Shown here piece by piece: positions 1-64,000 of a DNA stretch of 64,000 bases (the stretch's first letter is position 1; every line of letters begins with the position of its first letter). The position numbers and the translations under genes are program-made. The notes below the pieces were generated by a model that was not told the origin of the DNA, searched no databases, and worked only from the letters and a program-made list of their open reading frames with translations. The DNA comes from Bacillota bacterium (GTDB lineage Bacteria > Bacillota > Negativicutes > Sporomusales > CTSoil-080). The stretch lies in assembly GCA_017889725.1 (NCBI GenBank), contig JAGGAE010000007.1, forward strand, positions 3,860-67,859, given 5' to 3'.

Positions 1-551
1 GAAGCAAGCGACATGATGATAACCAGAAATCCGGCTAATAAGTTGGGGTTCTCTAACGTAGAAAATATTCTAAGTTTAAGCGTTGGAAACTGTTCGCCGT
101 CCACCCAGCCGACTGCAGAAATATCCAGCCCATGAACATATTGATAAAAGCCGTAGGCAGCAACCAACCCGGCCGAAGCCAAAATCGCCCCGGCCAAACG
201 TCGGATCTGGAGCCCCGAATGAATATTATTGATAACCAGGTAATACAAGATTATGTATCGTCCCATGAGATTGTAATAATTATAGTAGCTAAACGCCGGG
301 TCAGGAGACACAAATACCGATGCCGCCGACAAAACCACCAGAACCGCCACTGGCAAATCAAAGGGAGTCGCCCTAAATCCTAACCGGCGGTTAACGGCCA
401 TTTTACCGAGCCAAAGCAAAGTAGCAATAGCTAAAAAACTACTCCCGACAGTGAGGGAGAGAGGTAAAAAAAAGGCCACCGCGATTATGCAGTGTTCAAT
501 TAGGTAATCCAGACGATACGAATAAGTTCTTGTCCGATAAGAAATATTCAC
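1..551 (-). CDS. O-antigen ligase/polymerase-like integral membrane protein, N-terminal part; gene runs off the window start
   Basis: My own translation of the minus strand from GTG at 549-551 is open to position 1 (not in the ORF track because it is partial). It is hydrophobic and contains RIFSTLENPNLLAGFLV, which resembles the conserved STxxNPN motif region of Wzy_C/O-antigen ligase proteins. Confidence 0.45.
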   Translation of the reverse strand, partial: MNISYRTRTYSYRLDYLIEHCIIAVAFFLPLSLTVGSSFLAIATLLWLGKMAVNRRLGFRATPFDLPVAVLVVLSAASVFVSPDPAFSYYNYYNLMGRYIILYYLVINNIHSGLQIRRLAGAILASAGLVAAYGFYQYVHGLDISAVGWVDGEQFPTLKLRIFSTLENPNLLAGFLVIIMSLA

Positions 552-597
552 AATTTCACCCAAATAATCATTATTAAAAACAGTAGTATTATATCCC

Positions 598-1899
598 TTA
601 CGAATGATTTTGTCTACTTAATATATAGGGACGGGCACTGCCAATTAAATACAGTGAGCCAGCGACACATACAACGCCCTTCTCCCCTGCCAAAAGCAGT
701 GCTTGCTCTATGCCTCCAGTGATAGATGTTGCTACTTCGATCCGGCTGGCCGTAATTTTTTCCGCCACGATTCTGGGGTCTGCCGCCCGGTCGGACATAG
801 GCTCCACCGTAACCGCTATATCGTCGGGCCGAACTAAAGCGCCACAGATGGAAACCACATCTTTGTCCGCTAGTATACCAAGAACAAAGGTAATTTTTCT
901 TTCAGGAAACACTTCATCGATTGTCCTTCGAAGAGCCTCCGCCCCCGCCGGGTTATGCGCGCCGTCCAGAACAACCGGCGGACTGCCGGGAAAAAGCTCG
1001 AAACGCCCCGGCCAAAAGACAGTTTTTAAACCGTTTTTTATCGCATCAAGGGTTACCCTTTTATCTTTTTCCGCTAACCGCATTCCTACCATCACCGCTG
1101 TCGCCGCATTCTCAACCTGATGCTGTCCTAATAAGTTTACCTCTACATGCAAAGTCTGCGGTTGGGTGGTTACCTTCACAATTTGCCGGTTTTCCTTGAA
1201 CCCTTCGAACGTTCCGGAAAAATGTTCTCCAACCACGTATATTGCCGCCTGTTTCTCCTTTGCCACAGCCTTGATAACATCCAGTGCCGGGCCTTGAGCC
1301 GAAGTGATCACCGGCACACCGTGCTTTATAATCCCGGCTTTATGACGGGCAATTTCTACTACCGTCGAACCGCACCGGTCAGTATGTTCCAGGGTAACAT
1401 TCGTTATCACGCTAAGACAAGGGATAATAACATTGGTAGAGTCTAGCAGACCGCCAAGGCCTACTTCCACTACCGCATATTCAACCCCAGCGGCGGCAAA
1501 ACAGTAAAATGCCGCCGCTGTCAATACTTCAAACTCCGTAGGGTGTTCCCACCCCTCCTCTACCATTGCCGCTACGAACGCACTTGTATATCCCACAGCC
1601 TCGCCAAAAGTTTCCCGGCTGATAGGCTGACCGTTTATCACCATTCGCTCGGTATAGTCGGTCAGATGAGGGGATGTATACATGGCGGTTTTTATCCCGG
1701 CTGCCTTCAACATAGCTGTAATCATGGCCGTGGTAGAACCCTTGCCGTTTGTTCCGGTGATATGAACTGTAGTATAGCGGCGCTCAGGGTTACCCATCAG
1801 GGCTAACAGATTTTCAATCCGGAATAAACCGAAATTCATCCCAAATCTGCTCAAAGACGCCAGATATTCAAGTGCTTGCTCGTAATTCAACAGGGTCAC
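598..1899 (-). CDS. folC: bifunctional folylpolyglutamate synthase / dihydrofolate synthase
   Basis: 433 aa. Mur-ligase P-loop HITGTNGKGST near the N-terminus, typical FolC length, and the folC-after-valS synteny common in Firmicutes. Confidence 0.9.
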   Translation of the reverse strand: MTLLNYEQALEYLASLSRFGMNFGLFRIENLLALMGNPERRYTTVHITGTNGKGSTTAMITAMLKAAGIKTAMYTSPHLTDYTERMVINGQPISRETFGEAVGYTSAFVAAMVEEGWEHPTEFEVLTAAAFYCFAAAGVEYAVVEVGLGGLLDSTNVIIPCLSVITNVTLEHTDRCGSTVVEIARHKAGIIKHGVPVITSAQGPALDVIKAVAKEKQAAIYVVGEHFSGTFEGFKENRQIVKVTTQPQTLHVEVNLLGQHQVENAATAVMVGMRLAEKDKRVTLDAIKNGLKTVFWPGRFELFPGSPPVVLDGAHNPAGAEALRRTIDEVFPERKITFVLGILADKDVVSICGALVRPDDIAVTVEPMSDRAADPRIVAEKITASRIEVATSITGGIEQALLLAGEKGVVCVAGSLYLIGSARPYILSRQNHS

Positions 1900-1923
1900 T
1901 CCCTCAAGTTCGCAAAAATATTT

Positions 1924-4457
1924 TTATAAGTTAGCTAAATACGTGAGACGTTCATTGATTGCCGTTTGTTTATCCCGGCACTCACGCTCTTTCGCCCGTT
2001 CTTTTTCAATTACTTCAGCCGGAGCTTTCGCCACAAATCCGGCATTCGCCAATTTACCCGTTATACGGCTGAGTTCTTTATCCAAAGCATCAAATTCTTT
2101 TTTCAGCCGGGCGGTTTCTTTTTCTACATCAATTAGCCCTTTCAGCGGTAAGTATACTTCTACGCCGCTTACTACTGCCGTCATAGCGTTTTCCGGCTTT
2201 TCGGCAATAACCGATCCAATCTCCGGCTGCGCTGCCGCCAAAGTTTTGAGATAGTCGCTATTATCAGCGAAAACTTGCCGCCATTCATCACTTACCTGCA
2301 ATATAACCTCGCTTTTACGGCCTGGGGGCACATTAACCTCTGAACGCATATTACGGATAGCCTTGATGGTATCCATAAGAATGGTCATCTGAGCCTCCGC
2401 CGCCTCATCAATAAATTCAACTTGAGATGCCGGCCAGGCCGCAGTAACAATGCTTACCCCGCTATGCGGCAAATGCTGCCAGATGGCTTCGGTAATAAAC
2501 GGCATAAACGGATGCAATAGTTCCAGAGTTCCTTTCAGTACATGCCACAGCACATACTGGGCGGTAGCACGGCTTTCGGCGTCCTCTTTGTTGTACAAGC
2601 GGGCCTTAGCCGTTTCGATATACCAGTCACAGTATTCATTCCAAATAAATTCATAGAGTTTCCGGGCCGCTTCGCCCAATTCATAGGCTTCCAGATTGGC
2701 GGTAACTTCCGCTATCGTCTTAGCATAGCGGCTTAATATCCATCGATCTGCCAACGTATACGTTCCAGCCTTGGCAGCCGGATCAAAGCCTTCTAAATTC
2801 ATAAGAACAAAACGGGATGCATTCCAAATTTTATTGGCAAAATTCCGGCTGGATTCCACCCGTTCCCAATAAAACCGCATATCGTTACCGGGAGTATTTC
2901 CGGTAATAAGTGTAAACCTGAGCGTATCCGCGCCATATTTTTCAACAACTTCCAGCGGATCGATACCATTTCCCAGCGACTTGGACATTTTGCGACCTTC
3001 ACTGTCGCGGACCAGCCCATGGATAAATACTTTATGAAAGGGAATCTCTTTTTGGAATTCCAAGCCCATAAATATCATCCGTGCTACCCAGAAAAAGATA
3101 ATATCGTAACCGGTAACCAATACACTGGTAGGATAGAACTGTTTCAATTCCGCCGTATCTTCCGGCCAGCCCATTGTGGAAAACGGCCATAATGCCGAAC
3201 TGAACCATGTATCCAGCACATCCGGGTCCTGTTTTACTTGTCCTCCGCATTTCGGGCACTCTGTAATATCGGTTTTGGAGACGATTACTTCTCCACAATC
3301 ACAATACCATGCAGGAATGCGATGTCCCCACCATATTTGCCGGGAAATACACCAGTCTCGAATATTTTCCAGCCAATTCAAGTAAATCTTAGTAAACCGT
3401 TCCGGGACAAAGGCAATGCGTCCTGATTGAACAGCTTCAATCGCCGGTTTAGCCAGCGGTTTCATGTCGACAAACCACTGTTTTGACACCAAAGGCTCAA
3501 CCACAGTCCGGCAGCGCTGGCAGTGGCCTACCGAATGGGCATGTTCGTCGATCTTAGCCAGAAAATCCTTTTCCTTGAGGTCCTGGACTAACGCCTTGCG
3601 GCATTCATACCTGTCCATACCGGCGTAACGGCCAGTATCGGCTGCCATGGTGCCGTCGTTGTTGATAACAACAATTTGCGGCAGGTTATGTCGAAGCCCC
3701 ATCTCAAAATCATTCGGGTCATGGGAAGGGGTAACTTTTACCGCCCCGGTGCCAAAGGAAGGATCAACATATTCATCAGCTACAACAGGTATACGGGGGT
3801 AGTGGCCACTGTAACGAATCGCCCCTCCAACCCTTCTACCGGATACCGTACATGATAGAGGTTTCCGGGTTTTTCTTCATGTTCCACTTCAATATCGCTT
3901 AATGCCGTATTACAACGCGTACACCAGTTCGTGATACGGTTACCCTGATAGATTAAGCCCTTTTCATAAAGAGAAACGAAAACTTCACGCACTGCTTTGG
4001 AGCATCCCTCATCCATAGTGAAGCGTTCACGCTCCCAGTCGCAGGAAGCACCAAGCCGTCTGAGCTGGTTAGTGATGCGACTGCCGTACTGTTTTTTCCA
4101 CTCCCAAACTTTATCAATAAATTTTTCCCGACCCAAATCATAGCGGGAAATACCGTCTTTTGCGAGCACTTCTTCCACCTTAATTTGGGTGGCAATGCCG
4201 GCATGGTCCGTCCCCGGCATCCATAAGGTATCATAACCCTGCATCCTTTTTGCTCTGATTAAAATATCCTGCAGCGTATTATCCAGGGCATGGCCCATAT
4301 GCAACTGGCCGGTTACGTTCGGTGGGGGAATGACAATACTGAACGGTGTCTTATCCGCATCTACCGCCGCCCGAAACAGTCCCTTTTCCACCCAAAATGA
4401 ATACCATTTACTCTCCTCTGCCGCGGGATCGTAAACCGTTGGTATATTGTTCTCCAT
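1924..4457 (-). pseudogene. valS: valine--tRNA ligase, disrupted by an internal deletion plus frameshift (or assembly error)
   Basis: The N-terminal ORF starts at ATG 4455-4457 ([15 protein letters not shown]-type motif [11 protein letters not shown]) and stops at 3780-3782 right after VTVATT. The downstream frame resumes as [31 protein letters not shown] and continues with KMSKS and the C-terminal coiled coil to 1924. The conserved [15 protein letters not shown]..-type block between ATT and RIP is absent and the two parts are in different frames. Confidence 0.8.
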
Positions 4458-4749
4458 ACTACAAATCCTCCTAGTGTGAAAATAAAAATAAACTCTTTCA
4501 TCCTGCCGGACGAAAGAGCTCTTTCGTGGTACCACCATGCTTCCCGGCCTTCCCTTTACGGGACACACCGGCTTAAACGCCTGTAACGGGGCTTTCCGGT
4601 TGCACCTACTCCTTCTTCAGTACAACAGCTCCGGGATGACCTTCCGCCTCCGAACACTGTGACGCCTTTCAGCCAAGGGCCTCTTCTCTAAAACAGTCGC
4701 TCGGAGCGTACTCTTCCCATCTTTGCTTATACCATATGCAAATAGTATT
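4458..4749 (-). promoter_or_regulatory. T-box leader (valine specifier) controlling valS
   Basis: On the minus strand: T-box motif GGTGGTACCACG (4525-4536); terminator stem CTCTTTC..GAAAGAG (4493-4518) followed by a T-run; alternative pairing of the T-box sequence with the 5' half of the terminator. Stem I elements AGAGA and GAAGAGTA are present. Candidate specifier GUC followed by A lies at 4638-4640. Confidence 0.85.
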
Positions 4750-4755
4750 AGATAC

Positions 4756-4784
4756 AATATACTTCGCGCCGGAAAAAATGTCAA
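4756..4784 (-). promoter_or_regulatory. sigma-A type promoter for the valS leader
   Basis: Minus strand reads TTGACA (4779-4784), a 17-nt spacer, then TATATT (4756-4761), just upstream of the T-box leader. Confidence 0.6.
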
Positions 4785-4807
4785 GTTACGACATCCACTA
4801 GTACTTT

Positions 4808-5269
4808 TTACCCCTCATAGTACTCCCTATAAGCCTTTTTTTCCTCCACCAGGAGAAAATCCCGGAAAGGGATGCCGTTTTCGTACTTCCACAATGTGAT
4901 CTTACTGGGCGCAACTTCAATGACCACTTCATCGGCGATACGCGAGTAATTATTATAAGAACTTTCATGCTGCCTTTTAAATTCATCAATAAAATAGATA
5001 TTAGTAACATCCATAGGACTGCCTTTTATCTGAGCTATTCCCTCAATTTGCAGATTGTTTGCGCATAGCGCTACTTGCGTATTTTCTTGTATCTGCCGCA
5101 CCTTCGCAAACTTGATATCTGTTTGGAACAAAATATTGATATCTTCAAAAACACAACTCATACTTCTTGCCGTAACCTGATTATTGGAAGAGGTGGCTAA
5201 AACCATATACTTGATCCCGTTATATAATTCCAACACTTCCCGTTTGAGTTCCTCAAAACCAAGTTCCAT
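4808..5269 (-). CDS. pyridoxamine 5'-phosphate oxidase-like (split-barrel FMN-binding) family protein
   Basis: 153 aa. The N-terminus (YMVLATSSNNQVTARSMSCVF) and the size resemble general-stress-protein-26/PNPOx-like proteins. Assignment is by recognition only. Confidence 0.5.
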   Translation of the reverse strand: MELGFEELKREVLELYNGIKYMVLATSSNNQVTARSMSCVFEDINILFQTDIKFAKVRQIQENTQVALCANNLQIEGIAQIKGSPMDVTNIYFIDEFKRQHESSYNNYSRIADEVVIEVAPSKITLWKYENGIPFRDFLLVEEKKAYREYYEG

Positions 5270-5305
5270 ACCAATCGCCCTTCTTAATTAAACCAATACT
5301 TATCC

Positions 5306-5743
5306 TTACGGCTTACGTTCCATAAATTTAGCTTCTCCATCCGGGTCAGTAACCTTAAACTCAGCTTGCCTATAAAACTCCGGTATTCTGGTAAAGAGTG
5401 TCAATCGTTTTAATTTTTTTAGCGCCGGATGCTCAACAATGGTCTGAATCAACCACCTGCCGAGTCCTTTCCCCCGAAATTCATCGAGAATAAAGACATC
5501 GGCAATATAGCCGAAAGTAGCCAAATCACTGACCACACGGGCAAACCCTATCTGCTGGTATCCATCAATACTTTTTCTGTATACACCAAAACAGTAAGCC
5601 GAGTTATCCATAGCCGTTTGCATCATTTCCCGGCTTCGTCCTTCTCCCCAATTCGTTTGTGTACTAATAAAGTAGTGAATCAACGCAACATCCAGCATAA
5701 CCTTATCGGTAGATATAAAAAAGTCTTCCTTTTCCCAAACCAT
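5306..5743 (-). CDS. GNAT family N-acetyltransferase
   Basis: Acetyl-CoA binding motif RGKGLGRWL. Start moved to ATG 5741-5743, preceded by GGAGAGGAAG. Confidence 0.75.
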   Translation of the reverse strand: MVWEKEDFFISTDKVMLDVALIHYFISTQTNWGEGRSREMMQTAMDNSAYCFGVYRKSIDGYQQIGFARVVSDLATFGYIADVFILDEFRGKGLGRWLIQTIVEHPALKKLKRLTLFTRIPEFYRQAEFKVTDPDGEAKFMERKP

Positions 5744-5787
5744 TGATTTCTTCCTCTCCCCTTCAACCACCGAGGCCCAGCCCCTTG

Positions 5788-6183
5788 TTAGTTATTGCCC
5801 TCAGGCAGAGGGGTACTTTCCGTCACAAACTGAATATTAGTCCCAATAGCACAACGATTGCAATGGCATAAGGCTAAACTGGTCATTTCCTCAATAAAGG
5901 CCGCAACATCACGGACCCCTTCCGGATACAGAACAATGGTTTCCCGATCACCGAAATTCTGCGCCACACCGGCCGAGTACCCCTCGATGCTTCCGACTTT
6001 AAAAGCAATATCCAGCAAGTTCATGATAAACTGAACATCCTGCTGATTGCCTGTGGCTTGCTCTTTCAAACCGGACAAAATAACTTCCGTATCATTTTCC
6101 GCCAATTCTCGGATGATTCCGCTCTGGTCTTTACTGAGAACTTGCCCATATTCACGTACTAGTTCCGGAATACTTTTTAGCAT
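5788..6183 (-). CDS. hypothetical protein
   Basis: Open frame with start ATG 6181-6183 preceded by AAGGGAG. No family recognised. C-terminal CHCNRC motif. Confidence 0.45.
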   Translation of the reverse strand: MLKSIPELVREYGQVLSKDQSGIIRELAENDTEVILSGLKEQATGNQQDVQFIMNLLDIAFKVGSIEGYSAGVAQNFGDRETIVLYPEGVRDVAAFIEEMTSLALCHCNRCAIGTNIQFVTESTPLPEGNN

Positions 6184-6365
6184 AATTAACAACTCCCTTA
6201 TTCTTATTGTCGAGAATAATCCAGTCGTTGCTTGAAAGCGCCTGATACAGTTTTCCCAATACCGGAACGTGTGAAATGCAACCCAGCCATCCAATCATCC
6301 GAATGTTCAGCGGTATGCTGTACCCATTCGCTACAAATTCACTAACTCCTTTATGCACTGGGATA

Positions 6366-7610
6366 CTATGGCGTTATTTTTTTTTGCATGCACGGCTGAT
6401 ACACCTTGCGATCCTTAGTAAACACTTTTAGGCCAAAGAGCAAACCAGCCCCAAGGATTGCAACAAAAGCGGTCAGCGGCCAGACCGCTTTCACTCCTTC
6501 CACTGTTATATACATCCCCATTAACGAAGTTCCCAGTGCCCCACCTAATGCACTGGTTAGATTACTCAGCGCGTTAAATCTGGCCCGGAAATTAGCGGGA
6601 CTATTATTCGCCACATATACTCCCATATTGGCAACCGCCAATATTTCCCCCATTGTCCACACAACGGTGGATACCATAAATAAAGGGAAAGTGGAAATTA
6701 GCCCGATCATACCATAACCTATCCCATAAAATATACCAGCGAGGATTACGTTAGTAAGCGGATGGTAGCGTTGAGTCAGGGCAACAGTCACCAGCGATAA
6801 ACAGACTACCGTAATAGCATTGGTGCTCATTAGGAGACCGAACTTTTCGGCCCCCGCCAAGGGATACACCTCATTCAACATGAACGGCAGGGAAAATGAG
6901 CCTTGCCGATAGACAAAACTATATAGTACGGATATGGTGAGAAACACCATAATCTGCGGTTTATTACATAAGGCCTGCCACAGGTTGCCTTTTTCTATCC
7001 GCTCCTCGTGCGTAGCAACAACTAATTTGTCGGCAGTAGGTTTCGTTTCCTGAATATATTTATAAAATATCATAACCGCTACAAAGGAACTTAATGCGTC
7101 CCCTATATATAGCAACGGTAAAAAATGGTTGAACAAAAAACCGGCCATCATAGGGCCGACCGCTACACCAATGTTGACTCCTAAGTGGTTTAAAGCAATG
7201 CCGGCCTGTCTTTTATCCGGCGGTAACACATCACTAAGTATAGCCCCTAACGAAGGCCGGACAAAGCCATTGAAAAAGTTAGCGGCAATTAGTAGCAGAA
7301 TAATTACCGCCGGAGTATGGATAAAACCGCAAAAGAAAATCAATACACCAGCCATACTTTGACCACCTAAATAGGTGATCCTTCGCCCTACCGTATCAGC
7401 AAATTTCCCACCGATAAAAGAAGCAACCAACATACTTAAGGAAGCCGTCATTACAATAAAACCAGTGGCCCCAAAAGATATACCCAATTTTTGAGTAAGC
7501 AGAAGCGCCAAAAAAGGTAGTACAAAGTCTCCGAGCCGATTAATGATTTGTACAATAAAGATAATATAGACGCTCTTAGGCAGTCCTTTGTAGCTATTTA
7601 GAAACTTCAT
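6366..7610 (-). CDS. MFS transporter
   Basis: About 12 predicted hydrophobic segments and the MFS signature-like GGKFADTVGRR after TM2. Start ATG 7608-7610 preceded by GGAGGG. Confidence 0.8.
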   Translation of the reverse strand: MKFLNSYKGLPKSVYIIFIVQIINRLGDFVLPFLALLLTQKLGISFGATGFIVMTASLSMLVASFIGGKFADTVGRRITYLGGQSMAGVLIFFCGFIHTPAVIILLLIAANFFNGFVRPSLGAILSDVLPPDKRQAGIALNHLGVNIGVAVGPMMAGFLFNHFLPLLYIGDALSSFVAVMIFYKYIQETKPTADKLVVATHEERIEKGNLWQALCNKPQIMVFLTISVLYSFVYRQGSFSLPFMLNEVYPLAGAEKFGLLMSTNAITVVCLSLVTVALTQRYHPLTNVILAGIFYGIGYGMIGLISTFPLFMVSTVVWTMGEILAVANMGVYVANNSPANFRARFNALSNLTSALGGALGTSLMGMYITVEGVKAVWPLTAFVAILGAGLLFGLKVFTKDRKVYQPCMQKKITP

Positions 7611-7656
7611 AATACCCTCCTCCATCTTCTGTTTTAGACAAGCAGGAAACGGCTGC

Positions 7657-8142
7657 CTATTTTTCTTCCGCCATCTGGCGGTTGAGCCGCTGTTCAAGCA
7701 GCGCAGCCGTGATTTCGGCCGCGCCCCGGACATAATCGGAGCACTGGCTATAGTGTTCCTCCGAGCCCCATTCTACTTTTCCGGTCAAGGCACGGCAACA
7801 AGTTGCCTTAAAGCGTTTTTTGAACTCATCATGTAATTCTTTCGCAACGGAACAAGCCAACTCATCCGATTCTTCCGCTGTGTTTCGACCTGCAACTAGA
7901 CTAAGTACCAAAGCACTGCCGGTAAGACTCCCGCAGCAACACTTTGCCCCCCCTAGCCCCTGCCCTAAGGCGGTGGCTATTTTGTACAAGTCCGGGGGCA
8001 ATCCAAGCGTGTAACATTCATTAAATACTTTTAGTATGGCTTCACTGCAATGCAGCCCTCCCAAAAATTCCTCTACTGCTCGTTTGGCGCTTAGGCTATC
8101 CTTGATTTTTATTTCATGCACATCCATCCCCCCTTTCTTCAT
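7657..8142 (-). CDS. C_GCAxxG_C_C family (redox-active Cys) protein
   Basis: 161 aa with HCSEA, CCCGSLTG, and C-terminal CC and C..C cysteines in the spacing typical of the C-GCAxxG-C-C family. Confidence 0.7.
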   Translation of the reverse strand: MKKGGMDVHEIKIKDSLSAKRAVEEFLGGLHCSEAILKVFNECYTLGLPPDLYKIATALGQGLGGAKCCCGSLTGSALVLSLVAGRNTAEESDELACSVAKELHDEFKKRFKATCCRALTGKVEWGSEEHYSQCSDYVRGAAEITAALLEQRLNRQMAEEK

Positions 8143-8285
8143 TTAGCAATTTTTCCCATCATCTAGATATTATTCTGTGTATCGTACTCCAACTATTGTA
8201 AAATGTCAAGGCTGATTAAATAAAGAAGCTGTGTCAAAGCTCACCTTTAACACAGCCTCTTGCTACACTCTATTTTAACCGGAGG

Positions 8286-9023
8286 TTATTTGCGAAGTAC
8301 ATATTTCACCAGAAACACACTGACTTCGTACAGGACAAGTAGCGGCACCGCAATCATAGTTTGCGAAAAGATATCCGGCGAAGGCGAAATTATAGCGCCC
8401 ACAACAAAGGATAACACAAGTACTATCTTACGCTTAGTTGCCAAATACGCCGAATTTACAAGCCCTAATTTTGCCAGCACTAAAATTACTAACGGTAATT
8501 CGAAGACAAAACCAAAGGGCAATAGGAATGAGATTACAAAAGACAAATACTCACCAAGAGAAAATAAGGGCTGCAATTGTTCCGAAGCAAAACCCATAAA
8601 AAAGCGAATGCCCGCCGGCAATACTAAGTAGTAGGAAAATATAAGTCCAACAAAAAATAAAACCACCGAAGCGGGTACAAGCAACAGCGACGCCTTTCGC
8701 TCTCTGTTAGTCAAGGCGGGCACCACAAAGGCCCATCCCTCATACAACACCACTGGCAAAGCAACTAGGAAACCAGCAAAAACAGATACCTTAAGATAGG
8801 CAAAAAAGGCTTCAGCCGGATTCATGTAATACAGCTTGCCAACAGGCGCCGTTATAAGGTGTACTAATTCCTGTGAATAATAATATGCGGCACAACTGGC
8901 AACCACCACTGCCGCTATACTTATAATCAGTCGCCGCCTAAGTTCCTGGAGATGGTCAATTAAGGACATTTCACCGCCGGTTCCAATTTCCTGATCTACT
9001 TCACCTGTTAACTTTTCCGTCAC
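8286..9023 (-). CDS. tatC: twin-arginine translocase subunit TatC
   Basis: 245 aa, six hydrophobic helices, N-terminal LIDHLQELRRRL motif, directly downstream of tatA. Confidence 0.9.
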   Translation of the reverse strand: MTEKLTGEVDQEIGTGGEMSLIDHLQELRRRLIISIAAVVVASCAAYYYSQELVHLITAPVGKLYYMNPAEAFFAYLKVSVFAGFLVALPVVLYEGWAFVVPALTNRERKASLLLVPASVVLFFVGLIFSYYLVLPAGIRFFMGFASEQLQPLFSLGEYLSFVISFLLPFGFVFELPLVILVLAKLGLVNSAYLATKRKIVLVLSFVVGAIISPSPDIFSQTMIAVPLLVLYEVSVFLVKYVLRK

Positions 9024-9034
9024 CTAAGCGCCCC

Positions 9035-9256
9035 CTACTCGTGAGACTTTTTTACTTCTTGATTCTTTTCCTCGGTTACACTTTCCGTGTTTTTAGGCGT
9101 TATATTGACGGGCTGGTCCTTATCATTCATGGCCCGTCGAAACTCATTCAACCCCTTGCCAACGGCTTTGCCCACTTCAGGAAGTTTTCCCGGCCCAAAA
9201 ACTACAAGCGCTATACCCAATATCAGAACTAACTCCGGCATACTAAAATTAAACAT
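9035..9256 (-). CDS. tatA: twin-arginine translocase subunit TatA/E
   Basis: 73 aa. N-terminal TM followed by FGPGKLPEVGKAVGKGLNEFR, the canonical TatA hinge and amphipathic helix. Confidence 0.9.
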   Translation of the reverse strand: MFNFSMPELVLILGIALVVFGPGKLPEVGKAVGKGLNEFRRAMNDKDQPVNITPKNTESVTEEKNQEVKKSHE

Positions 9257-9352
9257 GTAGCCACCCTCCCTCTATTTGCTTTTATTATACTTGTCCCATT
9301 ATAAAAAAACAACTCAGCCTAAGGCGAGCTGTTTTTCATTTAAGCAGACTTA

Positions 9353-10330
9353 TTAATTCTGGCGAACACCTATAAAATCAGCAATGGTCTGAAGCGCCGC
9401 CCTAACCTCGCCCGGCAGGGAATCCGGCAAGCTTTTCCGGGCAGTCTCCAGATAGTCAGTCGCAATTTGGTAAGAGTATTCGACCGCTTCCGTCCCTCTG
9501 ACAATGTCCAAACAACGTCTTACTTTTTCTTCCGGCATGTCCTTGGCGGTAATAATGCTTTTTAGTTCCTCGCTATGACTCGATTGTTCCAAGGCGTACA
9601 AAACCGGTAACGTCAGTACCCCTTGCTTCAGGTCATTACCAGCCGGTTTGCCGATTTTTTCGGAAGATGCGGTCACATCGAGAATATCATCGGTAATTTG
9701 AAAAGCCATCCCCACCGCATAACCATACTGATACATCCCCTCAACTTCAGCCGCTGAAAGTCCTGCCGCTAAGGCACCGAGCTGGCAGCTCACCGCAATA
9801 AAGCCTGCCGTTTTCTTGCCAATTCGGACAAAGTAGTCTTCCTTGCACTGCATAACCCGGTAGCTATCACGAATTTGACCTATCTCGCCTTCACAAATGG
9901 TGCAGATTTCCTTAGTAAGAATAGAAAGGGCCGCTTTGTGGTTGTTAGCCGCCAACAACAAAAATGCTTTGGCAAATAAATAATCGCCTGTCAGCACTGA
10001 TGGATGATCGCCCCATTTGGCATTGGCCGTTATCAGATTTCTTCGGGTGGAAGCATTATCAAGAACATCATCATGCACAAGCGTGGCCATATGAATGAGC
10101 TCGATAGCCACTGCTGCAGGCATCTGATCGGCAAGGTTACCCTTGCCGGCTTTTGCCCCCAAAAAGTATAAGGCAGGTCTTAAACGCTTACCACCCGCCC
10201 TTAAAAGATGAATTCCCATGTCCGTCATAATATCGTCTTCAGACTGAATAATTGCCGCCAATTCGTTTTCCAGCAGGCTAAGCTCATCTTGCACTAATCC
10301 AAAAATCTCTTGTTGAACCAAAAATATCAC
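9353..10330 (-). CDS. trans-polyprenyl diphosphate synthase (heptaprenyl/octaprenyl class)
   Basis: First and second Asp-rich motifs LVHDDVLDN and ITDDILD. Length is about 320 aa. The start is uncertain (GTG 10328-10330, or TTG 10319-10321 after AGGTGA). Confidence 0.85.
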   Translation of the reverse strand: MIFLVQQEIFGLVQDELSLLENELAAIIQSEDDIMTDMGIHLLRAGGKRLRPALYFLGAKAGKGNLADQMPAAVAIELIHMATLVHDDVLDNASTRRNLITANAKWGDHPSVLTGDYLFAKAFLLLAANNHKAALSILTKEICTICEGEIGQIRDSYRVMQCKEDYFVRIGKKTAGFIAVSCQLGALAAGLSAAEVEGMYQYGYAVGMAFQITDDILDVTASSEKIGKPAGNDLKQGVLTLPVLYALEQSSHSEELKSIITAKDMPEEKVRRCLDIVRGTEAVEYSYQIATDYLETARKSLPDSLPGEVRAALQTIADFIGVRQN

Positions 10331-10395
10331 CTAACCCATTCTGTGTGGTTCTATCATACACCGAAAGACGGCCGTTAGTCTATATATCCAAATCT

Positions 10396-10644
10396 TTACT
10401 TCTTTTTCTCTACACGAATTGCACAGTCCGGGCAAACCATTTGGCAAATACCGCACACAATACATTTTTCCATATCCGCCATAACCCGGGGAGTTCCATA
10501 GACGCCTAGTTCTTCAGACCATCCAATGCACTTTACCGGACACTTTTCAATACATAATCCACAACCTTTACACAATTCGGGAAAAACAGCCCATTTTCCT
10601 TTCTCGTGTTCCCTAAACGTCGATTTCCAGTTTTCTTTTTCCAT
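10396..10644 (-). CDS. 2-oxoacid:ferredoxin oxidoreductase delta subunit (2x[4Fe-4S] ferredoxin)
   Basis: 82 aa with two CxxCxxCxxxCP clusters (CKGCGLCIEKCP, CIVCGICQMVCP). Last gene of the alpha-beta-gamma-delta operon. Confidence 0.85.
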   Translation of the reverse strand: MEKENWKSTFREHEKGKWAVFPELCKGCGLCIEKCPVKCIGWSEELGVYGTPRVMADMEKCIVCGICQMVCPDCAIRVEKKK

Positions 10645-10645
10645 T

Positions 10646-11374
10646 TTATTTCCTCCGAGCCGCGTTTTTTACCAGATTGTACCCCCGCTCCAGTGCTTGA
10701 AAGTTCATATCCCGCAACTTGGGATTAGCTTTAAATTTTTCTCCCAGCTTCACTTCCAGCGCCGTTTTAATTGCGTCCAGCGGAAGAACTTCCGTAGCGG
10801 CTATAACCGCTCCCAGGATAATGATATTAAAAACACGGGGGTGCAGTTCGTTTTTCGCTATATCATTAGCGGGAATAGGGATGACGCGATCTACATCTTT
10901 CGGGATATCTTTAGGGTTAATCCCCGGAGTGGCTTTTTTAAAGGAACCGGTTTTCGGTTCGCCGGCTATTAAATCCTGTGGCAGGTCTTTATTCGGGGTA
11001 TCACTAACCGGACTCGGCGGTGTTACCTCAAAATACTGCAGTCCGACAATATGGTCATTCACTTCCGACTCTTGTACCAACGAGTTGTCATATATATAAA
11101 CTGTCTTTTCCCCTGCATGCTCTCTGGTTCTGTTTACGGCCCGTGAACTTAGGGCAACAAGAATGTCAGCTATTTTAAATTTGGGTGCGCCGATATTTTG
11201 ATCGCTGATTTGTACATACGCTATCGATACGCCACCGCGCTGTTCCACACCGAAATTAGGAATATACAACGCATTTTTCCCTTCCTCGTTGGCCGCTTCC
11301 GCCAGTATCTCCGCGATGGACTGCACGCCCTGTCCGCCTTCCCCGGCCAGCGCTATTCTTACCACTTTTGTCAT
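10646..11374 (-). CDS. 2-oxoacid:ferredoxin oxidoreductase gamma subunit, with an internal low-complexity insertion
   Basis: N-terminal IALAGEGGQGV motif typical of POR/KOR gamma. Overlaps the beta subunit stop (ATGA-type coupling). Confidence 0.8.
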   Translation of the reverse strand: MTKVVRIALAGEGGQGVQSIAEILAEAANEEGKNALYIPNFGVEQRGGVSIAYVQISDQNIGAPKFKIADILVALSSRAVNRTREHAGEKTVYIYDNSLVQESEVNDHIVGLQYFEVTPPSPVSDTPNKDLPQDLIAGEPKTGSFKKATPGINPKDIPKDVDRVIPIPANDIAKNELHPRVFNIIILGAVIAATEVLPLDAIKTALEVKLGEKFKANPKLRDMNFQALERGYNLVKNAARRK

Positions 11375-12147
11375 TTTCCCGCCTCCTTCGGCTGCGGGGT
11401 ACGCAATTCTCCCAATTTGAAGTAATCTGTCATGTCTTTTTCGACAAACTCCCAGGTTTGTTTGGCATTAGTGCGCCAGTTGGTAGGACAAGACGACAGA
11501 CATTCCACAAAGGAAAAACCGTTCCCCTTCATTTGGTTTTCCAATGCTTTCTTTATAAATCCTTTTAGCTGGCGGACATTCGCGATGCTTCCTCTGGCTA
11601 CATACGCCCCTTCCGGAGCTACAGCCGCAACCATTTCCGGCCCCTTTGTGGGATACCCGGTTTCTTGGACATCGCGTCCGTACGGCGAGGTTTCGGTTTT
11701 CATTCCCGGCAGAGTTGTCGGTGCCATCTGACCGCCAGTCATGCCGTAATTGGCATTGTTGCACAGTATTACTGTAATTCGTTCATTGCGTACAGCGGAA
11801 TTGAATAGATGCTGTGAGCCAATAGCGTAGCCGCCGCCGTCTCCCATGTACGCAATGCCTACAATATCCGGCTTTGCCCGTTTCATACCTGTAATTGTCG
11901 GCGTCGTACGTCCATGGTGCGTCTGTACACTGTCACAGTTGAAAAAGTCCCAGGATAACAGAGAACAACCAATATCGCAGCCAAAGACAACTTGATGGGC
12001 AATATCTAATTCATCAATCGCCTCGCCAAGCGCCTTAAGGATAATACCATGTCCACAACCGGGACAGAACTTGTGAGGTTTGGTTTCCTGGTTCCAGCTT
12101 TTGGGTATGGCTGGCATAATATCATAGGTGTCTTTCCCTTCCTGCAT
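11371..12147 (-). CDS. 2-oxoacid:ferredoxin oxidoreductase beta subunit (TPP-binding)
   Basis: CPGCGHG at the N-terminus and the GDGG..NN TPP-binding motif (MGDGGGYAIG...CNNANYGMTGGQ). Confidence 0.88.
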   Translation of the reverse strand: MQEGKDTYDIMPAIPKSWNQETKPHKFCPGCGHGIILKALGEAIDELDIAHQVVFGCDIGCSLLSWDFFNCDSVQTHHGRTTPTITGMKRAKPDIVGIAYMGDGGGYAIGSQHLFNSAVRNERITVILCNNANYGMTGGQMAPTTLPGMKTETSPYGRDVQETGYPTKGPEMVAAVAPEGAYVARGSIANVRQLKGFIKKALENQMKGNGFSFVECLSSCPTNWRTNAKQTWEFVEKDMTDYFKLGELRTPQPKEAGK

Positions 12148-12163
12148 GTCTAATCCTCCCGGC

Positions 12164-13234
12164 CTACAAATTATTATATTCCTCGATAATTTCTTCCGTC
12201 GTGATACCTACTCCCGGTCGCCGCATGGGGCAAAGTTCAATATTCGTTCCGTATAATGCTTCCTTCACCATTTTCAGCAATTGTCCATAAGCCGATTCCG
12301 CTACCAGTACTTTTTTCGCTCCCCGCGCAGCAGCTCTAAGCTGTTCTTCCGGAAAGGGGCGAACGGTAATAGGACGAAAATATCCCGCTTTTTTCCCCTG
12401 AACCCTAAGCTGTTCATACGCACTCAAGGCTGCCCGTGATACCACGCCATGCGTCAAGATAATTACTTCGGCATCCTCACAGCCTTTATCGCTCCACTCT
12501 ACCACTTCCTTGGCCATCTTGTCCCAATCCCGCTGATTAGCCATAAAAACTTCATAAAGCTCGTCTTCCGTGTTATACGTATTCCGTAAGTGCCGGAACT
12601 TCTTATCTCTTGCCGTACTGCCTACCATAGGCTGGGGATTAACCAGAGTGACTCCTTTCGCTTCCGCATCATACATAGTAAGCGGCTCCCGCATCTTTGC
12701 CTGATAGCCGTCCCCCAGGACAAAGGTGGGAAAGTAATACGTCCAGGCGGAGTTAAACGCTTTAATAGTATAATCGAACAATTCCTGATGGCTGGCGGTG
12801 GAATAAACCAGCCTGTGACCTTCTCCGTTACCGCCAAAAGCAGTTAGTGTCGTTTCCTGCTGCGCATAAATAACGGTTGCGGTAGAAGGTCCGCCTCGCT
12901 GCTGGATCACGAATACACCGGGCAGCCTCATCATTTCTGCCATTGACACCGCCTCTTGCATTAATACATTTCCGGGACCTGCCGTAGCGGTAAATGCCTT
13001 GTGTCCGGTCATAACGCCCCCCAGCATAGTAAATCCGGCAGAAATCTCGTCTTCCGTCTGTAGAAATTTCTTACCATATTTAGGAGCTAACCGTGTCCAA
13101 TAGTGCATAATCTCATTTTGCGGCGTAATAGGATAGCCATACATAATATCAACCTTTGCCGACACCGCAGCCCAAGCTACAACTTCATTGCCTGTCATAA
13201 ACACTCTTCCATTTTGCAGAGAACTCTCCGCCAT
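12164..13234 (-). CDS. 2-oxoacid:ferredoxin oxidoreductase alpha subunit
   Basis: MTGNEVVAWAA...YPITPQNE motif of the POR/KOR alpha N-terminal domain. Start ATG 13232-13234 lies 8 nt after AGGAGG. Confidence 0.88.
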   Translation of the reverse strand: MAESSLQNGRVFMTGNEVVAWAAVSAKVDIMYGYPITPQNEIMHYWTRLAPKYGKKFLQTEDEISAGFTMLGGVMTGHKAFTATAGPGNVLMQEAVSMAEMMRLPGVFVIQQRGGPSTATVIYAQQETTLTAFGGNGEGHRLVYSTASHQELFDYTIKAFNSAWTYYFPTFVLGDGYQAKMREPLTMYDAEAKGVTLVNPQPMVGSTARDKKFRHLRNTYNTEDELYEVFMANQRDWDKMAKEVVEWSDKGCEDAEVIILTHGVVSRAALSAYEQLRVQGKKAGYFRPITVRPFPEEQLRAAARGAKKVLVAESAYGQLLKMVKEALYGTNIELCPMRRPGVGITTEEIIEEYNNL

Positions 13235-13539
13235 TGTGCACACCTCCTATAACTATCGCCGTTTCTAAAATAACCCCAACCCTTAGACCAAATTCAATAA
13301 TGCTACACAGATAGTTTTTCCGTTCCGCCGGAAGGTAGGCCCACTTTTCCTGCTTACTATACCAGTTTCCGTATTCTCAGCCCTATCATTCCTCATTGTT
13401 AAAATTTTGTAAAAAAATATTTACCATTTTTTTCTATTTATGCAGGGATTTTCTGGAATTAATGGAATATATTTGTTGACCGGTCAAAGAAAAACAAAAA
13501 CAAACGTATTTCAAACAGAAAAGGGAAGGAAGGTTGGGA

Positions 13540-16054
13540 ATGAAGAAAAAACTTCTTATCGGCAGCATTACGACAGCTGCCTTATTAGGCCTAGCTCCTC
13601 TACCAGCATTTGCCTATGATACAATGTCAGCTACATATAACGGAGCTACGGTCGAATCCATGATTGACGCAGTCGTCTACGTAGATGGAGACAGCACAAG
13701 CAGCTATACGGCTGATGGTCTCACGATAACGTCTTCGACCGATAACACCTCTGGCGTATATGCTAAAAACGGTGCCACTGTAACACTATCCAATGTATCG
13801 ATTACTACCAGCGGCAATGATAGTACTGGGTATACTTGTCAATTGAACGGTGGCTCCGGGCTGACTGACGCCTTAGGCTCCCAGTATGGCCTTGATGCTG
13901 CAGTATATGCTAACAACGGCGGCACAATAACCATTACCGGAGACTCGTCAATAACTACCAGTGGCCTTATTGCGAATGGCGTATATGCCACCTATGACGG
14001 AACCATCTATGTAACCGGCACCTCGGATAATCATATTACGATAGATTGCACCGGATTAAACGCTCACGGGGTGGATACAACCTATGGCGGTACTGTATAT
14101 CTTACTTACGTGGATGTCACCACTTCAGGCGCCCATGCGTCAGGGATTGCTACAGACTTTGGCGGTGGCAGTGTCTACGTGGATAATTGTACTGTGAATG
14201 TGACTGGCTCAAAATCTGCGGGTATTTATTCTTGCGGATACGGTGACGGTTATATCTATGTCACGGATTCCACTGTTGTTTCCGAACTAGATGCAGGGTT
14301 GGCGGTGGCATCAGCCGGCTGGCTTGAAGTTTACAATTCCTCCATTACAGGGGTAAATGCACTTAGCGTAATGTTCAGCGGCGACTCTACCGACGAAACC
14401 GATCCCATTATCATTGACGGTAGTTCGCTCACATCAACGTCAACCACCGAAGGCGCGATTATTTGGAGAAACGGTAACAGCACGGTTACTTTACAAAATG
14501 GGACGACAGTTTCATCCGCAAGTGGGATCTTGGCGGAAGCTGGAGACTTCTTTGGCTCTGACCCCAGTACGGCGACTCTGGAATTGATTAACGAAACACT
14601 AACCCAAGGTTACGAATTGCTTGCCGACAGCGGCAGCACGCTAGCTACCCTGTTGGAAGAAGGCACCACTTTTACCGGCTGGACAAGCGGGGATGTATCT
14701 ATGTCTGTTGACTCTACCAGTACATGGAATGTCAGCGCCGATTCAACTGTTACAAGTCTTACTAACAACGGAACTGTAAATCTTTTGTATTCCAACGGCA
14801 CCTATTATTCCATTACCGACTCCGGGGATTTATCCGGCAGCGGCACCTTCAATATGAATATCGATCTCAGCGACACCTCCCTGCTTAACACAATCACCGT
14901 CGACGGCACTACCAGCGGTACTTATGCGATTTACTTTACCGGGCAAAACGCCGCTTACTTAGCGTCACACTCCCTTACCAGCCCGATATTGGTACTCTCC
15001 AGTGGCTCCAGTACCGCCACAGTTACTGGCGGCGGAGACTTTGGCGCATATCGCTGGTCTATAGCCAGTGGTTCAACCTTATCCTCCAGCTATAGTAGTT
15101 CCGACTACTATCTTTACAATACATATACTCCTTCCAATCCTGCCTATGCTGCTATCGCCACCAGCGCATCCAACGTTGCCGCCTGGTACGGCGAATTAAA
15201 TGAGATGCGAATTAAATGAGATTGGAAACCATATGAGCGAACTGCGTACGACCAGTCAATACAACGACGATTTCTGGTCCCGGATCTATTCGAACAAATT
15301 CAAGGTAAAACCGAATGACGGACAATCCTTTAACGAAGTAATGGGTGGTTTTGAAGTAGGTAAAGATAATGCCAGTTCCTTTGATGGCGGCAAGCAAGTT
15401 ACCGGGTTCCTCGCTGGCGGAGGCAAAGCGGACAACTCCTTCAGCACCGGCGGCTCAGGCACTGTCGACAGCTACTATGCAGCAGCTTACAGCAGTTGGA
15501 TTAAGAATGACGGCTCTTACTTCGATCTCATCGGCAAATACAATTCCTTCAGCAATAAATTCTCGGCAACACTGTACGGTAGCAGCATTACCGACACCGC
15601 CGACTACCATAGCAACGGCTTTGGCCTGTCGGCGCAAATCGGCAAACGCCTAGAACAAGGCAATGGTGTCTTCTTCGAGCCGCAAGCCGCCTTATCCGCC
15701 CTATGGTCCGGTTCGGCGAACTACACCAGCACAAATGGTCTGGCTATTAGTTTACCTAGTTCTTCCACACTGCAATTCAAGCTGGGAGGTACTTTCGGAA
15801 AGAAAACAACTATTAACGGAGTCAGCCAACAGGTTTACGGAAAGCTTGCCTGGGCACAGAACTTCTCTAACAGCAACGATATTACCATTGATGGAGCGAC
15901 TTTCGATACCAGTCTAAAAGGCAGCCAAGTGGTCGCCGGTTTAGGTTTCATTCAGGAAGTCGGTAGCCATGAAATTTACATTAATCTAGAAAAATCCTGG
16001 GGGAGCGCACTTAACTATTATGGAGGTAACCTCGGTTACCGTTGGAAATTCTAA
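13540..16054 (+). pseudogene. autotransporter (signal peptide, Thr/Ser/Gly-rich passenger, C-terminal beta-barrel), frameshifted by a 16-nt tandem duplication
   Basis: Signal peptide MKKKLLIGSITTAALLGLAPLPAFA. The repetitive passenger ends in WYGELNEM then stops. The next frame continues ELNEIGNHMSELRTTSQYNDDFWSRIY into a barrel ending in YRWKF (C-terminal aromatic residue). Removing one repeat copy restores a single frame. Confidence 0.8.
15192..15223 (+). repeat. 16-nt tandem duplication (cgaattaaatgagatg / cgaattaaatgagatt) inside the autotransporter linker
   Basis: Read directly: the two adjacent copies are identical at 15 of 16 positions. 16 nt gives a +1 frameshift. Confidence 0.9.
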
Positions 16055-16075
16055 ACCTAAAATGTATAAGGCACA

Positions 16076-16120
16076 AACAAAAAAATCACCTGCGGAAAAC
16101 TCCGCCAGGTGATTTTTTTA
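16076..16120. terminator. bidirectional rho-independent terminator between the autotransporter and ptb
   Basis: Stem aaaaatcacctgcgg / ccgccaggtgattttt, flanked by an A-run and a T-run. Confidence 0.75.
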
Positions 16121-16143
16121 TACACATAATATAACGAACTATA

Positions 16144-17061
16144 TTAGAGATCTTTTTCGTAATTTCCTACCAGGTTAGCAAGCGCGATGGACAACATTTT
16201 AGCTTCAAAAGTGTCGGACCGGGAAGTTAATACCACTGGTTTCGCCGCCCCTAATACCAGTCCGGCTATCCGGCAACCGCCAAAATACACCGCTGCTTTT
16301 GCCAGAGCATTGCCTACCTCAATGTTTGGCACCAGGAGAAGATCAGCCTTTCCGGCTACCTCACTGTTTGTTAGCCCCTTATGGGCAGCCGCCTCAACAG
16401 CCATGGCGATGTCTAAAGCCAACGGACCGTCAACAATAAAATTCTTTATTTGTCCCCGTTCCGACATTTTAGCCAGAGCGGCTGCATCAAGCGTTGCCGG
16501 CATATCCGGATTTACGACTTCGACTGCCGCCAGCGCCGCAACCCGCGCCGGTTTTTTCCCCAGCACATGCATAAGACTGTTGCAATTACGGAGAATCTCT
16601 ACCTTTTGCGCTAAGTCCGGGCGAATATTCATGGCACAGTCGGTCATAACAACCAGCCTGTCATATCCCTTTGCTTCGATTACAAAAGAATGGCTTAAGA
16701 GTCGCCCGGTGCGGAGACCCACTTCCTTGTCCAGTACCGCCCGTAAAAGTTCAGCCGTACTTAACAAGCCTTTCATAAGAATGTCCGCATGACCACTTGA
16801 TACAAGTGATACCGCTTTAAGCGCCGCCTTGCGGGTATCGGGTTCATCGATTACCCTGATCTTGGATAAATTCATCCCCATTTCACTGGCTAACGAATTG
16901 ATCTTCGCGGCATCGCCCACTAAAATAAAAGTAGCGATTTCCAGTTCCATGGCTCCCCGTACAGCTTCAAGCACAGCATCATCGTGCGCAGCTGCAACCG
17001 CCACCCTGGCGGGAGGAATTTCCTGAGCTGCATTCATAACTTGGTTAAAATTCTTTAACAT
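16144..17061 (-). CDS. ptb: phosphate butyryltransferase / phosphate acyltransferase (PTA_PTB family)
   Basis: About 305 aa. N-terminus MLKNFNQVMNAAQE...VAVAAAHD, and CAMN and GNALAKA-like motifs typical of Ptb. Start ATG 17059-17061 after GGAGG. Confidence 0.75.
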   Translation of the reverse strand: MLKNFNQVMNAAQEIPPARVAVAAAHDDAVLEAVRGAMELEIATFILVGDAAKINSLASEMGMNLSKIRVIDEPDTRKAALKAVSLVSSGHADILMKGLLSTAELLRAVLDKEVGLRTGRLLSHSFVIEAKGYDRLVVMTDCAMNIRPDLAQKVEILRNCNSLMHVLGKKPARVAALAAVEVVNPDMPATLDAAALAKMSERGQIKNFIVDGPLALDIAMAVEAAAHKGLTNSEVAGKADLLLVPNIEVGNALAKAAVYFGGCRIAGLVLGAAKPVVLTSRSDTFEAKMLSIALANLVGNYEKDL

Positions 17062-17066
17062 GCTTC

Positions 17067-17537
17067 CTAGCCTCCAAAGTAACGCATACTCGTTTTTTTC
17101 CACTCACGGGTACTATAAAGAATCACATAATGTTCTAGTCCGGTTTCCGCAGCTAAGCGTGCCACAAAGTTCTGGCACTCATCCCTGGTTTGACCGTGAA
17201 TCATTGTATAAAAATTATAAGGCCACTCGGAATGGGCCACCCGTGCATAACAATGACTAACTAATGGATAAGAAATCATTACTCTCGCCACATTCTTTAT
17301 TTGTCTCTCCGGAACCAGCCAGGCACACAGCGCATTTGCCGCATACCCTATTTGGCGATGCCGGAGAACCGCCCCCAGTTTTCGTATTTTTCCTGATTTA
17401 AGGAACTTGTTGAGGCGACTGAGTAACTCTTCTTCATTAATTCCTACCGTATCAGCAATCTCCTTGAACGGTTGGCTAACCAAGGCTAAATCGTTTTGCA
17501 TAGCGGCAATTATTTTCCTATCCATTTCGTCCAGCAT
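17067..17537 (-). CDS. AsnC/Lrp-like siroheme decarboxylase subunit (AhbA/AhbB, NirD/L/G/H family)
   Basis: 156 aa. MDRKIIAAMQNDLALVSQPFKEIA wHTH, then the VSHCYAR...PYNFYTMIHG signature of heme d1 / alternative heme pathway decarboxylase subunits. Confidence 0.7.
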   Translation of the reverse strand: MLDEMDRKIIAAMQNDLALVSQPFKEIADTVGINEEELLSRLNKFLKSGKIRKLGAVLRHRQIGYAANALCAWLVPERQIKNVARVMISYPLVSHCYARVAHSEWPYNFYTMIHGQTRDECQNFVARLAAETGLEHYVILYSTREWKKTSMRYFGG

Positions 17538-17542
17538 AGCTT

Positions 17543-17995
17543 TTACTCCAAACTAAACTGTACATTTACCTTAAACTTTTCAGTCGCTGGTAGATTTAAC
17601 AGCCGATTTACCCCTGGTAAAGTCTCTATTTCATTAATTATATTCTTTTCCTCTTCCTGACTCGACGTGATTAGGGTTATCCAAAGGTTAAAAATACCCT
17701 CTCGTTCATAGTTATGCGTAACTCCAGGATATTGATTTATGTACTCCGCTACGGTTTCCAGCTTATCTGGTTCTACATCAAGAGCTACCAGCGTTCCCTT
17801 ATACCCCAAGCGCTCCGAGTTAAAAAATGCCCCAATCCGCCGAATATATCCGGCTGCTTTGAGCGTTCCAAGTCTCTTTAAAACAGTTTCCTCATCCGTA
17901 CCCAATTCTTTAGCAATACGGGCATAGGGACGTTTATCAAGTGTTAAGGAATTTTGAATGCGATTTAGAAGGACTTTATCAAACTCTGTCAGCAT
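17543..17995 (-). CDS. AsnC/Lrp-like siroheme decarboxylase subunit (paralogue of the downstream gene)
   Basis: 150 aa. LLNRIQNSLTLDKRPYARIAKELG wHTH, then VTHNYERE..FNLWITL. Paired with the adjacent paralogue as in AhbA/AhbB. Confidence 0.7.
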   Translation of the reverse strand: MLTEFDKVLLNRIQNSLTLDKRPYARIAKELGTDEETVLKRLGTLKAAGYIRRIGAFFNSERLGYKGTLVALDVEPDKLETVAEYINQYPGVTHNYEREGIFNLWITLITSSQEEEKNIINEIETLPGVNRLLNLPATEKFKVNVQFSLE

Positions 17996-18047
17996 AGTTT
18001 CCTCTTGATCCTATTTAAGCAAAGGACAGCCACGTGATCTGTCCTTA

Positions 18048-18665
18048 CTATTTTAGCAAAATATGTTTAATAACGTCAAGTAACTCATTTCGGCCGCTGC
18101 CATTTACTGCCGAATATATCAGCGGTTCCTGCTCAGGCAGAAGCTTCAATTGGTTTCGTATAATACCTACATTTTTTTTTACAGCCATGCGGGAAATTTT
18201 ATCTGCCTTGGTACAAAGAATCAGCACCGGCACACCGAGTTCTCTTAAATTATTATACGCCTCTATATCACTGGCCATTGGCGAGTGCCGAATATCAATC
18301 AATTGACAAACAAGCGCAAGGCGGTCTGATCCTGACAAATATTCATCAATAAATTTGCTCCACTGACGCCGGTTACCCCTCCCTGTCCGGGCATACCCAT
18401 AGCCGGGTAAGTCTACCAGCCAAAACTCCTGGCGTTCGGTTTCATCGAGTTTCACCGCTACCGAGTAGAAATTCAGCGTCTGAGTCTTCCCAGGAGTTCC
18501 GCTGATACGGGCCAACCCCCCGTGACGGCATAGTGAGTTTATCAAGGAGGATTTTCCGACATTAGACCTTCCGATAAAAGCAATTTCCGGCATATCTCCT
18601 TCCGGATACTGATCGACTCTTACGGCGGAAGCCATATAGCGCGCATACAATACATTTATAGTCAT
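18048..18665 (-). CDS. engB: ribosome biogenesis GTP-binding protein EngB/YsxC
   Basis: G1 [13 protein letters not shown]3 DLPGYGY, G4 TKADK. Conserved position after lon. Confidence 0.9.
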
Positions 18666-20980
18666 GAGTCGGTCACCAAAGCGGTTTTCAGCACTTCATC
18701 CATGTGTTCGACAAGTAAAAATTCCAGACTGCGTTTGACATTGGTCGGAATCTCATCCAAATCACGTTTGTTTTCCTGCGGCAATATGACTTTTTGAATT
18801 CCGGCGCGATGAGCGGCAAGTACCTTCTCTTTTATACCGCCAACAGGCAATACCCTTCCGCGCAAGGTAATTTCTCCCGTCATGGCGATATTATTGCGAA
18901 CCGGTTTGCCGGTTAGCGCAGAAATTACTGCGGTTGCCATAGTAATACCTGCCGACGGACCGTCTTTAGGTATGGCTCCTTCCGGTAAATGGACGTGAAT
19001 ATCACTTTTTTCATGAAATTCAGCATCTATGTTTAATTCTTTGGCTTTACTACGAATGTAGCTAAATCCGGCTTGCGCCGATTCCTGCATTACTTCCCCC
19101 AGCTGGCCGGTAAGTGTGAGCTTGCCTTTGCCCTTCATAGTCGATACTTCCACCGCCAATACATCCCCGCCTACTTCAGTCCATGCCAATCCGGTAGCAA
19201 CACCTACTTCACTGGTACGCTCGGCCTGCCCATGACGGTATTTGGGAGCACCGAGGAAGGTATGCAGATTCTGGGCAGTTATTTTAACTGCTTTGCGCTT
19301 TTCCTGGACGATTTGGCGCGCAACTTTACGGCACAAAGTTGCAAAACTGCGCTCCAGGTTACGCACACCGGCTTCCCGGGTATAGTCGCGAATTACTTTT
19401 TGAACAGTTCCTTCGGATAGTACAATCTGCTCTTCCGTAAGACCATGCTCACGAATTTGTTTCGGTATCAAATAACGCTTAGCAATCTGTACTTTTTCTT
19501 CTTCGGTATAGCCTGCAATGTTAATAATCTCCATGCGATCCAGCAGCGGGCGGGGAATATTATGCATCGCGTTCGCCGTTACAATCCAAAGTACGCGAGA
19601 AAGGTCAAACGGCAATTCAATATAATGATCACTGAACGTATTATTTTGTTCAGGGTCTAGTACTTCAAGAAGCGCTGCGGACGGATCCCCTCGAAAATCA
19701 GCACTCATTTTGTCGATCTCATCCAGGAGAAAGACTGGGTTACGTGAACCGGCTGTACGCATTCCTTGCAGCACACGGCCCGGTAACGCGCCAACATAAG
19801 TCCGGCGATGACCGCGAATTTCAGCTTCATCCCTCACGCCGCCTAAAGATACTCGAACAAACTTACGTTCCATGGAACGGGCAATAGAGCGAGCCAAAGA
19901 AGTTTTACCTACTCCAGGCGGGCCTACCAGGCAGATAATCGGCCCTTTCATTTTTGCCGTCAGTTTTCGGATCGAAAGATACTCGAGTATCCTCTCTTTC
20001 ACCTTTTCCAATCCGTAGTGATCTTCTTCTAAAACCGCCTCAGCACTGGTTATATCTAATCGATCAGTAGTCTCTTTCGACCAGGGCAGAGCCAGCAGCC
20101 AGTCTAGATATGTACGAATGACTGCACTTTCGGCCACCATCGGCGGCATTTTTTCCAGCCGGTCGATTTCTTTTTGAATTTTTTCGGCAACGTCTTTGGA
20201 TAATTCCTGCTCCTTCATTTTCTGCCGATATTCATCGACTTCCGCCGTGCGGTCTTCTTTATCCCCAAGTTCTTTTTGAATAGCCTTTAACTGTTCCCTC
20301 AGATAATATTCTTTTTGGGTTTTTTCCATCTGTTTGCGAACCCGGACATTGATCTTTTTCTCTAATTCGAGAATTTCCATTTCCCTGCCAAGAATATCAC
20401 AAAGCTTTTCCAGCCGTTCTTTAGTTCCAACGGCATCCAGTAATTGCTGCTTATCTTCAATTTTTAACGAAAGATGACTGGCAATAAGATCGGTGAGTCT
20501 GCCTGGTTCTTCGACCACCACAACCGACACCAGCGTCTCAGACGGAATTTTCTTGCTGAGTTTGACCCATTGTTCAAATTGGTGGATGACGGTTCTGGTA
20601 AGCGCCTCCACTTCTGAAGTCTTTTCGCCGAGTTCACGGTATTCTTCAATTTCAACCATATAAAACGGGTCTTGTTCCAAATAGTTGACTATTTTTGCAC
20701 GATGTAAACCTTCCACCAGTACGCGGATGGTCCCTCCTGGAAGTTTTAAAAGCTGTTTAATCTCAACAACGGTGCCAACGGAGAATATATCGTCCGGTTC
20801 CGGTTTATCATTCTGGGCATCCCGTTGGGTTGCCAGCATAATTTCGCGTTCGTGTACCATCGCTTCTTCCAGCGCACTAATCGACTTTTCCCGACCCACA
20901 TCGAGATGAATAATCATATATGGAAAAACTAAAATGCCCCTAAGCGGCAATAGCGGTATATTCCTTGTTGCCTTAGCCAT
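18662..20980 (-). CDS. lon: ATP-dependent protease Lon (LonA)
   Basis: 772 aa. LON N-domain, Walker [10 protein letters not shown], and proteolytic PKDGPSAG with catalytic Ser. Confidence 0.95.
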
Positions 20981-21226
20981 AAGCTCTCCTCCTTCATACT
21001 AAAAACGATGACAACATTAGTTTCAGCTTCACTATTTATAAATATTCTCAAAGAACGTCAAAAAATCCTTTTAGACTGATTGTCTTTCCTGCCAGGTATT
21101 TAAATAATCTATGTTTCTTCGGTATCAAACCCCTCTATAAACAGTTTAATATTAGTTTACATACTCCTAACCTTCTAGCACATATAAGTATTCCCCTGCA
21201 AGTTTTGCAGAGGAATACACATTGTA

Positions 21227-22912
21227 TTAAGCTTTAATGCCAGCCGCCGTTAATAAGTCGGGCGGTGAAGTGAATAACTCCAATCGTCGGACATCATTGA
21301 GCTTGACAAGAGCATTCTCGAAGACTGCCGACAGTGTTTCCACGGCAACCACTTCAATGCCGGCATCTTTATACATTTCCTGCCAATTTTCTTTGGGAAT
21401 AATGACTTTGTGTGCCCCTGCCTGCTTGGCTGCCGCAATTTTAGCCGTTACCCCGCCTACCGGTTTCACAAAGCCGCGGATGGACATTTCTCCGGTCATA
21501 ACCACGGTATTATCCACCGGAATATTGTTTACACCCGAATAAATTGCTGTAGCGACGGTAATGCCGGCAGAAGGCCCGTCAATAGGTCCTCCACCTGGGA
21601 AGTTTACATGTACATCATATTGGGAAAAATCAATGCCAAACTGGCTGGTCAAAACGGTAAGTACATTATCTAACGACCCTTTAGCCATACTTTTACGCCG
21701 CATGGTGCGTCCCGGCGTGCCGATTTCTTCTTCTTCGACCACCCCGGTAATTCTGACTATACCTTTACCTTGCGGATTAGGTCGTACAGAAGCCTCAATT
21801 TCAATAGTCGTACCGATATTCGCCCCATATACCGCTAACCCGTTAACAAATCCCACCTGCGGCTTCCCTGTAATCTTCTTTTCCGGACGCGGATTGTATT
21901 GGCCAAAGTTTACTACCCATTCCACATCAGCAACAGTAATTTGCGGACGATTGTCATTAAGCACCAGTCCTGCGGCAATTTGCACGACATTGACAGCTTC
22001 ACGCCCGTTTGTGGCATAGCGCTTAATAACTTCGACCGCCCCATCGTCAATACCAACGTTGACTTTGCGCGCTGCATTCATAGAAATTAACCCGATTTCA
22101 TCCGGCAATAAGGGCCGAAAGAATATCTCTACACATCTTGACCGAATAGCCGGCGAGATATCCTGCGGCATGCAGGTTGTTGCCCCAATAAGCCGAAAAT
22201 CGGCCGGTAACCCGTTTTGAAAAATATCGTGAATATGTGTGGGTATGTTTAAATCTTCACTGCTATAGTACGAGCTTTCCAAAAATACTTTACGGTCCTC
22301 CAGCACTTTCAATAGTTTATTCATTTGTACAGGGTGAAGTTCGCCAATTTCGTCGATAAATAATACTCCGCCATGAGCTTTTGTTACTGCCCCAGGCTTA
22401 GGCTGCGGAATGCCTGCAATGCCAAGCGGCCCAGCCCCTTGATAAATAGGATCATGGACAGTGCCTATCAATGGATCGGCAATTCCCCGTTCATCAAACC
22501 GCGCTGTTGTGGCATCGAGCTCGATAAACTTAGCGTCCCCGTTAAATGGCGACAGCGAATTGAGTTTTGCTTCTTCCAGCACTAATCTAGCGGTAGCCGT
22601 CTTACCCACTCCAGGGGGCCCATATACAATAACGTGTTGAGGATTGGGTCCGCACAATGCCGCCCTGAGCGCTTTCAGCCCCTCTTCCTGGCCTACGATC
22701 TCACGAAAGGTATTTGGTCGCGTTCTTTCTGAAAGCGGCTCTGTTAATGATATTTCGCGCAGTCTTTGCAACTTATCCATTTCCTTTTTGGATTCCCGTT
22801 CCACCGCCACTCGGGTACCTTGTTGTGAGCGGAGAAGATTCCAGAAATAGAGCCCAATGACGATGGCGAAAAAAAACTGGATCAAAGTAATCAAATTTAC
22901 GGCGTAATCCAC
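21227..22912 (-). CDS. lonB: membrane-anchored Lon-like protease LonB (sporulation-type)
   Basis: 561 aa. N-terminal [34 protein letters not shown]. Near-collinear with Bacillus LonB and in the clpX-lonB-lon position. Confidence 0.85.
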   Translation of the reverse strand: MDYAVNLITLIQFFFAIVIGLYFWNLLRSQQGTRVAVERESKKEMDKLQRLREISLTEPLSERTRPNTFREIVGQEEGLKALRAALCGPNPQHVIVYGPPGVGKTATARLVLEEAKLNSLSPFNGDAKFIELDATTARFDERGIADPLIGTVHDPIYQGAGPLGIAGIPQPKPGAVTKAHGGVLFIDEIGELHPVQMNKLLKVLEDRKVFLESSYYSSEDLNIPTHIHDIFQNGLPADFRLIGATTCMPQDISPAIRSRCVEIFFRPLLPDEIGLISMNAARKVNVGIDDGAVEVIKRYATNGREAVNVVQIAAGLVLNDNRPQITVADVEWVVNFGQYNPRPEKKITGKPQVGFVNGLAVYGANIGTTIEIEASVRPNPQGKGIVRITGVVEEEEIGTPGRTMRRKSMAKGSLDNVLTVLTSQFGIDFSQYDVHVNFPGGGPIDGPSAGITVATAIYSGVNNIPVDNTVVMTGEMSIRGFVKPVGGVTAKIAAAKQAGAHKVIIPKENWQEMYKDAGIEVVAVETLSAVFENALVKLNDVRRLELFTSPPDLLTAAGIKA

Positions 22913-23029
22913 TTTTCCAGCCTCCTTTCACAGCATCTAAGTGTGACTTTAGTATAGGCAAAAGACACTATTTTATCCCAGTGCACTTCCGCCAGATTTC
23001 GGCTGTTCTGTAAGAAAACACCTGTCCTT

Positions 23030-23071
23030 TACGTCAATAAAACGGAAACGTTCCGGCTAAGCCGGAACGTT
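23030..23071 (-). terminator. terminator after clpX
   Basis: Stem aacgttccggc / gccggaacgtt, followed on the minus strand by a T-rich tract. Confidence 0.6.
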
Positions 23072-23076
23072 ATTGG

Positions 23077-24339
23077 TTACGCAGATTCTTCTTTTTTCTT
23101 GGTCTTTCGGTCTATAGTAACCATCATAGGCTCTTCTTTATTCTGTACAACTTCCTTGGTTACAATGCATTTTGCAACATCATTACGCGACGGCACATCG
23201 TACATTACATTGCGCATAATGCTCTCGATAATAGCCCGAAGGCCCCGCGCACCCGTATTGCGCTTCAAAGCCTCTTCAACAATGGCTTTGAGAGCCTCTT
23301 CCTTAAACTCAAGCTGCACATTATCGATTTCAAGGAATTTCTGATACTGCTTAACCAGAGCATTCTTAGGCTCAGTCAGAATACGGACGAGAGCCGCCTC
23401 GTCGAGTGCGTCCAGCGTAACAATTACCGGAAGCCGTCCGACAAATTCGGGAATTAAGCCAAACTTCAGCAAGTCTTCCGGCAAAATATGCCGCAATACT
23501 TCGCCTAGTATTCTTTTTTCCTTGCTCTTGACTTCGGCACCAAAACCCATTGTCTTCTTACCGGTACGCGAGCCAATAATTTTGTCAACACCATCGAAAG
23601 CGCCACCACAAATAAATAAAATGTTGGTGGTATCAATTTGGATAAATTCCTGATGCGGATGCTTACGTCCTCCTTGTGGGGGAACGCTGGCAACAGTACC
23701 CTCTAAAATTTTCAGAAGTGCCTGCTGCACACCTTCACCGGAAACATCACGGGTAATCGACGGATTTTCCGATTTGCGGGCAATTTTATCAACTTCGTCG
23801 ATATAGACAATTCCCTTTTCAGCTTTCTCCACATCATAATCGGCCGCTTGAATGAGCTTGAGCAAAATATTCTCCACATCTTCGCCGACATATCCCGCTT
23901 CCGTCAATGAAGTAGCGTCTGCAATAGCAAAGGGAACATTTAATAATTTGGCCAGCGTTTGCGCCAGCAGCGTTTTACCACTGCCGGTTGGTCCAAGCAT
24001 AATTATATTGGACTTCTGCAATTCAACATCGTCTACTTTGGACCCCATGTTAATCCGCTTATAATGGTTGTAAACAGCCACTGCAAGCGTCTTTTTTGCT
24101 TCGTCTTGGCCAATAACATATTGATCAAGGATATCCTTTATTTCTTTCGGTTTGGGGATATCCCTAAGTTCGAGCTCGACATCATCACTCAGTTCTTCCT
24201 CAATTATCTCGTTACACAGTTCGATGCACTCATCACAAATATAAACACCAGGACCAGCTACCAGCTTCTTTACTTGCTCTTGCAACTTACCACAAAACGA
24301 ACATTTGAGTTGGCCCCTGTCATCCCCAAACTTCAACAT
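23077..24339 (-). CDS. clpX: ATP-dependent Clp protease ATP-binding subunit ClpX
   Basis: N-terminal Zn finger CSFCGK...CDEC, Walker A GPTGSGKT, 420 aa. Confidence 0.95.
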
Positions 24340-24351
24340 ATCCTCACCTCT

Positions 24352-24957
24352 TTACTTGGAATTCTCCTTACCCCTTTCATTACGTCGCACTACGGCATCA
24401 ATGATGCCATACTCTACCGCCTGCTCACTGGACATAAAGAAATCTCGTTCCACATCGCGCTGAATTTTTTCCAGCGTCTGTCCTGTGTGGCGAACAAAAA
24501 TATCATTGCCCAATTCGCGCAAGTGCAAGATTTCCCGGGCTTGAATTTCTATATCGGTAGCCTGTCCCTGAGCGCCGCCATGCGGTTGATGAATCATTAT
24601 CCGGGAATTGGGTAACGCATACCTTTTCCCTTTTGCTCCTGCGGTCAGTAGTATCGAAGCCATACTTGCAGCCATTCCCATACAAATGGTAGACACATCC
24701 GGCTTAATATACTGCATGGTATCATAAATAGCCAGCCCAGAATAAACAACACCGCCCGGGCTATTGATATACAGATGTATATCTTTGTCAGGGTCTTCGG
24801 ATTCCAAAAATAAGAGCTGGGCAACCACAACATTTGCTACATTGTCATCAATAGGTCCGCCAATAAACACGATTCGGTCTTTTAACAGACGAGAATAAAT
24901 ATCATAGGCCCGCTCACCGCGATTAGACTGTTCAACAACAACAGGTACAAAATTCAT
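24352..24957 (-). CDS. clpP: ATP-dependent Clp protease proteolytic subunit
   Basis: 201 aa. Catalytic-Ser context [10 protein letters not shown] and IMIHQP His motif. Confidence 0.95.
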
Positions 24958-25021
24958 TTTTAAACACCTCGGTCCCTCAGCATAATCATATCTTATACTA
25001 TTCTATTGCATCGGAATAGGG

Positions 25022-26311
25022 TTATTCCGTAACAACTGAATTAATAACAACCTCAGCTGCTTTTTTACGCAGGATGGATTTGGTAAGTGACTCAATCCGA
25101 CCTTCTTGGATAATAATACGTTTTACTTCTTCCGCCGGTGCCTGGTAGGCCGCCGCCATAATGGCGATTTCAGCGTCTAAATCTTCCACACTTGCTTCCA
25201 ACCCTTCGGCTTTAACGATGGCATCTAAAAGAAGTTCGGTTTTAACACTGTTTTTCGCAGCTTCCTGATAGTTTTCCCTCATGGTTTCCATCGTGGTATT
25301 CGTAAATTCCAAATAACGGTTTAGATTCATACCACTATTCTGGAGACGGATATCCATATCCTGGATCATATGGTCAATTTGGCTTTCCACCATGACTTCA
25401 GGAATATCTACTGTTGCGTTATCCACTGCCGCCTGAACAGCATTAGCGCGAAGCGTCCGCTCCACTTTATCCTCAGCCGCTTTTAAAAGATTATTCCTTA
25501 CATCAGCCTTTAATTCCTCTACGGTATTAAATTCTCCGATGTCTTTTACAAATTCGTCGTCAAGATCAGGTATTTCCTTTCTCTTGACATCGGTTACTTT
25601 TACCTTAAATACGGCTGCTTTTCCAGCCAGCGGTTTTGCATGGTAATCTTCCGGGAAAGTAACGTTTACGTCGAGTTCATCCCCCGCTTTTGCACCAATC
25701 AGTTGGTCTTCAAAACCAGGAATGAAAGCACCAGCGCCGATTTCCAGCGGATATCCCTTGCCGCCGCCGCCTTCGAAGGCTTCGCCGTCCATAAATCCTT
25801 CAAAATCGATAATGGCAAAGTCGCCTTTCGCAATAACCGCATTCTCGGCAACAACCATTTTAGCATGACGATTGCGCAGTACATCGATTTGTTTATCAAC
25901 CTCAGCCTCGTCCACTTCTGCTGAAGGCTTTTCCACTTTTAAACCTTTGTACTCGCCCACCGTAATTTCCGGTTTCGCAATCACAGTAGCTTTAAAGACA
26001 AGCGGTTGATCTTCGGTAAATGTTACTACTTCAAGATCCGGTCTGGCTACAGGCTCAATATTTTGCTCTTTAAGAGCTTCAATATAGGCTTGAGGTGCAA
26101 TAATATCAAACGCTTCGTCTAATAATGCGTCCTTGCCAAGACGCATTTCCAGCACCTTGCGCGGCACTTTACCTTTACGAAATCCAGGTATATTTACTTT
26201 ACCAGCCAGTCGTTGGTATGCCTTATTAATCGCCTTTGCCACTTCAGGCTGCGGAATTTCTAGCTCCAACACCGTTTTATGGGCATCTAATTTCTCTGCT
26301 GTAACCTTCAT
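25022..26311 (-). CDS. tig: trigger factor
   Basis: 429 aa. Ribosome-binding GFRKGKVP motif and a central FKBP-type PPIase region. Confidence 0.95.
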   Translation of the reverse strand: MKVTAEKLDAHKTVLELEIPQPEVAKAINKAYQRLAGKVNIPGFRKGKVPRKVLEMRLGKDALLDEAFDIIAPQAYIEALKEQNIEPVARPDLEVVTFTEDQPLVFKATVIAKPEITVGEYKGLKVEKPSAEVDEAEVDKQIDVLRNRHAKMVVAENAVIAKGDFAIIDFEGFMDGEAFEGGGGKGYPLEIGAGAFIPGFEDQLIGAKAGDELDVNVTFPEDYHAKPLAGKAAVFKVKVTDVKRKEIPDLDDEFVKDIGEFNTVEELKADVRNNLLKAAEDKVERTLRANAVQAAVDNATVDIPEVMVESQIDHMIQDMDIRLQNSGMNLNRYLEFTNTTMETMRENYQEAAKNSVKTELLLDAIVKAEGLEASVEDLDAEIAIMAAAYQAPAEEVKRIIIQEGRIESLTKSILRKKAAEVVINSVVTE

Positions 26312-26445
26312 CTATGGAAATCCCCCTTATTAAATTACCGTTCCCTATTGCTAGTATTACCAATAATGGAACAAATGTTCAGGTTTCCCCGAATATGCCG
26401 TGAATTAAATAATACCATAAATATTTTACAAAAACAAGAGACAGG

Positions 26446-26485
26446 CAAAAACCCCCCGGGGAGATATCTCTGCCGGGGGTTCTTT
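26446..26485 (-). terminator. terminator downstream of tRNA-Gly
   Basis: GC-rich hairpin (aaccccccgg...ccgggggtt) followed on the minus strand by TTTTG. Confidence 0.6.
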
Positions 26486-26493
26486 CTACTTTA

Positions 26494-26568
26494 TGGAGCG
26501 GAAAACGAGATTCGAACTCGCGACCCTCGCCTTGGCAAGGCGATGCTCTACCGCTGAGCTATTTCCGC
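26494..26568 (-). tRNA. tRNA-Gly (anticodon GCC), CCA encoded
   Basis: Reverse complement is GCGGAAATAGCTCAGCGGTAGAGCATCGCCTTGCCAAGGCGAGGGTCGCGAGTTCGAATCTCGTTTTCCGCTCCA. It folds as a cloverleaf with anticodon loop TTGCCAA and a GTTCGAATC T-loop. Confidence 0.93.
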
Positions 26569-26744
26569 ATCAAATTATATTACATCTAAGACATTAATAA
26601 TATATAACATATTTCCAGTGTTGTCAACATAATACGCCTAATACGCCTTTTTCATCATTGTTTGTGGAGTATGATCATTTTATAGCGGCACCCCTTCCCC
26701 ACATGCAGCATATCATGTAAAAAATAATCTAAGGGGGGCTGGTT

Positions 26745-28037
26745 TTGTATTATCGGCTGCAAAATTACTGTAAGCTGGTGCGGGGGGCAAAACGAGGAGC
26801 TATTTACAACCTGCAGACCGGCAAGGTACACTCGATAAATCACGGAGCCTTAGAACTGCTTACTGCCTGCAACGCCCAACAGCTGGAGGATTTTCTTGAT
26901 TTACAAGCTGATGAGGACAAAGCCTATGCAGACTTTCTTCATCGTTTAACAGAAGTTGGTCTCGGTTCTTTTTTTATTAATGAACCGACAAAAGGCAACG
27001 AACCTCTCCCCTCCCCGCAGGCGGCGAAGCTTGATTTTTTATGGCTGGAACTTACCAGCGACTGCAACAATCAATGTCTGCATTGTTACGCAACGAGCGG
27101 CCCGTGCACAAACACCGATTGTGTTCCTCATGAAAGATGGCTGTCTTTACTTACAGAAGCCCGAGCGGCAGGAGCAACCGCCGTTCAGCTCATCGGCGGT
27201 GAACCACTTCTTTATAAAGGCTGGCGGGAACTGATCGAAAAAGCCGGCGAGGAAAAATACGACTTTATTGAAGTTTTCAGTAATGCCACTCTAGTAACAG
27301 AGGATGATATTGCTTTTTTAAAGCAACACCATGTTAATTTTGCGACAACCATTTACGCTGATAACGCAGAAGTCCACGATGCGGTCACATTAAACCCAGG
27401 TAGTTTTGATAAAACCCTCACTGCAGCAAAAAAGATATTAGCCGCCGGCATTCCTTTGCGCATCGCATCCATAATAATGAAAGCCAATGAACATCAAGCG
27501 GAAAATATTATGCAGTTATGCGCCAGCCTCGGAGTTGAAGTTACCCCGCCGGATGTGGTGCGACCGACAGGACGCGGAGATGATGCCGGTCTACTGCCTA
27601 GAGCCTATGCCAAACAGCCCGTCAAACCGCCTTTCTATACAGATCCTTTTTCTTTCGCAAAAGCCCATCAACAGCACAGCTGTTTATGTGGCAAAATTGC
27701 GATTACCTCAAGCGGCGATGTTATCCCCTGTATTTTCGCCCGCAACCAAATCTCGGGCAACATATTAAGCACCCCCCTTGCTGAAGTACTTAACGGTCCA
27801 ATATTAAAATCCTGCTGGCAAACCACTAAAGACGAAATAGAAAAGTGCAAGGATTGCGAGTATCGCTATGCATGTACCGACTGCCGCCCGCTTGCTCAAG
27901 GCTCCGATCCTCAAAAGCGCTGGCTGGCATGTTCTGCGGAATGCTCTTATAATCCCCACACAGGAGAATGGAAGGAGGCCGATTTATGTCCGAAGGCAGC
28001 AAGTACAAACCACCCAAATGGCAGCGTCCCGAATTAA
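26745..28037 (+). CDS. radical SAM / SPASM-domain peptide-modifying enzyme with an N-terminal RRE-like (PqqD-like) region
   Basis: 430 aa, TTG start after AAGGGGGG. CxxxCxxC (CNNQCLHC) at about residue 107, GGEPLL. SPASM cysteines CLCGK...GDVIPC and CKDCEYRYACTDC. The first ~100 aa precede the rSAM core, as in RiPP recognition elements. Confidence 0.85.
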   Translation: MYYRLQNYCKLVRGAKRGAIYNLQTGKVHSINHGALELLTACNAQQLEDFLDLQADEDKAYADFLHRLTEVGLGSFFINEPTKGNEPLPSPQAAKLDFLWLELTSDCNNQCLHCYATSGPCTNTDCVPHERWLSLLTEARAAGATAVQLIGGEPLLYKGWRELIEKAGEEKYDFIEVFSNATLVTEDDIAFLKQHHVNFATTIYADNAEVHDAVTLNPGSFDKTLTAAKKILAAGIPLRIASIIMKANEHQAENIMQLCASLGVEVTPPDVVRPTGRGDDAGLLPRAYAKQPVKPPFYTDPFSFAKAHQQHSCLCGKIAITSSGDVIPCIFARNQISGNILSTPLAEVLNGPILKSCWQTTKDEIEKCKDCEYRYACTDCRPLAQGSDPQKRWLACSAECSYNPHTGEWKEADLCPKAASTNHPNGSVPN

Positions 28038-28273
28038 CAGGGCATACTCATACTAAGCAAGGTAAAGTTAGCGGCAGAGGCCCCATTGGCTGCCCGCCTA
28101 CAGCAACTCCATGTCCGCCAAATTGTCCTCCGGTATATCCCCCTCCGCCTTGCTGCTATCCCGAAAGCGGCCATGTTCAGTGTAACCCGGCTACAGTATG
28201 CCGCCCCCGTTGCCATCCTTCTTATCCGCCGCCTTACTGTTATCCAAGCAGCGTCTGCCCCCCGACAAGGTAA
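27986..28273 (+). CDS. Cys/Pro-rich 95-aa peptide, candidate RiPP precursor (35-aa leader-like part, 60-aa core-like part)
   Basis: ATG lies 7 nt after GGAAGGAGG and overlaps the rSAM gene by 52 nt in another frame. Sequence MSEGSKYKPPKWQRPELTGHTHTKQGKVSGRGPIG-CPPTATPCPPNCPPVYPPPPCCYPESGHVQCNPATVCRPRCHPSYPPPYCYPSSVCPPTR. A hairpin follows the stop. Confidence 0.6.
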   Translation: MSEGSKYKPPKWQRPELTGHTHTKQGKVSGRGPIGCPPTATPCPPNCPPVYPPPPCCYPESGHVQCNPATVCRPRCHPSYPPPYCYPSSVCPPTR

Positions 28274-28281
28274 TAATGCAA

Positions 28282-28319
28282 AAAGACCGGCTAACAAGTT
28301 TCCTTGCTAGCCGGCCTTT
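28282..28319. terminator. hairpin shared by the convergent Cys/Pro-peptide gene and eno
   Basis: Stem aaagaccggctaacaag / cttgctagccggccttt (2 mismatches). A T-run is present on the minus (eno) side. Confidence 0.6.
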
Positions 28320-28324
28320 ATCGT

Positions 28325-31158
<2,834 letters not shown>

Positions 31159-31245
31159 GCTACCCCTCCATCCAAGATGTTACGCCACCACCAACGTTTA
31201 GCTACGCAACATCTTCTTGTTGTTCATTTCTTTCTTCAACCCTGA

Positions 31246-31992
31246 CTAGTATTTGATAAGTTTAACAAAACTGGCTGCTTCCAGGCTGGCGCCGCCTACC
31301 AAAGCCCCGTCTATATCACTTTTGTTCATAAGCTCCCGGATGTTATCCGGCTTTACACTGCCGCCGTATTGAATACGCACATTTTCCGCCGCTTGGGAAC
31401 CAATTACCTGCGCGATAGTCCGGCGAATAAAGGCACATACTGCGTTCGCATCATCGCTGGATGCGGTTCTTCCTGTGCCAATGGCCCAAATAGGTTCATA
31501 AGCAATTACCATAGCCCCTACCTGTTCAGCCGTCAGATCGAGAAGCCCCTTTCTGACTTGCTCTTCCACAACAGCTTCCGTGTCCCCTTTTTCTCTCTGT
31601 TCAAGGGTTTCACCCACACACATTATGGGAATGATATCATGGACGAAGGCCGCTTTCAACTTATTATTTACCGTAGCATCCGTTTCAGCAAAATACTGGC
31701 GACGCTCGGAATGACCAATAATGACATATTTACAGCCAACATCCTTGAGCATGACCGGCGATACTTCCCCTGTAAATGCGCCTTGCTCCTGCCAGTGCAT
31801 ATTCTGCGCACCATACTGAATTTTCCCTTTTGCTAAATCGCGCACGGCATAAAGCGCAGTGAACGGCGGACAGATTACTGTCTCAACTTTATCAGCTCCG
31901 CCAATAAGGCCACTCAATTCTTCCACAAAAGAAACTGACTGGGATACTGTTTTATGCATTTTCCAGTTACCTGCTATAATAGGCTTGCGCAT
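31246..31992 (-). CDS. tpiA: triose-phosphate isomerase
   Basis: 248 aa. AGNWKMH, GHSERR and [11 protein letters not shown] motifs. Confidence 0.95.
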
Positions 31993-32007
31993 GGAAAAAC
32001 CTCCTTG

Positions 32008-33192
32008 CTATTTATCGTTAATTGCGGCAATACCCGGCAGTACTTTGCCTTCTAAAAATTCAAGAGATGCCCCGCCACCAGTAGAAATGTGGCTAATTTC
32101 TTTCTGAACGCCTACTTTTTCAATAGCCGCAATAGAATCGCCGCCCCCAACAACACTAACAGCCTCAGAAGCCGCAACTGCTTTTGCTACTGCTTCGGTT
32201 CCTTTAGCAAACACATCCATTTCGAATACACCCATGGGTCCGTTCCAAACAATAAGTTTAGCATCTTTCACGGCTGCAGCATAAGCTTTACTAGTATCAG
32301 GGCCAATGTCAAGTGCCATCCAATCGCCAGGAATATTGTTGATAGAAACCGCTTTCGATGCCGCATCTGCTGCAAATTGGTCAGCAACCACTACATCGGT
32401 CGGTAACAGCAAGGAAACACCGCGTTTTTTTGCATCTTCGATAAGCGAACGGGCCAAATCAAGTTTATCTTCTTCTACCAGAGATTTGCCGGTAACATAT
32501 CCTTGAGCCGCAATAAAGGTATTGGCCATACCGCCGCCAATAATGAGGGTATCCACTTTCGCCAGTAGATTACCGATTACACCAATTTTATCGGATACTT
32601 TCGCGCCACCGATGATCGCAACGTAAGGATGAGAAGGACTAGAAACCGCCTGTCCCAGGAAATTAATTTCCTTTTCCATCAGGAACCCGGCTACCGCAGG
32701 CAGATATTTTGTGATCCCCTCTACCGACGCATGCGCCCTGTGGGATACGCCAAAGGCGTCATTGACAAAAACTTCTGCCAATTTCGCTAGCTTAGCCGCA
32801 AAATCGGCGTTATTTTTTTCTTCTTCAGCATGAAAACGCAAGTTTTCCAGCAATACTACCTGTCCGCTTTTCAGCTCAGCCGCTTTCGCTTCGGCTTTCG
32901 GACCAACACATTCATCAACAAACTGTACTTCTTTTCCCAAAAGTTCGCCCAATCTTTTGGCTACAGGTAACAAGGTGTATTGAGGCGCAACGGTTCCTTT
33001 CGGACGTCCTAAGTGACTGGCAAGTACTACAGCCGCATTTTTACTTAACAAATACTCAATAGTAGGAAGCGTTGCCCGTATACGGGTATCATCAGTTATG
33101 TTTCCGCTTTTATCCAGCGGTACATTGTAGTCCACCCTAACCAACACTTTTTTGCCCGTTACTTCAATATCCCGCATTGTTTTTTTATTCAT
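32008..33192 (-). CDS. pgk: phosphoglycerate kinase
   Basis: [17 protein letters not shown] and C-terminal [14 protein letters not shown]. Start ATG 33190-33192 after GGAGG. Confidence 0.95.
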
Positions 33193-33247
33193 ATTCACGC
33201 CTCCAAAAAGGGCCACATAATGTGACCCTCTTTTTTATTTACTACTT

Positions 33248-35309
<2,062 letters not shown>

Positions 35310-35321
35310 GGCTTTTCTCCA

Positions 35322-35372
35322 CTGGTCTTATTTCGTCCCGCCTACTAGAACATATATTGTCCCACTAGAGAC
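35322..35372 (-). promoter_or_regulatory. candidate CggR operator, proximal pair of CGGGAC-type repeats
   Basis: Minus strand reads TGGGAC-N6-TGTT-N8-CGGGAC-N6-AGAC, immediately upstream of the cggR start. It resembles the Bacillus CGGGAC-N6-TGTC direct-repeat operator. Confidence 0.55.
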
Positions 35373-35460
35373 ACAATATACCTACATAAAAAAGTTTACC
35401 TAGCTAATCGCTTTTTACTCATTGTAAATGGAAAGAGGAAACTTCTCACAATACGGTGAG

Positions 35461-35510
35461 GGTCTTATCTTGTCCCGGGGAGCGATTCGTTTCATGTCCC
35501 GCTAACTGCA
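35461..35510 (-). promoter_or_regulatory. candidate CggR operator, distal pair of CGGGAC repeats
   Basis: Minus strand reads CGGGAC-N6-CGAA-N8-CGGGAC-N6-AGAC. The architecture is the same as the proximal pair, with the same 24-nt repeat offset. Confidence 0.5.
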
Positions 35511-35634
35511 CAACAAAACTTTTTCTCTATATGATTTCGCTATTGCTTTTTTTATTCCTGCTTTCTATACAACTTTTTTAGAAACTTTTTCGTTGCCAAC
35601 TTCGCTGTATCTCAATACACCATAAAGCTTTTGC

Positions 35635-35698
35635 AGTAATATTTAATTACTATTACTTTGTAAAAAACTATATAAAATAATAGTAATTAAATATTACT
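35635..35698. repeat. perfect 21-bp inverted repeat (agtaatatttaattactatta / taatagtaattaaatattact) with a 22-nt spacer, upstream of rubredoxin
   Basis: Read directly. The right arm overlaps the -35/spacer region of a TGgTAAAAT extended -10 at 35701-35709. Confidence 0.85.
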
Positions 35699-35752
35699 TA
35701 TGGTAAAATAGTCCAAGAGAAGTTAATCAAATAACTAAGGAGCGGAGAAATT

Positions 35753-35911
35753 ATGGCTAAATATATTTGTGTAATTTGTGGTTATGAGTATGACGAGGAG
35801 ACCGGCGATACTGAAAATGGGATTCCTGCCGGAACATCTTTTGATTCTTTGCCGGAAGATTGGGTTTGTCCTACTTGTAGCGTTGATAAAACTCAGTTTG
35901 AGAAACAATAG
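35753..35911 (+). CDS. rubredoxin
   Basis: 52 aa, not in the ORF track. MAKYICVICGYEYDEETGDTENGIPAGTSFDSLPEDWVCPTCSVDKTQFEKQ with CxxCG and CPxC iron ligands. AAGGAG lies upstream. Confidence 0.9.
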   Translation: MAKYICVICGYEYDEETGDTENGIPAGTSFDSLPEDWVCPTCSVDKTQFEKQ

Positions 35912-36051
35912 TCGTCAAAATTTCAGATTAGAAGATCCTTTCTTCAATTTAATAACTTTTTTACAGGGAGAGATACCTCGTGAACATGCTGATTATGATG
36001 TTATCGGCATCTAAATAAGATATTCCTCCTTTTAACGGAAAGACTTAATGG

Positions 36052-36100
36052 AAAAAATCAGGTATAAGCTTCATTGTGGAAGCTTATACCTGATTTTTTT
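36052..36100. terminator. bidirectional terminator between rubredoxin and rpoN
   Basis: 21-bp stem aaaaaatcaggtataagcttc / gaagcttatacctgatttttt. Confidence 0.8.
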
Positions 36101-36114
36101 ATAAAGATTTTATT

Positions 36115-37509
36115 CTAATATCTCCGCCGTTTGCTTGATGCCGGAATTCCTAATTCCTCCCGGTATTTGGCCACGGTTCTCCGGGAAAGGGTTATCCCCT
36201 TCTTTTCCATATATTCTGTGATAGACTGATCACTCAGAGGCCGAAGCGGGTCTTCCCCTGCTACCATTTCTTTGATTTGCCATTTGACGGTTGAAGCCGA
36301 CAGCGCCTGCCCATCCGCGCCTTGCAAGCCTGCAGTAAAAAAGTTTCGAAGGGCTACTATGCCATGTGGGGTATCCGCATATTTATTGGCGATGGCCCGG
36401 CTGACTGTAGATTCGTGAATGCCCAGTTCATTGGCCACTTCTTTCATAGTCAGCGGCTTTAAGTAATGCGGCCCCATATCAAAGTACGCCTGCTGTAAAG
36501 AAATCAGGGTTTTTACTACATTATATAAAGTACGCCGCCGCTGTTCAATGCTTTTTATCAACCATACCGCGGCGTTTATGCGCCCTTCCACGAATTTCTT
36601 GGCTCCGTGGTCAACATCCCGCGCAATGTGCCGATAAAACGGGTTAATGGTCAGATGCGGTACTTGGTTGTCATTAATTATAATAACATATTCCCCATTG
36701 ACCCGTTCGATGGTTACATCAGGAACGATGTAAGTGGGTTGGTCAGCGCCATGAAAGGCACGCCCCGGTTTGGGTTCAAGAGTTCGGATTACATCAACCG
36801 CTTTTTGCACCTGCAGTGGAGTGTAGCCGGTTTTTTCGGCAATCGTTTTTAAATGGCCGGTACCTACTTCATCTAAATGTTCTCTAATTATAGACAGCAC
36901 TAAGTCATCGGTAATGCCCTTCTGCTCAGCTTGTATTTCCAGACATTCCTTTAAGCTTCTGGCACCCACCCCCGGCGGGTCAAACGTTTGGATGACTTGT
37001 AAGACTTCTGCCACTTGCTGTTCACTTAACCCCAACTTAGCTGCCGCTTCAGCGACTGTGCCGGACAAGTAACCATTATCGTCAATACAGCCGATAAGAT
37101 ATTTCCCTGTTGTACATTGTTGAGCCGTTAAGCCACTAAGATGCATCTGGAATTCCAGATGTTCTTCTAATGTGGAAGCCACCGATACATAGGCCGAAAG
37201 CGGCATTTTTTCTTCCGCAGTCCGCATGGTATATCCCGCATCGCTTCCTTCATTAAAATACTCCGCCCAATCCATGTATTCCTGAAGCTGATCGTTTGGT
37301 GCATCTTCTCCTGTATCTTCCGCGGTATCTGAAGTATTCGCATCGTTTTTTTCTTCTATCTCCAATACCGGATTTTCCAACAATTCTTGTTCGACCATTT
37401 CAGCCAGTTCCATTGAGGAAAGCTGCAAGATCGCTATGGCTTGTTGTAATTGCGGAGTCATAATGAGTTTTTGGTTCATCTCCAACTTCAAACCATAGTC
37501 CATCCGCAT
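36115..37509 (-). CDS. rpoN: RNA polymerase sigma-54 factor
   Basis: 464 aa. N-terminal Gln/Leu-rich region and C-terminal RpoN box ARRTVAKYRE. Confidence 0.93.
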   Translation of the reverse strand: MRMDYGLKLEMNQKLIMTPQLQQAIAILQLSSMELAEMVEQELLENPVLEIEEKNDANTSDTAEDTGEDAPNDQLQEYMDWAEYFNEGSDAGYTMRTAEEKMPLSAYVSVASTLEEHLEFQMHLSGLTAQQCTTGKYLIGCIDDNGYLSGTVAEAAAKLGLSEQQVAEVLQVIQTFDPPGVGARSLKECLEIQAEQKGITDDLVLSIIREHLDEVGTGHLKTIAEKTGYTPLQVQKAVDVIRTLEPKPGRAFHGADQPTYIVPDVTIERVNGEYVIIINDNQVPHLTINPFYRHIARDVDHGAKKFVEGRINAAVWLIKSIEQRRRTLYNVVKTLISLQQAYFDMGPHYLKPLTMKEVANELGIHESTVSRAIANKYADTPHGIVALRNFFTAGLQGADGQALSASTVKWQIKEMVAGEDPLRPLSDQSITEYMEKKGITLSRRTVAKYREELGIPASSKRRRY

Positions 37510-37562
37510 TTCTTATCCCCCTCCTCTTTTTACTCCACTATATGTCAATGCAGTTATTTTCG

Positions 37563-38573
37563 CTAACAAATTCTAGGCAATTGGTCCCCGGGCAGCATGT
37601 CTAAAAGCCGTACTCCTCCAACAAGAGTCCGGAGTCCAACCTGGCCTTTGGGGTCTTTAGTTACCTGTCCTATTACTTTGGCGTTACGGCCATACACATG
37701 CTGTTTAAGTATCGCCAGTGCTTTATCTGTATGGACTGATTCGACAAATATGACGGCTTTACCTTCATTTGCGAGATATAAGGGATCATATCCGAGCATG
37801 TCACATACTGCCATTACTTCAGGGTTAACCGGTATGTCCATTTCGTTGATTATGATACCTGCCTGCGCCTGGGACGCTACTTCATTGAGTACGGTAGCAA
37901 GTCCGCCGCGGGTCGGATCACGCAGTACGGCAATCTCCGGCACATTGTACAAAAGTTCCTCAATCATACCATTTAGCGGGGCGCAATCACTGGTTATATT
38001 AACCGGTAGCGTAAGCCCATGACGTTCGGCCATTATGGTTACGGCATGATCGCCAAGACTGCCGGTAAGGATAATATTTTGCCCGGAACAGGCCCTTTGC
38101 GGCGAAATGTTTACTCCCTCTATCAAGGCTCCCACGCCCGCCGTATTAATATAAATGCCGTCAGCCGCCCCCTTTTCCACCACTTTAGTGTCCCCTGTCA
38201 CTATAGTTACGTTTGCCTGAAATGCCGCCTGCCGCATAGAATCAACAACGCGCAAAAGATCCGACTGGGGAAACCCTTCTTCAATAATAAACCCGGCGGA
38301 AAGATATAGGGCTTTCGCCCCCGTCATGGCTAAATCATTTACTGTACCGCATACCGCCAGTTTGCCAATGTCCCCGCCTGCAAAAAATAAGGGCTTTACT
38401 ACATGAGAGTCTGTTGTAAAGGCCAATTTTGCCCCATTCACTGTCACTTTGGCCCCATCATGCATTTCATCGAGAGCGGGATTGGAAAACGCCGGTCGCA
38501 TGACTTCTTCAATTAGCTTTTGGCTGAGTTTTCCCCCGCTGCCATGCGCTAGAAGGATTTTTTCCTCTTTCAT
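37563..38573 (-). CDS. hypE: hydrogenase maturation protein HypE
   Basis: AIR-synthase-like fold and C-terminal PRIC motif. The start overlaps the hypD stop (ATGA). Confidence 0.9.
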   Translation of the reverse strand: MKEEKILLAHGSGGKLSQKLIEEVMRPAFSNPALDEMHDGAKVTVNGAKLAFTTDSHVVKPLFFAGGDIGKLAVCGTVNDLAMTGAKALYLSAGFIIEEGFPQSDLLRVVDSMRQAAFQANVTIVTGDTKVVEKGAADGIYINTAGVGALIEGVNISPQRACSGQNIILTGSLGDHAVTIMAERHGLTLPVNITSDCAPLNGMIEELLYNVPEIAVLRDPTRGGLATVLNEVASQAQAGIIINEMDIPVNPEVMAVCDMLGYDPLYLANEGKAVIFVESVHTDKALAILKQHVYGRNAKVIGQVTKDPKGQVGLRTLVGGVRLLDMLPGDQLPRIC

Positions 38574-39664
38574 ATCTGCCACCTCCCCGTGCCGTACCGA
38601 TACCACGCAGCACACGCTCCCTCAACAGAGACCATGCAGGAACCGACTGGCTGCTCCGGTCGGCAGATATCACCGAACAAGGAACATTCAAAAGGTTTGG
38701 CGACACCTCTTAATACCTCGCCGCAGCGACAACCGCGCGGTTCTACCGTGGGCTCTACTTCGACAGGTATACTTTCTTCAGCATCAAACCGGCGGTATTT
38801 GGCGTTAACCTTAAGTCCTGAAAAGTTTATAAGACCGATTCCCCGCCACACGGCATCGTCTTCCTCATACACTTGGGAGAGTATATTCCTGGCGGCAACA
38901 TTTCCTTCCGGCTTTACAATACGCCGATACTGGTTTTCTACAGCAGCTTTTCCTTCTCTGATTTGCTTAACCAAAAAATATACGGCCTGTAGTATGTCAA
39001 GGGCTTCAAACCCGGCAATAACAGCCGGGACGGAAAACCGTTCACTTAAAAAAGCATATGCTTGTTCTCCAATAATGGCACTGACATGCCCCGGCAGCAG
39101 AAGTCCGTCCAGAGTAATATCATCGGCGGCACATAAAGCATTAAGGGCCGGAGGCACTCGTTTATGCGCCGATAACACATAAAAGTTTCTCAGCATTTTT
39201 CTCTCAGCTTCTAATACGGTTGCTGCAGCTGTTGGAGCTGTGGTTTCAAAGCCGACAGCTAAAAAGATTACTTTTTTATCAAGGTTACCGGCAGCAATGT
39301 CCAGGCTTTCCAGCGGCGAGTATACAACACGAATATCTCTTCCTTCCGCCTTTTCCGCAGCCAGACTGGAAGTTGAACCCGGCACTTTCAGCATATCGCC
39401 GAAGGTTGTAATAATAGTGTCCTTTTGACGGCTGTAGGCAATGGCCATGTCTAAATAGTCGTTAGGGGTTACACACACCGGACAGCCCGGGCCGCTAATA
39501 AGTTCAACCTCACAAGGCAGGAGCTGCCGGATGCCGGATTTAAAAATCGCCACAGTGTGCGTACCGCATACTTCCATTAGCCTGAGCGGCCGATTGGTCA
39601 GCCGCCGGATTTCTTTGACAAAAAATTCGGCGCTTCGCTTCTGTTCTTCGTTACTGATCTTCAT
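38570..39664 (-). CDS. hypD: hydrogenase maturation protein HypD
   Basis: 364 aa with CGTHT, GPGCPVCV and GFETT motifs. Confidence 0.92.
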   Translation of the reverse strand: MKISNEEQKRSAEFFVKEIRRLTNRPLRLMEVCGTHTVAIFKSGIRQLLPCEVELISGPGCPVCVTPNDYLDMAIAYSRQKDTIITTFGDMLKVPGSTSSLAAEKAEGRDIRVVYSPLESLDIAAGNLDKKVIFLAVGFETTAPTAAATVLEAERKMLRNFYVLSAHKRVPPALNALCAADDITLDGLLLPGHVSAIIGEQAYAFLSERFSVPAVIAGFEALDILQAVYFLVKQIREGKAAVENQYRRIVKPEGNVAARNILSQVYEEDDAVWRGIGLINFSGLKVNAKYRRFDAEESIPVEVEPTVEPRGCRCGEVLRGVAKPFECSLFGDICRPEQPVGSCMVSVEGACAAWYRYGTGRWQI

Positions 39665-39875
39665 ATTGCGCCAGCTCCTTTAACAGCTCCATGGTCCGTT
39701 CCGCTTCTTCCTGATCGACAAGCTGAATGGCAAAACCGGCATGAACCAGTACGTAGTCACCCACTTTCGCTTCGGGCACCAGCATAATGCTGGCTTGCCG
39801 GGTAACACCGTTAATTTCGATAGTAGCCAGCATATCCTGGAGTTTTATAATTTGTGCCGGTACCGCTAAACACAT
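39651..39875 (-). CDS. hypC: hydrogenase maturation chaperone HypC/HupF
   Basis: 74 aa beginning MCLAVP, the essential N-terminal Cys. Confidence 0.9.
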   Translation of the reverse strand: MCLAVPAQIIKLQDMLATIEINGVTRQASIMLVPEAKVGDYVLVHAGFAIQLVDQEEAERTMELLKELAQYEDQ

Positions 39876-42041
39876 CGTCCTTCACTCCTTTTCCTGGCTA
39901 CTGCAATCTGCCCCAATGAGAGGCCGCCGTCATTGGGAGGAACCATTTTCGGTAGAAGTACAATAAAATCTTTTTCGAGCTGGGTGACGACCAGACTTAA
40001 TAATGTCACGTTTTGAAATACTCCGCCACTCAATACAACTTTATTTACACCCGTCATTCTTCCTAGCCTACCGACAGTCTCAATCATGGCGGCGGCCACA
40101 GTGGCATGAAAGTCGGCCGCCAGTGATCTATAATCCGCCCCTGCTTCCATTCTGTTGACTAAGGCTTCGAAAGCAGGTGAAAAATCAAGTTCCAGAGGGG
40201 TACCTCCCTGTATTTGGTATGGAAGCGCCTTGCCTTGAATTCCGGCAGCTGCCAATTCGAGTTCAACGGCGGCTTGACCTTCATAATGAATATGAGTACG
40301 TATCCCTAAAATAGCCGCTGCTATATCAAATAAACGCCCGGCTCCAGCCGAAAGAGGGGTATTGATTCCCTTTTCCGCCGCCTGAAGCACCAGCTGCCAA
40401 CCTTCCTGTAGACGGGAAGTTAACGGGACAGCCCGGTTAATAAAGTCCGGTCCGTACAGGCTGTATAACTGCCATGCCGCCAATCGCCACGGTTCCTGGA
40501 TGGCTCTTGCACCACCCGGCAGTTTCAAATAGGCACAGTGAGCCAGCCGTATATAGTCACTACAGTCGGCGAGGAAAAACTCCCCGCCCCATATATTGCC
40601 ATCAGTTCCATAGCCGGTTCCGTCAAAGGCAACACCAATAACTTTTTCATCCATACCGTGCTCCGCCAATACAGCGGCGATATGGGCATGATGATGCTGG
40701 ACGCCAACAACTGGCAATCCCAATTCCCGGGCGTATTGTGTTGATAGATAGCCTGGATGAAGATCACAGGCCACTAACTCCGGCGTAATGTTAAGCATTT
40801 CCTGGTAATGACGTATCGAATCACGATAACTATTATAAGTTGCTTGGTTTTCCAAATCACCGGTATGAGCACTGATAAAAGCCATATTATCAGCAGTAAG
40901 ACAGAAAGTATTTTTTAGCTCTCCACCACAGGCGAGTATTTTAGGGCCTGACGTAGCTAACTTAATAGGTGCCGGGGCCAAGCCCCGCCCGCGCCGCAAC
41001 CAGTACGGCTTTTCCTGAAAAGTGCGGCAAACCGAATCGTCAGCCCGACAATAAATCCTCCGGTTGTGCACCAAAAAATAATCTGCAATCGTGCTCAGCC
41101 TGTCAAATGCATCGTCATCTTCATAAACAATGGGTTCATCACTGATATTTCCGCTTGTCATAACCAAGATATCTTCTGGTCTTAAAAGGAAATAGTGAAC
41201 CGGGGCATAAGGCAGCATAACGCCGAGATACGGATTTCCCGGGGCGACGGCCTCTGCTAAAGAGTATTCCGCCGATTTTTTTACAAGAACAATCGGCTTA
41301 ACCGAACCCGTCAAAAGCTGGGCTTCCTCTTTAGTAACCACACAATGCCGTTTGAGAATATCAAGGCTTCCGCCCATTACGGCAAAAGGCTTATCTTCCC
41401 GAAGCTTACGTCGCGGCAATCAGTTGGCGGGCAGTCTCTATAGGCTCTCCTGACTGGATTTCCTTTTGTTCATTAAATAAACGATAGGACGGGCCGCACT
41501 CCGGGCAAGCGTTCGGCTGAGCATGAAACCGCCGGTTGCTCGGATCCTGATACTCTTCTCGGCATGTACTGCACATGGTAAACTCAGCCATAGTGGTTTG
41601 CTCACGATCATATGGCGTACCTGTAATAATGGTATACCTGGGACCACAGTTGGTACAATTGGTAAACGGGTAGCGATACCTGCGGTCTTTGGGGTCGGTA
41701 ATCTCCCTCTGGCAGTCGGCGCAAGTTGCTACATCCGGCGAAACAAAAACTTGCCGTTCTGCTTTTGCTTCGCTTTTACGGATAATAAAATCGGATTCCC
41801 CCTTGAGTTCACAGGGATCAGCCCAAATTTCCTCGAGAACGGCTACCGGCGGAACCTCAGTTTTAAGCGCCTGTACAAAAGACTCAACCGCGAAAGGAAC
41901 GCCCTCTATTTCTATTATTACTCCGCTTCCGATATTTTGGACCCAGCCCGCCAACGCAAAACGCCTAGCCAGATTATATACGAAAGGACGAAACCCTACC
42001 CCTTGCACGATACCTGTAACTCCGATTCTCATGCGCTTCAT
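39866..42041 (-). pseudogene. hypF: carbamoyltransferase HypF, disrupted by an internal deletion plus frameshift (or assembly error)
   Basis: The N-terminal ORF (acylphosphatase GIVQGVGFRPFVY plus two CxxC-N18-CxxC zinc fingers) stops at 41406 after ARQLIAAT. The next frame starts RRKLREDKPFAVM and runs through the YrdC-like remainder and the Kae1-like domain. The conserved KGLGGFHL.CDA block expected between them is missing. Confidence 0.75.
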
Positions 42042-42112
42042 CCATATTCTCCTTAGTCATTAGGCAAACGTAAATTTCAGTATATTCACACTAATTTCGT
42101 TAAGAAGGCAGG

Positions 42113-43471
42113 TTATTCCTGCCCTTTTTGAAGCGTTAAACACGCTTGGATCATAAGTGCACACTCCAGACGTTTCTTTTGAAGTTCGCACCCTAAGAGA
42201 TACGGTTTATCTATAGTCGCATTAAAAAGATCCGCATTAGCATGACAACCGCCGCTGCAATAAAACCTTGCCCAACATTCCCGGCACTCACTTTTATTAA
42301 GAACATGTGCCTGCCGGAATACTTCTGTCATTTTTGATTTTTTTATACCTTCAGAAACATTTCCCAATAAGTAGTTATCCCGTCCAACAAACTGATGACA
42401 AGGATACAAATCTCCGTCCGGGGTTACTGCGAAATATTCATGTCCGGCACCACAGCCACTAAGCCGCTTTGCTACACAGGGGCCGTTGGAAAGATCCAGA
42501 TTGAAATGAAAGAACTCAAACCCCTGCCCTATTGCCCGCTGGTCAAGGTAGTATTTGGCCAAATTTTCGTATTCCGAAAACAACACCGGTAAATGCTCTT
42601 CTTTAAGCGCATACTCTTCCTCTTTAGCAATAACCGGTTCTATCGACAATTGTTTAAAGCCTAAATCAACCATGGCTTTCACATCTGCTGCAAAGTCCAG
42701 ATTATGGGCAGTAAATGTGCCGCGCATATAATAACTCTGCCCCTGCCTTGAATCTACCAGTTGCTTGGCTCCGGCCACTACTTCGTCAAAGCTGCCCGAA
42801 CCGTCCGCATAGGGTCTCATAGCATCATGAACTTCCCGCCGACCATCCAGACTAAGCACAACACTGATATTCTCACTATTAAGATACTCAATAATGGAGT
42901 TGTTCAATAGTGCTGCGTTGGTGGTTAAGGTCAATTTGAATACTTTGCCTGTTTCCGCTTCTCTTTTGCGTATATAGCTAACGGCATGACGTACCGTTTC
43001 CATATTGAGCAGGGGTTCACCGCCGAAAAAGTCGACTTCGCAATTCTTACGAGCGCCACTGTTGGCAATGATGAAATCAATTGCCTGTTCGGCCACATGT
43101 TTAGGCATCAGACTCCGGTCATGACCGAAATCGCCAGTTCCGGCAAAGCAATAGCCGCACCTTAAGTTACAGTCATGCGCGACATGAAGGCAGAGCGATT
43201 TAACCAACGGCTTTTCTCTAAAAGTTACCGGAGTAGTTACCTCCGGAGCAAATAGAAGCCCTTGGTCTTTTAATTCATGAAGTTCTGCCAATACTTCCAC
43301 GATCTCGCCTTCGCCATATTTTGAACCAAGTGCAACCTGTACTTCTTTATCATTTACACCATTAAATACCGCCATTGCCTCATACGCCAGACCATCCAAC
43401 ACGTGGACTGCTCCGCTGTTGACATCCAGAACAAAATAAAGACCATTCATAAAAAACCTATGTATGTTCAT
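42113..43471 (-). CDS. scfB: SCIFF peptide radical SAM maturase (thioether-forming, SPASM domain)
   Basis: 452 aa. CNLRCGYC rSAM motif, GGEPLL, C-terminal SPASM cysteines. Directly downstream of a SCIFF precursor. Confidence 0.88.
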   Translation of the reverse strand: MNIHRFFMNGLYFVLDVNSGAVHVLDGLAYEAMAVFNGVNDKEVQVALGSKYGEGEIVEVLAELHELKDQGLLFAPEVTTPVTFREKPLVKSLCLHVAHDCNLRCGYCFAGTGDFGHDRSLMPKHVAEQAIDFIIANSGARKNCEVDFFGGEPLLNMETVRHAVSYIRKREAETGKVFKLTLTTNAALLNNSIIEYLNSENISVVLSLDGRREVHDAMRPYADGSGSFDEVVAGAKQLVDSRQGQSYYMRGTFTAHNLDFAADVKAMVDLGFKQLSIEPVIAKEEEYALKEEHLPVLFSEYENLAKYYLDQRAIGQGFEFFHFNLDLSNGPCVAKRLSGCGAGHEYFAVTPDGDLYPCHQFVGRDNYLLGNVSEGIKKSKMTEVFRQAHVLNKSECRECWARFYCSGGCHANADLFNATIDKPYLLGCELQKKRLECALMIQACLTLQKGQE

Positions 43472-43493
43472 ACTTCACCTTTTTCAAAAAATT

Positions 43494-43520
43494 AAGTCCC
43501 TTCGCCAAGGCGAGGGACTT
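43494..43520 (-). terminator. intercistronic hairpin (partial terminator/attenuator) between the SCIFF peptide and its maturase
   Basis: Minus strand reads AAGTCCCTCGCCTTGGCGAAGGGACTT followed by AATTTTTTG, then the RBS AAAGGTGAAG of scfB. Confidence 0.6.
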
Positions 43521-43530
43521 TGTTTTGGGC

Positions 43531-43671
43531 CTACTTCGCGCAGACTTGGTTGCCTACGGTACAAGATGTTTTACACGCCGATTGGCAGGAAGCCTGACAT
43601 TCCCCACACCCGCCGGTATGCAACGTATTTTGCAGATTTCCTTTATTGATTGTTGTAATATGTTTCGCCAT
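43531..43671 (-). CDS. scfA: six-cysteine peptide SCIFF (ranthipeptide precursor)
   Basis: 46 aa, missed by the ORF track. MAKHITTINKGNLQNTLHTGGCGECQASCQSACKTSCTVGNQVCAK carries the family signature GGCGECQxSCQSACKTSCTVGNQ. GGAGGG lies upstream. Confidence 0.92.
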   Translation of the reverse strand: MAKHITTINKGNLQNTLHTGGCGECQASCQSACKTSCTVGNQVCAK

Positions 43672-43743
43672 TTATGTCCCTCCTTGCTACTATCTGTTTT
43701 ACCTTTTTATAATACCATAGTTTAGCATATCGAACAACTCTCG

Positions 43744-44799
43744 CTATTCAGGGCTAATAATCAATTTTACCGGCAAGTTGGAAGCTCCTGGAGGACTGAA
43801 TGTCAGCCATAAAGAATCTCCACCGGGAAATTTACCGATTTCGCTATATTCCGCTTCCGTGGCGGTTCCCATAAATAGCTTGTCATCCGGCGTTTGTACA
43901 GACGGTAGATTAGCATGCCGATATTTTAAACCTATCGCCCCGGCATACGTTCCGCCTCTGGGATTTATAGAATAGGAAAGCGGTTTTCCTTCGGTGGTCG
44001 GTAAAAAGATATGATAAACGATTCCATAATTACCATAGTTACAAACTTTGCTTCCGTCCGTTGCATCAATACCGGATACATACTTATCAATATTGTTATC
44101 AGCCAAGGTCACGGCTACCGCCCCATCGGTATCGCCATCATAAAGTTTTGCTCCTATTAAGAGCCGCTCACACCCGTCAAAGGTTCCTCTTAGACGGTAT
44201 TCATCTGCGGCAAGTACTTTGGCCTGCCCAGCAAAGGCTTCGGGCTTGACATCCACCGGCATCATCATGGTAGAAACCCGAACCATGCGATTAGTCATAA
44301 AATCGTAAATGCCATTGACTAACATGTCCGGTTTTACAACCGACTCGCCCAATTTTTGAGAGAGAAGCGCCTTGCCGCGCGGAGGAATATTTATTATATA
44401 TAGCGGGCCACCATCCATATAGGCCACTTCCGCATCTTTTCCCACTTGAATCCAATCTTTGTTAGGCCCCCCTAACCCATACCGGTGAACAATCACTTCC
44501 GCAGGACGGTCTTCTTCGTTTTCCAGTATAGCTACAATGCGTTTATCGGTTTGCGTTGCATTGACATGATGAAAGAAAAGACGGGCATTGCCTACTACCG
44601 AGTCCCGGTACATAATCCCATCACCATAAACCATTTCCGGGCTGTCCGATAGCAGAAGCTTTCCCCCGTAAGAGCTGGATATAACGTCCCATTCCGGCAA
44701 CTTTAATGCGTCCGTCGGCAAAATACCAGTTGCACTTGCCGTAGCCATTCCTAGCATTCCTAAGATCATGGTTGCCGCTATCATTTTTTTTATATTCAA
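43744..44799 (-). CDS. secreted protein of unknown function
   Basis: 351 aa. Sec signal peptide MNIKKMIAATMILGMLGMATASA. No recognised motif. Confidence 0.6.
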   Translation of the reverse strand: MNIKKMIAATMILGMLGMATASATGILPTDALKLPEWDVISSSYGGKLLLSDSPEMVYGDGIMYRDSVVGNARLFFHHVNATQTDKRIVAILENEEDRPAEVIVHRYGLGGPNKDWIQVGKDAEVAYMDGGPLYIINIPPRGKALLSQKLGESVVKPDMLVNGIYDFMTNRMVRVSTMMMPVDVKPEAFAGQAKVLAADEYRLRGTFDGCERLLIGAKLYDGDTDGAVAVTLADNNIDKYVSGIDATDGSKVCNYGNYGIVYHIFLPTTEGKPLSYSINPRGGTYAGAIGLKYRHANLPSVQTPDDKLFMGTATEAEYSEIGKFPGGDSLWLTFSPPGASNLPVKLIISPE

Positions 44800-44891
44800 G
44801 GTAGTACCTCCTTTTACTAGCCTATTATAACAAACACAATAAAGTTATGTAAAATAGTTAAGTTTTCCTCACCTAAGTTACTCGATCCAAG

Positions 44892-45644
44892 TTAAAATTT
44901 GCTGTAGATTTCAGCCCGCCATAGCCGCAGGCGAAACTCAAAAAGACCAAACCGCGTCCGGGGAATACCAATCCTTTTTAATCTGTAGGCATTCGCCCCC
45001 GGTTTATTAAGGCCGGTTGTTCCGGTGCATGCCCCTGCATAACCGGCCTGACGCAAAATATCAAACATAGAAATATCATAATTGCCAAAAGGATATGCCA
45101 GAAACTCAACCGAGCGACCGGTTTTCTCCTCAATAATTCGCTTGGACAATGTTACTTCCTGCGCCTTCTGCTCGCTCTCCAGTTCACTAAGCACCGCATG
45201 GCTTACGGTATGAGACCCGATTTCAAACTCCTGTGCCTGCATGTCTTTTATTTCTGCCCAAGTAAGGTATCCCGGCTGATCAACTTTGTCGGTAATGACA
45301 AATACAGTACCGATCATTCCATACTTTTTCATTATGGGAAGCGCCGTAGTATAGTTGTCCTGATATCCATCGTCAAAAGTAATGACAATAGGTTTAGCGG
45401 GAAGCTCTGCTCCACCTAAAAAAGACTGCGTTAGCTCATGTAAAGAAATGGCTGTATAGCCTTGTTCCGTCAAATATTTCATTTGCCTGTCAAATTCTTC
45501 CGGGCTGACACTGTAAATATCTTCATTATCATTCACACAATGGTAGGCAAGTATAGGTACTCCTTTTGCCGGCAACGCTAACCAGCAAACCGCCAAAATA
45601 AAAAGTACGAGAGTAACAAGTGCTATGTTACCCCTCCTACTCAT
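44892..45644 (-). CDS. polysaccharide deacetylase (NodB homology domain), membrane anchored
   Basis: N-terminal TM, then TFDDGY and GSHTVSH NodB motifs. Start ATG 45642-45644 after GGAGG, overlapping the whiA stop. Confidence 0.8.
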   Translation of the reverse strand: MSRRGNIALVTLVLFILAVCWLALPAKGVPILAYHCVNDNEDIYSVSPEEFDRQMKYLTEQGYTAISLHELTQSFLGGAELPAKPIVITFDDGYQDNYTTALPIMKKYGMIGTVFVITDKVDQPGYLTWAEIKDMQAQEFEIGSHTVSHAVLSELESEQKAQEVTLSKRIIEEKTGRSVEFLAYPFGNYDISMFDILRQAGYAGACTGTTGLNKPGANAYRLKRIGIPRTRFGLFEFRLRLWRAEIYSKF

Positions 45645-46593
45645 GACGAGAATCCTCCAAATTTTGGGCAATTTGCTCAAGTTTTCGTAATCGGTGGTTA
45701 ATACCTGATTTTCCAACCTTACCATCCATAAGGAAAACCAGCTCATTTAACGTAGCTTCGGGATACGCCAATCTAATTTCGGCCGCTTCCCGCAGCGTCT
45801 CCGGCAATCCCGACAAGCCAATGGTACCGGCAATATGCTTTATTCTTTCTACTTGCCGTACAGCGGCGTTAACTGTCTTCTGCAAGTTGGCGGTCTCACA
45901 GTTAACCAGACGATTTACTTGATTGCGCATATCTTTTACAACCCGGACGTTTTCAAAGGTAAACAAGGCGTTCGTGGCACCAATGATCCGCAAAAAAGAG
46001 GTAATGGCCTCCCCGTCCTTCAAATACACAACATACTCCTGCTTACGATCTGTAATTTTAACCGGCAGCTTGAAGGATTTCAGTAAACGGATCAAGATTT
46101 TAGCAAACTCCTGATTTCCGGTTACCAGTTCCAGGTGATACTCTCCCTCGGGTTTGTTAACTGACCCGCCGCCAAGAAAAGCTCCTCGAAGATACGCTCT
46201 TCGGCAGCATGCTCGGCGTAATAACCCGGTATATTGACTACTAGCGGCAACCCCCGGCATAATGCCCAAGGTTGTAAATAAGCCAGCGGTAGCGAGAGAA
46301 GGCACCACCCGAATTAGATAGGAGTTGGCTTTTTTAAGCCGCCGTCCTCTGGTAACAACAACTTCCGTTTTAAGTTCAAAGAGACGCTTTATCAGCATAA
46401 GCGCTTTACGCGCCACAGCCGCATTTTCCGTAGTAAAAGAAATTCCCAAATTATTATTTCCACCTATCAGCATAGTGCCACCCATGCGCATGAGCGCCGC
46501 CAGTTCAGATAGGTTACAGCAGTTTTGCCCGTCTGTTATCCGGGCAAGTTCATTCTTTACATCTGTAGAAAATGACAATATACTTTCACTCAC
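45637..46593 (-). CDS. whiA: DNA-binding protein WhiA
   Basis: 318 aa. LAGLIDADG-like region and C-terminal HTH (SGINHRLRKL). rapZ-yvcK-whiA synteny. Confidence 0.9.
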   Translation of the reverse strand: MSESILSFSTDVKNELARITDGQNCCNLSELAALMRMGGTMLIGGNNNLGISFTTENAAVARKALMLIKRLFELKTEVVVTRGRRLKKANSYLIRVVPSLATAGLFTTLGIMPGVAASSQYTGLLRRACCRRAYLRGAFLGGGSVNKPEGEYHLELVTGNQEFAKILIRLLKSFKLPVKITDRKQEYVVYLKDGEAITSFLRIIGATNALFTFENVRVVKDMRNQVNRLVNCETANLQKTVNAAVRQVERIKHIAGTIGLSGLPETLREAAEIRLAYPEATLNELVFLMDGKVGKSGINHRLRKLEQIAQNLEDSRHE

Positions 46594-46615
46594 TTTGCCC
46601 GTTATTAAACTATCT

Positions 46616-47971
46616 CTAGTCTTTTGGTTCCTTAATATGTTCCGCGATAAGATAGTAATCCAAAAGCCGCATGCGGTCTGAACATACCTTTAATTTATAA
46701 ACCATAGCCATGATAGCCCGGGATAATTTCAGAGGGTCATGTCGAACCAAATTTGTTTCACTGATAAGGTTAGCCTTGGATACTTTAACCCCCAATGCTT
46801 CAACCGCTTCAATATCAGCCTTTACAGGAAAAGCACCTTGACGGGCATACACATCCAGTAGTTGCGGCGCAATATCTTGCGTATTTAAAAGTACATAGTC
46901 AATAACCCCGCTGCCAACATGGTCAATAATGGCTTTCACATGTTGCGAAGCCGCATATCCATCCGTTTCCCCCGGCTGAGTCATGACATTGCAGATATAT
47001 ATTTTTACTGCTTGTGTCTGACGGAGAGCATCTGCTACACCAGGTACCAGTAAATTAGGCAAAACACTGGTATATAAACTGCCCGGCCCCAAAATGCAAA
47101 CGTCAGCATCACGAATGGCTTCCAAAGCACTATTAACCGGTAAAACGGCTTCCGGCCGGATAGCTACTCGTTTGATGGCCTTGCCGGCTTCCGAAATATG
47201 AGACTCTCCCTCAATAATACTGCCATCCTCCATTTCCGCTACAAGCATGATGGCTTCCGTAGAGGAAGGCAGGACTCGGCCGCGCACTGCTAAAACCTTA
47301 CTTGATTCTTTTAGAGCCAGTTCAACGTCACCAAGGACTTCAGCCATAGCAGCAATATACAAGTTGCCAAAACTATGACCGGATAAAGCCCCTGCACCGC
47401 CAAAACGATGCTGGAACAGTTTTTCCATCAAAGGCTCGGTATCCGCTAACGCCACTAAACAGTTACGTAAATCACCCGGCGGAATAATACCCAAATCCTC
47501 CCGAATACGTCCGGAAGACCCGCCGTCATCTGCTACCGTCACAATCGCTGTAGCATTGCTAGTTACATTTTTTATACCCCGTAAGAGCACAGACAAGCCT
47601 GTCCCTCCACCAACTACAACCACCGCAGGACCCCGGTTTAACTTTCGTTTTTGGAAGATGATCTCTACCAGCCGTTCAGAGCCGGAAGGCACGAGTACAC
47701 TGATTACGGAATGAATAATTCTGCTGGTGGCAAACGTCATCACAGCAAGACCCAACGCCGATATAGCTATTCCAGCGATAGTGGTGACCGCATAATAATA
47801 CTTTCCGGTAGCCCGGTACATCAACCGAAATATACTCTCTTCCACCAAACCAATATATTTGTAGTTGAAAATAATCGCCAACCCAAAGCTAACCGCGATC
47901 ACACCAACCGAGAATAACAATAACCAGCGCTTCAGCTTCATTCCGGGGTATAGCCACTTAAGATAATGCAT
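46616..47971 (-). CDS. yvcK: YvcK/CofD-family gluconeogenesis/cell-shape factor with an N-terminal membrane extension
   Basis: VVVGGGTGLS and GPGSLYTS motifs. About 110 aa N-terminal region with hydrophobic helices. Confidence 0.85.
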   Translation of the reverse strand: MHYLKWLYPGMKLKRWLLLFSVGVIAVSFGLAIIFNYKYIGLVEESIFRLMYRATGKYYYAVTTIAGIAISALGLAVMTFATSRIIHSVISVLVPSGSERLVEIIFQKRKLNRGPAVVVVGGGTGLSVLLRGIKNVTSNATAIVTVADDGGSSGRIREDLGIIPPGDLRNCLVALADTEPLMEKLFQHRFGGAGALSGHSFGNLYIAAMAEVLGDVELALKESSKVLAVRGRVLPSSTEAIMLVAEMEDGSIIEGESHISEAGKAIKRVAIRPEAVLPVNSALEAIRDADVCILGPGSLYTSVLPNLLVPGVADALRQTQAVKIYICNVMTQPGETDGYAASQHVKAIIDHVGSGVIDYVLLNTQDIAPQLLDVYARQGAFPVKADIEAVEALGVKVSKANLISETNLVRHDPLKLSRAIMAMVYKLKVCSDRMRLLDYYLIAEHIKEPKD

Positions 47972-48007
47972 TCTTACACCCCTTAAACGTTAACATCCAA
48001 AAGCCAT

Positions 48008-48886
48008 TCACTCTTCTACCTGATTATGTTTGATATCCCTATGTTCGACGTCCGCCTTAAATCCCTTGCCGCGCAATCCTTCCGCAATTTTCTCAGCCAC
48101 AAAAACCGAACGATGGAGCCCCCCCGTACAGCCAATCGCAATAATTAACTGACTTTTCCCTTCCTTAATATAATTGGGTACTAAGAAGTCAATCAACCCG
48201 CCTAGTTTTTCCATAAACTGCTTGGTAATCGGCCATTTTACAATGTATTCGCCGACTTCCGCCGTCCGGCCGCTTTTGCGTCTAAGCGAATCAACGTAAA
48301 AAGGGTTAGGCAAAAATCGAACATCGAACACCATATCAGCGTCAAGTGGAATGCCATATTTAAACCCGAACGACACCACCGTAATTGTCATACGGTCCCT
48401 GTCCCGTTCATCCGTAAACAAGGTGACTATTTTCTCTTTCAATTGAGAAGCGGCAAGATCCGAAGTGTCAATAATGTGCGACGAACGCCCCCGTATGAGT
48501 TCGAGACGTTCCCGTTCCCGGGTAATACCCTCACTTACGCGCCCTGTAGGAGCCATGGGATGACGGCGGCGAGTTTCTTTATAACGCCGAATCAGCGTTT
48601 CATCCGAAGCTTCCAGAAATAGGATTTCATAGCTTATCGCCTGACATTCCAAATCTTCCAGAACGGTAACCAAGGTATCAAAAAATTCGCCTCCCCGAAT
48701 ATCAACAACCAGCGCAATTTTATTCACCTTACCGGCTGATTGAGCACAAAGTTCAGCAAATTTTGGAATCAGCATGGGCGGTAAATTATCCACACAAAAG
48801 TAGCCTAAATCTTCCAGCACCCTACTTACTTGCGTCTTTCCCGCACCGGACATACCTGTAATAATTACTAAATGAAAACTTTCCAC
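48008..48886 (-). CDS. rapZ: RNase adapter / nucleotide-binding protein RapZ (YvcJ)
   Basis: 292 aa. Walker A GMSGAGKT and C-terminal CTGGLHRSV. Confidence 0.9.
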
Positions 48887-48890
48887 TCGA

Positions 48891-49610
48891 TCACCTCCTG
48901 TTATTGCGTCTTCGTAAATGTTCCTCGATTTTTGTTACCGATGTGTTAAGCAGTTGCTGGGGCAGGAGACCCGTTTGGCTGATTAACTTTTCTGCAGCCG
49001 TAAAATCACCTACGGAAAAAGCAAAGTGACTGTCTGTTCCTAAAACAATCTTACATCCGTATTCTTTAGCTAAATTGAGAAGGTGATAGCACCGTGGTAA
49101 ACTGCCGCTGCGCGAGACAGTCAGTGAGCTGTTGTTGATTTCCAGAGCTACATCATATTCCGCCGCCGCTTGAACTACCTTCCTGTCATCTATGATAAAT
49201 TCCGGATTTCCCGGATGAACAATAACGTCTACCCAAGGGTTCTTCATTGCCGCAATCATCATATCCGTATTTTCTTCCGCCGTTCCGCTCGGAACACAAA
49301 CCGAATGAAGCCCGGCAAGCACAATATCCAGTTTTGCTAATATGCGTTCACTTAAATCAAGAGTCCCCCTACTGTCAAGAATATTCGCCTCTATCCCCTT
49401 TAGCACCCTGACCCCATAAATAAAACCCGGCAATGCTACTAAATTAGAAAAGTGATAGTGATGCGGTGCCCCCGGCATAGCCGGTCCATGATCGGTCAGG
49501 GCAATCATCAACAGTTCTTTCTCAGCTGCCGCTTGGGCAATTTCAAGCACCGTACTGTAGGCGTGTCCGCTAGAAATTGTATGAATATGTAAATCAGCGA
49601 CAAACTGCAT
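48891..49610 (-). CDS. PHP-domain phosphoesterase (YcdX-like)
   Basis: ADLHIHT N-terminal PHP motif, TDHGP, GTDSH. Start ATG 49608-49610 after GGGGGAAG. Confidence 0.75.
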
Positions 49611-49746
49611 AAGAACTTCCCCCTTATTCCTATACCAATTATAGGCCAGTTTGGCTAAAAAATCAAAATGCCAATCTAATTCCCAGAAAATAAGCAAGCT
49701 GACAAGCAGTTTTGTCAGCTTACTTATTTGTATTTTACTCCGCAAA

Positions 49747-50556
49747 TCACTTCGATATATTCCCCAATACATATTTTTCAATAGCTTCAGCTACGCCATC
49801 CACATCGTTAGCTGAAGTAACGGCGTCCGCCGCCGCTTGAACTTCCGGCATGGCATTAGCCATGGCTACGCCCCAGCCCGCATACTGGAGCATGGGCAAA
49901 TCATTTTGCGAATCCCCCACCGCCATGACTTGTTCCCGGGTAATTCCCAGATGCTTTGCCAGAAGTGCCAACGCTCGCCCTTTACTAACCATCGGATTTA
50001 CTATTTCTAAATACCGGGGCCCGGATACCGCTAAATTGACTCGCGGCCCGAACACTTCGTTCACTTTTTCGCGAATCCGGGTAAGCAGAACCGAATCGGC
50101 TATGGCCATCATTTTCGAGGGCGTGCCTTCAAGAGTATAGAAAGCATCACCCAAAGCTATAGCAGCAATCCCTGTCATACGTTTATAATAGTCGGAATAC
50201 TCATTAGCCTGGGCAACATAAAGTTGATCATCAATATAAGCCTGTAAATACCAGTCATGTTCCTTAAACAACGCCAGCATTTCCCGCGTCGTCGCCCTAT
50301 CTACCGGTAAATCAAACAGCGTTTCTCCGGATTTACCCCATTTTATCAGTGCCCCATTGTACGTGATAATCGGTACATCCAACCCCAATTCAAGGACATA
50401 AGGTAAGGCCGACTGATACATTCTCCCCGTCGACACAGTAACAGTAACTCCCGCTTCTATAGCCCGTTCAATTGCCCGGCGATTCCTTGCCGATATAGTT
50501 TTGCTCTTATCCAGTAATGTATCATCCAGGTCCAAAGCTATAAGTTTAATTGCCAT
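49747..50556 (-). CDS. Cof-type HAD-IIB phosphatase
   Basis: DLDDTLL motif I, STGR, GDSQND motif. Confidence 0.85.
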   Translation of the reverse strand: MAIKLIALDLDDTLLDKSKTISARNRRAIERAIEAGVTVTVSTGRMYQSALPYVLELGLDVPIITYNGALIKWGKSGETLFDLPVDRATTREMLALFKEHDWYLQAYIDDQLYVAQANEYSDYYKRMTGIAAIALGDAFYTLEGTPSKMMAIADSVLLTRIREKVNEVFGPRVNLAVSGPRYLEIVNPMVSKGRALALLAKHLGITREQVMAVGDSQNDLPMLQYAGWGVAMANAMPEVQAAADAVTSANDVDGVAEAIEKYVLGNISK

Positions 50557-50582
50557 GAAAGAAACCTCCGTGTATAACGTTA

Positions 50583-50608
50583 AAACAAAAGCACCTCCCG
50601 GGAGGTGC
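50583..50608 (-). terminator. terminator after the holin-like gene
   Basis: Palindrome gcacctcccgggaggtgc followed on the minus strand by TTTTGTTTT. Confidence 0.65.
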
Positions 50609-50627
50609 TGCTATTGCCCGTTCGACC

Positions 50628-50981
50628 TCATCGATCATGAATCATTTTGGATAGCGTTATGCTGCACACCGTCATTACCATCACACCGAGAGCAGGAAAC
50701 AAAAAACTGGAAATCTGGCAGCCGGGTATTGTTTTTATTAACATGAACGGAGCCAGCAAATTGGTGATAAAAGTGCATCCCCCAAGAGGAACAATATCTA
50801 AGGGAGCTGACAAAAAGGAGAATACGGTTCGGATGGCAGCATTGACCAGTCCAATGATTGCCGCTCCCAGGAGCGTACTCCCTAACGTATCAATAAATAT
50901 ACCAGGCATTTTTATAGCCACTAGGAATAATACCATGGCATTAATGATAATGCGCAAAAGGAACCCTGACACTACTTCCAT
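50628..50981 (-). CDS. small 4-TM membrane protein (phage holin family IV / YvlD-like)
   Basis: 117 aa, four hydrophobic segments. The LRIIINAMVLFLVA start resembles DUF360-type proteins. Confidence 0.55.
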   Translation of the reverse strand: MEVVSGFLLRIIINAMVLFLVAIKMPGIFIDTLGSTLLGAAIIGLVNAAIRTVFSFLSAPLDIVPLGGCTFITNLLAPFMLIKTIPGCQISSFLFPALGVMVMTVCSITLSKMIHDR

Positions 50982-51047
50982 CCTCCTTACACGGTATCAA
51001 CAATTGTATTATACTCTCACAGTTAAGCAACCGCAATCTTCTATTCT

Positions 51048-51563
51048 CTATTTATTCCTCTCCGGTTCTTTTTCTTCCCACTCAAGCAACGCTCGTTTTA
51101 CCTCAATCCCTCCGCCAAATCCAGTAAGGCTACCGCCTTTTCCTAGTACCCGGTGGCAGGGTATTACAATAGGAGTTCTATTAATATGAAGAGCCCCCCC
51201 TACTGCCCGCGCCGCTCCGGGCGAACCTACTGCCGCCGCCAACTGGCCATAGGTCGTTACTTCGCCATAAGGAATACGGTATGTATGCGCTAATACGGCT
51301 GCTTGAAACTGAGTATAGCCTGTCCAGTCAATCGGCAAGTCAAACTGTACTTTACCTCCGTCAAAATACCGTCTTATTTCGTTGGTTACTGGATCAACAA
51401 ACAGCTCTTCTCGCGCCTTTTGTATTCCTTCTACTATAGTAATATCCGCTAAAGCCTGTTCTTTATCCCGTCGGGGAAACCCATTTTGCCATAACCCCCG
51501 TTCAGTCCATATCGCCGCTACAAACCCCCAGTCGGTTTCAAAAACAGTATATACCTTTTTCAT
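51048..51563 (-). CDS. ogt: methylated-DNA--protein-cysteine methyltransferase
   Basis: Active site IPCHRV and YGQLA..G.P.A.RAVG motif. Confidence 0.88.
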   Translation of the reverse strand: MKKVYTVFETDWGFVAAIWTERGLWQNGFPRRDKEQALADITIVEGIQKAREELFVDPVTNEIRRYFDGGKVQFDLPIDWTGYTQFQAAVLAHTYRIPYGEVTTYGQLAAAVGSPGAARAVGGALHINRTPIVIPCHRVLGKGGSLTGFGGGIEVKRALLEWEEKEPERNK

Positions 51564-51639
51564 AACTTCATCCCCCGCCATTACTATGCAATAAAGAGGA
51601 ATCCTACGGTAAGTCCGGTACCTTTACTCCGCTCACTAT

Positions 51640-53013
51640 TTATTCTAAAGCCGCTGCCAAAGCATCTACTACCGAGTCCACGCCGATAAGTTTCAAAGAG
51701 GTGGGTATCGTCAGTCCTCGCAAGTTTCCCTTGGGAAGAATAATACGTTTAAAACCCATCCGTTCGGCTTCCCGAATCCTCATTTCCGCCTGAGATACCG
51801 CCCTTACTTCACCGGCAAGCCCAACTTCGCCAAAACTAACAGCGCTTGCAGTAGCATTAACATTACGATAGCTAGAGGCTAAAGCAAGAATAATCGCCAA
51901 ATCCGCCGCCGGCTCATCTACTTTAATTCCCCCGGCAACCTTAACATACACATCGCAGTTTCCCAGCATGAGTCCCACTCTTTTTTCCAATACCGCCAAT
52001 AACAATTGCATCCTTTTTACATCCACACTATCCGAAGTACGGCGCGGCGGAACAAAGGGCGAAGCGCTTACCAGCGCCTGAATTTCTACCAAGAGCGGTC
52101 TTGTTCCCTCCAGAGTAGGAGTTACCACGCTGCCAGGCACTTCGGTGGGGCGTTCCGCTAGAAAAATCCGGGACGCATCCGGAATATCCACCAGCCCGGC
52201 ACTGCGCATTTCAAACAGCCCTATTTCATTCGTACTGCCAAACCGGTTTTTCACCGCCCTAAGGACCCTGTACTGAGCACTGGAATCCCCCTCAAAATAC
52301 AGCACGGTATCTACGATATGTTCTAACGTCCGGGGGCCGGCCAGTGTACCATCCTTTAAAACATGCCCTACAATCAAGGTTGTAATCGAGTGAGTTTTTG
52401 CTATACGCAGCAATTGAACGGCACTCTCCCTCACCTGGCTAATGCTGCCGGGCGCACTCTGAATATCCGGTCGAAAAATCGTCTGAATGGAATCGATAAC
52501 CACCAAAACAGGTTCGAGCTTGAGTACATGCTGTTCAATAATTTCCAGGTTGGTCTCACTTAAGACAAACAACTGCTCCGATAGCGCCCCTAAGCGTTCC
52601 GCCCTCATTTTTATCTGTTTTGCGCTTTCTTCGCCGGTTACATACAATACCTTCCCCTGGGTTTGGGCTACATTGGCACATACTTTGATGGTTAAACTGG
52701 ATTTACCTATCCCCGGATCACCAACAACAAGGGTTAGCGATCCTGGAATAAGCCCTTGTCCCAGCACCCGGTCAAGTTCCGATGAGCCGGTACTAAAACG
52801 CGGCACCTCATCACTATTCACTTCCCCTATCGGCAAGGGGGCTTCCCCACTCGACAGACCTAAATCAAGTCCGGCCCTTACGGTGCTTTCCTTACTCACC
52901 GGTTCTTCGACCATGGTGTTCCAAGCACCGCAGCCGCTGCACCGTCCTACCCATTTAGGCGTTTCAAAACCGCATTCCTGACAAAAAAAAGCGGTTACCT
53001 TTCGTTTTGCCAT
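51640..53013 (-). CDS. radA: DNA repair protein RadA
   Basis: N-terminal Zn finger CQECG...CSGCG, Walker A GDPGIGKS, KNRFG motif, Lon-like C-terminal domain. Confidence 0.95.
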   Translation of the reverse strand: MAKRKVTAFFCQECGFETPKWVGRCSGCGAWNTMVEEPVSKESTVRAGLDLGLSSGEAPLPIGEVNSDEVPRFSTGSSELDRVLGQGLIPGSLTLVVGDPGIGKSSLTIKVCANVAQTQGKVLYVTGEESAKQIKMRAERLGALSEQLFVLSETNLEIIEQHVLKLEPVLVVIDSIQTIFRPDIQSAPGSISQVRESAVQLLRIAKTHSITTLIVGHVLKDGTLAGPRTLEHIVDTVLYFEGDSSAQYRVLRAVKNRFGSTNEIGLFEMRSAGLVDIPDASRIFLAERPTEVPGSVVTPTLEGTRPLLVEIQALVSASPFVPPRRTSDSVDVKRMQLLLAVLEKRVGLMLGNCDVYVKVAGGIKVDEPAADLAIILALASSYRNVNATASAVSFGEVGLAGEVRAVSQAEMRIREAERMGFKRIILPKGNLRGLTIPTSLKLIGVDSVVDALAAALE

Positions 53014-53101
53014 TCCTTTCTATTCCCCCTAAACAAAAACAAGGTACGACAAAATTCTATCGTACCTTGTTCGAGAAATAAAAGCACTATTCCTGCTTGG
53101 T

Positions 53102-55552
53102 CTATTTTTTCGCGAAAACCAGTTCACCATCTCCCCCGGCGTCTACCGTGATGATATCTCCGGCTTTTACTTCGTTTTTCAGCAACATTTCAGCAATTGC
53201 GTCTTCCACCAATTTTTGAATAGCCCGGCGGAGAGGGCGCGCCCCATATTCAAAATCACTACCGTCTTTTAAAAGACGGGTCTTAGCGGCTTGTGACACT
53301 TCCAGGCTTAACTGATTTTCATCCAACCGCCGGGATACCGTTTGCAACATGATATCTACTACCTTCGTCAGCTCTTCTTCACTCAGGACGTCAAAGACAA
53401 TAATCTCATCCACCCGGTTTAAGAACTCCGGCCGGAAGGTCTTGCGCACTTCTTCCATGACACGGTTTTTATTGTTCGTAGAGGACGCCTCCGAACCAGC
53501 CAAAAATCCAAGCGCCGCCGCGTCTTTTTTCATATGCTTGGCACCGGCATTCGATGTCATGATAATCACAGTGTTTTTGAAATCTACTGCACGTCCTTGG
53601 CTGTCTGTCAGCCGGCCATCTTCCAGAATTTGCAGCAACATATTAAATACATCAAAATGCGCTTTTTCAATTTCGTCAAATAGTATAACGGAAAAAGGTT
53701 TACGTCGAACAGCATCGGTTAACTGGCCGCCTTCTTCATAACCAACATACCCCGGAGGTGCTCCGACCAGGCGTGATACCGTATGTTTCTCCATATATTC
53801 CGACATGTCCAGCCGAATCATAGCACTCTCATCGCCAAACATAGCTTCGGCTAATGCTCTCGCCAATTCAGTTTTGCCAACCCCCGTAGGCCCAAGGAAT
53901 ATGAAGGAACCAATGGGACGTTTGGGATCTTTAAGTCCAGAGCGAGCCCGGCGCACGGCCCGCGCTACCGCGTCTACCGCAGCATGCTGCCCAATAACCC
54001 GCTTGTGCAGCACTTCTTCGAGTTTTAACAGGCGTTCGGCCTCTCCTTCCGCTAGTTTTTTAACCGGAATTCCCGTCCAATTTGCCACAACTTGGGCAAT
54101 GTCTTCCGCCCCCACAGTAATACTTGCATTACTGCTTTGCTTCCAATCCTTCTGCTTGCCTTCCAGTTCATCCCGCAGGTTCTGTTCCTGATCCCTTAGA
54201 CTGGCAGCTCGCTCATACTCCTGCGCCGCAATAGCCCCTTCCTTTTCTGTCCGGACTTTGGCCAATTGCCCTTCCAATTCTTTTACATCTGGAGGTGTTG
54301 AAAAAGCATTTAACCGTGCTCTTGAGGCTGCCTCGTCCATTAAATCAATGGCTTTATCGGGCAGAAAACGATCAGTTATATACCTGTGAGATAATTTAAC
54401 AGCAGCTTCAATAGCATCATCACTGATTTTAGCCCGATGGAAAGCTTCATACCGATCTCTGAGTCCCTTTAGAATATTAATCGCATCTTCTACATTAGGT
54501 TCGCCCACTTGAATGGGCTGGAACCGACGTTCCAGAGCCGCATCCTTTTCGATATGCTTTTTATATTCATCTAACGTAGTAGCACCTATAGCCTGCAGTT
54601 CGCCGCGGGCTAGTGCCGGTTTCAGTATATTTGCTGCATCAATAGCCCCTTCTGCAGCTCCGGCACCAATTAACGTATGAAGTTCATCAATGAACAATAT
54701 GACATTTCCGGCTTGACGGATTTCATCCATTACTTTTTTCAACCGTTCTTCAAATTCGCCTCGATATTTCGACCCGGCCACCATCGAGGCCATGTTTAAA
54801 GAAACTACACGTTTCCCCCGTAAAATCTCCGGTACATTGCCGGTGACAATTCGCTGCGCCAAACCTTCGGCAATAGCTGTTTTCCCAACCCCCGGTTCAC
54901 CAATCAATACCGGGTTATTTTTGGTTCTCCGGCTAAGTATCTGTATAACACGCTCAATCTCTTTTTCTCTGCCAATGACTGGGTCAATTTTATTCTCTTC
55001 TGCCAACTTATTTATGTCGCGGCCAAATTCATTCAGAGCCGGAGTGTTAACCTGACCGGCGCTTGCAGCTGCACCGGGACCGTTCTTAGGCTGCGGGGCC
55101 TGCCCCGACATCGCAAATCCCCCTAGAAGCTCAATCACCCGCTGACGGACGACATTAATATCCGCCCCTAGACTTGCCAGCACTTGGGCTGCAACACCTT
55201 CGCCCTCACGAATCAGCCCTAACAACAGATGTTCCGTACCAATATAATTGTGGCCCAAACGTCCGGCTTCTTCTACAGACAGCTCTATAACCATTTTGGC
55301 TCTCGGAGTGTAGGGAAGTTCATTTCCCTGTCCGTTACCCCTGCCAATCACCTTTTCTACTTGGCTTCGAACCATATCCAGTCTTATGTCCAAAGTAGCC
55401 AGAGCTTTGGCCGCAACACCTTCGCCTTCATGCACCAACCCCAGTAAAAGATGTTCAGTACCTATATAACCGTGCCCTAATCTCACCGCTTCCTGCTGGG
55501 CCAACAGTAGCACTTTCTTCGCACGTTCAGTAAATTTATTAAGCATTTTCAT
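53102..55552 (-). CDS. clpC: ATP-dependent Clp protease ATP-binding subunit ClpC
   Basis: 816 aa. Clp N repeats, two AAA+ modules ([16 protein letters not shown]), UVR-like linker. Confidence 0.95.
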
Positions 55553-56612
55553 TACCCTCCTTTATTTTTTCTCGAATAAGCTGCGCTCTCAGACAATCCC
55601 GGTCATTAGGTGGCACGTCCCGTCCGGCCAACTTTTGCAAAAAATTTGGCCGGGTCGTTACGATTAATTCGTTGAATACAGTTGCCGGAACACCGCCGAT
55701 AATGCCTATATCAATACCCAATCGTACTTCGCTAAGCAAAGTCATTGCCTCTTTACCTGTGACGCTGCGAGCATACCGAAGCACTCCATAAGCGCGCCAT
55801 ACCCGGTCCGCCACCGCGTCTTTTGAATTCTCTACAAGCATTTTACGAGCGGTACGCTCCTGGTCTACCACTTGTTTCGCGATGCTTTGCAGGTTGTCAA
55901 TAATCTCCTGCTCACTATATCCTAATGTTAACTGATTCGATATTTGAAAGATGTTTCCGATAGCCTCACTGCCCTCACCATACAAGCCCCGGACAGCCAG
56001 CCCCAATTGAGTCGCAGCCGCAATAATCCGGTTAATCTGCCTGCTTAACGCCAGTGCCGGGAGATGAACCATCACGGAAGCCCTAAGACCTGTTCCGACA
56101 TTGGTCGGACAAGCGGTAAGATAGCCGCACTGTTCCGCAAAAGCAAAATTTTGTTTTGCTTCCAATATATCGTCCACACGATTTGCCGTGTTGATTGCCT
56201 CCTGTAGATTAAGTCCCGGCTCCATGCACTGCAGCCGCAAATGGTCTTCTTCATTCACCATGATACTTACGGCAGCGTCATCACGTACTATCAAGGCACG
56301 ATCAACGGGTTCTTCGGCAAAATTCGGACTTACAATATGCTTTTCCACCAAAATGCTTCGTTCCAGCGGTGCCAACTTATCCATTTCCACGAACATATAG
56401 ATATGATTGTCGGCAGTGCTTAAATCATTGACTGATTTACGAACAAGCTCACCCACCTGAGCCAGTTTCTCCTTATTTGCCCGGTTGGGAAAGGGGATTC
56501 CTTCCAAGTTGCGAGCTAAACGAACCCGGCTCGACAACACGATGTCGCCTTCCGGTCCACCGCCAGCCATACCTGGTGTAACCGGCTGATCTAATAGTGT
56601 ATCTAATAACAT
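55539..56612 (-). CDS. mcsB: protein arginine kinase McsB
   Basis: 357 aa. Phosphagen-kinase-like NEEDHLR and TNVGTG motifs. Confidence 0.92.
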
Positions 56613-56629
56613 TTTTGCTTTCTCTCCTT

Positions 56630-57133
56630 TCAGGCTTGCAGCCGTTTTTCCATATCCTTTATTTCATCCCGAACTTTAGCCGCTTTCTCGTATTCTTCAC
56701 TATTAACATAACGGTCCAGTTCTAGTTTTAGTTGTTTTATTTTTCGCTTCAGCGACAGATTGCCACCGGAACGTTTCGGCACCTTCCCTGTATGACTGTT
56801 GGTTCCATGAATGCGGCGAAGCAACGGTTCCAGCCGTTCCCCATAAGCGACGTAGCACTCGCCACAGCCGACTTTACCGCTCCGGCTAAAATCGCTGTAG
56901 GTCATCCCACAACTGGGACAAGCCGTTTCCTGATACTGTGGAACGTTGGGAACGCTATAATTAAACATCCCCTTTAAAAAGTCCTGAACAGAAAATTTAT
57001 TATCGGTTGCAAACTTAATTTCTCCGTATTTTTGCGCGCATTCTTCACACAAATGCTTTTCTGTTTTTTGATTATTGATGATTTTGGTGATATGAACACT
57101 AACCGGCCTTTCCTTACAATCATCGCATAACAT
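56630..57133 (-). CDS. mcsA: McsA, activator of protein arginine kinase (UvrB/C motif, Zn fingers)
   Basis: CxxC pairs (CDDC..CEEC, CPSCG..CGEC) and a C-terminal UVR-like EEYEKAAKVRDEIK. Confidence 0.9.
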   Translation of the reverse strand: MLCDDCKERPVSVHITKIINNQKTEKHLCEECAQKYGEIKFATDNKFSVQDFLKGMFNYSVPNVPQYQETACPSCGMTYSDFSRSGKVGCGECYVAYGERLEPLLRRIHGTNSHTGKVPKRSGGNLSLKRKIKQLKLELDRYVNSEEYEKAAKVRDEIKDMEKRLQA

Positions 57134-57149
57134 ACTGATCCCCTCCTCC

Positions 57150-57593
57150 TTACAACTCTGCTAACCGTAAAAGCAGGTTACGTAAAATGATAGTTCTGTC
57201 CTGCATGCTCCAGTGCCCCTCCGTCAGACGGAAAAATTGTCGCATAAGTTCCGCTTCGCGATTCGTTAGTAGCTCGTGATTCTCTAAATGCGTAATCACC
57301 GCTTCTACACTTTCCGTCCGAGGATTTTCCGAAACCACCCGGGCCGCATCCATATATACAATTTGTTGACCGGGTGCACGGAAAATACGGACGAAACCGC
57401 CTGCCCCGCGCCTTGATTCAACAATAAATCCTCTATTAGCGGTAAACCGGGTACTTAAGACATAACTAATTTGCGAGGGCGCGCAATTCAATTCCTCCGC
57501 GAGTTCATTTCGCCTAAGAATAGTAACCTCGCGCTGCTCGCCGGTCAATTTGCCTAAGATATAATTCTCAATGATATCCGCTAAATTTGACAT
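57150..57593 (-). CDS. ctsR: class III stress gene repressor CtsR
   Basis: 147 aa. MSNLADIIENYI start and the SRRGAGGFVRI glycine-rich loop. Confidence 0.93.
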   Translation of the reverse strand: MSNLADIIENYILGKLTGEQREVTILRRNELAEELNCAPSQISYVLSTRFTANRGFIVESRRGAGGFVRIFRAPGQQIVYMDAARVVSENPRTESVEAVITHLENHELLTNREAELMRQFFRLTEGHWSMQDRTIILRNLLLRLAEL

Positions 57594-57623
57594 AGCACCA
57601 CCTGCATCTATTATAGTTTGTTG

Positions 57624-57670
57624 TTTGACCTTTATTGACCTTTAGTTTAATTATATTTGACCTTTTGACA
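57624..57670 (-). promoter_or_regulatory. two CtsR operator boxes upstream of ctsR
   Basis: Minus strand has AGGTCAATAAAGGTCAAA (57624-57641) and TGTCAAAAGGTCAAA (57656-57670). Both match the tandem heptad consensus A/GGTCAAA-N-A-N-A/GGTCAAA. Confidence 0.8.
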
Positions 57671-57678
57671 TTTAGCAA
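57650..57678 (-). promoter_or_regulatory. sigma-A type promoter of the ctsR operon
   Basis: Minus strand reads TTGCTA (57673-57678), 17 nt, then TATAAT (57650-57655). One CtsR box occupies the spacer. Confidence 0.6.
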
Positions 57679-57872
57679 TACCTTTTAGGAAAATTTTTTA
57701 AAAAATTCCTTACCGTTACTGGCCCCGCAGCCTCATGGGAAATTATGGGCCATTGTTTGACTATTACCGTTTCCTGCCGTACCAACCAAACAGGGTTGCA
57801 ACACTTATAGCAACCTTGTTGTATTATTATTTTAATGATAGAAAAAAATATAAGGGGCCATAGAAGAATCTC

Positions 57873-58103
57873 CTATAACCCCTTTTCGGTATGACCTATC
57901 CCTACCTTGGCGAATGTTACGCTAAGCTTGGTAAATCGACGCATAACACGGATTACCCCACCCATATCTGCCCTCAATTTGCTTATGGACTTATCAAATA
58001 AAATCCCAGCGATCGGCAAATCCGCCTTGCCATTACCCCCTCGTTTTAAAACTACGTAGTAGCCACCCTGCTTTTCAATAACACTATTTATCCCTTTCAA
58101 CAT
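57873..58103 (-). pseudogene. possible remnant of an amidohydrolase (adenine deaminase-like C-terminus)
   Basis: Isolated 76-aa ORF with no convincing RBS. GGYYVVLKRG..ADLPIAGIL resembles the GG.VVV..G.....LPIAGLMS segment of adenine deaminases. Recognition only. Confidence 0.3.
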
Positions 58104-58216
58104 ATCCGCTTAATGGCATCACAGGTGACCAAAGCAGCCTATATTTCTATTTTTTCCATGTCGTTCTAGGATAAGCTTTTATTCAAAACAAAAACTTTTT
58201 TTTCACAACTATTTAC

Positions 58217-59107
58217 TCATGCCTGTTGCTTAATATAAAGCTTTTTGACCAAATGATTAACCTCGTCTAAAAATGGTACCTTAATCGGGTCCTTATGCTT
58301 ATGCATTAATTTATAACATACTCTGGGCGGAGGTGGATCGGATATTTGCTGGATTATGAATTTCTCCGGCTTTGCAAACGAATTTGCAATGGATCTTGGT
58401 ACTATGGCCCATTGCCGCACATCCCACATAAGAGAAAAAATAAGCGCAGCAGCATCCACTTGCAACCGAGAAATACTGTAATTATCCCACCACCGGTCAT
58501 GCCACATTTGGTAGGACGGACCCCAATTAAAAAAAAGTTCATACCGATAATCTAATTCCGGAGGAGAGATAATGTTTGCTGATTCCATCCTCTCCCCCGT
58601 AAGACGAACCAACACCATTTCATCTACATAAAAAGGCTCCACTAGTATATTAGGCACAACTCTCTCCATTTTTACAAACGCCACATCAATTTCCCGGCGT
58701 TCAACACTCTCGTAGGATTCGATAGTATGCTGAGTTCGGATCTCCAGACGAACAGCAGGACATTGCTGAATAATGGCTTGATAAAGAGGTGGCAATACGT
58801 AGATGTTTAAACTATCCGCCACTCCTATTGATAAACTAATTCGTGGACCACTTGCTTGCAAAACCGCTAATTCTCTATTCAACATACTCCATCGTTCTGC
58901 TAATGGCAAAAAACTATTTCCAAGTGGAGTTAAGTTAATTGTAGCTACACCTTTTCCACGTTCAATAAGCGTAGCACCGATGCCTCTTTCCAAACCTTTT
59001 AGCCTATAACTCACTGTCGACTGCGACAAATGAAGCAATTCGGCAGCCCTTGTTAAGCTTTGGGTTTTTACTATTGCTAAAAAAGCTTCTATGCCCAAAA
59101 AATCCAT
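58217..59107 (-). CDS. LysR family transcriptional regulator
   Basis: N-terminal HTH (LSQSTVSYRLKGLE) and a LysR substrate-binding domain. Start ATG 59105-59107 after AGGTGA. Divergent from the MFS gene. Confidence 0.88.
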   Translation of the reverse strand: MDFLGIEAFLAIVKTQSLTRAAELLHLSQSTVSYRLKGLERGIGATLIERGKGVATINLTPLGNSFLPLAERWSMLNRELAVLQASGPRISLSIGVADSLNIYVLPPLYQAIIQQCPAVRLEIRTQHTIESYESVERREIDVAFVKMERVVPNILVEPFYVDEMVLVRLTGERMESANIISPPELDYRYELFFNWGPSYQMWHDRWWDNYSISRLQVDAAALIFSLMWDVRQWAIVPRSIANSFAKPEKFIIQQISDPPPPRVCYKLMHKHKDPIKVPFLDEVNHLVKKLYIKQQA

Positions 59108-59250
59108 ATATATCACCTGCAATATCGAATTTATAGATATTTTATATTAGATATTTGCGTTTTACTTTTATTTTTTCATATTATAAACTTTACATCAATA
59201 ACCAGTTTACCAAATTTCTTATTACCGCCTAATAAGAAAAGGAGAACGAA

Positions 59251-60480
59251 ATGATTCATACTGTTGATTCCGGGGAAAAAAACATAATAGGTTTAGCATT
59301 ACTTACAGCCGCATGTCTTATTGGAGATTCCATGTTATACATTGCTCTTCCCACTCATTGGAAAGAGGCCGGACTTAATTCCCTATGGGAAGTTGGGGTC
59401 CTCTTATCCATAAATCGTTTGGTCAGATTACCCTTAAATCCCATTGTAGGCTGTCTATACAAAAAGATCAATACCCGACAAGGAGTCCTCTTTGCTTCTC
59501 TTTTGACATTGGTGACAACCTTATCCTACGGATTTGTAAAAGGCTTTTTCCCTTTGCTCCTTATTCGGTGCATCTGGGGCTTAGCATGGACTTTTTTAAG
59601 GATGGGATCGTACTTTGTCATTTTCGATTGCTCTACGGAATCGAATCGCGGACATTGCATGGGGCTTTTTAACGGGCTTTATCGGTTGGGGAGTTTAGTG
59701 GGTATGCTTGCAGGAGGATTTATCGCGGATTATTATGGCCTACCGATTACCGCTTTAATCTTTGGCACAATAACACTATTATCTATACCAATAGCATTTA
59801 TCTGGATTTCAATCTCAGATGTCAACCGCACTAGCATCGAAAAAAACAACATGAGTAAATCCATGCTGTGGAAAAATCATACTATTTTTTGGACATTAAT
59901 GACCGGAATGCTGGTTTCCTTGATATACCAAGGCATATTCGCAGCAACCCTGAGCTATTTGGTACAAATACATAACTCCGCAATAATTACTATCTCTGGA
60001 ATTACGCTTGGCGCTGCATCGCTCGCCGGTATCCTACAAGCAATACGCTGGGGGTGGGAGCCATGGTTAGCGCCATTAGTTGGGAAAAAATCCGATGGTA
60101 CGTATAGCCGTCGAATGATTCTCATTGCATCGTTACTATTTGCAAGTATTTTATTTGTATTAATTCCATTAAATATTCCTCTTGCTCCTTGGCTACTAAT
60201 TATCATAAGCATACAGCTCACAGCAACAGCATTAACCACAATTACTGACGCTATCGCTTCCGATGCAGCATCAGTATCCTCAAAATTCTTGGTGCTTACA
60301 GCTTACTCTATTGCCGTCGATATCGGCGCTGCCATAGGTCCATTCTTAGCTTATCTGCTCAACACTTACATAGAAACGTATGCGGCATATTGGCTATCTG
60401 TAATACTTCTACTAGTTATGACGATAGTGTGGCTTATCCCTGGTAAAACCACATCACAAACCATTTACCCAATAAACTAG
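59251..60480 (+). CDS. MFS transporter
   Basis: 409 aa, about 12 TM segments. AAGGAG RBS. Divergently paired with the LysR gene. Confidence 0.8.
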   Translation: MIHTVDSGEKNIIGLALLTAACLIGDSMLYIALPTHWKEAGLNSLWEVGVLLSINRLVRLPLNPIVGCLYKKINTRQGVLFASLLTLVTTLSYGFVKGFFPLLLIRCIWGLAWTFLRMGSYFVIFDCSTESNRGHCMGLFNGLYRLGSLVGMLAGGFIADYYGLPITALIFGTITLLSIPIAFIWISISDVNRTSIEKNNMSKSMLWKNHTIFWTLMTGMLVSLIYQGIFAATLSYLVQIHNSAIITISGITLGAASLAGILQAIRWGWEPWLAPLVGKKSDGTYSRRMILIASLLFASILFVLIPLNIPLAPWLLIIISIQLTATALTTITDAIASDAASVSSKFLVLTAYSIAVDIGAAIGPFLAYLLNTYIETYAAYWLSVILLLVMTIVWLIPGKTTSQTIYPIN

Positions 60481-60506
60481 TTTGAAAACTAACCATCCCT
60501 TTTATA

Positions 60507-60547
60507 ATTATCGCCCCCTTGCTAATGCACTAAGGGGGCGATAATTC
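60507..60547. terminator. bidirectional terminator
   Basis: Stem attatcgccccctt / aagggggcgataat. Confidence 0.7.
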
Positions 60548-60631
60548 ATTTATTTTAATATTCGCTCATACAACCAAATGCCTCGCAATATGTACAGCCT
60601 TTTTGGGATACCCACATTCCTTTAGATATGT

Positions 60632-61156
60632 TTATTCTTTCTTTCTCCCTTTCCACCAGCTATATCCCATTTGGCAAACTGCCAGCGTTATCAACGTTCC
60701 GTTTACTAAACGGAATTCATGGGCAAAATACTTCGGATCCCAGAAAGATACCGGGCTGTGTACGGCCACCATCGATAGAGGGTATAAGAAAAAATTGGCA
60801 TGCGCAGCATGTGTTAACCCATCTATAAAGATGTGTGTTCCCCAGCCCAGCATAAAGGGTCGGCAAAATTGAAATGGTCGAAACAAGCTAACAATCCCCA
60901 TCGCGCCCCATACCACAGCAGAATGGCCCATCAAATCTATATACACGGCCCAGGGATACTGCGGCAAGTACGACATAAACATAGCCGGAGTCAGTGCCGG
61001 CAAATCGCTCCAGCCTAATAGCCCTTTTGTCATAAGCACTGCTACCAGCAGAAAATAGATATAATCCGGAGCCATAGATCCCAGTACGATCTGTATTACT
61101 TTTGGATGCCGCTGGGTAAAGTAATATAGCCAAAACCCATGATGAAAGGTATTCAT
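60632..61156 (-). CDS. His-rich integral membrane protein (possible membrane-bound metal-dependent hydrolase)
   Basis: 174 aa, several TM segments, conserved-looking His clusters (FHHG, GHS, GTHIFIDGLTHAAH). Function not established. Confidence 0.45.
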   Translation of the reverse strand: MNTFHHGFWLYYFTQRHPKVIQIVLGSMAPDYIYFLLVAVLMTKGLLGWSDLPALTPAMFMSYLPQYPWAVYIDLMGHSAVVWGAMGIVSLFRPFQFCRPFMLGWGTHIFIDGLTHAAHANFFLYPLSMVAVHSPVSFWDPKYFAHEFRLVNGTLITLAVCQMGYSWWKGRKKE

Positions 61157-61289
61157 GCTTCACCCCTCTCCTATCTGCATTATTTTTTCATTATTTGTCA
61201 AGCTATATGTAAAGCCGCTTTTCTCCTACTACTATACTTCCCTTTTTAGATAAACCAAGCCCGGTTGGCGTAATCAAAAAAAATTTGCC

Positions 61290-61318
61290 TTTACAAGTTC
61301 GCTCAAGCGGATTATAAT
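61290..61318 (+). promoter_or_regulatory. sigma-A type promoter upstream of the SpeD-like gene
   Basis: TTTACA, 17 nt, then TATAAT, about 125 nt upstream of the ATG. Confidence 0.55.
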
Positions 61319-61443
61319 GATGTCCTGTAAAATGTTACTATGTTAAGCGTAAATGTATGAACCTACGAATTATTCTCGTTGAACGAATATTTTTTCTAAT
61401 TTTGGTGTTCTATCAAATTTGATACCGTTAAGGGGCGATAAAA

Positions 61444-61899
61444 ATGATAAAAATATCCGGTAAACACTTAACAGTTGATATGTATGGTTGCAAGTCTAAC
61501 GCCTTAAACAATATAGAATTTATTCGTACTGCCATGCTTACCGCACTTAAAGAATCCAATCTGACTTTGTTAAACTTTACTTACCATCAATTTGATTCTC
61601 AAAGAGTTATTGCTGTGGCGATATTAGAAGAAAGTCACATGAACATCCACACATATCCAGAGCTCAGCTATGCCGCTATTGATATTTTCACCTGCGGCGA
61701 CCCTTCCCGCGCTGACAAAGCAGTTGCCTTACTTAAAAATTTCCTTAAACCTGAACGTACGAAAATTACTAATATCAGGCGTGGAGATTTTATTTCAGAA
61801 AGCGATATACGACCAAAAATCAAAATAAGTATTGCGCCCCTTCGACGGGTTCGCAGTACCGGAGCCAGAGTGCTCCGCTTTCTCTCCCGAACGAAGTAA
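61444..61899 (+). CDS. speD: S-adenosylmethionine decarboxylase proenzyme family (class 1, pyruvoyl-dependent)
   Basis: MYGC, self-cleavage context LEESHMNIHTYPE, and DIFTCG. There is a ~35-aa basic C-terminal extension. Confidence 0.75.
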   Translation: MIKISGKHLTVDMYGCKSNALNNIEFIRTAMLTALKESNLTLLNFTYHQFDSQRVIAVAILEESHMNIHTYPELSYAAIDIFTCGDPSRADKAVALLKNFLKPERTKITNIRRGDFISESDIRPKIKISIAPLRRVRSTGARVLRFLSRTK

Positions 61900-61904
61900 A
61901 ACAT

Positions 61905-61938
61905 AAAAACATCCGGCATAGTAAGCCGGATGTTTTAT
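61905..61938. terminator. terminator after the SpeD-like gene
   Basis: Stem aaaacatccggc / gccggatgtttt. Confidence 0.75.
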
Positions 61939-62030
61939 ATTTTAAACATATATATCTTTGCCTAGGGAGGCAGAGAAAAAATAGACAACTAATACTCCCT
62001 ATTTCTTCTCTATTATACCCATTAGATCCC

Positions 62031-62576
62031 CTAGACACGAAAATCAAAGTTATTGCCTTTAACAGGCGACGAGGGCACAGGAGTGTTAACCACATCCTCA
62101 TTCTTAATGGTTTTCGCTTTCTGAAGGTCAGAAGTTCTTTTAGTAGTACTTACGGAATTGCGTTTCAGCATTCGCCAGAAAAAAAAGGCCACCGCAACAA
62201 CCAATACGACCACTAAAAAAGTGAAATATCCTGTTGCAGAAGAATTTTGATTGTTTTGGTGTAGAATCTTAGGCGGAACAGCTGTCTGCGTGCCAGATTC
62301 TTCTCCTCCAGAATCTGCTAAAGATGTCTCGTTTTTTTTCGAGGTCTGCTCTGTCATCGCATTACTTGCAGCTGGTTTTTGCAAAGCTTCTTTTTCGCCC
62401 GAATGCTCTGCTTTTCCAAGAGTGCTACTTTCCGTTTTAGTGGCAGAAGCTGCAGGGGTGGGCGTTGTAGTTGCTGCCGACGTATCCGAAGAACCAGAGG
62501 CACCATTTCGTGACAGGCTGGGTGGAGTTGGCGGTGTGGGTTTAACAGGTGCTGTAGGTGCTACAACCAAATTCAT
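62031..62576 (-). CDS. single-pass membrane protein with a Pro/Thr/Ser/Ala-rich low-complexity N-terminal region
   Basis: Open frame with GGGAGGG upstream (the start is possibly the TTG two codons in). One TM, YFTFLVVVLVVAVAFFFW, followed by basic residues. Confidence 0.5.
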   Translation of the reverse strand: MNLVVAPTAPVKPTPPTPPSLSRNGASGSSDTSAATTTPTPAASATKTESSTLGKAEHSGEKEALQKPAASNAMTEQTSKKNETSLADSGGEESGTQTAVPPKILHQNNQNSSATGYFTFLVVVLVVAVAFFFWRMLKRNSVSTTKRTSDLQKAKTIKNEDVVNTPVPSSPVKGNNFDFRV

Positions 62577-62614
62577 CCCTCCCTGAAATAGGTCAACCCT
62601 ATCCGTATCATATC

Positions 62615-62705
62615 AAAAAAACAGCAGTTCCGCCAGTCTCTTTGATGCCACTGCTGTTTTTTATCAGCCTACAGCAAGCTTTTCTCGAAAAAGGGCCACA
62701 TTCTC
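62615..62705. repeat. copy A of a ~90-bp repeat: terminator hairpin plus a relic of the last 13 codons of an iorB-like gene
   Basis: Aligns with 63661-63750 at roughly three quarters identity. The minus-strand relic reads ENVALFREKLAVG-stop with a stop codon immediately upstream. Confidence 0.8.
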
Positions 62706-62741
62706 AAATTACTCAGAACCTTGTGTGTCATCAACCGGACA

Positions 62742-63512
62742 TTAATTAGCCTGCAGGAAGTTATCAATTATTCTATTATATCTTTTCGACTCTTCAAGCA
62801 TCGGCAGATGTCCTGAGTATTGCATTTCAATAAAAACCGCCTTGGGAATTAACGACGAGCAAACTTTTCCTTCGGCTGGTGGATTTAGCCCATCATGCTT
62901 TCCACTAATAACTAACGTTTCAGCTGTTATTTGCTCCAGTTCACTACGATAATCAAACCCACTCAATGCTTTATTAGCTACATCCATTTGTTCAGGAGTC
63001 AATGTATTCTTTAAATTGTCCACTAAATTGGCCCTTACTTCTGGATTATAGACTATATATTTAGCGAGGGCTTCTATAACTTCTTTCTCGTTTAACCCTT
63101 TTAATTCTTCGGCATGCTTTGAAATCAATCTTTGGGTCGATGAAGTTAATCCATTTGACTTAGGAACAGTTAGAATAAGTTTTTTTATTCTATGTGGCTG
63201 ACCAATTGCTACCCCTTGCGCAATATAACTTCCCATTGATACTCCGTAAAGATTCACAACCTCAAAATTCAAAATATCCATTAACGATATAATATCTTGT
63301 ACATGATCCTCTAAAGTATAGCTATGCGGTTTATCTGACTTTCCATGTCCTCGGCAATCTATAGCAACCGTTTTATTAAATTGGTTGAGTCTGTGAATTT
63401 CATCTTTCCACTGGGTATTGTCCATGCCAAGACCATGAATCAGTATCAAAGTGGGCCCGTCCCCTTGTATTTCAACATTCAAATCTATTCCATTTACTCT
63501 CATTATACTCAC
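62742..63512 (-). CDS. alpha/beta hydrolase
   Basis: 256 aa. HGLG oxyanion region, nucleophile elbow GVSMGS, C-terminal SGH. Confidence 0.85.
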   Translation of the reverse strand: MSIMRVNGIDLNVEIQGDGPTLILIHGLGMDNTQWKDEIHRLNQFNKTVAIDCRGHGKSDKPHSYTLEDHVQDIISLMDILNFEVVNLYGVSMGSYIAQGVAIGQPHRIKKLILTVPKSNGLTSSTQRLISKHAEELKGLNEKEVIEALAKYIVYNPEVRANLVDNLKNTLTPEQMDVANKALSGFDYRSELEQITAETLVISGKHDGLNPPAEGKVCSSLIPKAVFIEMQYSGHLPMLEESKRYNRIIDNFLQAN

Positions 63513-63660
63513 TCTAAATTCCTCCTCTGTTCATCTTAATTCTACTGTTTCCTACTATAACTTAAGACAATTCTATGAACAGCTTAACAAACATACGTTC
63601 TATCGTCAACTAATTCATTTTTTTGTACTAACTATATAACATAATTTCTTCTACCATTAC

Positions 63661-63750
63661 AAAAAAACAGCGGTGCCACCAGTCTTTTTGGCAGCACTGC
63701 TGTTTTTAGTTATACTAAGCCAAGCTTTTCTCGAAAAAGGGCTACATTCT
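63661..63750. repeat. copy B of the ~90-bp repeat: authentic 3' end of the iorB-like gene plus its terminator
   Basis: See copy A. Here the coding part is in frame with the upstream ORF. Confidence 0.8.
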
Positions 63751-64000
63751 TTTCAAGCGATTCAGCCCGCAGCAGATCTTCAAGAGCCTGTTCATAGTGA
63801 TTAACTTCAACACCGGGAATGAGCTTGTTACTAGCAATTGCCGCTAACAAAACCATGTTCTGCATACGGTTATCACGGAGCACCGCCGGACCAACCCTGA
63901 CTTCCTTTATTCCTCGCAGTAAACATTCTTGCTCAATCACCGGCGTTTCAAGCCTCGGCTCTCGCCCCAGCCTGACCATAAGCGGCTGCCATTCGGTATC
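63710..64000 (-). CDS. C-terminal part of an indolepyruvate/2-oxoacid:ferredoxin oxidoreductase beta/gamma-type subunit (IorB-like); gene runs off the window end
   Basis: The frame is open to position 64000. NMVLLAAIAS...NVALFREK resembles the C-terminus of the POR-gamma/IorB catalytic domain. Confidence 0.55.
   Translation of the reverse strand, partial: DTEWQPLMVRLGREPRLETPVIEQECLLRGIKEVRVGPAVLRDNRMQNMVLLAAIASNKLIPGVEVNHYEQALEDLLRAESLEKNVALFREKLGLV

Follow-up and report, generated by a model that had tools for sequence, protein, structure and literature searches.

The locus lies in a window of 64,000 nucleotides, by which we mean the whole stretch of DNA that was analysed, and comprises two genes and a terminator on the + strand, where all features given below lie unless stated otherwise. 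The first gene (26745–28037), identified from its Pfam domains, encodes a radical SAM/SPASM peptide maturase of 430 aa. Its TTG start follows by 6 nt a Shine-Dalgarno sequence, AAGGGGGG (26731–26738), read directly in the sequence, and is supported by the alignment, in which the position of MYYRL is the start of the homologues too. The protein matches the Pfam families Radical_SAM (E = 4e-16, 60 bits for a cut-off of 29.5) and SPASM (E = 1e-7, 32.3 bits for a cut-off of 21.5). The cysteines of its cluster motif CNNQCLHC, of the CxxxCxxC type (C107, C111 and C114; 27063–27086), are invariant in alignment A1, as is the SAM-binding GGE motif GGEPLL (residues 151–156). The SPASM domain (27681–27944), delimited with Pfam and the alignment, contains seven cysteines (C313, C329, C368, C371, C377, C380 and C400), all invariant among 21 homologues, and their spacing (C313-x10-G-x4-C329; C368-x2-C371-x5-C377-x2-C380; C400) agrees with the seven-cysteine pattern used for comparison, CX9-15GX4C ... 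CX2CX5CX2-3C ... C. The N-terminal ~80 residues (26745–26984) are predicted to form an RRE-like, precursor-recognition domain: the AF2 model places strands at residues 2–5, 9–13, 17–22 and 28–32 and helices at 33–44 and 56–70 (pLDDT 73–92), and 16 residues of this region are invariant among the 21 homologues. The recognition element that the preliminary description had placed here thus finds support in the model and in profile alignments, which bring residue 20 onto residue 18 of CteB and also onto residue 14 of ScfB, and none in the Pfam PqqD model, which gave no match on the N-terminus at E <= 1.

The second gene (27986–28273) encodes a CxP-repeat precursor or small protein of 95 aa. Its first 52 nt coincide, in a different frame, with the end of the enzyme gene, and it has its own Shine-Dalgarno sequence within that gene, GGAAGGAGG (27970–27978), read directly 7 nt before the ATG at 27986. 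The leader-like part contains KPPKWQRPEL (28007–28036), already singled out in the preliminary description, which corresponds to a motif conserved throughout the family (consensus [RK]PKW[ED]xPE[MIL]; alignments A2 and A5). The 60-aa core (28091–28270) holds 10 Cys and 21 Pro and is built of nine C-x-P units (CPP x4, CYP x2, CNP, CRP and CHP). Pro stands at +2 of nine of the ten Cys, more often than chance predicts for a Pro content of 35% (binomial p = 5e-4). Reading of the sequence confirmed all the features of enzyme and ORF that had been listed beforehand. An intrinsic terminator follows (28282–28331), composed of a hairpin (28282–28319) and a U-rich tract; the computed folding energy of -19.4 kcal/mol (z = -3.07) was equalled by none of 200 shuffled sequences. 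Since the terminator points towards the 3' end of eno, it may act in both directions. A generic promoter/terminator scan missed both this terminator, found by RNA folding, and the sporulation-type promoter described below, found by comparison of loci.

Protein searches returned more than 750 homologues of the enzyme. Every NCBIfam model remained under its cut-off, including the best one, grasp-with-spasm TIGR04193 (100.7 bits for a cut-off of 175), which covers the SPASM part only and whose ATP-grasp partner has no conserved counterpart here. The genuine SCIFF maturase ScfB of the same window served as positive control for the library and was recognized by TIGR03974 with 610.9 bits for a cut-off of 425. 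Neither Pfam nor NCBIfam matched the peptides to any family, in line with the earlier view that the core is not that of any described precursor family recognized at the time. By sequence and by fold, the nearest solved relatives of the enzyme are SkfB (E = 4.6e-24; Foldseek rank 1), SuiB (the second-best structural neighbour) and CteB, all of them leader-dependent maturases, and the models of the thioether formers StsB, SkfB and AlbA are among its nearest NCBIfam peptide-maturase models by score. Two matches to the precursors were rejected as effects of repeats and composition: that of the elgicin lantibiotic model, touched by four precursors (best E 4.6e-7) and, in a re-test of ten, by one (via a CWPRQC repeat, with 12.7 bits for a cut-off of 40), and that of streptosactin (E 0.02).

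SCIFF/ScfB, CteB and PapB, the ranthipeptide systems, resemble the cassette in their RRE-rSAM-SPASM maturase with a seven-Cys SPASM domain, their small Cys-rich substrate, their two-gene organization without protease or exporter and their broad, vertical distribution in anaerobic Firmicutes; moreover, the enzyme is 21% identical to the window's own ScfB over the full length, and CteB is among its top structural matches. However, it stays under the cut-offs of the PapB model and of TIGR03974, the latter not being among its best 25 families. SCIFF peptides, a true one of which is encoded elsewhere in the window (43531–43671, - strand), typically have six Cys within 45 C-terminal residues, compared with 10 Cys, arranged in CxP units, among the 95 aa of the peptide here, and the cassette differs further in its leader motif, in the lack of a conserved Asp/Thr/Asn acceptor and in its sporulation-type promoter. 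The sactipeptide maturases SkfB, AlbA and StsB are related by the matches given above, and SkfB has a link with sporulation physiology as well; yet the enzyme scores far under their cut-offs (72.8 for 300, 61.6 for 850 and 87.7 for 625, respectively), SkfB has a Twitch domain where a full SPASM domain is present here, and sactipeptides have short hairpin cores with few Cys, encoded in operons with exporters, immunity genes and proteases. The CXXX-repeat (TIGR04115), Cys-every-fifth CefB (NF038107) and ACGX-repeat (TIGR04340) systems, which have been defined by bioinformatics, likewise combine an rSAM/SPASM maturase with a short-Cys-repeat peptide, but the ACGX model reached 59.7 bits for a cut-off of 400, the others were outside the best 25 families, the peptides match none of the models, and the repeat rule here is positional (Pro at +2), with a spacing of 3–9 residues. 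Membership in the anSME, SCIFF and grasp-with-spasm families was rejected on the basis of the cut-offs.

A single-sequence protein search with the 95-aa ORF gave zero matches; the word index fails on such a composition, and the comparison was therefore made via the enzyme loci. The test set beforehand was whether a Cys/Pro-rich ORF, in a conserved frame, accompanies homologues of the enzyme, and the answer was clearly positive. A small CxP ORF adjoins the enzyme on the same strand in ~40 of the 52 orthologous loci, whose hosts include Sporomusa, Pelosinus, Propionispora, Anaerospora and Lucifera among others, and dN/dS in the peptide frame is 0.03–0.42 for nine informative pairs. The ORF retains its frame, leader motif and CxP rule over ~40 genomes despite very different nucleotide sequences. 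In the leader motif, [RK]PKW[ED]xPE[MIL]x[DE]W, the residues P, K, W, P and E vary little or not at all, and among 39 family members Pro occupies position +2 of 540 of the 552 Cys (98%), compared with 1–11% for positions +1, +3 or +4. The core had been described as dominated by CPP/YPPP motifs; the signature is instead the strict C-x-P periodicity. Similarly, the order of precursor after maturase with a translational overlap is genuine in the window and is not a family trait, since the overlap is confined to a subclade with a ~15-aa C-terminal tail on the enzyme (the window and loci L001/L016). Elsewhere the two genes are separated by 3–40 nt or the peptide gene lies upstream, the downstream position being that of most loci.

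The precursors have 80–160 aa and 8–29 CxP units, with a spacing between Cys units of 3–9 residues, and their cores (50–120 aa) vary widely in repeat number and sequence, C and P alone being fixed. The residue at +1 is aromatic in ~38% of the units, R, N, P, S and Q being also common, the residue at +3 is Arg in 36%, and Lys is nearly absent from the cores (0.8%). In most members the leader is negatively charged (-5 to -18) and the core positively charged (+5 to +14); the window peptide is atypical, with a basic instead of an acidic leader and few Arg. Cores of Pelosinus and its relatives are arrays of CWPRQQ, CFPRQ and CYPRQ, one large subtype of precursors has a hydrophobic, membrane-anchor-like segment, and Pelosinus genomes carry several precursor copies. 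Extra precursor copies unlinked to the cassette also occur. Two lineages (L015 and L236) have a decayed precursor beside an intact enzyme, and the adjacent precursor is missing at the orthologous enzyme loci L052, L054/L055 and L009. The precursor scan also gave a spurious match, at L238 (S. acidovorans). The only conserved neighbours are tig, clpP and clpX, on the opposite strand, which adjoin the cassette in ~41 loci; given this fixed site, the cassette looks vertically inherited. The neighbourhood comparison revealed no conserved protease, exporter, immunity, regulator, ATP-grasp or WprC-like gene beside it. Judged by its conservation, the 95-aa ORF is a real gene, and enzyme and peptide are a real two-gene unit, conserved across spore-forming Negativicutes and without a curated family, that probably represents an undescribed peptide modification system.

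More distant homologues of the enzyme, at 31–39% identity, occur in Patescibacteria, Clostridia, Deltaproteobacteria and archaea. A CxP-rich ORF adjoins them in 21 of 29 loci, and 194 of the 221 Cys of these peptides (88%) are in CxP, with a leader motif that differs from that of Sporomusaceae; the CxP rule thus tracks the enzyme family. In place of the sporulation-type element, these non-Sporomusaceae loci have TTGACA-17-TATAAT promoters. As some of the lineages do not sporulate (Patescibacteria, archaea), sporulation cannot be the general role of the superfamily. A profile of 28 precursors retrieved four matches among 5.8 billion proteins, all of them 'hypothetical proteins', and an exhaustive profile search of 1.84 billion representative proteins gave 33 clusters. 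The genes of CxP peptides are thus almost never called, which would make a widespread system invisible to standard genome mining. We found no description of the family in the open-access literature, an account in a subscription journal being possible.

A putative sigma-K-type (mother-cell) promoter lies upstream of the enzyme gene (26690–26719), with AC at 26690–26691 followed, after 17 nt, by CATATCATGTA (26709–26719), part of the 12-mer GCATATCATGTA (26708–26719). Its core, AC-17-CATATCAT (26690–26716), has one mismatch in the -10 box. The arrangement AC-N17-CATATTATGTA is near-invariant upstream of the cassette genes and of the unlinked precursor copies, and (a/c)AC(a/c)c-N~15-tGCATATTATGTAnnAAA (AC-17-CATATTAT) occurs in 38 of 42 orthologous loci. 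Within 519 kb of such loci, the 10-mer CATATTATGT was counted 39 times for ~1 expected, every time (39/39) directly upstream of cassette genes. AC and the element keep a fixed spacing of 17 +/- 1 nt, while the start codon follows at variable distances of 36 to 144 nt, as is typical of a promoter. Mother-cell sigma factors have CATATTAT as canonical -10 box, and the -35 element of sigma-K is AC (PMC3789822). The combination of AC at -35, a spacer of 16–17 nt and CATA---TA or CATATTAT at -10, as defined in that study (PMC3789822), is present in the window and in the 38 of 42 loci. The upstream element therefore fits a sigma-K-type mother-cell promoter, as far as a consensus derived from Bacillus and Clostridioides applies. 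A scan of genome contigs for other regulon members with the 18-mer TGCATATTATGTANNAAA was informative in a single case among the matches listed, which were mostly from unrelated genomes: in one Clostridia genome the 18-mer lies 42 nt upstream of spoIIID. All the host genera named above are, as far as is known, endospore formers. A spore-type LonB is also encoded in the window.

We propose, with about even confidence, that the best explanation of these data is a two-gene operon (promoter, enzyme, peptide and terminator) in which a maturase expressed during sporulation cross-links the CxP repeats, most likely via thioethers. The product of the second gene would be the substrate of the enzyme, with an N-terminal leader carrying the docking motif PKW-x-x-PE and a C-terminal C-x-P array. 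The RRE-like domain would bind the leader, and the enzyme would travel along the core, using radical chemistry to modify every CxP unit at its Cys or just beside it. The likeliest product would be one small thioether ring (Cys-S to carbon) per CxP unit, so that a flexible chain rich in Cys and Pro would become a rigid, cross-linked rod free of thiols. Thioether formation is the most likely chemistry as far as distant homology (15–21% identity) can indicate; SPASM enzymes with similar scores, namely AhbD, NirJ, PqqE and SuiB, perform quite different chemistry, the cores have no conserved acceptor residue apart from Pro or the variable x, and we know of no Cys-Pro or Cys-x thioether of the proposed kind. 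In Sporomusaceae, the cassette and the unlinked precursor copies would be transcribed from sigma-K-type promoters in the mother cell, late in sporulation, and the product would be either laid onto the outer layers of the spore or freed at mother-cell lysis. Transcription in the mother cell would make an exporter and a dedicated protease unnecessary. The intracellular or envelope role that had been guessed from the missing protease and exporter gains strength from the sigma-K-type promoter and the fixed chromosomal site. Cys-rich sigma-K proteins of the spore outer layers are known, such as CotY/CotZ in B. subtilis and CdeC/CdeM in C. difficile. The cassette peptide, with its predicted sigma-K-type promoter, would be like them in being Cys-rich, made in the mother cell and devoid of export signals, but it has no sequence similarity to them, and they rely on disulfides for cross-linking and lack a dedicated radical SAM partner; a spore location of the cassette peptide is a proposal of this work.

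A broader reading, put forward tentatively and as less probable than not, is that CxP peptides belong, together with their RRE-rSAM-SPASM partners, to a large superfamily, so far undescribed and spread over Firmicutes, Patescibacteria, Deltaproteobacteria and archaea, whose enzyme modifies each C-x-P in a new way, such as by closing a thioether micro-ring from Cys to Pro (or to x) or by converting Cys serially to formylglycine, and that in Sporomusaceae this system was recruited to the sigma-K regulon for an enzymatically cross-linked spore surface polymer. Should this be true, it would be, to our knowledge, the first radical-SAM-matured protein of the spore envelope. The system, if correctly interpreted, would add a new class to the substrates of radical SAM/SPASM enzymes, one with an unusually clean rule (Pro at +2 of Cys), point to uncatalogued chemistry on a repetitive scaffold suited to enzymology, expose an annotation blind spot caused by CxP-repeat genes, and tie RiPP-type maturation to endospore development in diderm Firmicutes, whose spore envelope biochemistry is, as far as we know, essentially unexplored. 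The sigma-K-type promoter common to the operon and to the scattered extra precursor genes offers a small regulon that is directly testable.

The product might instead be a classical bioactive RiPP, which we consider rather unlikely. The Arg/Pro/Cys-rich cationic core would then be an antimicrobial or signalling peptide, kept inactive by the anionic leader until its release and its cleavage by a non-dedicated protease, with export via an unlinked transporter or mother-cell lysis. The balance of charges between leader and core in most members, which is reminiscent of how propieces work in cationic host-defence peptides, speaks for it, together with the RRE, rSAM, leader and core architecture, the several precursor copies per Pelosinus genome and the fact that SkfB, the nearest solved relative, makes a sporulation-associated killing peptide. 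However, a protease, exporter or immunity gene is not conserved nearby, the constant site beside tig-clpP-clpX suggests vertical inheritance and not an accessory cluster, and long cores with variable repeats in which only C and P are fixed are unlike a defined pharmacophore; the large subtype with a membrane-anchor-like segment also speaks against it.

The conserved element could also serve as operator for a transcription factor dedicated to the cassette, or as a promoter read by a different sigma factor, with vegetative expression (e.g. under metal, redox or envelope stress) of a Cys-rich protein acting as metal or redox buffer; we hold this to be unlikely. The element is an imperfect palindrome (TGCATA-T-TATGTA), and its 13 conserved nt plus AAA make it longer than a -10 box usually is or needs to be, so it could be an operator. 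In addition, the Cys-rich, acid-free cores would be expected to bind soft metals, and the superfamily is found under sigma-A-like promoters in non-sporulating phyla. On the other hand, the fixed AC spacing with a variable distance to the start codon, the exact identity of the family element with the published mother-cell -10 box and its occurrence upstream of spoIIID all favour a promoter of the mother cell, no regulator gene is conserved nearby, and simple metal binding does not explain why each Cys is followed by Pro at +2 or why a radical SAM partner is needed.

We give still less credit to the possibility that the enzyme acts like anSME and oxidizes the Cys of CxP to C-alpha-formylglycine, yielding a poly-aldehyde protein that cross-links to amines of envelope proteins. 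The sulfatase motif recognized by anSME, C-x-P-x-R, has C-x-P at its core, and anSME is itself a SPASM enzyme found among the structural and sequence neighbours; TIGR03942 (cut-off 349) aligns end to end with one distant homologue (67.6 bits), and the invariance of only Cys and Pro(+2) would suit a modification of Cys without partner residue. But anSME ranks under SkfB, SuiB and CteB, its PDB match (E 3e-7) covers the core only, and TIGR03942 is not among the best 25 families of the enzyme. Furthermore, anSMEs act on sulfatases and have neither an RRE nor leader-dependent substrates, whereas an N-terminal domain and a repeat peptide are present here and no sulfatase is; Arg, where it occurs, is at +3 and not at +4, and is missing from most units of the window peptide, and the near absence of Lys from the cores leaves almost no amines to react.

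A cyclophane synthase that bridges Pro by joining an aromatic residue at +1 with Arg at +3 (W/Y/F-P-R), with the Cys left for disulfides or metal binding, is very improbable. It was suggested by the Pelosinus-type arrays, by the structural proximity of SuiB and by WprB, which at WPR motifs connects Trp-C5 with Arg-C-gamma (PMC11851443). Yet WprB has a Twitch domain only and requires a separate WprC (PMC11851443), while the cassette has a full SPASM domain and no WprC-like neighbour. The window peptide has no WPR and a single CxPR unit, which is non-aromatic (CRPR). Since the aromatic and Arg residues are present in little more than a third of the units and the pair invariant across the superfamily is Cys and Pro, WPR cyclophane formation was rejected as family-wide chemistry.

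Finally, a chance or shadow ORF within DNA of low complexity, the real substrate being encoded elsewhere, might be suspected from the extreme composition, from the four matches in 5.8 billion proteins and from the lack of matches in the search with the window ORF itself, but is hardly credible in view of the frame, leader motif and CxP rule conserved over ~40 genomes, dN/dS values well below 1, the strong Shine-Dalgarno sequence of its own and the promoter that the unlinked copies share with the cassette.

The cassette comprises the gene of a radical SAM/SPASM enzyme (430 aa, 26745..28037, + strand), whose TTG start lies 6 nt past AAGGGGGG, and a small ORF (95 aa, 27986..28273, + strand), whose ATG lies 7 nt past GGAAGGAGG; the two genes share 52 nt, read in different frames. 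Radical_SAM and SPASM domains were found in the enzyme (Pfam), together with the motifs CNNQCLHC and GGEPLL and seven SPASM cysteines, while the small ORF encodes a hydrophilic N-terminal part of 35 aa followed by 60 aa with 10 Cys and 21 Pro. These ORFs, motifs and Cys/Pro counts agree with the preliminary description, made from the sequence alone, which had proposed a candidate new RiPP system. The pair ends with a hairpin (28282-28319, fold -19.4 kcal/mol, z = -3.07) and, behind it, a U-rich tract, and is the sole + strand unit amid - strand genes from ~16.1 to 50.6 kb, the gene order being clpX, clpP, tig (-), tRNA-Gly (26494-26568, -), the cassette (+) and eno (-).

None of the NCBIfam models reached its cut-off with the enzyme. 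The top match below cut-off was grasp-with-spasm (100.7 vs 175), limited to the SPASM part, followed by AhbD, TIGR04053, StsB, NirJ2, ScmF and SkfB. The same library recognizes ScfB, the SCIFF maturase encoded in the window (611 vs 425), so this negative result is meaningful. A profile search against solved structures ranked SkfB best (E 4.6e-24), then SuiB, CteB and PqqE, and the alignment with CteB begins at residue 20, thus including the putative recognition domain. In the AF2 model (pLDDT 72) residues 2-70 form four short strands and then helices, and the full-length Foldseek search placed SkfB, SuiB, CteB and TigE at the top. The SPASM domain has the 7-Cys pattern, and the identity with ScfB of the window is 21% end to end. 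In summary, sequence and model point to a leader-dependent radical SAM/SPASM peptide maturase belonging to no named family, whose nearest characterized relatives are mostly thioether formers.

More than 750 homologs of the enzyme were found, the closest of which (53-73% identity) belong to Sporomusa, Pelosinus, Propionispora, Anaerospora, Dendrosporobacter, Lucifera and Methylomusa, as well as to related MAGs and Ruminiclostridium sufflavum. We read the DNA surroundings of 52 orthologs and found a small same-strand ORF directly adjoining the enzyme gene in ~40 of them, the adjacent precursor being missing at a few. It usually lies 3-40 nt downstream of the enzyme gene, whereas it precedes that gene in Anaerospora, Propionispora and the Ruminiclostridium-type clade. 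Pairwise dN/dS in the precursor frame was 0.03-0.42 (nine non-saturated pairs), as expected of a protein-coding ORF under purifying selection. The claimed Cys/Pro-rich ORF is thus retained with its frame conserved, and it is a protein-coding gene genetically coupled to the enzyme. The translational overlap, also pointed out initially, exists in the window but is not a general trait, as it is confined to a subclade whose enzymes have an extra tail of ~15 aa. In ~41 orthologous loci the enzyme gene is divergent from the adjoining tig-clpP-clpX; beyond these genes, no conserved neighbor was found in the orthologous loci, whether protease, transporter or regulator. This fixed site with no other conserved neighbor is more suggestive of a chromosomal function passed on vertically than of a mobile antibiotic cluster.

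All these precursors share the N-terminal leader motif [RK]PKW[ED]xPE[MIL]x[DE]W, of which KPPKWQRPEL, singled out in the preliminary description, is the form found in the window. The motif is followed by a usually acidic linker and a Cys/Pro-rich core, whose repeats diverge strongly among genera: CWPRQQ in Pelosinus, CQPSWSPCRPNQPIG in Sporomusa, CRPCPPSQ in the Ruminiclostridium type and CNPxCRPx in the clade of the window. Among 39 precursors, Pro occupies position +2 of Cys in 540 of 552 cases, compared with 46, 8 and 59 of 552 at positions +1, +3 and +4, respectively; this CxP rule is obeyed by 9 of the 10 Cys of the window peptide (p = 5e-4), which is itself atypical in its basic leader, scarce Arg and many CPP units. 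In most members the negative charge of the leader offsets the positive charge of the core, a balance that fits either self-assembly or a propiece masking a cationic peptide. A large subtype (precursors P0121, P0123, P0125-P0157; locus L022:4613-4897) carries 15-20 hydrophobic, Gly-rich residues (for example LGLGLGLGFGFG and LPLAAIFIAATG) that separate the acidic leader from the CxPR repeats and may serve as a membrane anchor or glycine-zipper.

The CxP peptides have next to no annotation. The precursors matched no Pfam or NCBIfam family, a precursor profile search of 5.8 billion proteins returned four matches, all "hypothetical proteins", and we found no description of the family in the open-access literature. 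When 1.84 billion representatives were searched exhaustively by HMM, 33 precursor clusters emerged, most of them of the subtype with the membrane-anchor-like segment between leader and core. At 31-39% identity, enzyme homologs extend to Patescibacteria, Deltaproteobacteria, Clostridia, Fibrobacteres, Methanosarcinales and Woesearchaeota, and a small same-strand CxP-rich ORF adjoins the enzyme gene in 21 of 29 such distant loci. In these ORFs 194 of 221 Cys obey the rule, and the leader motif is another one (roughly [ED]L[TK]KVT or P-x-I-x-LVT). Since these ORFs accompany the enzyme across phyla, CxP tracks the enzyme family and not the taxon. The distant cassettes of Clostridia MAGs (loci L082, L083, L086, L092 and L094) have acidic CxP cores (CSPCSPD..., CNPDCNPENEE...) and sigma-A-like promoters, and the next ORF at these loci, of 140-180 aa, resembles a GNAT acetyltransferase by eye. 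Distant homologs of other phyla have ordinary TTGACA-17-TATAAT promoters.

When the sequences preceding the first cassette gene were aligned, 38 of 42 Negativicutes loci shared a near-invariant element, (a/c)AC(a/c)c - ~15 nt - tGCATATTATGTA nn AAA, with a constant AC-to-CATA spacing (17 +/- 1 nt) and a variable distance to the start codon (36 to 144 nt). This putative sigma-K-type promoter matches the -10 consensus and the AC at -35 that Saujet et al. give for mother-cell sigma factors and for sigma-K, respectively, and the window has AC-17-CATATCATGTA at 26690-26719. Across 519 kb of these loci the 10-mer CATATTATGT was counted 39 times, vs ~1 expected, each time directly upstream of a cassette gene, and in peptide-first loci the element precedes the peptide gene. 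Extra precursors remote from any radical SAM gene, in Pelosinus genomes and one metagenome contig (L229, L230, L232, L235 and L239/L240 from Pelosinus; L096:4001-4276), are each preceded by their own CAC-N17-CATATTATGTA element; in P. baikalensis a single contig carries one copy at each end, the two being identical. In Wukongibacter baidiensis spoIIID (PF12116, E 8e-43) is preceded, at a distance of 42 nt, by the exact 18-mer TGCATATTATGTAACAAA (L122:7257-7274), with ATA at the -35 position. The window also encodes a spore-type LonB protease (21227-22912, -; TIGR02902, 895.7 bits vs a cut-off of 723), adjoined by lonA (18662-20980), clpX, clpP and tig, which indicates that the source is an endospore former. 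From the conserved element, the satellite copies, the spoIIID match and LonB we infer that in Sporomusaceae the cassette, together with its satellite precursors, makes up a small regulon of sigma-K type with expression in the mother cell. Longer than a -10 box and palindromic in part, the element may act as an operator.

The precursor has decayed in the MAG CTSoil_081, the closest relative of the window: at L015:6230-6440 the remnant reads ATG ... CCC TAG TGG, the stop replacing the Lys of PKW, no Cys is found in the frame beyond it and the region is ~170 nt shorter, with an intact enzyme 73% identical to that of the window. In Sporomusa silvacetica DSM 10669 (L236:2995-3099) the precursor is cut off right after an intact leader (..YKSPKWETPEMSEWDTIEYCCLSFLLI*) despite an intact enzyme; the core has thus been lost a second time, independently, with the enzyme retained.

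The finding is real, a radical SAM/SPASM maturase with a Cys-repeat peptide, and the initial interpretation as a peptide-modifying system is supported and extended. Such a pairing is of a known kind; what sets this one apart is the unusually strict substrate rule, the broad, largely unannotated distribution and an unexpected, probable link to sporulation. We propose that the RRE-like domain would bind PKWxxPE of the leader and that the enzyme would work through the CxP units in succession, the most likely reaction, by homology, being thioether formation between Cys-S and carbon. With Cys and Pro(+2) as the sole invariant residues, the thioether partner would be Pro or the variable x of the unit, a chemistry that would be new. 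Alternatively, Cys itself could be converted, by analogy with formylglycine formation by anSME on C-x-P-x-R. Mother-cell expression would account for the missing exporter and protease; the product would end up on the spore or be released at lysis.

A genuine SCIFF system is also present, with ScfB as the second radical SAM gene of the window (42113-43471, -; TIGR03974, 610.9 bits vs a cut-off of 425) and a 46-aa SCIFF peptide, MAKHITTINKGNLQNTLHTGGCGECQASCQSACKTSCTVGNQVCAK (43531-43671, -). Two separate radical SAM/SPASM peptide systems thus lie within 17 kb. Elsewhere in the window, valyl-tRNA synthetase appears to be split into two ORFs (1924-3702 and 3780-4568, -; 592 + 262 aa, 78-nt gap); this essential gene may carry a frameshift or an in-frame stop, or the sequence may be in error. 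At 13534-16054 (+) two ORFs overlap by 20 nt, one of 561 aa that matches nothing in Pfam and one of 284 aa that is an autotransporter beta-domain; a frameshift may have split what is one gene of an outer-membrane autotransporter, which fits a diderm Negativicute. In the stretch 36115-41419 (-) the sigma-54 gene (36115-37509) is followed by a hydrogenase maturation cluster with HypD (38570-39664) and a HypF-like protein (39866-41419), both - strand and assigned by Pfam match, and a gene at 37563-38615 (-) that is hypE-like, judging from its AIR-synthase domains and position.
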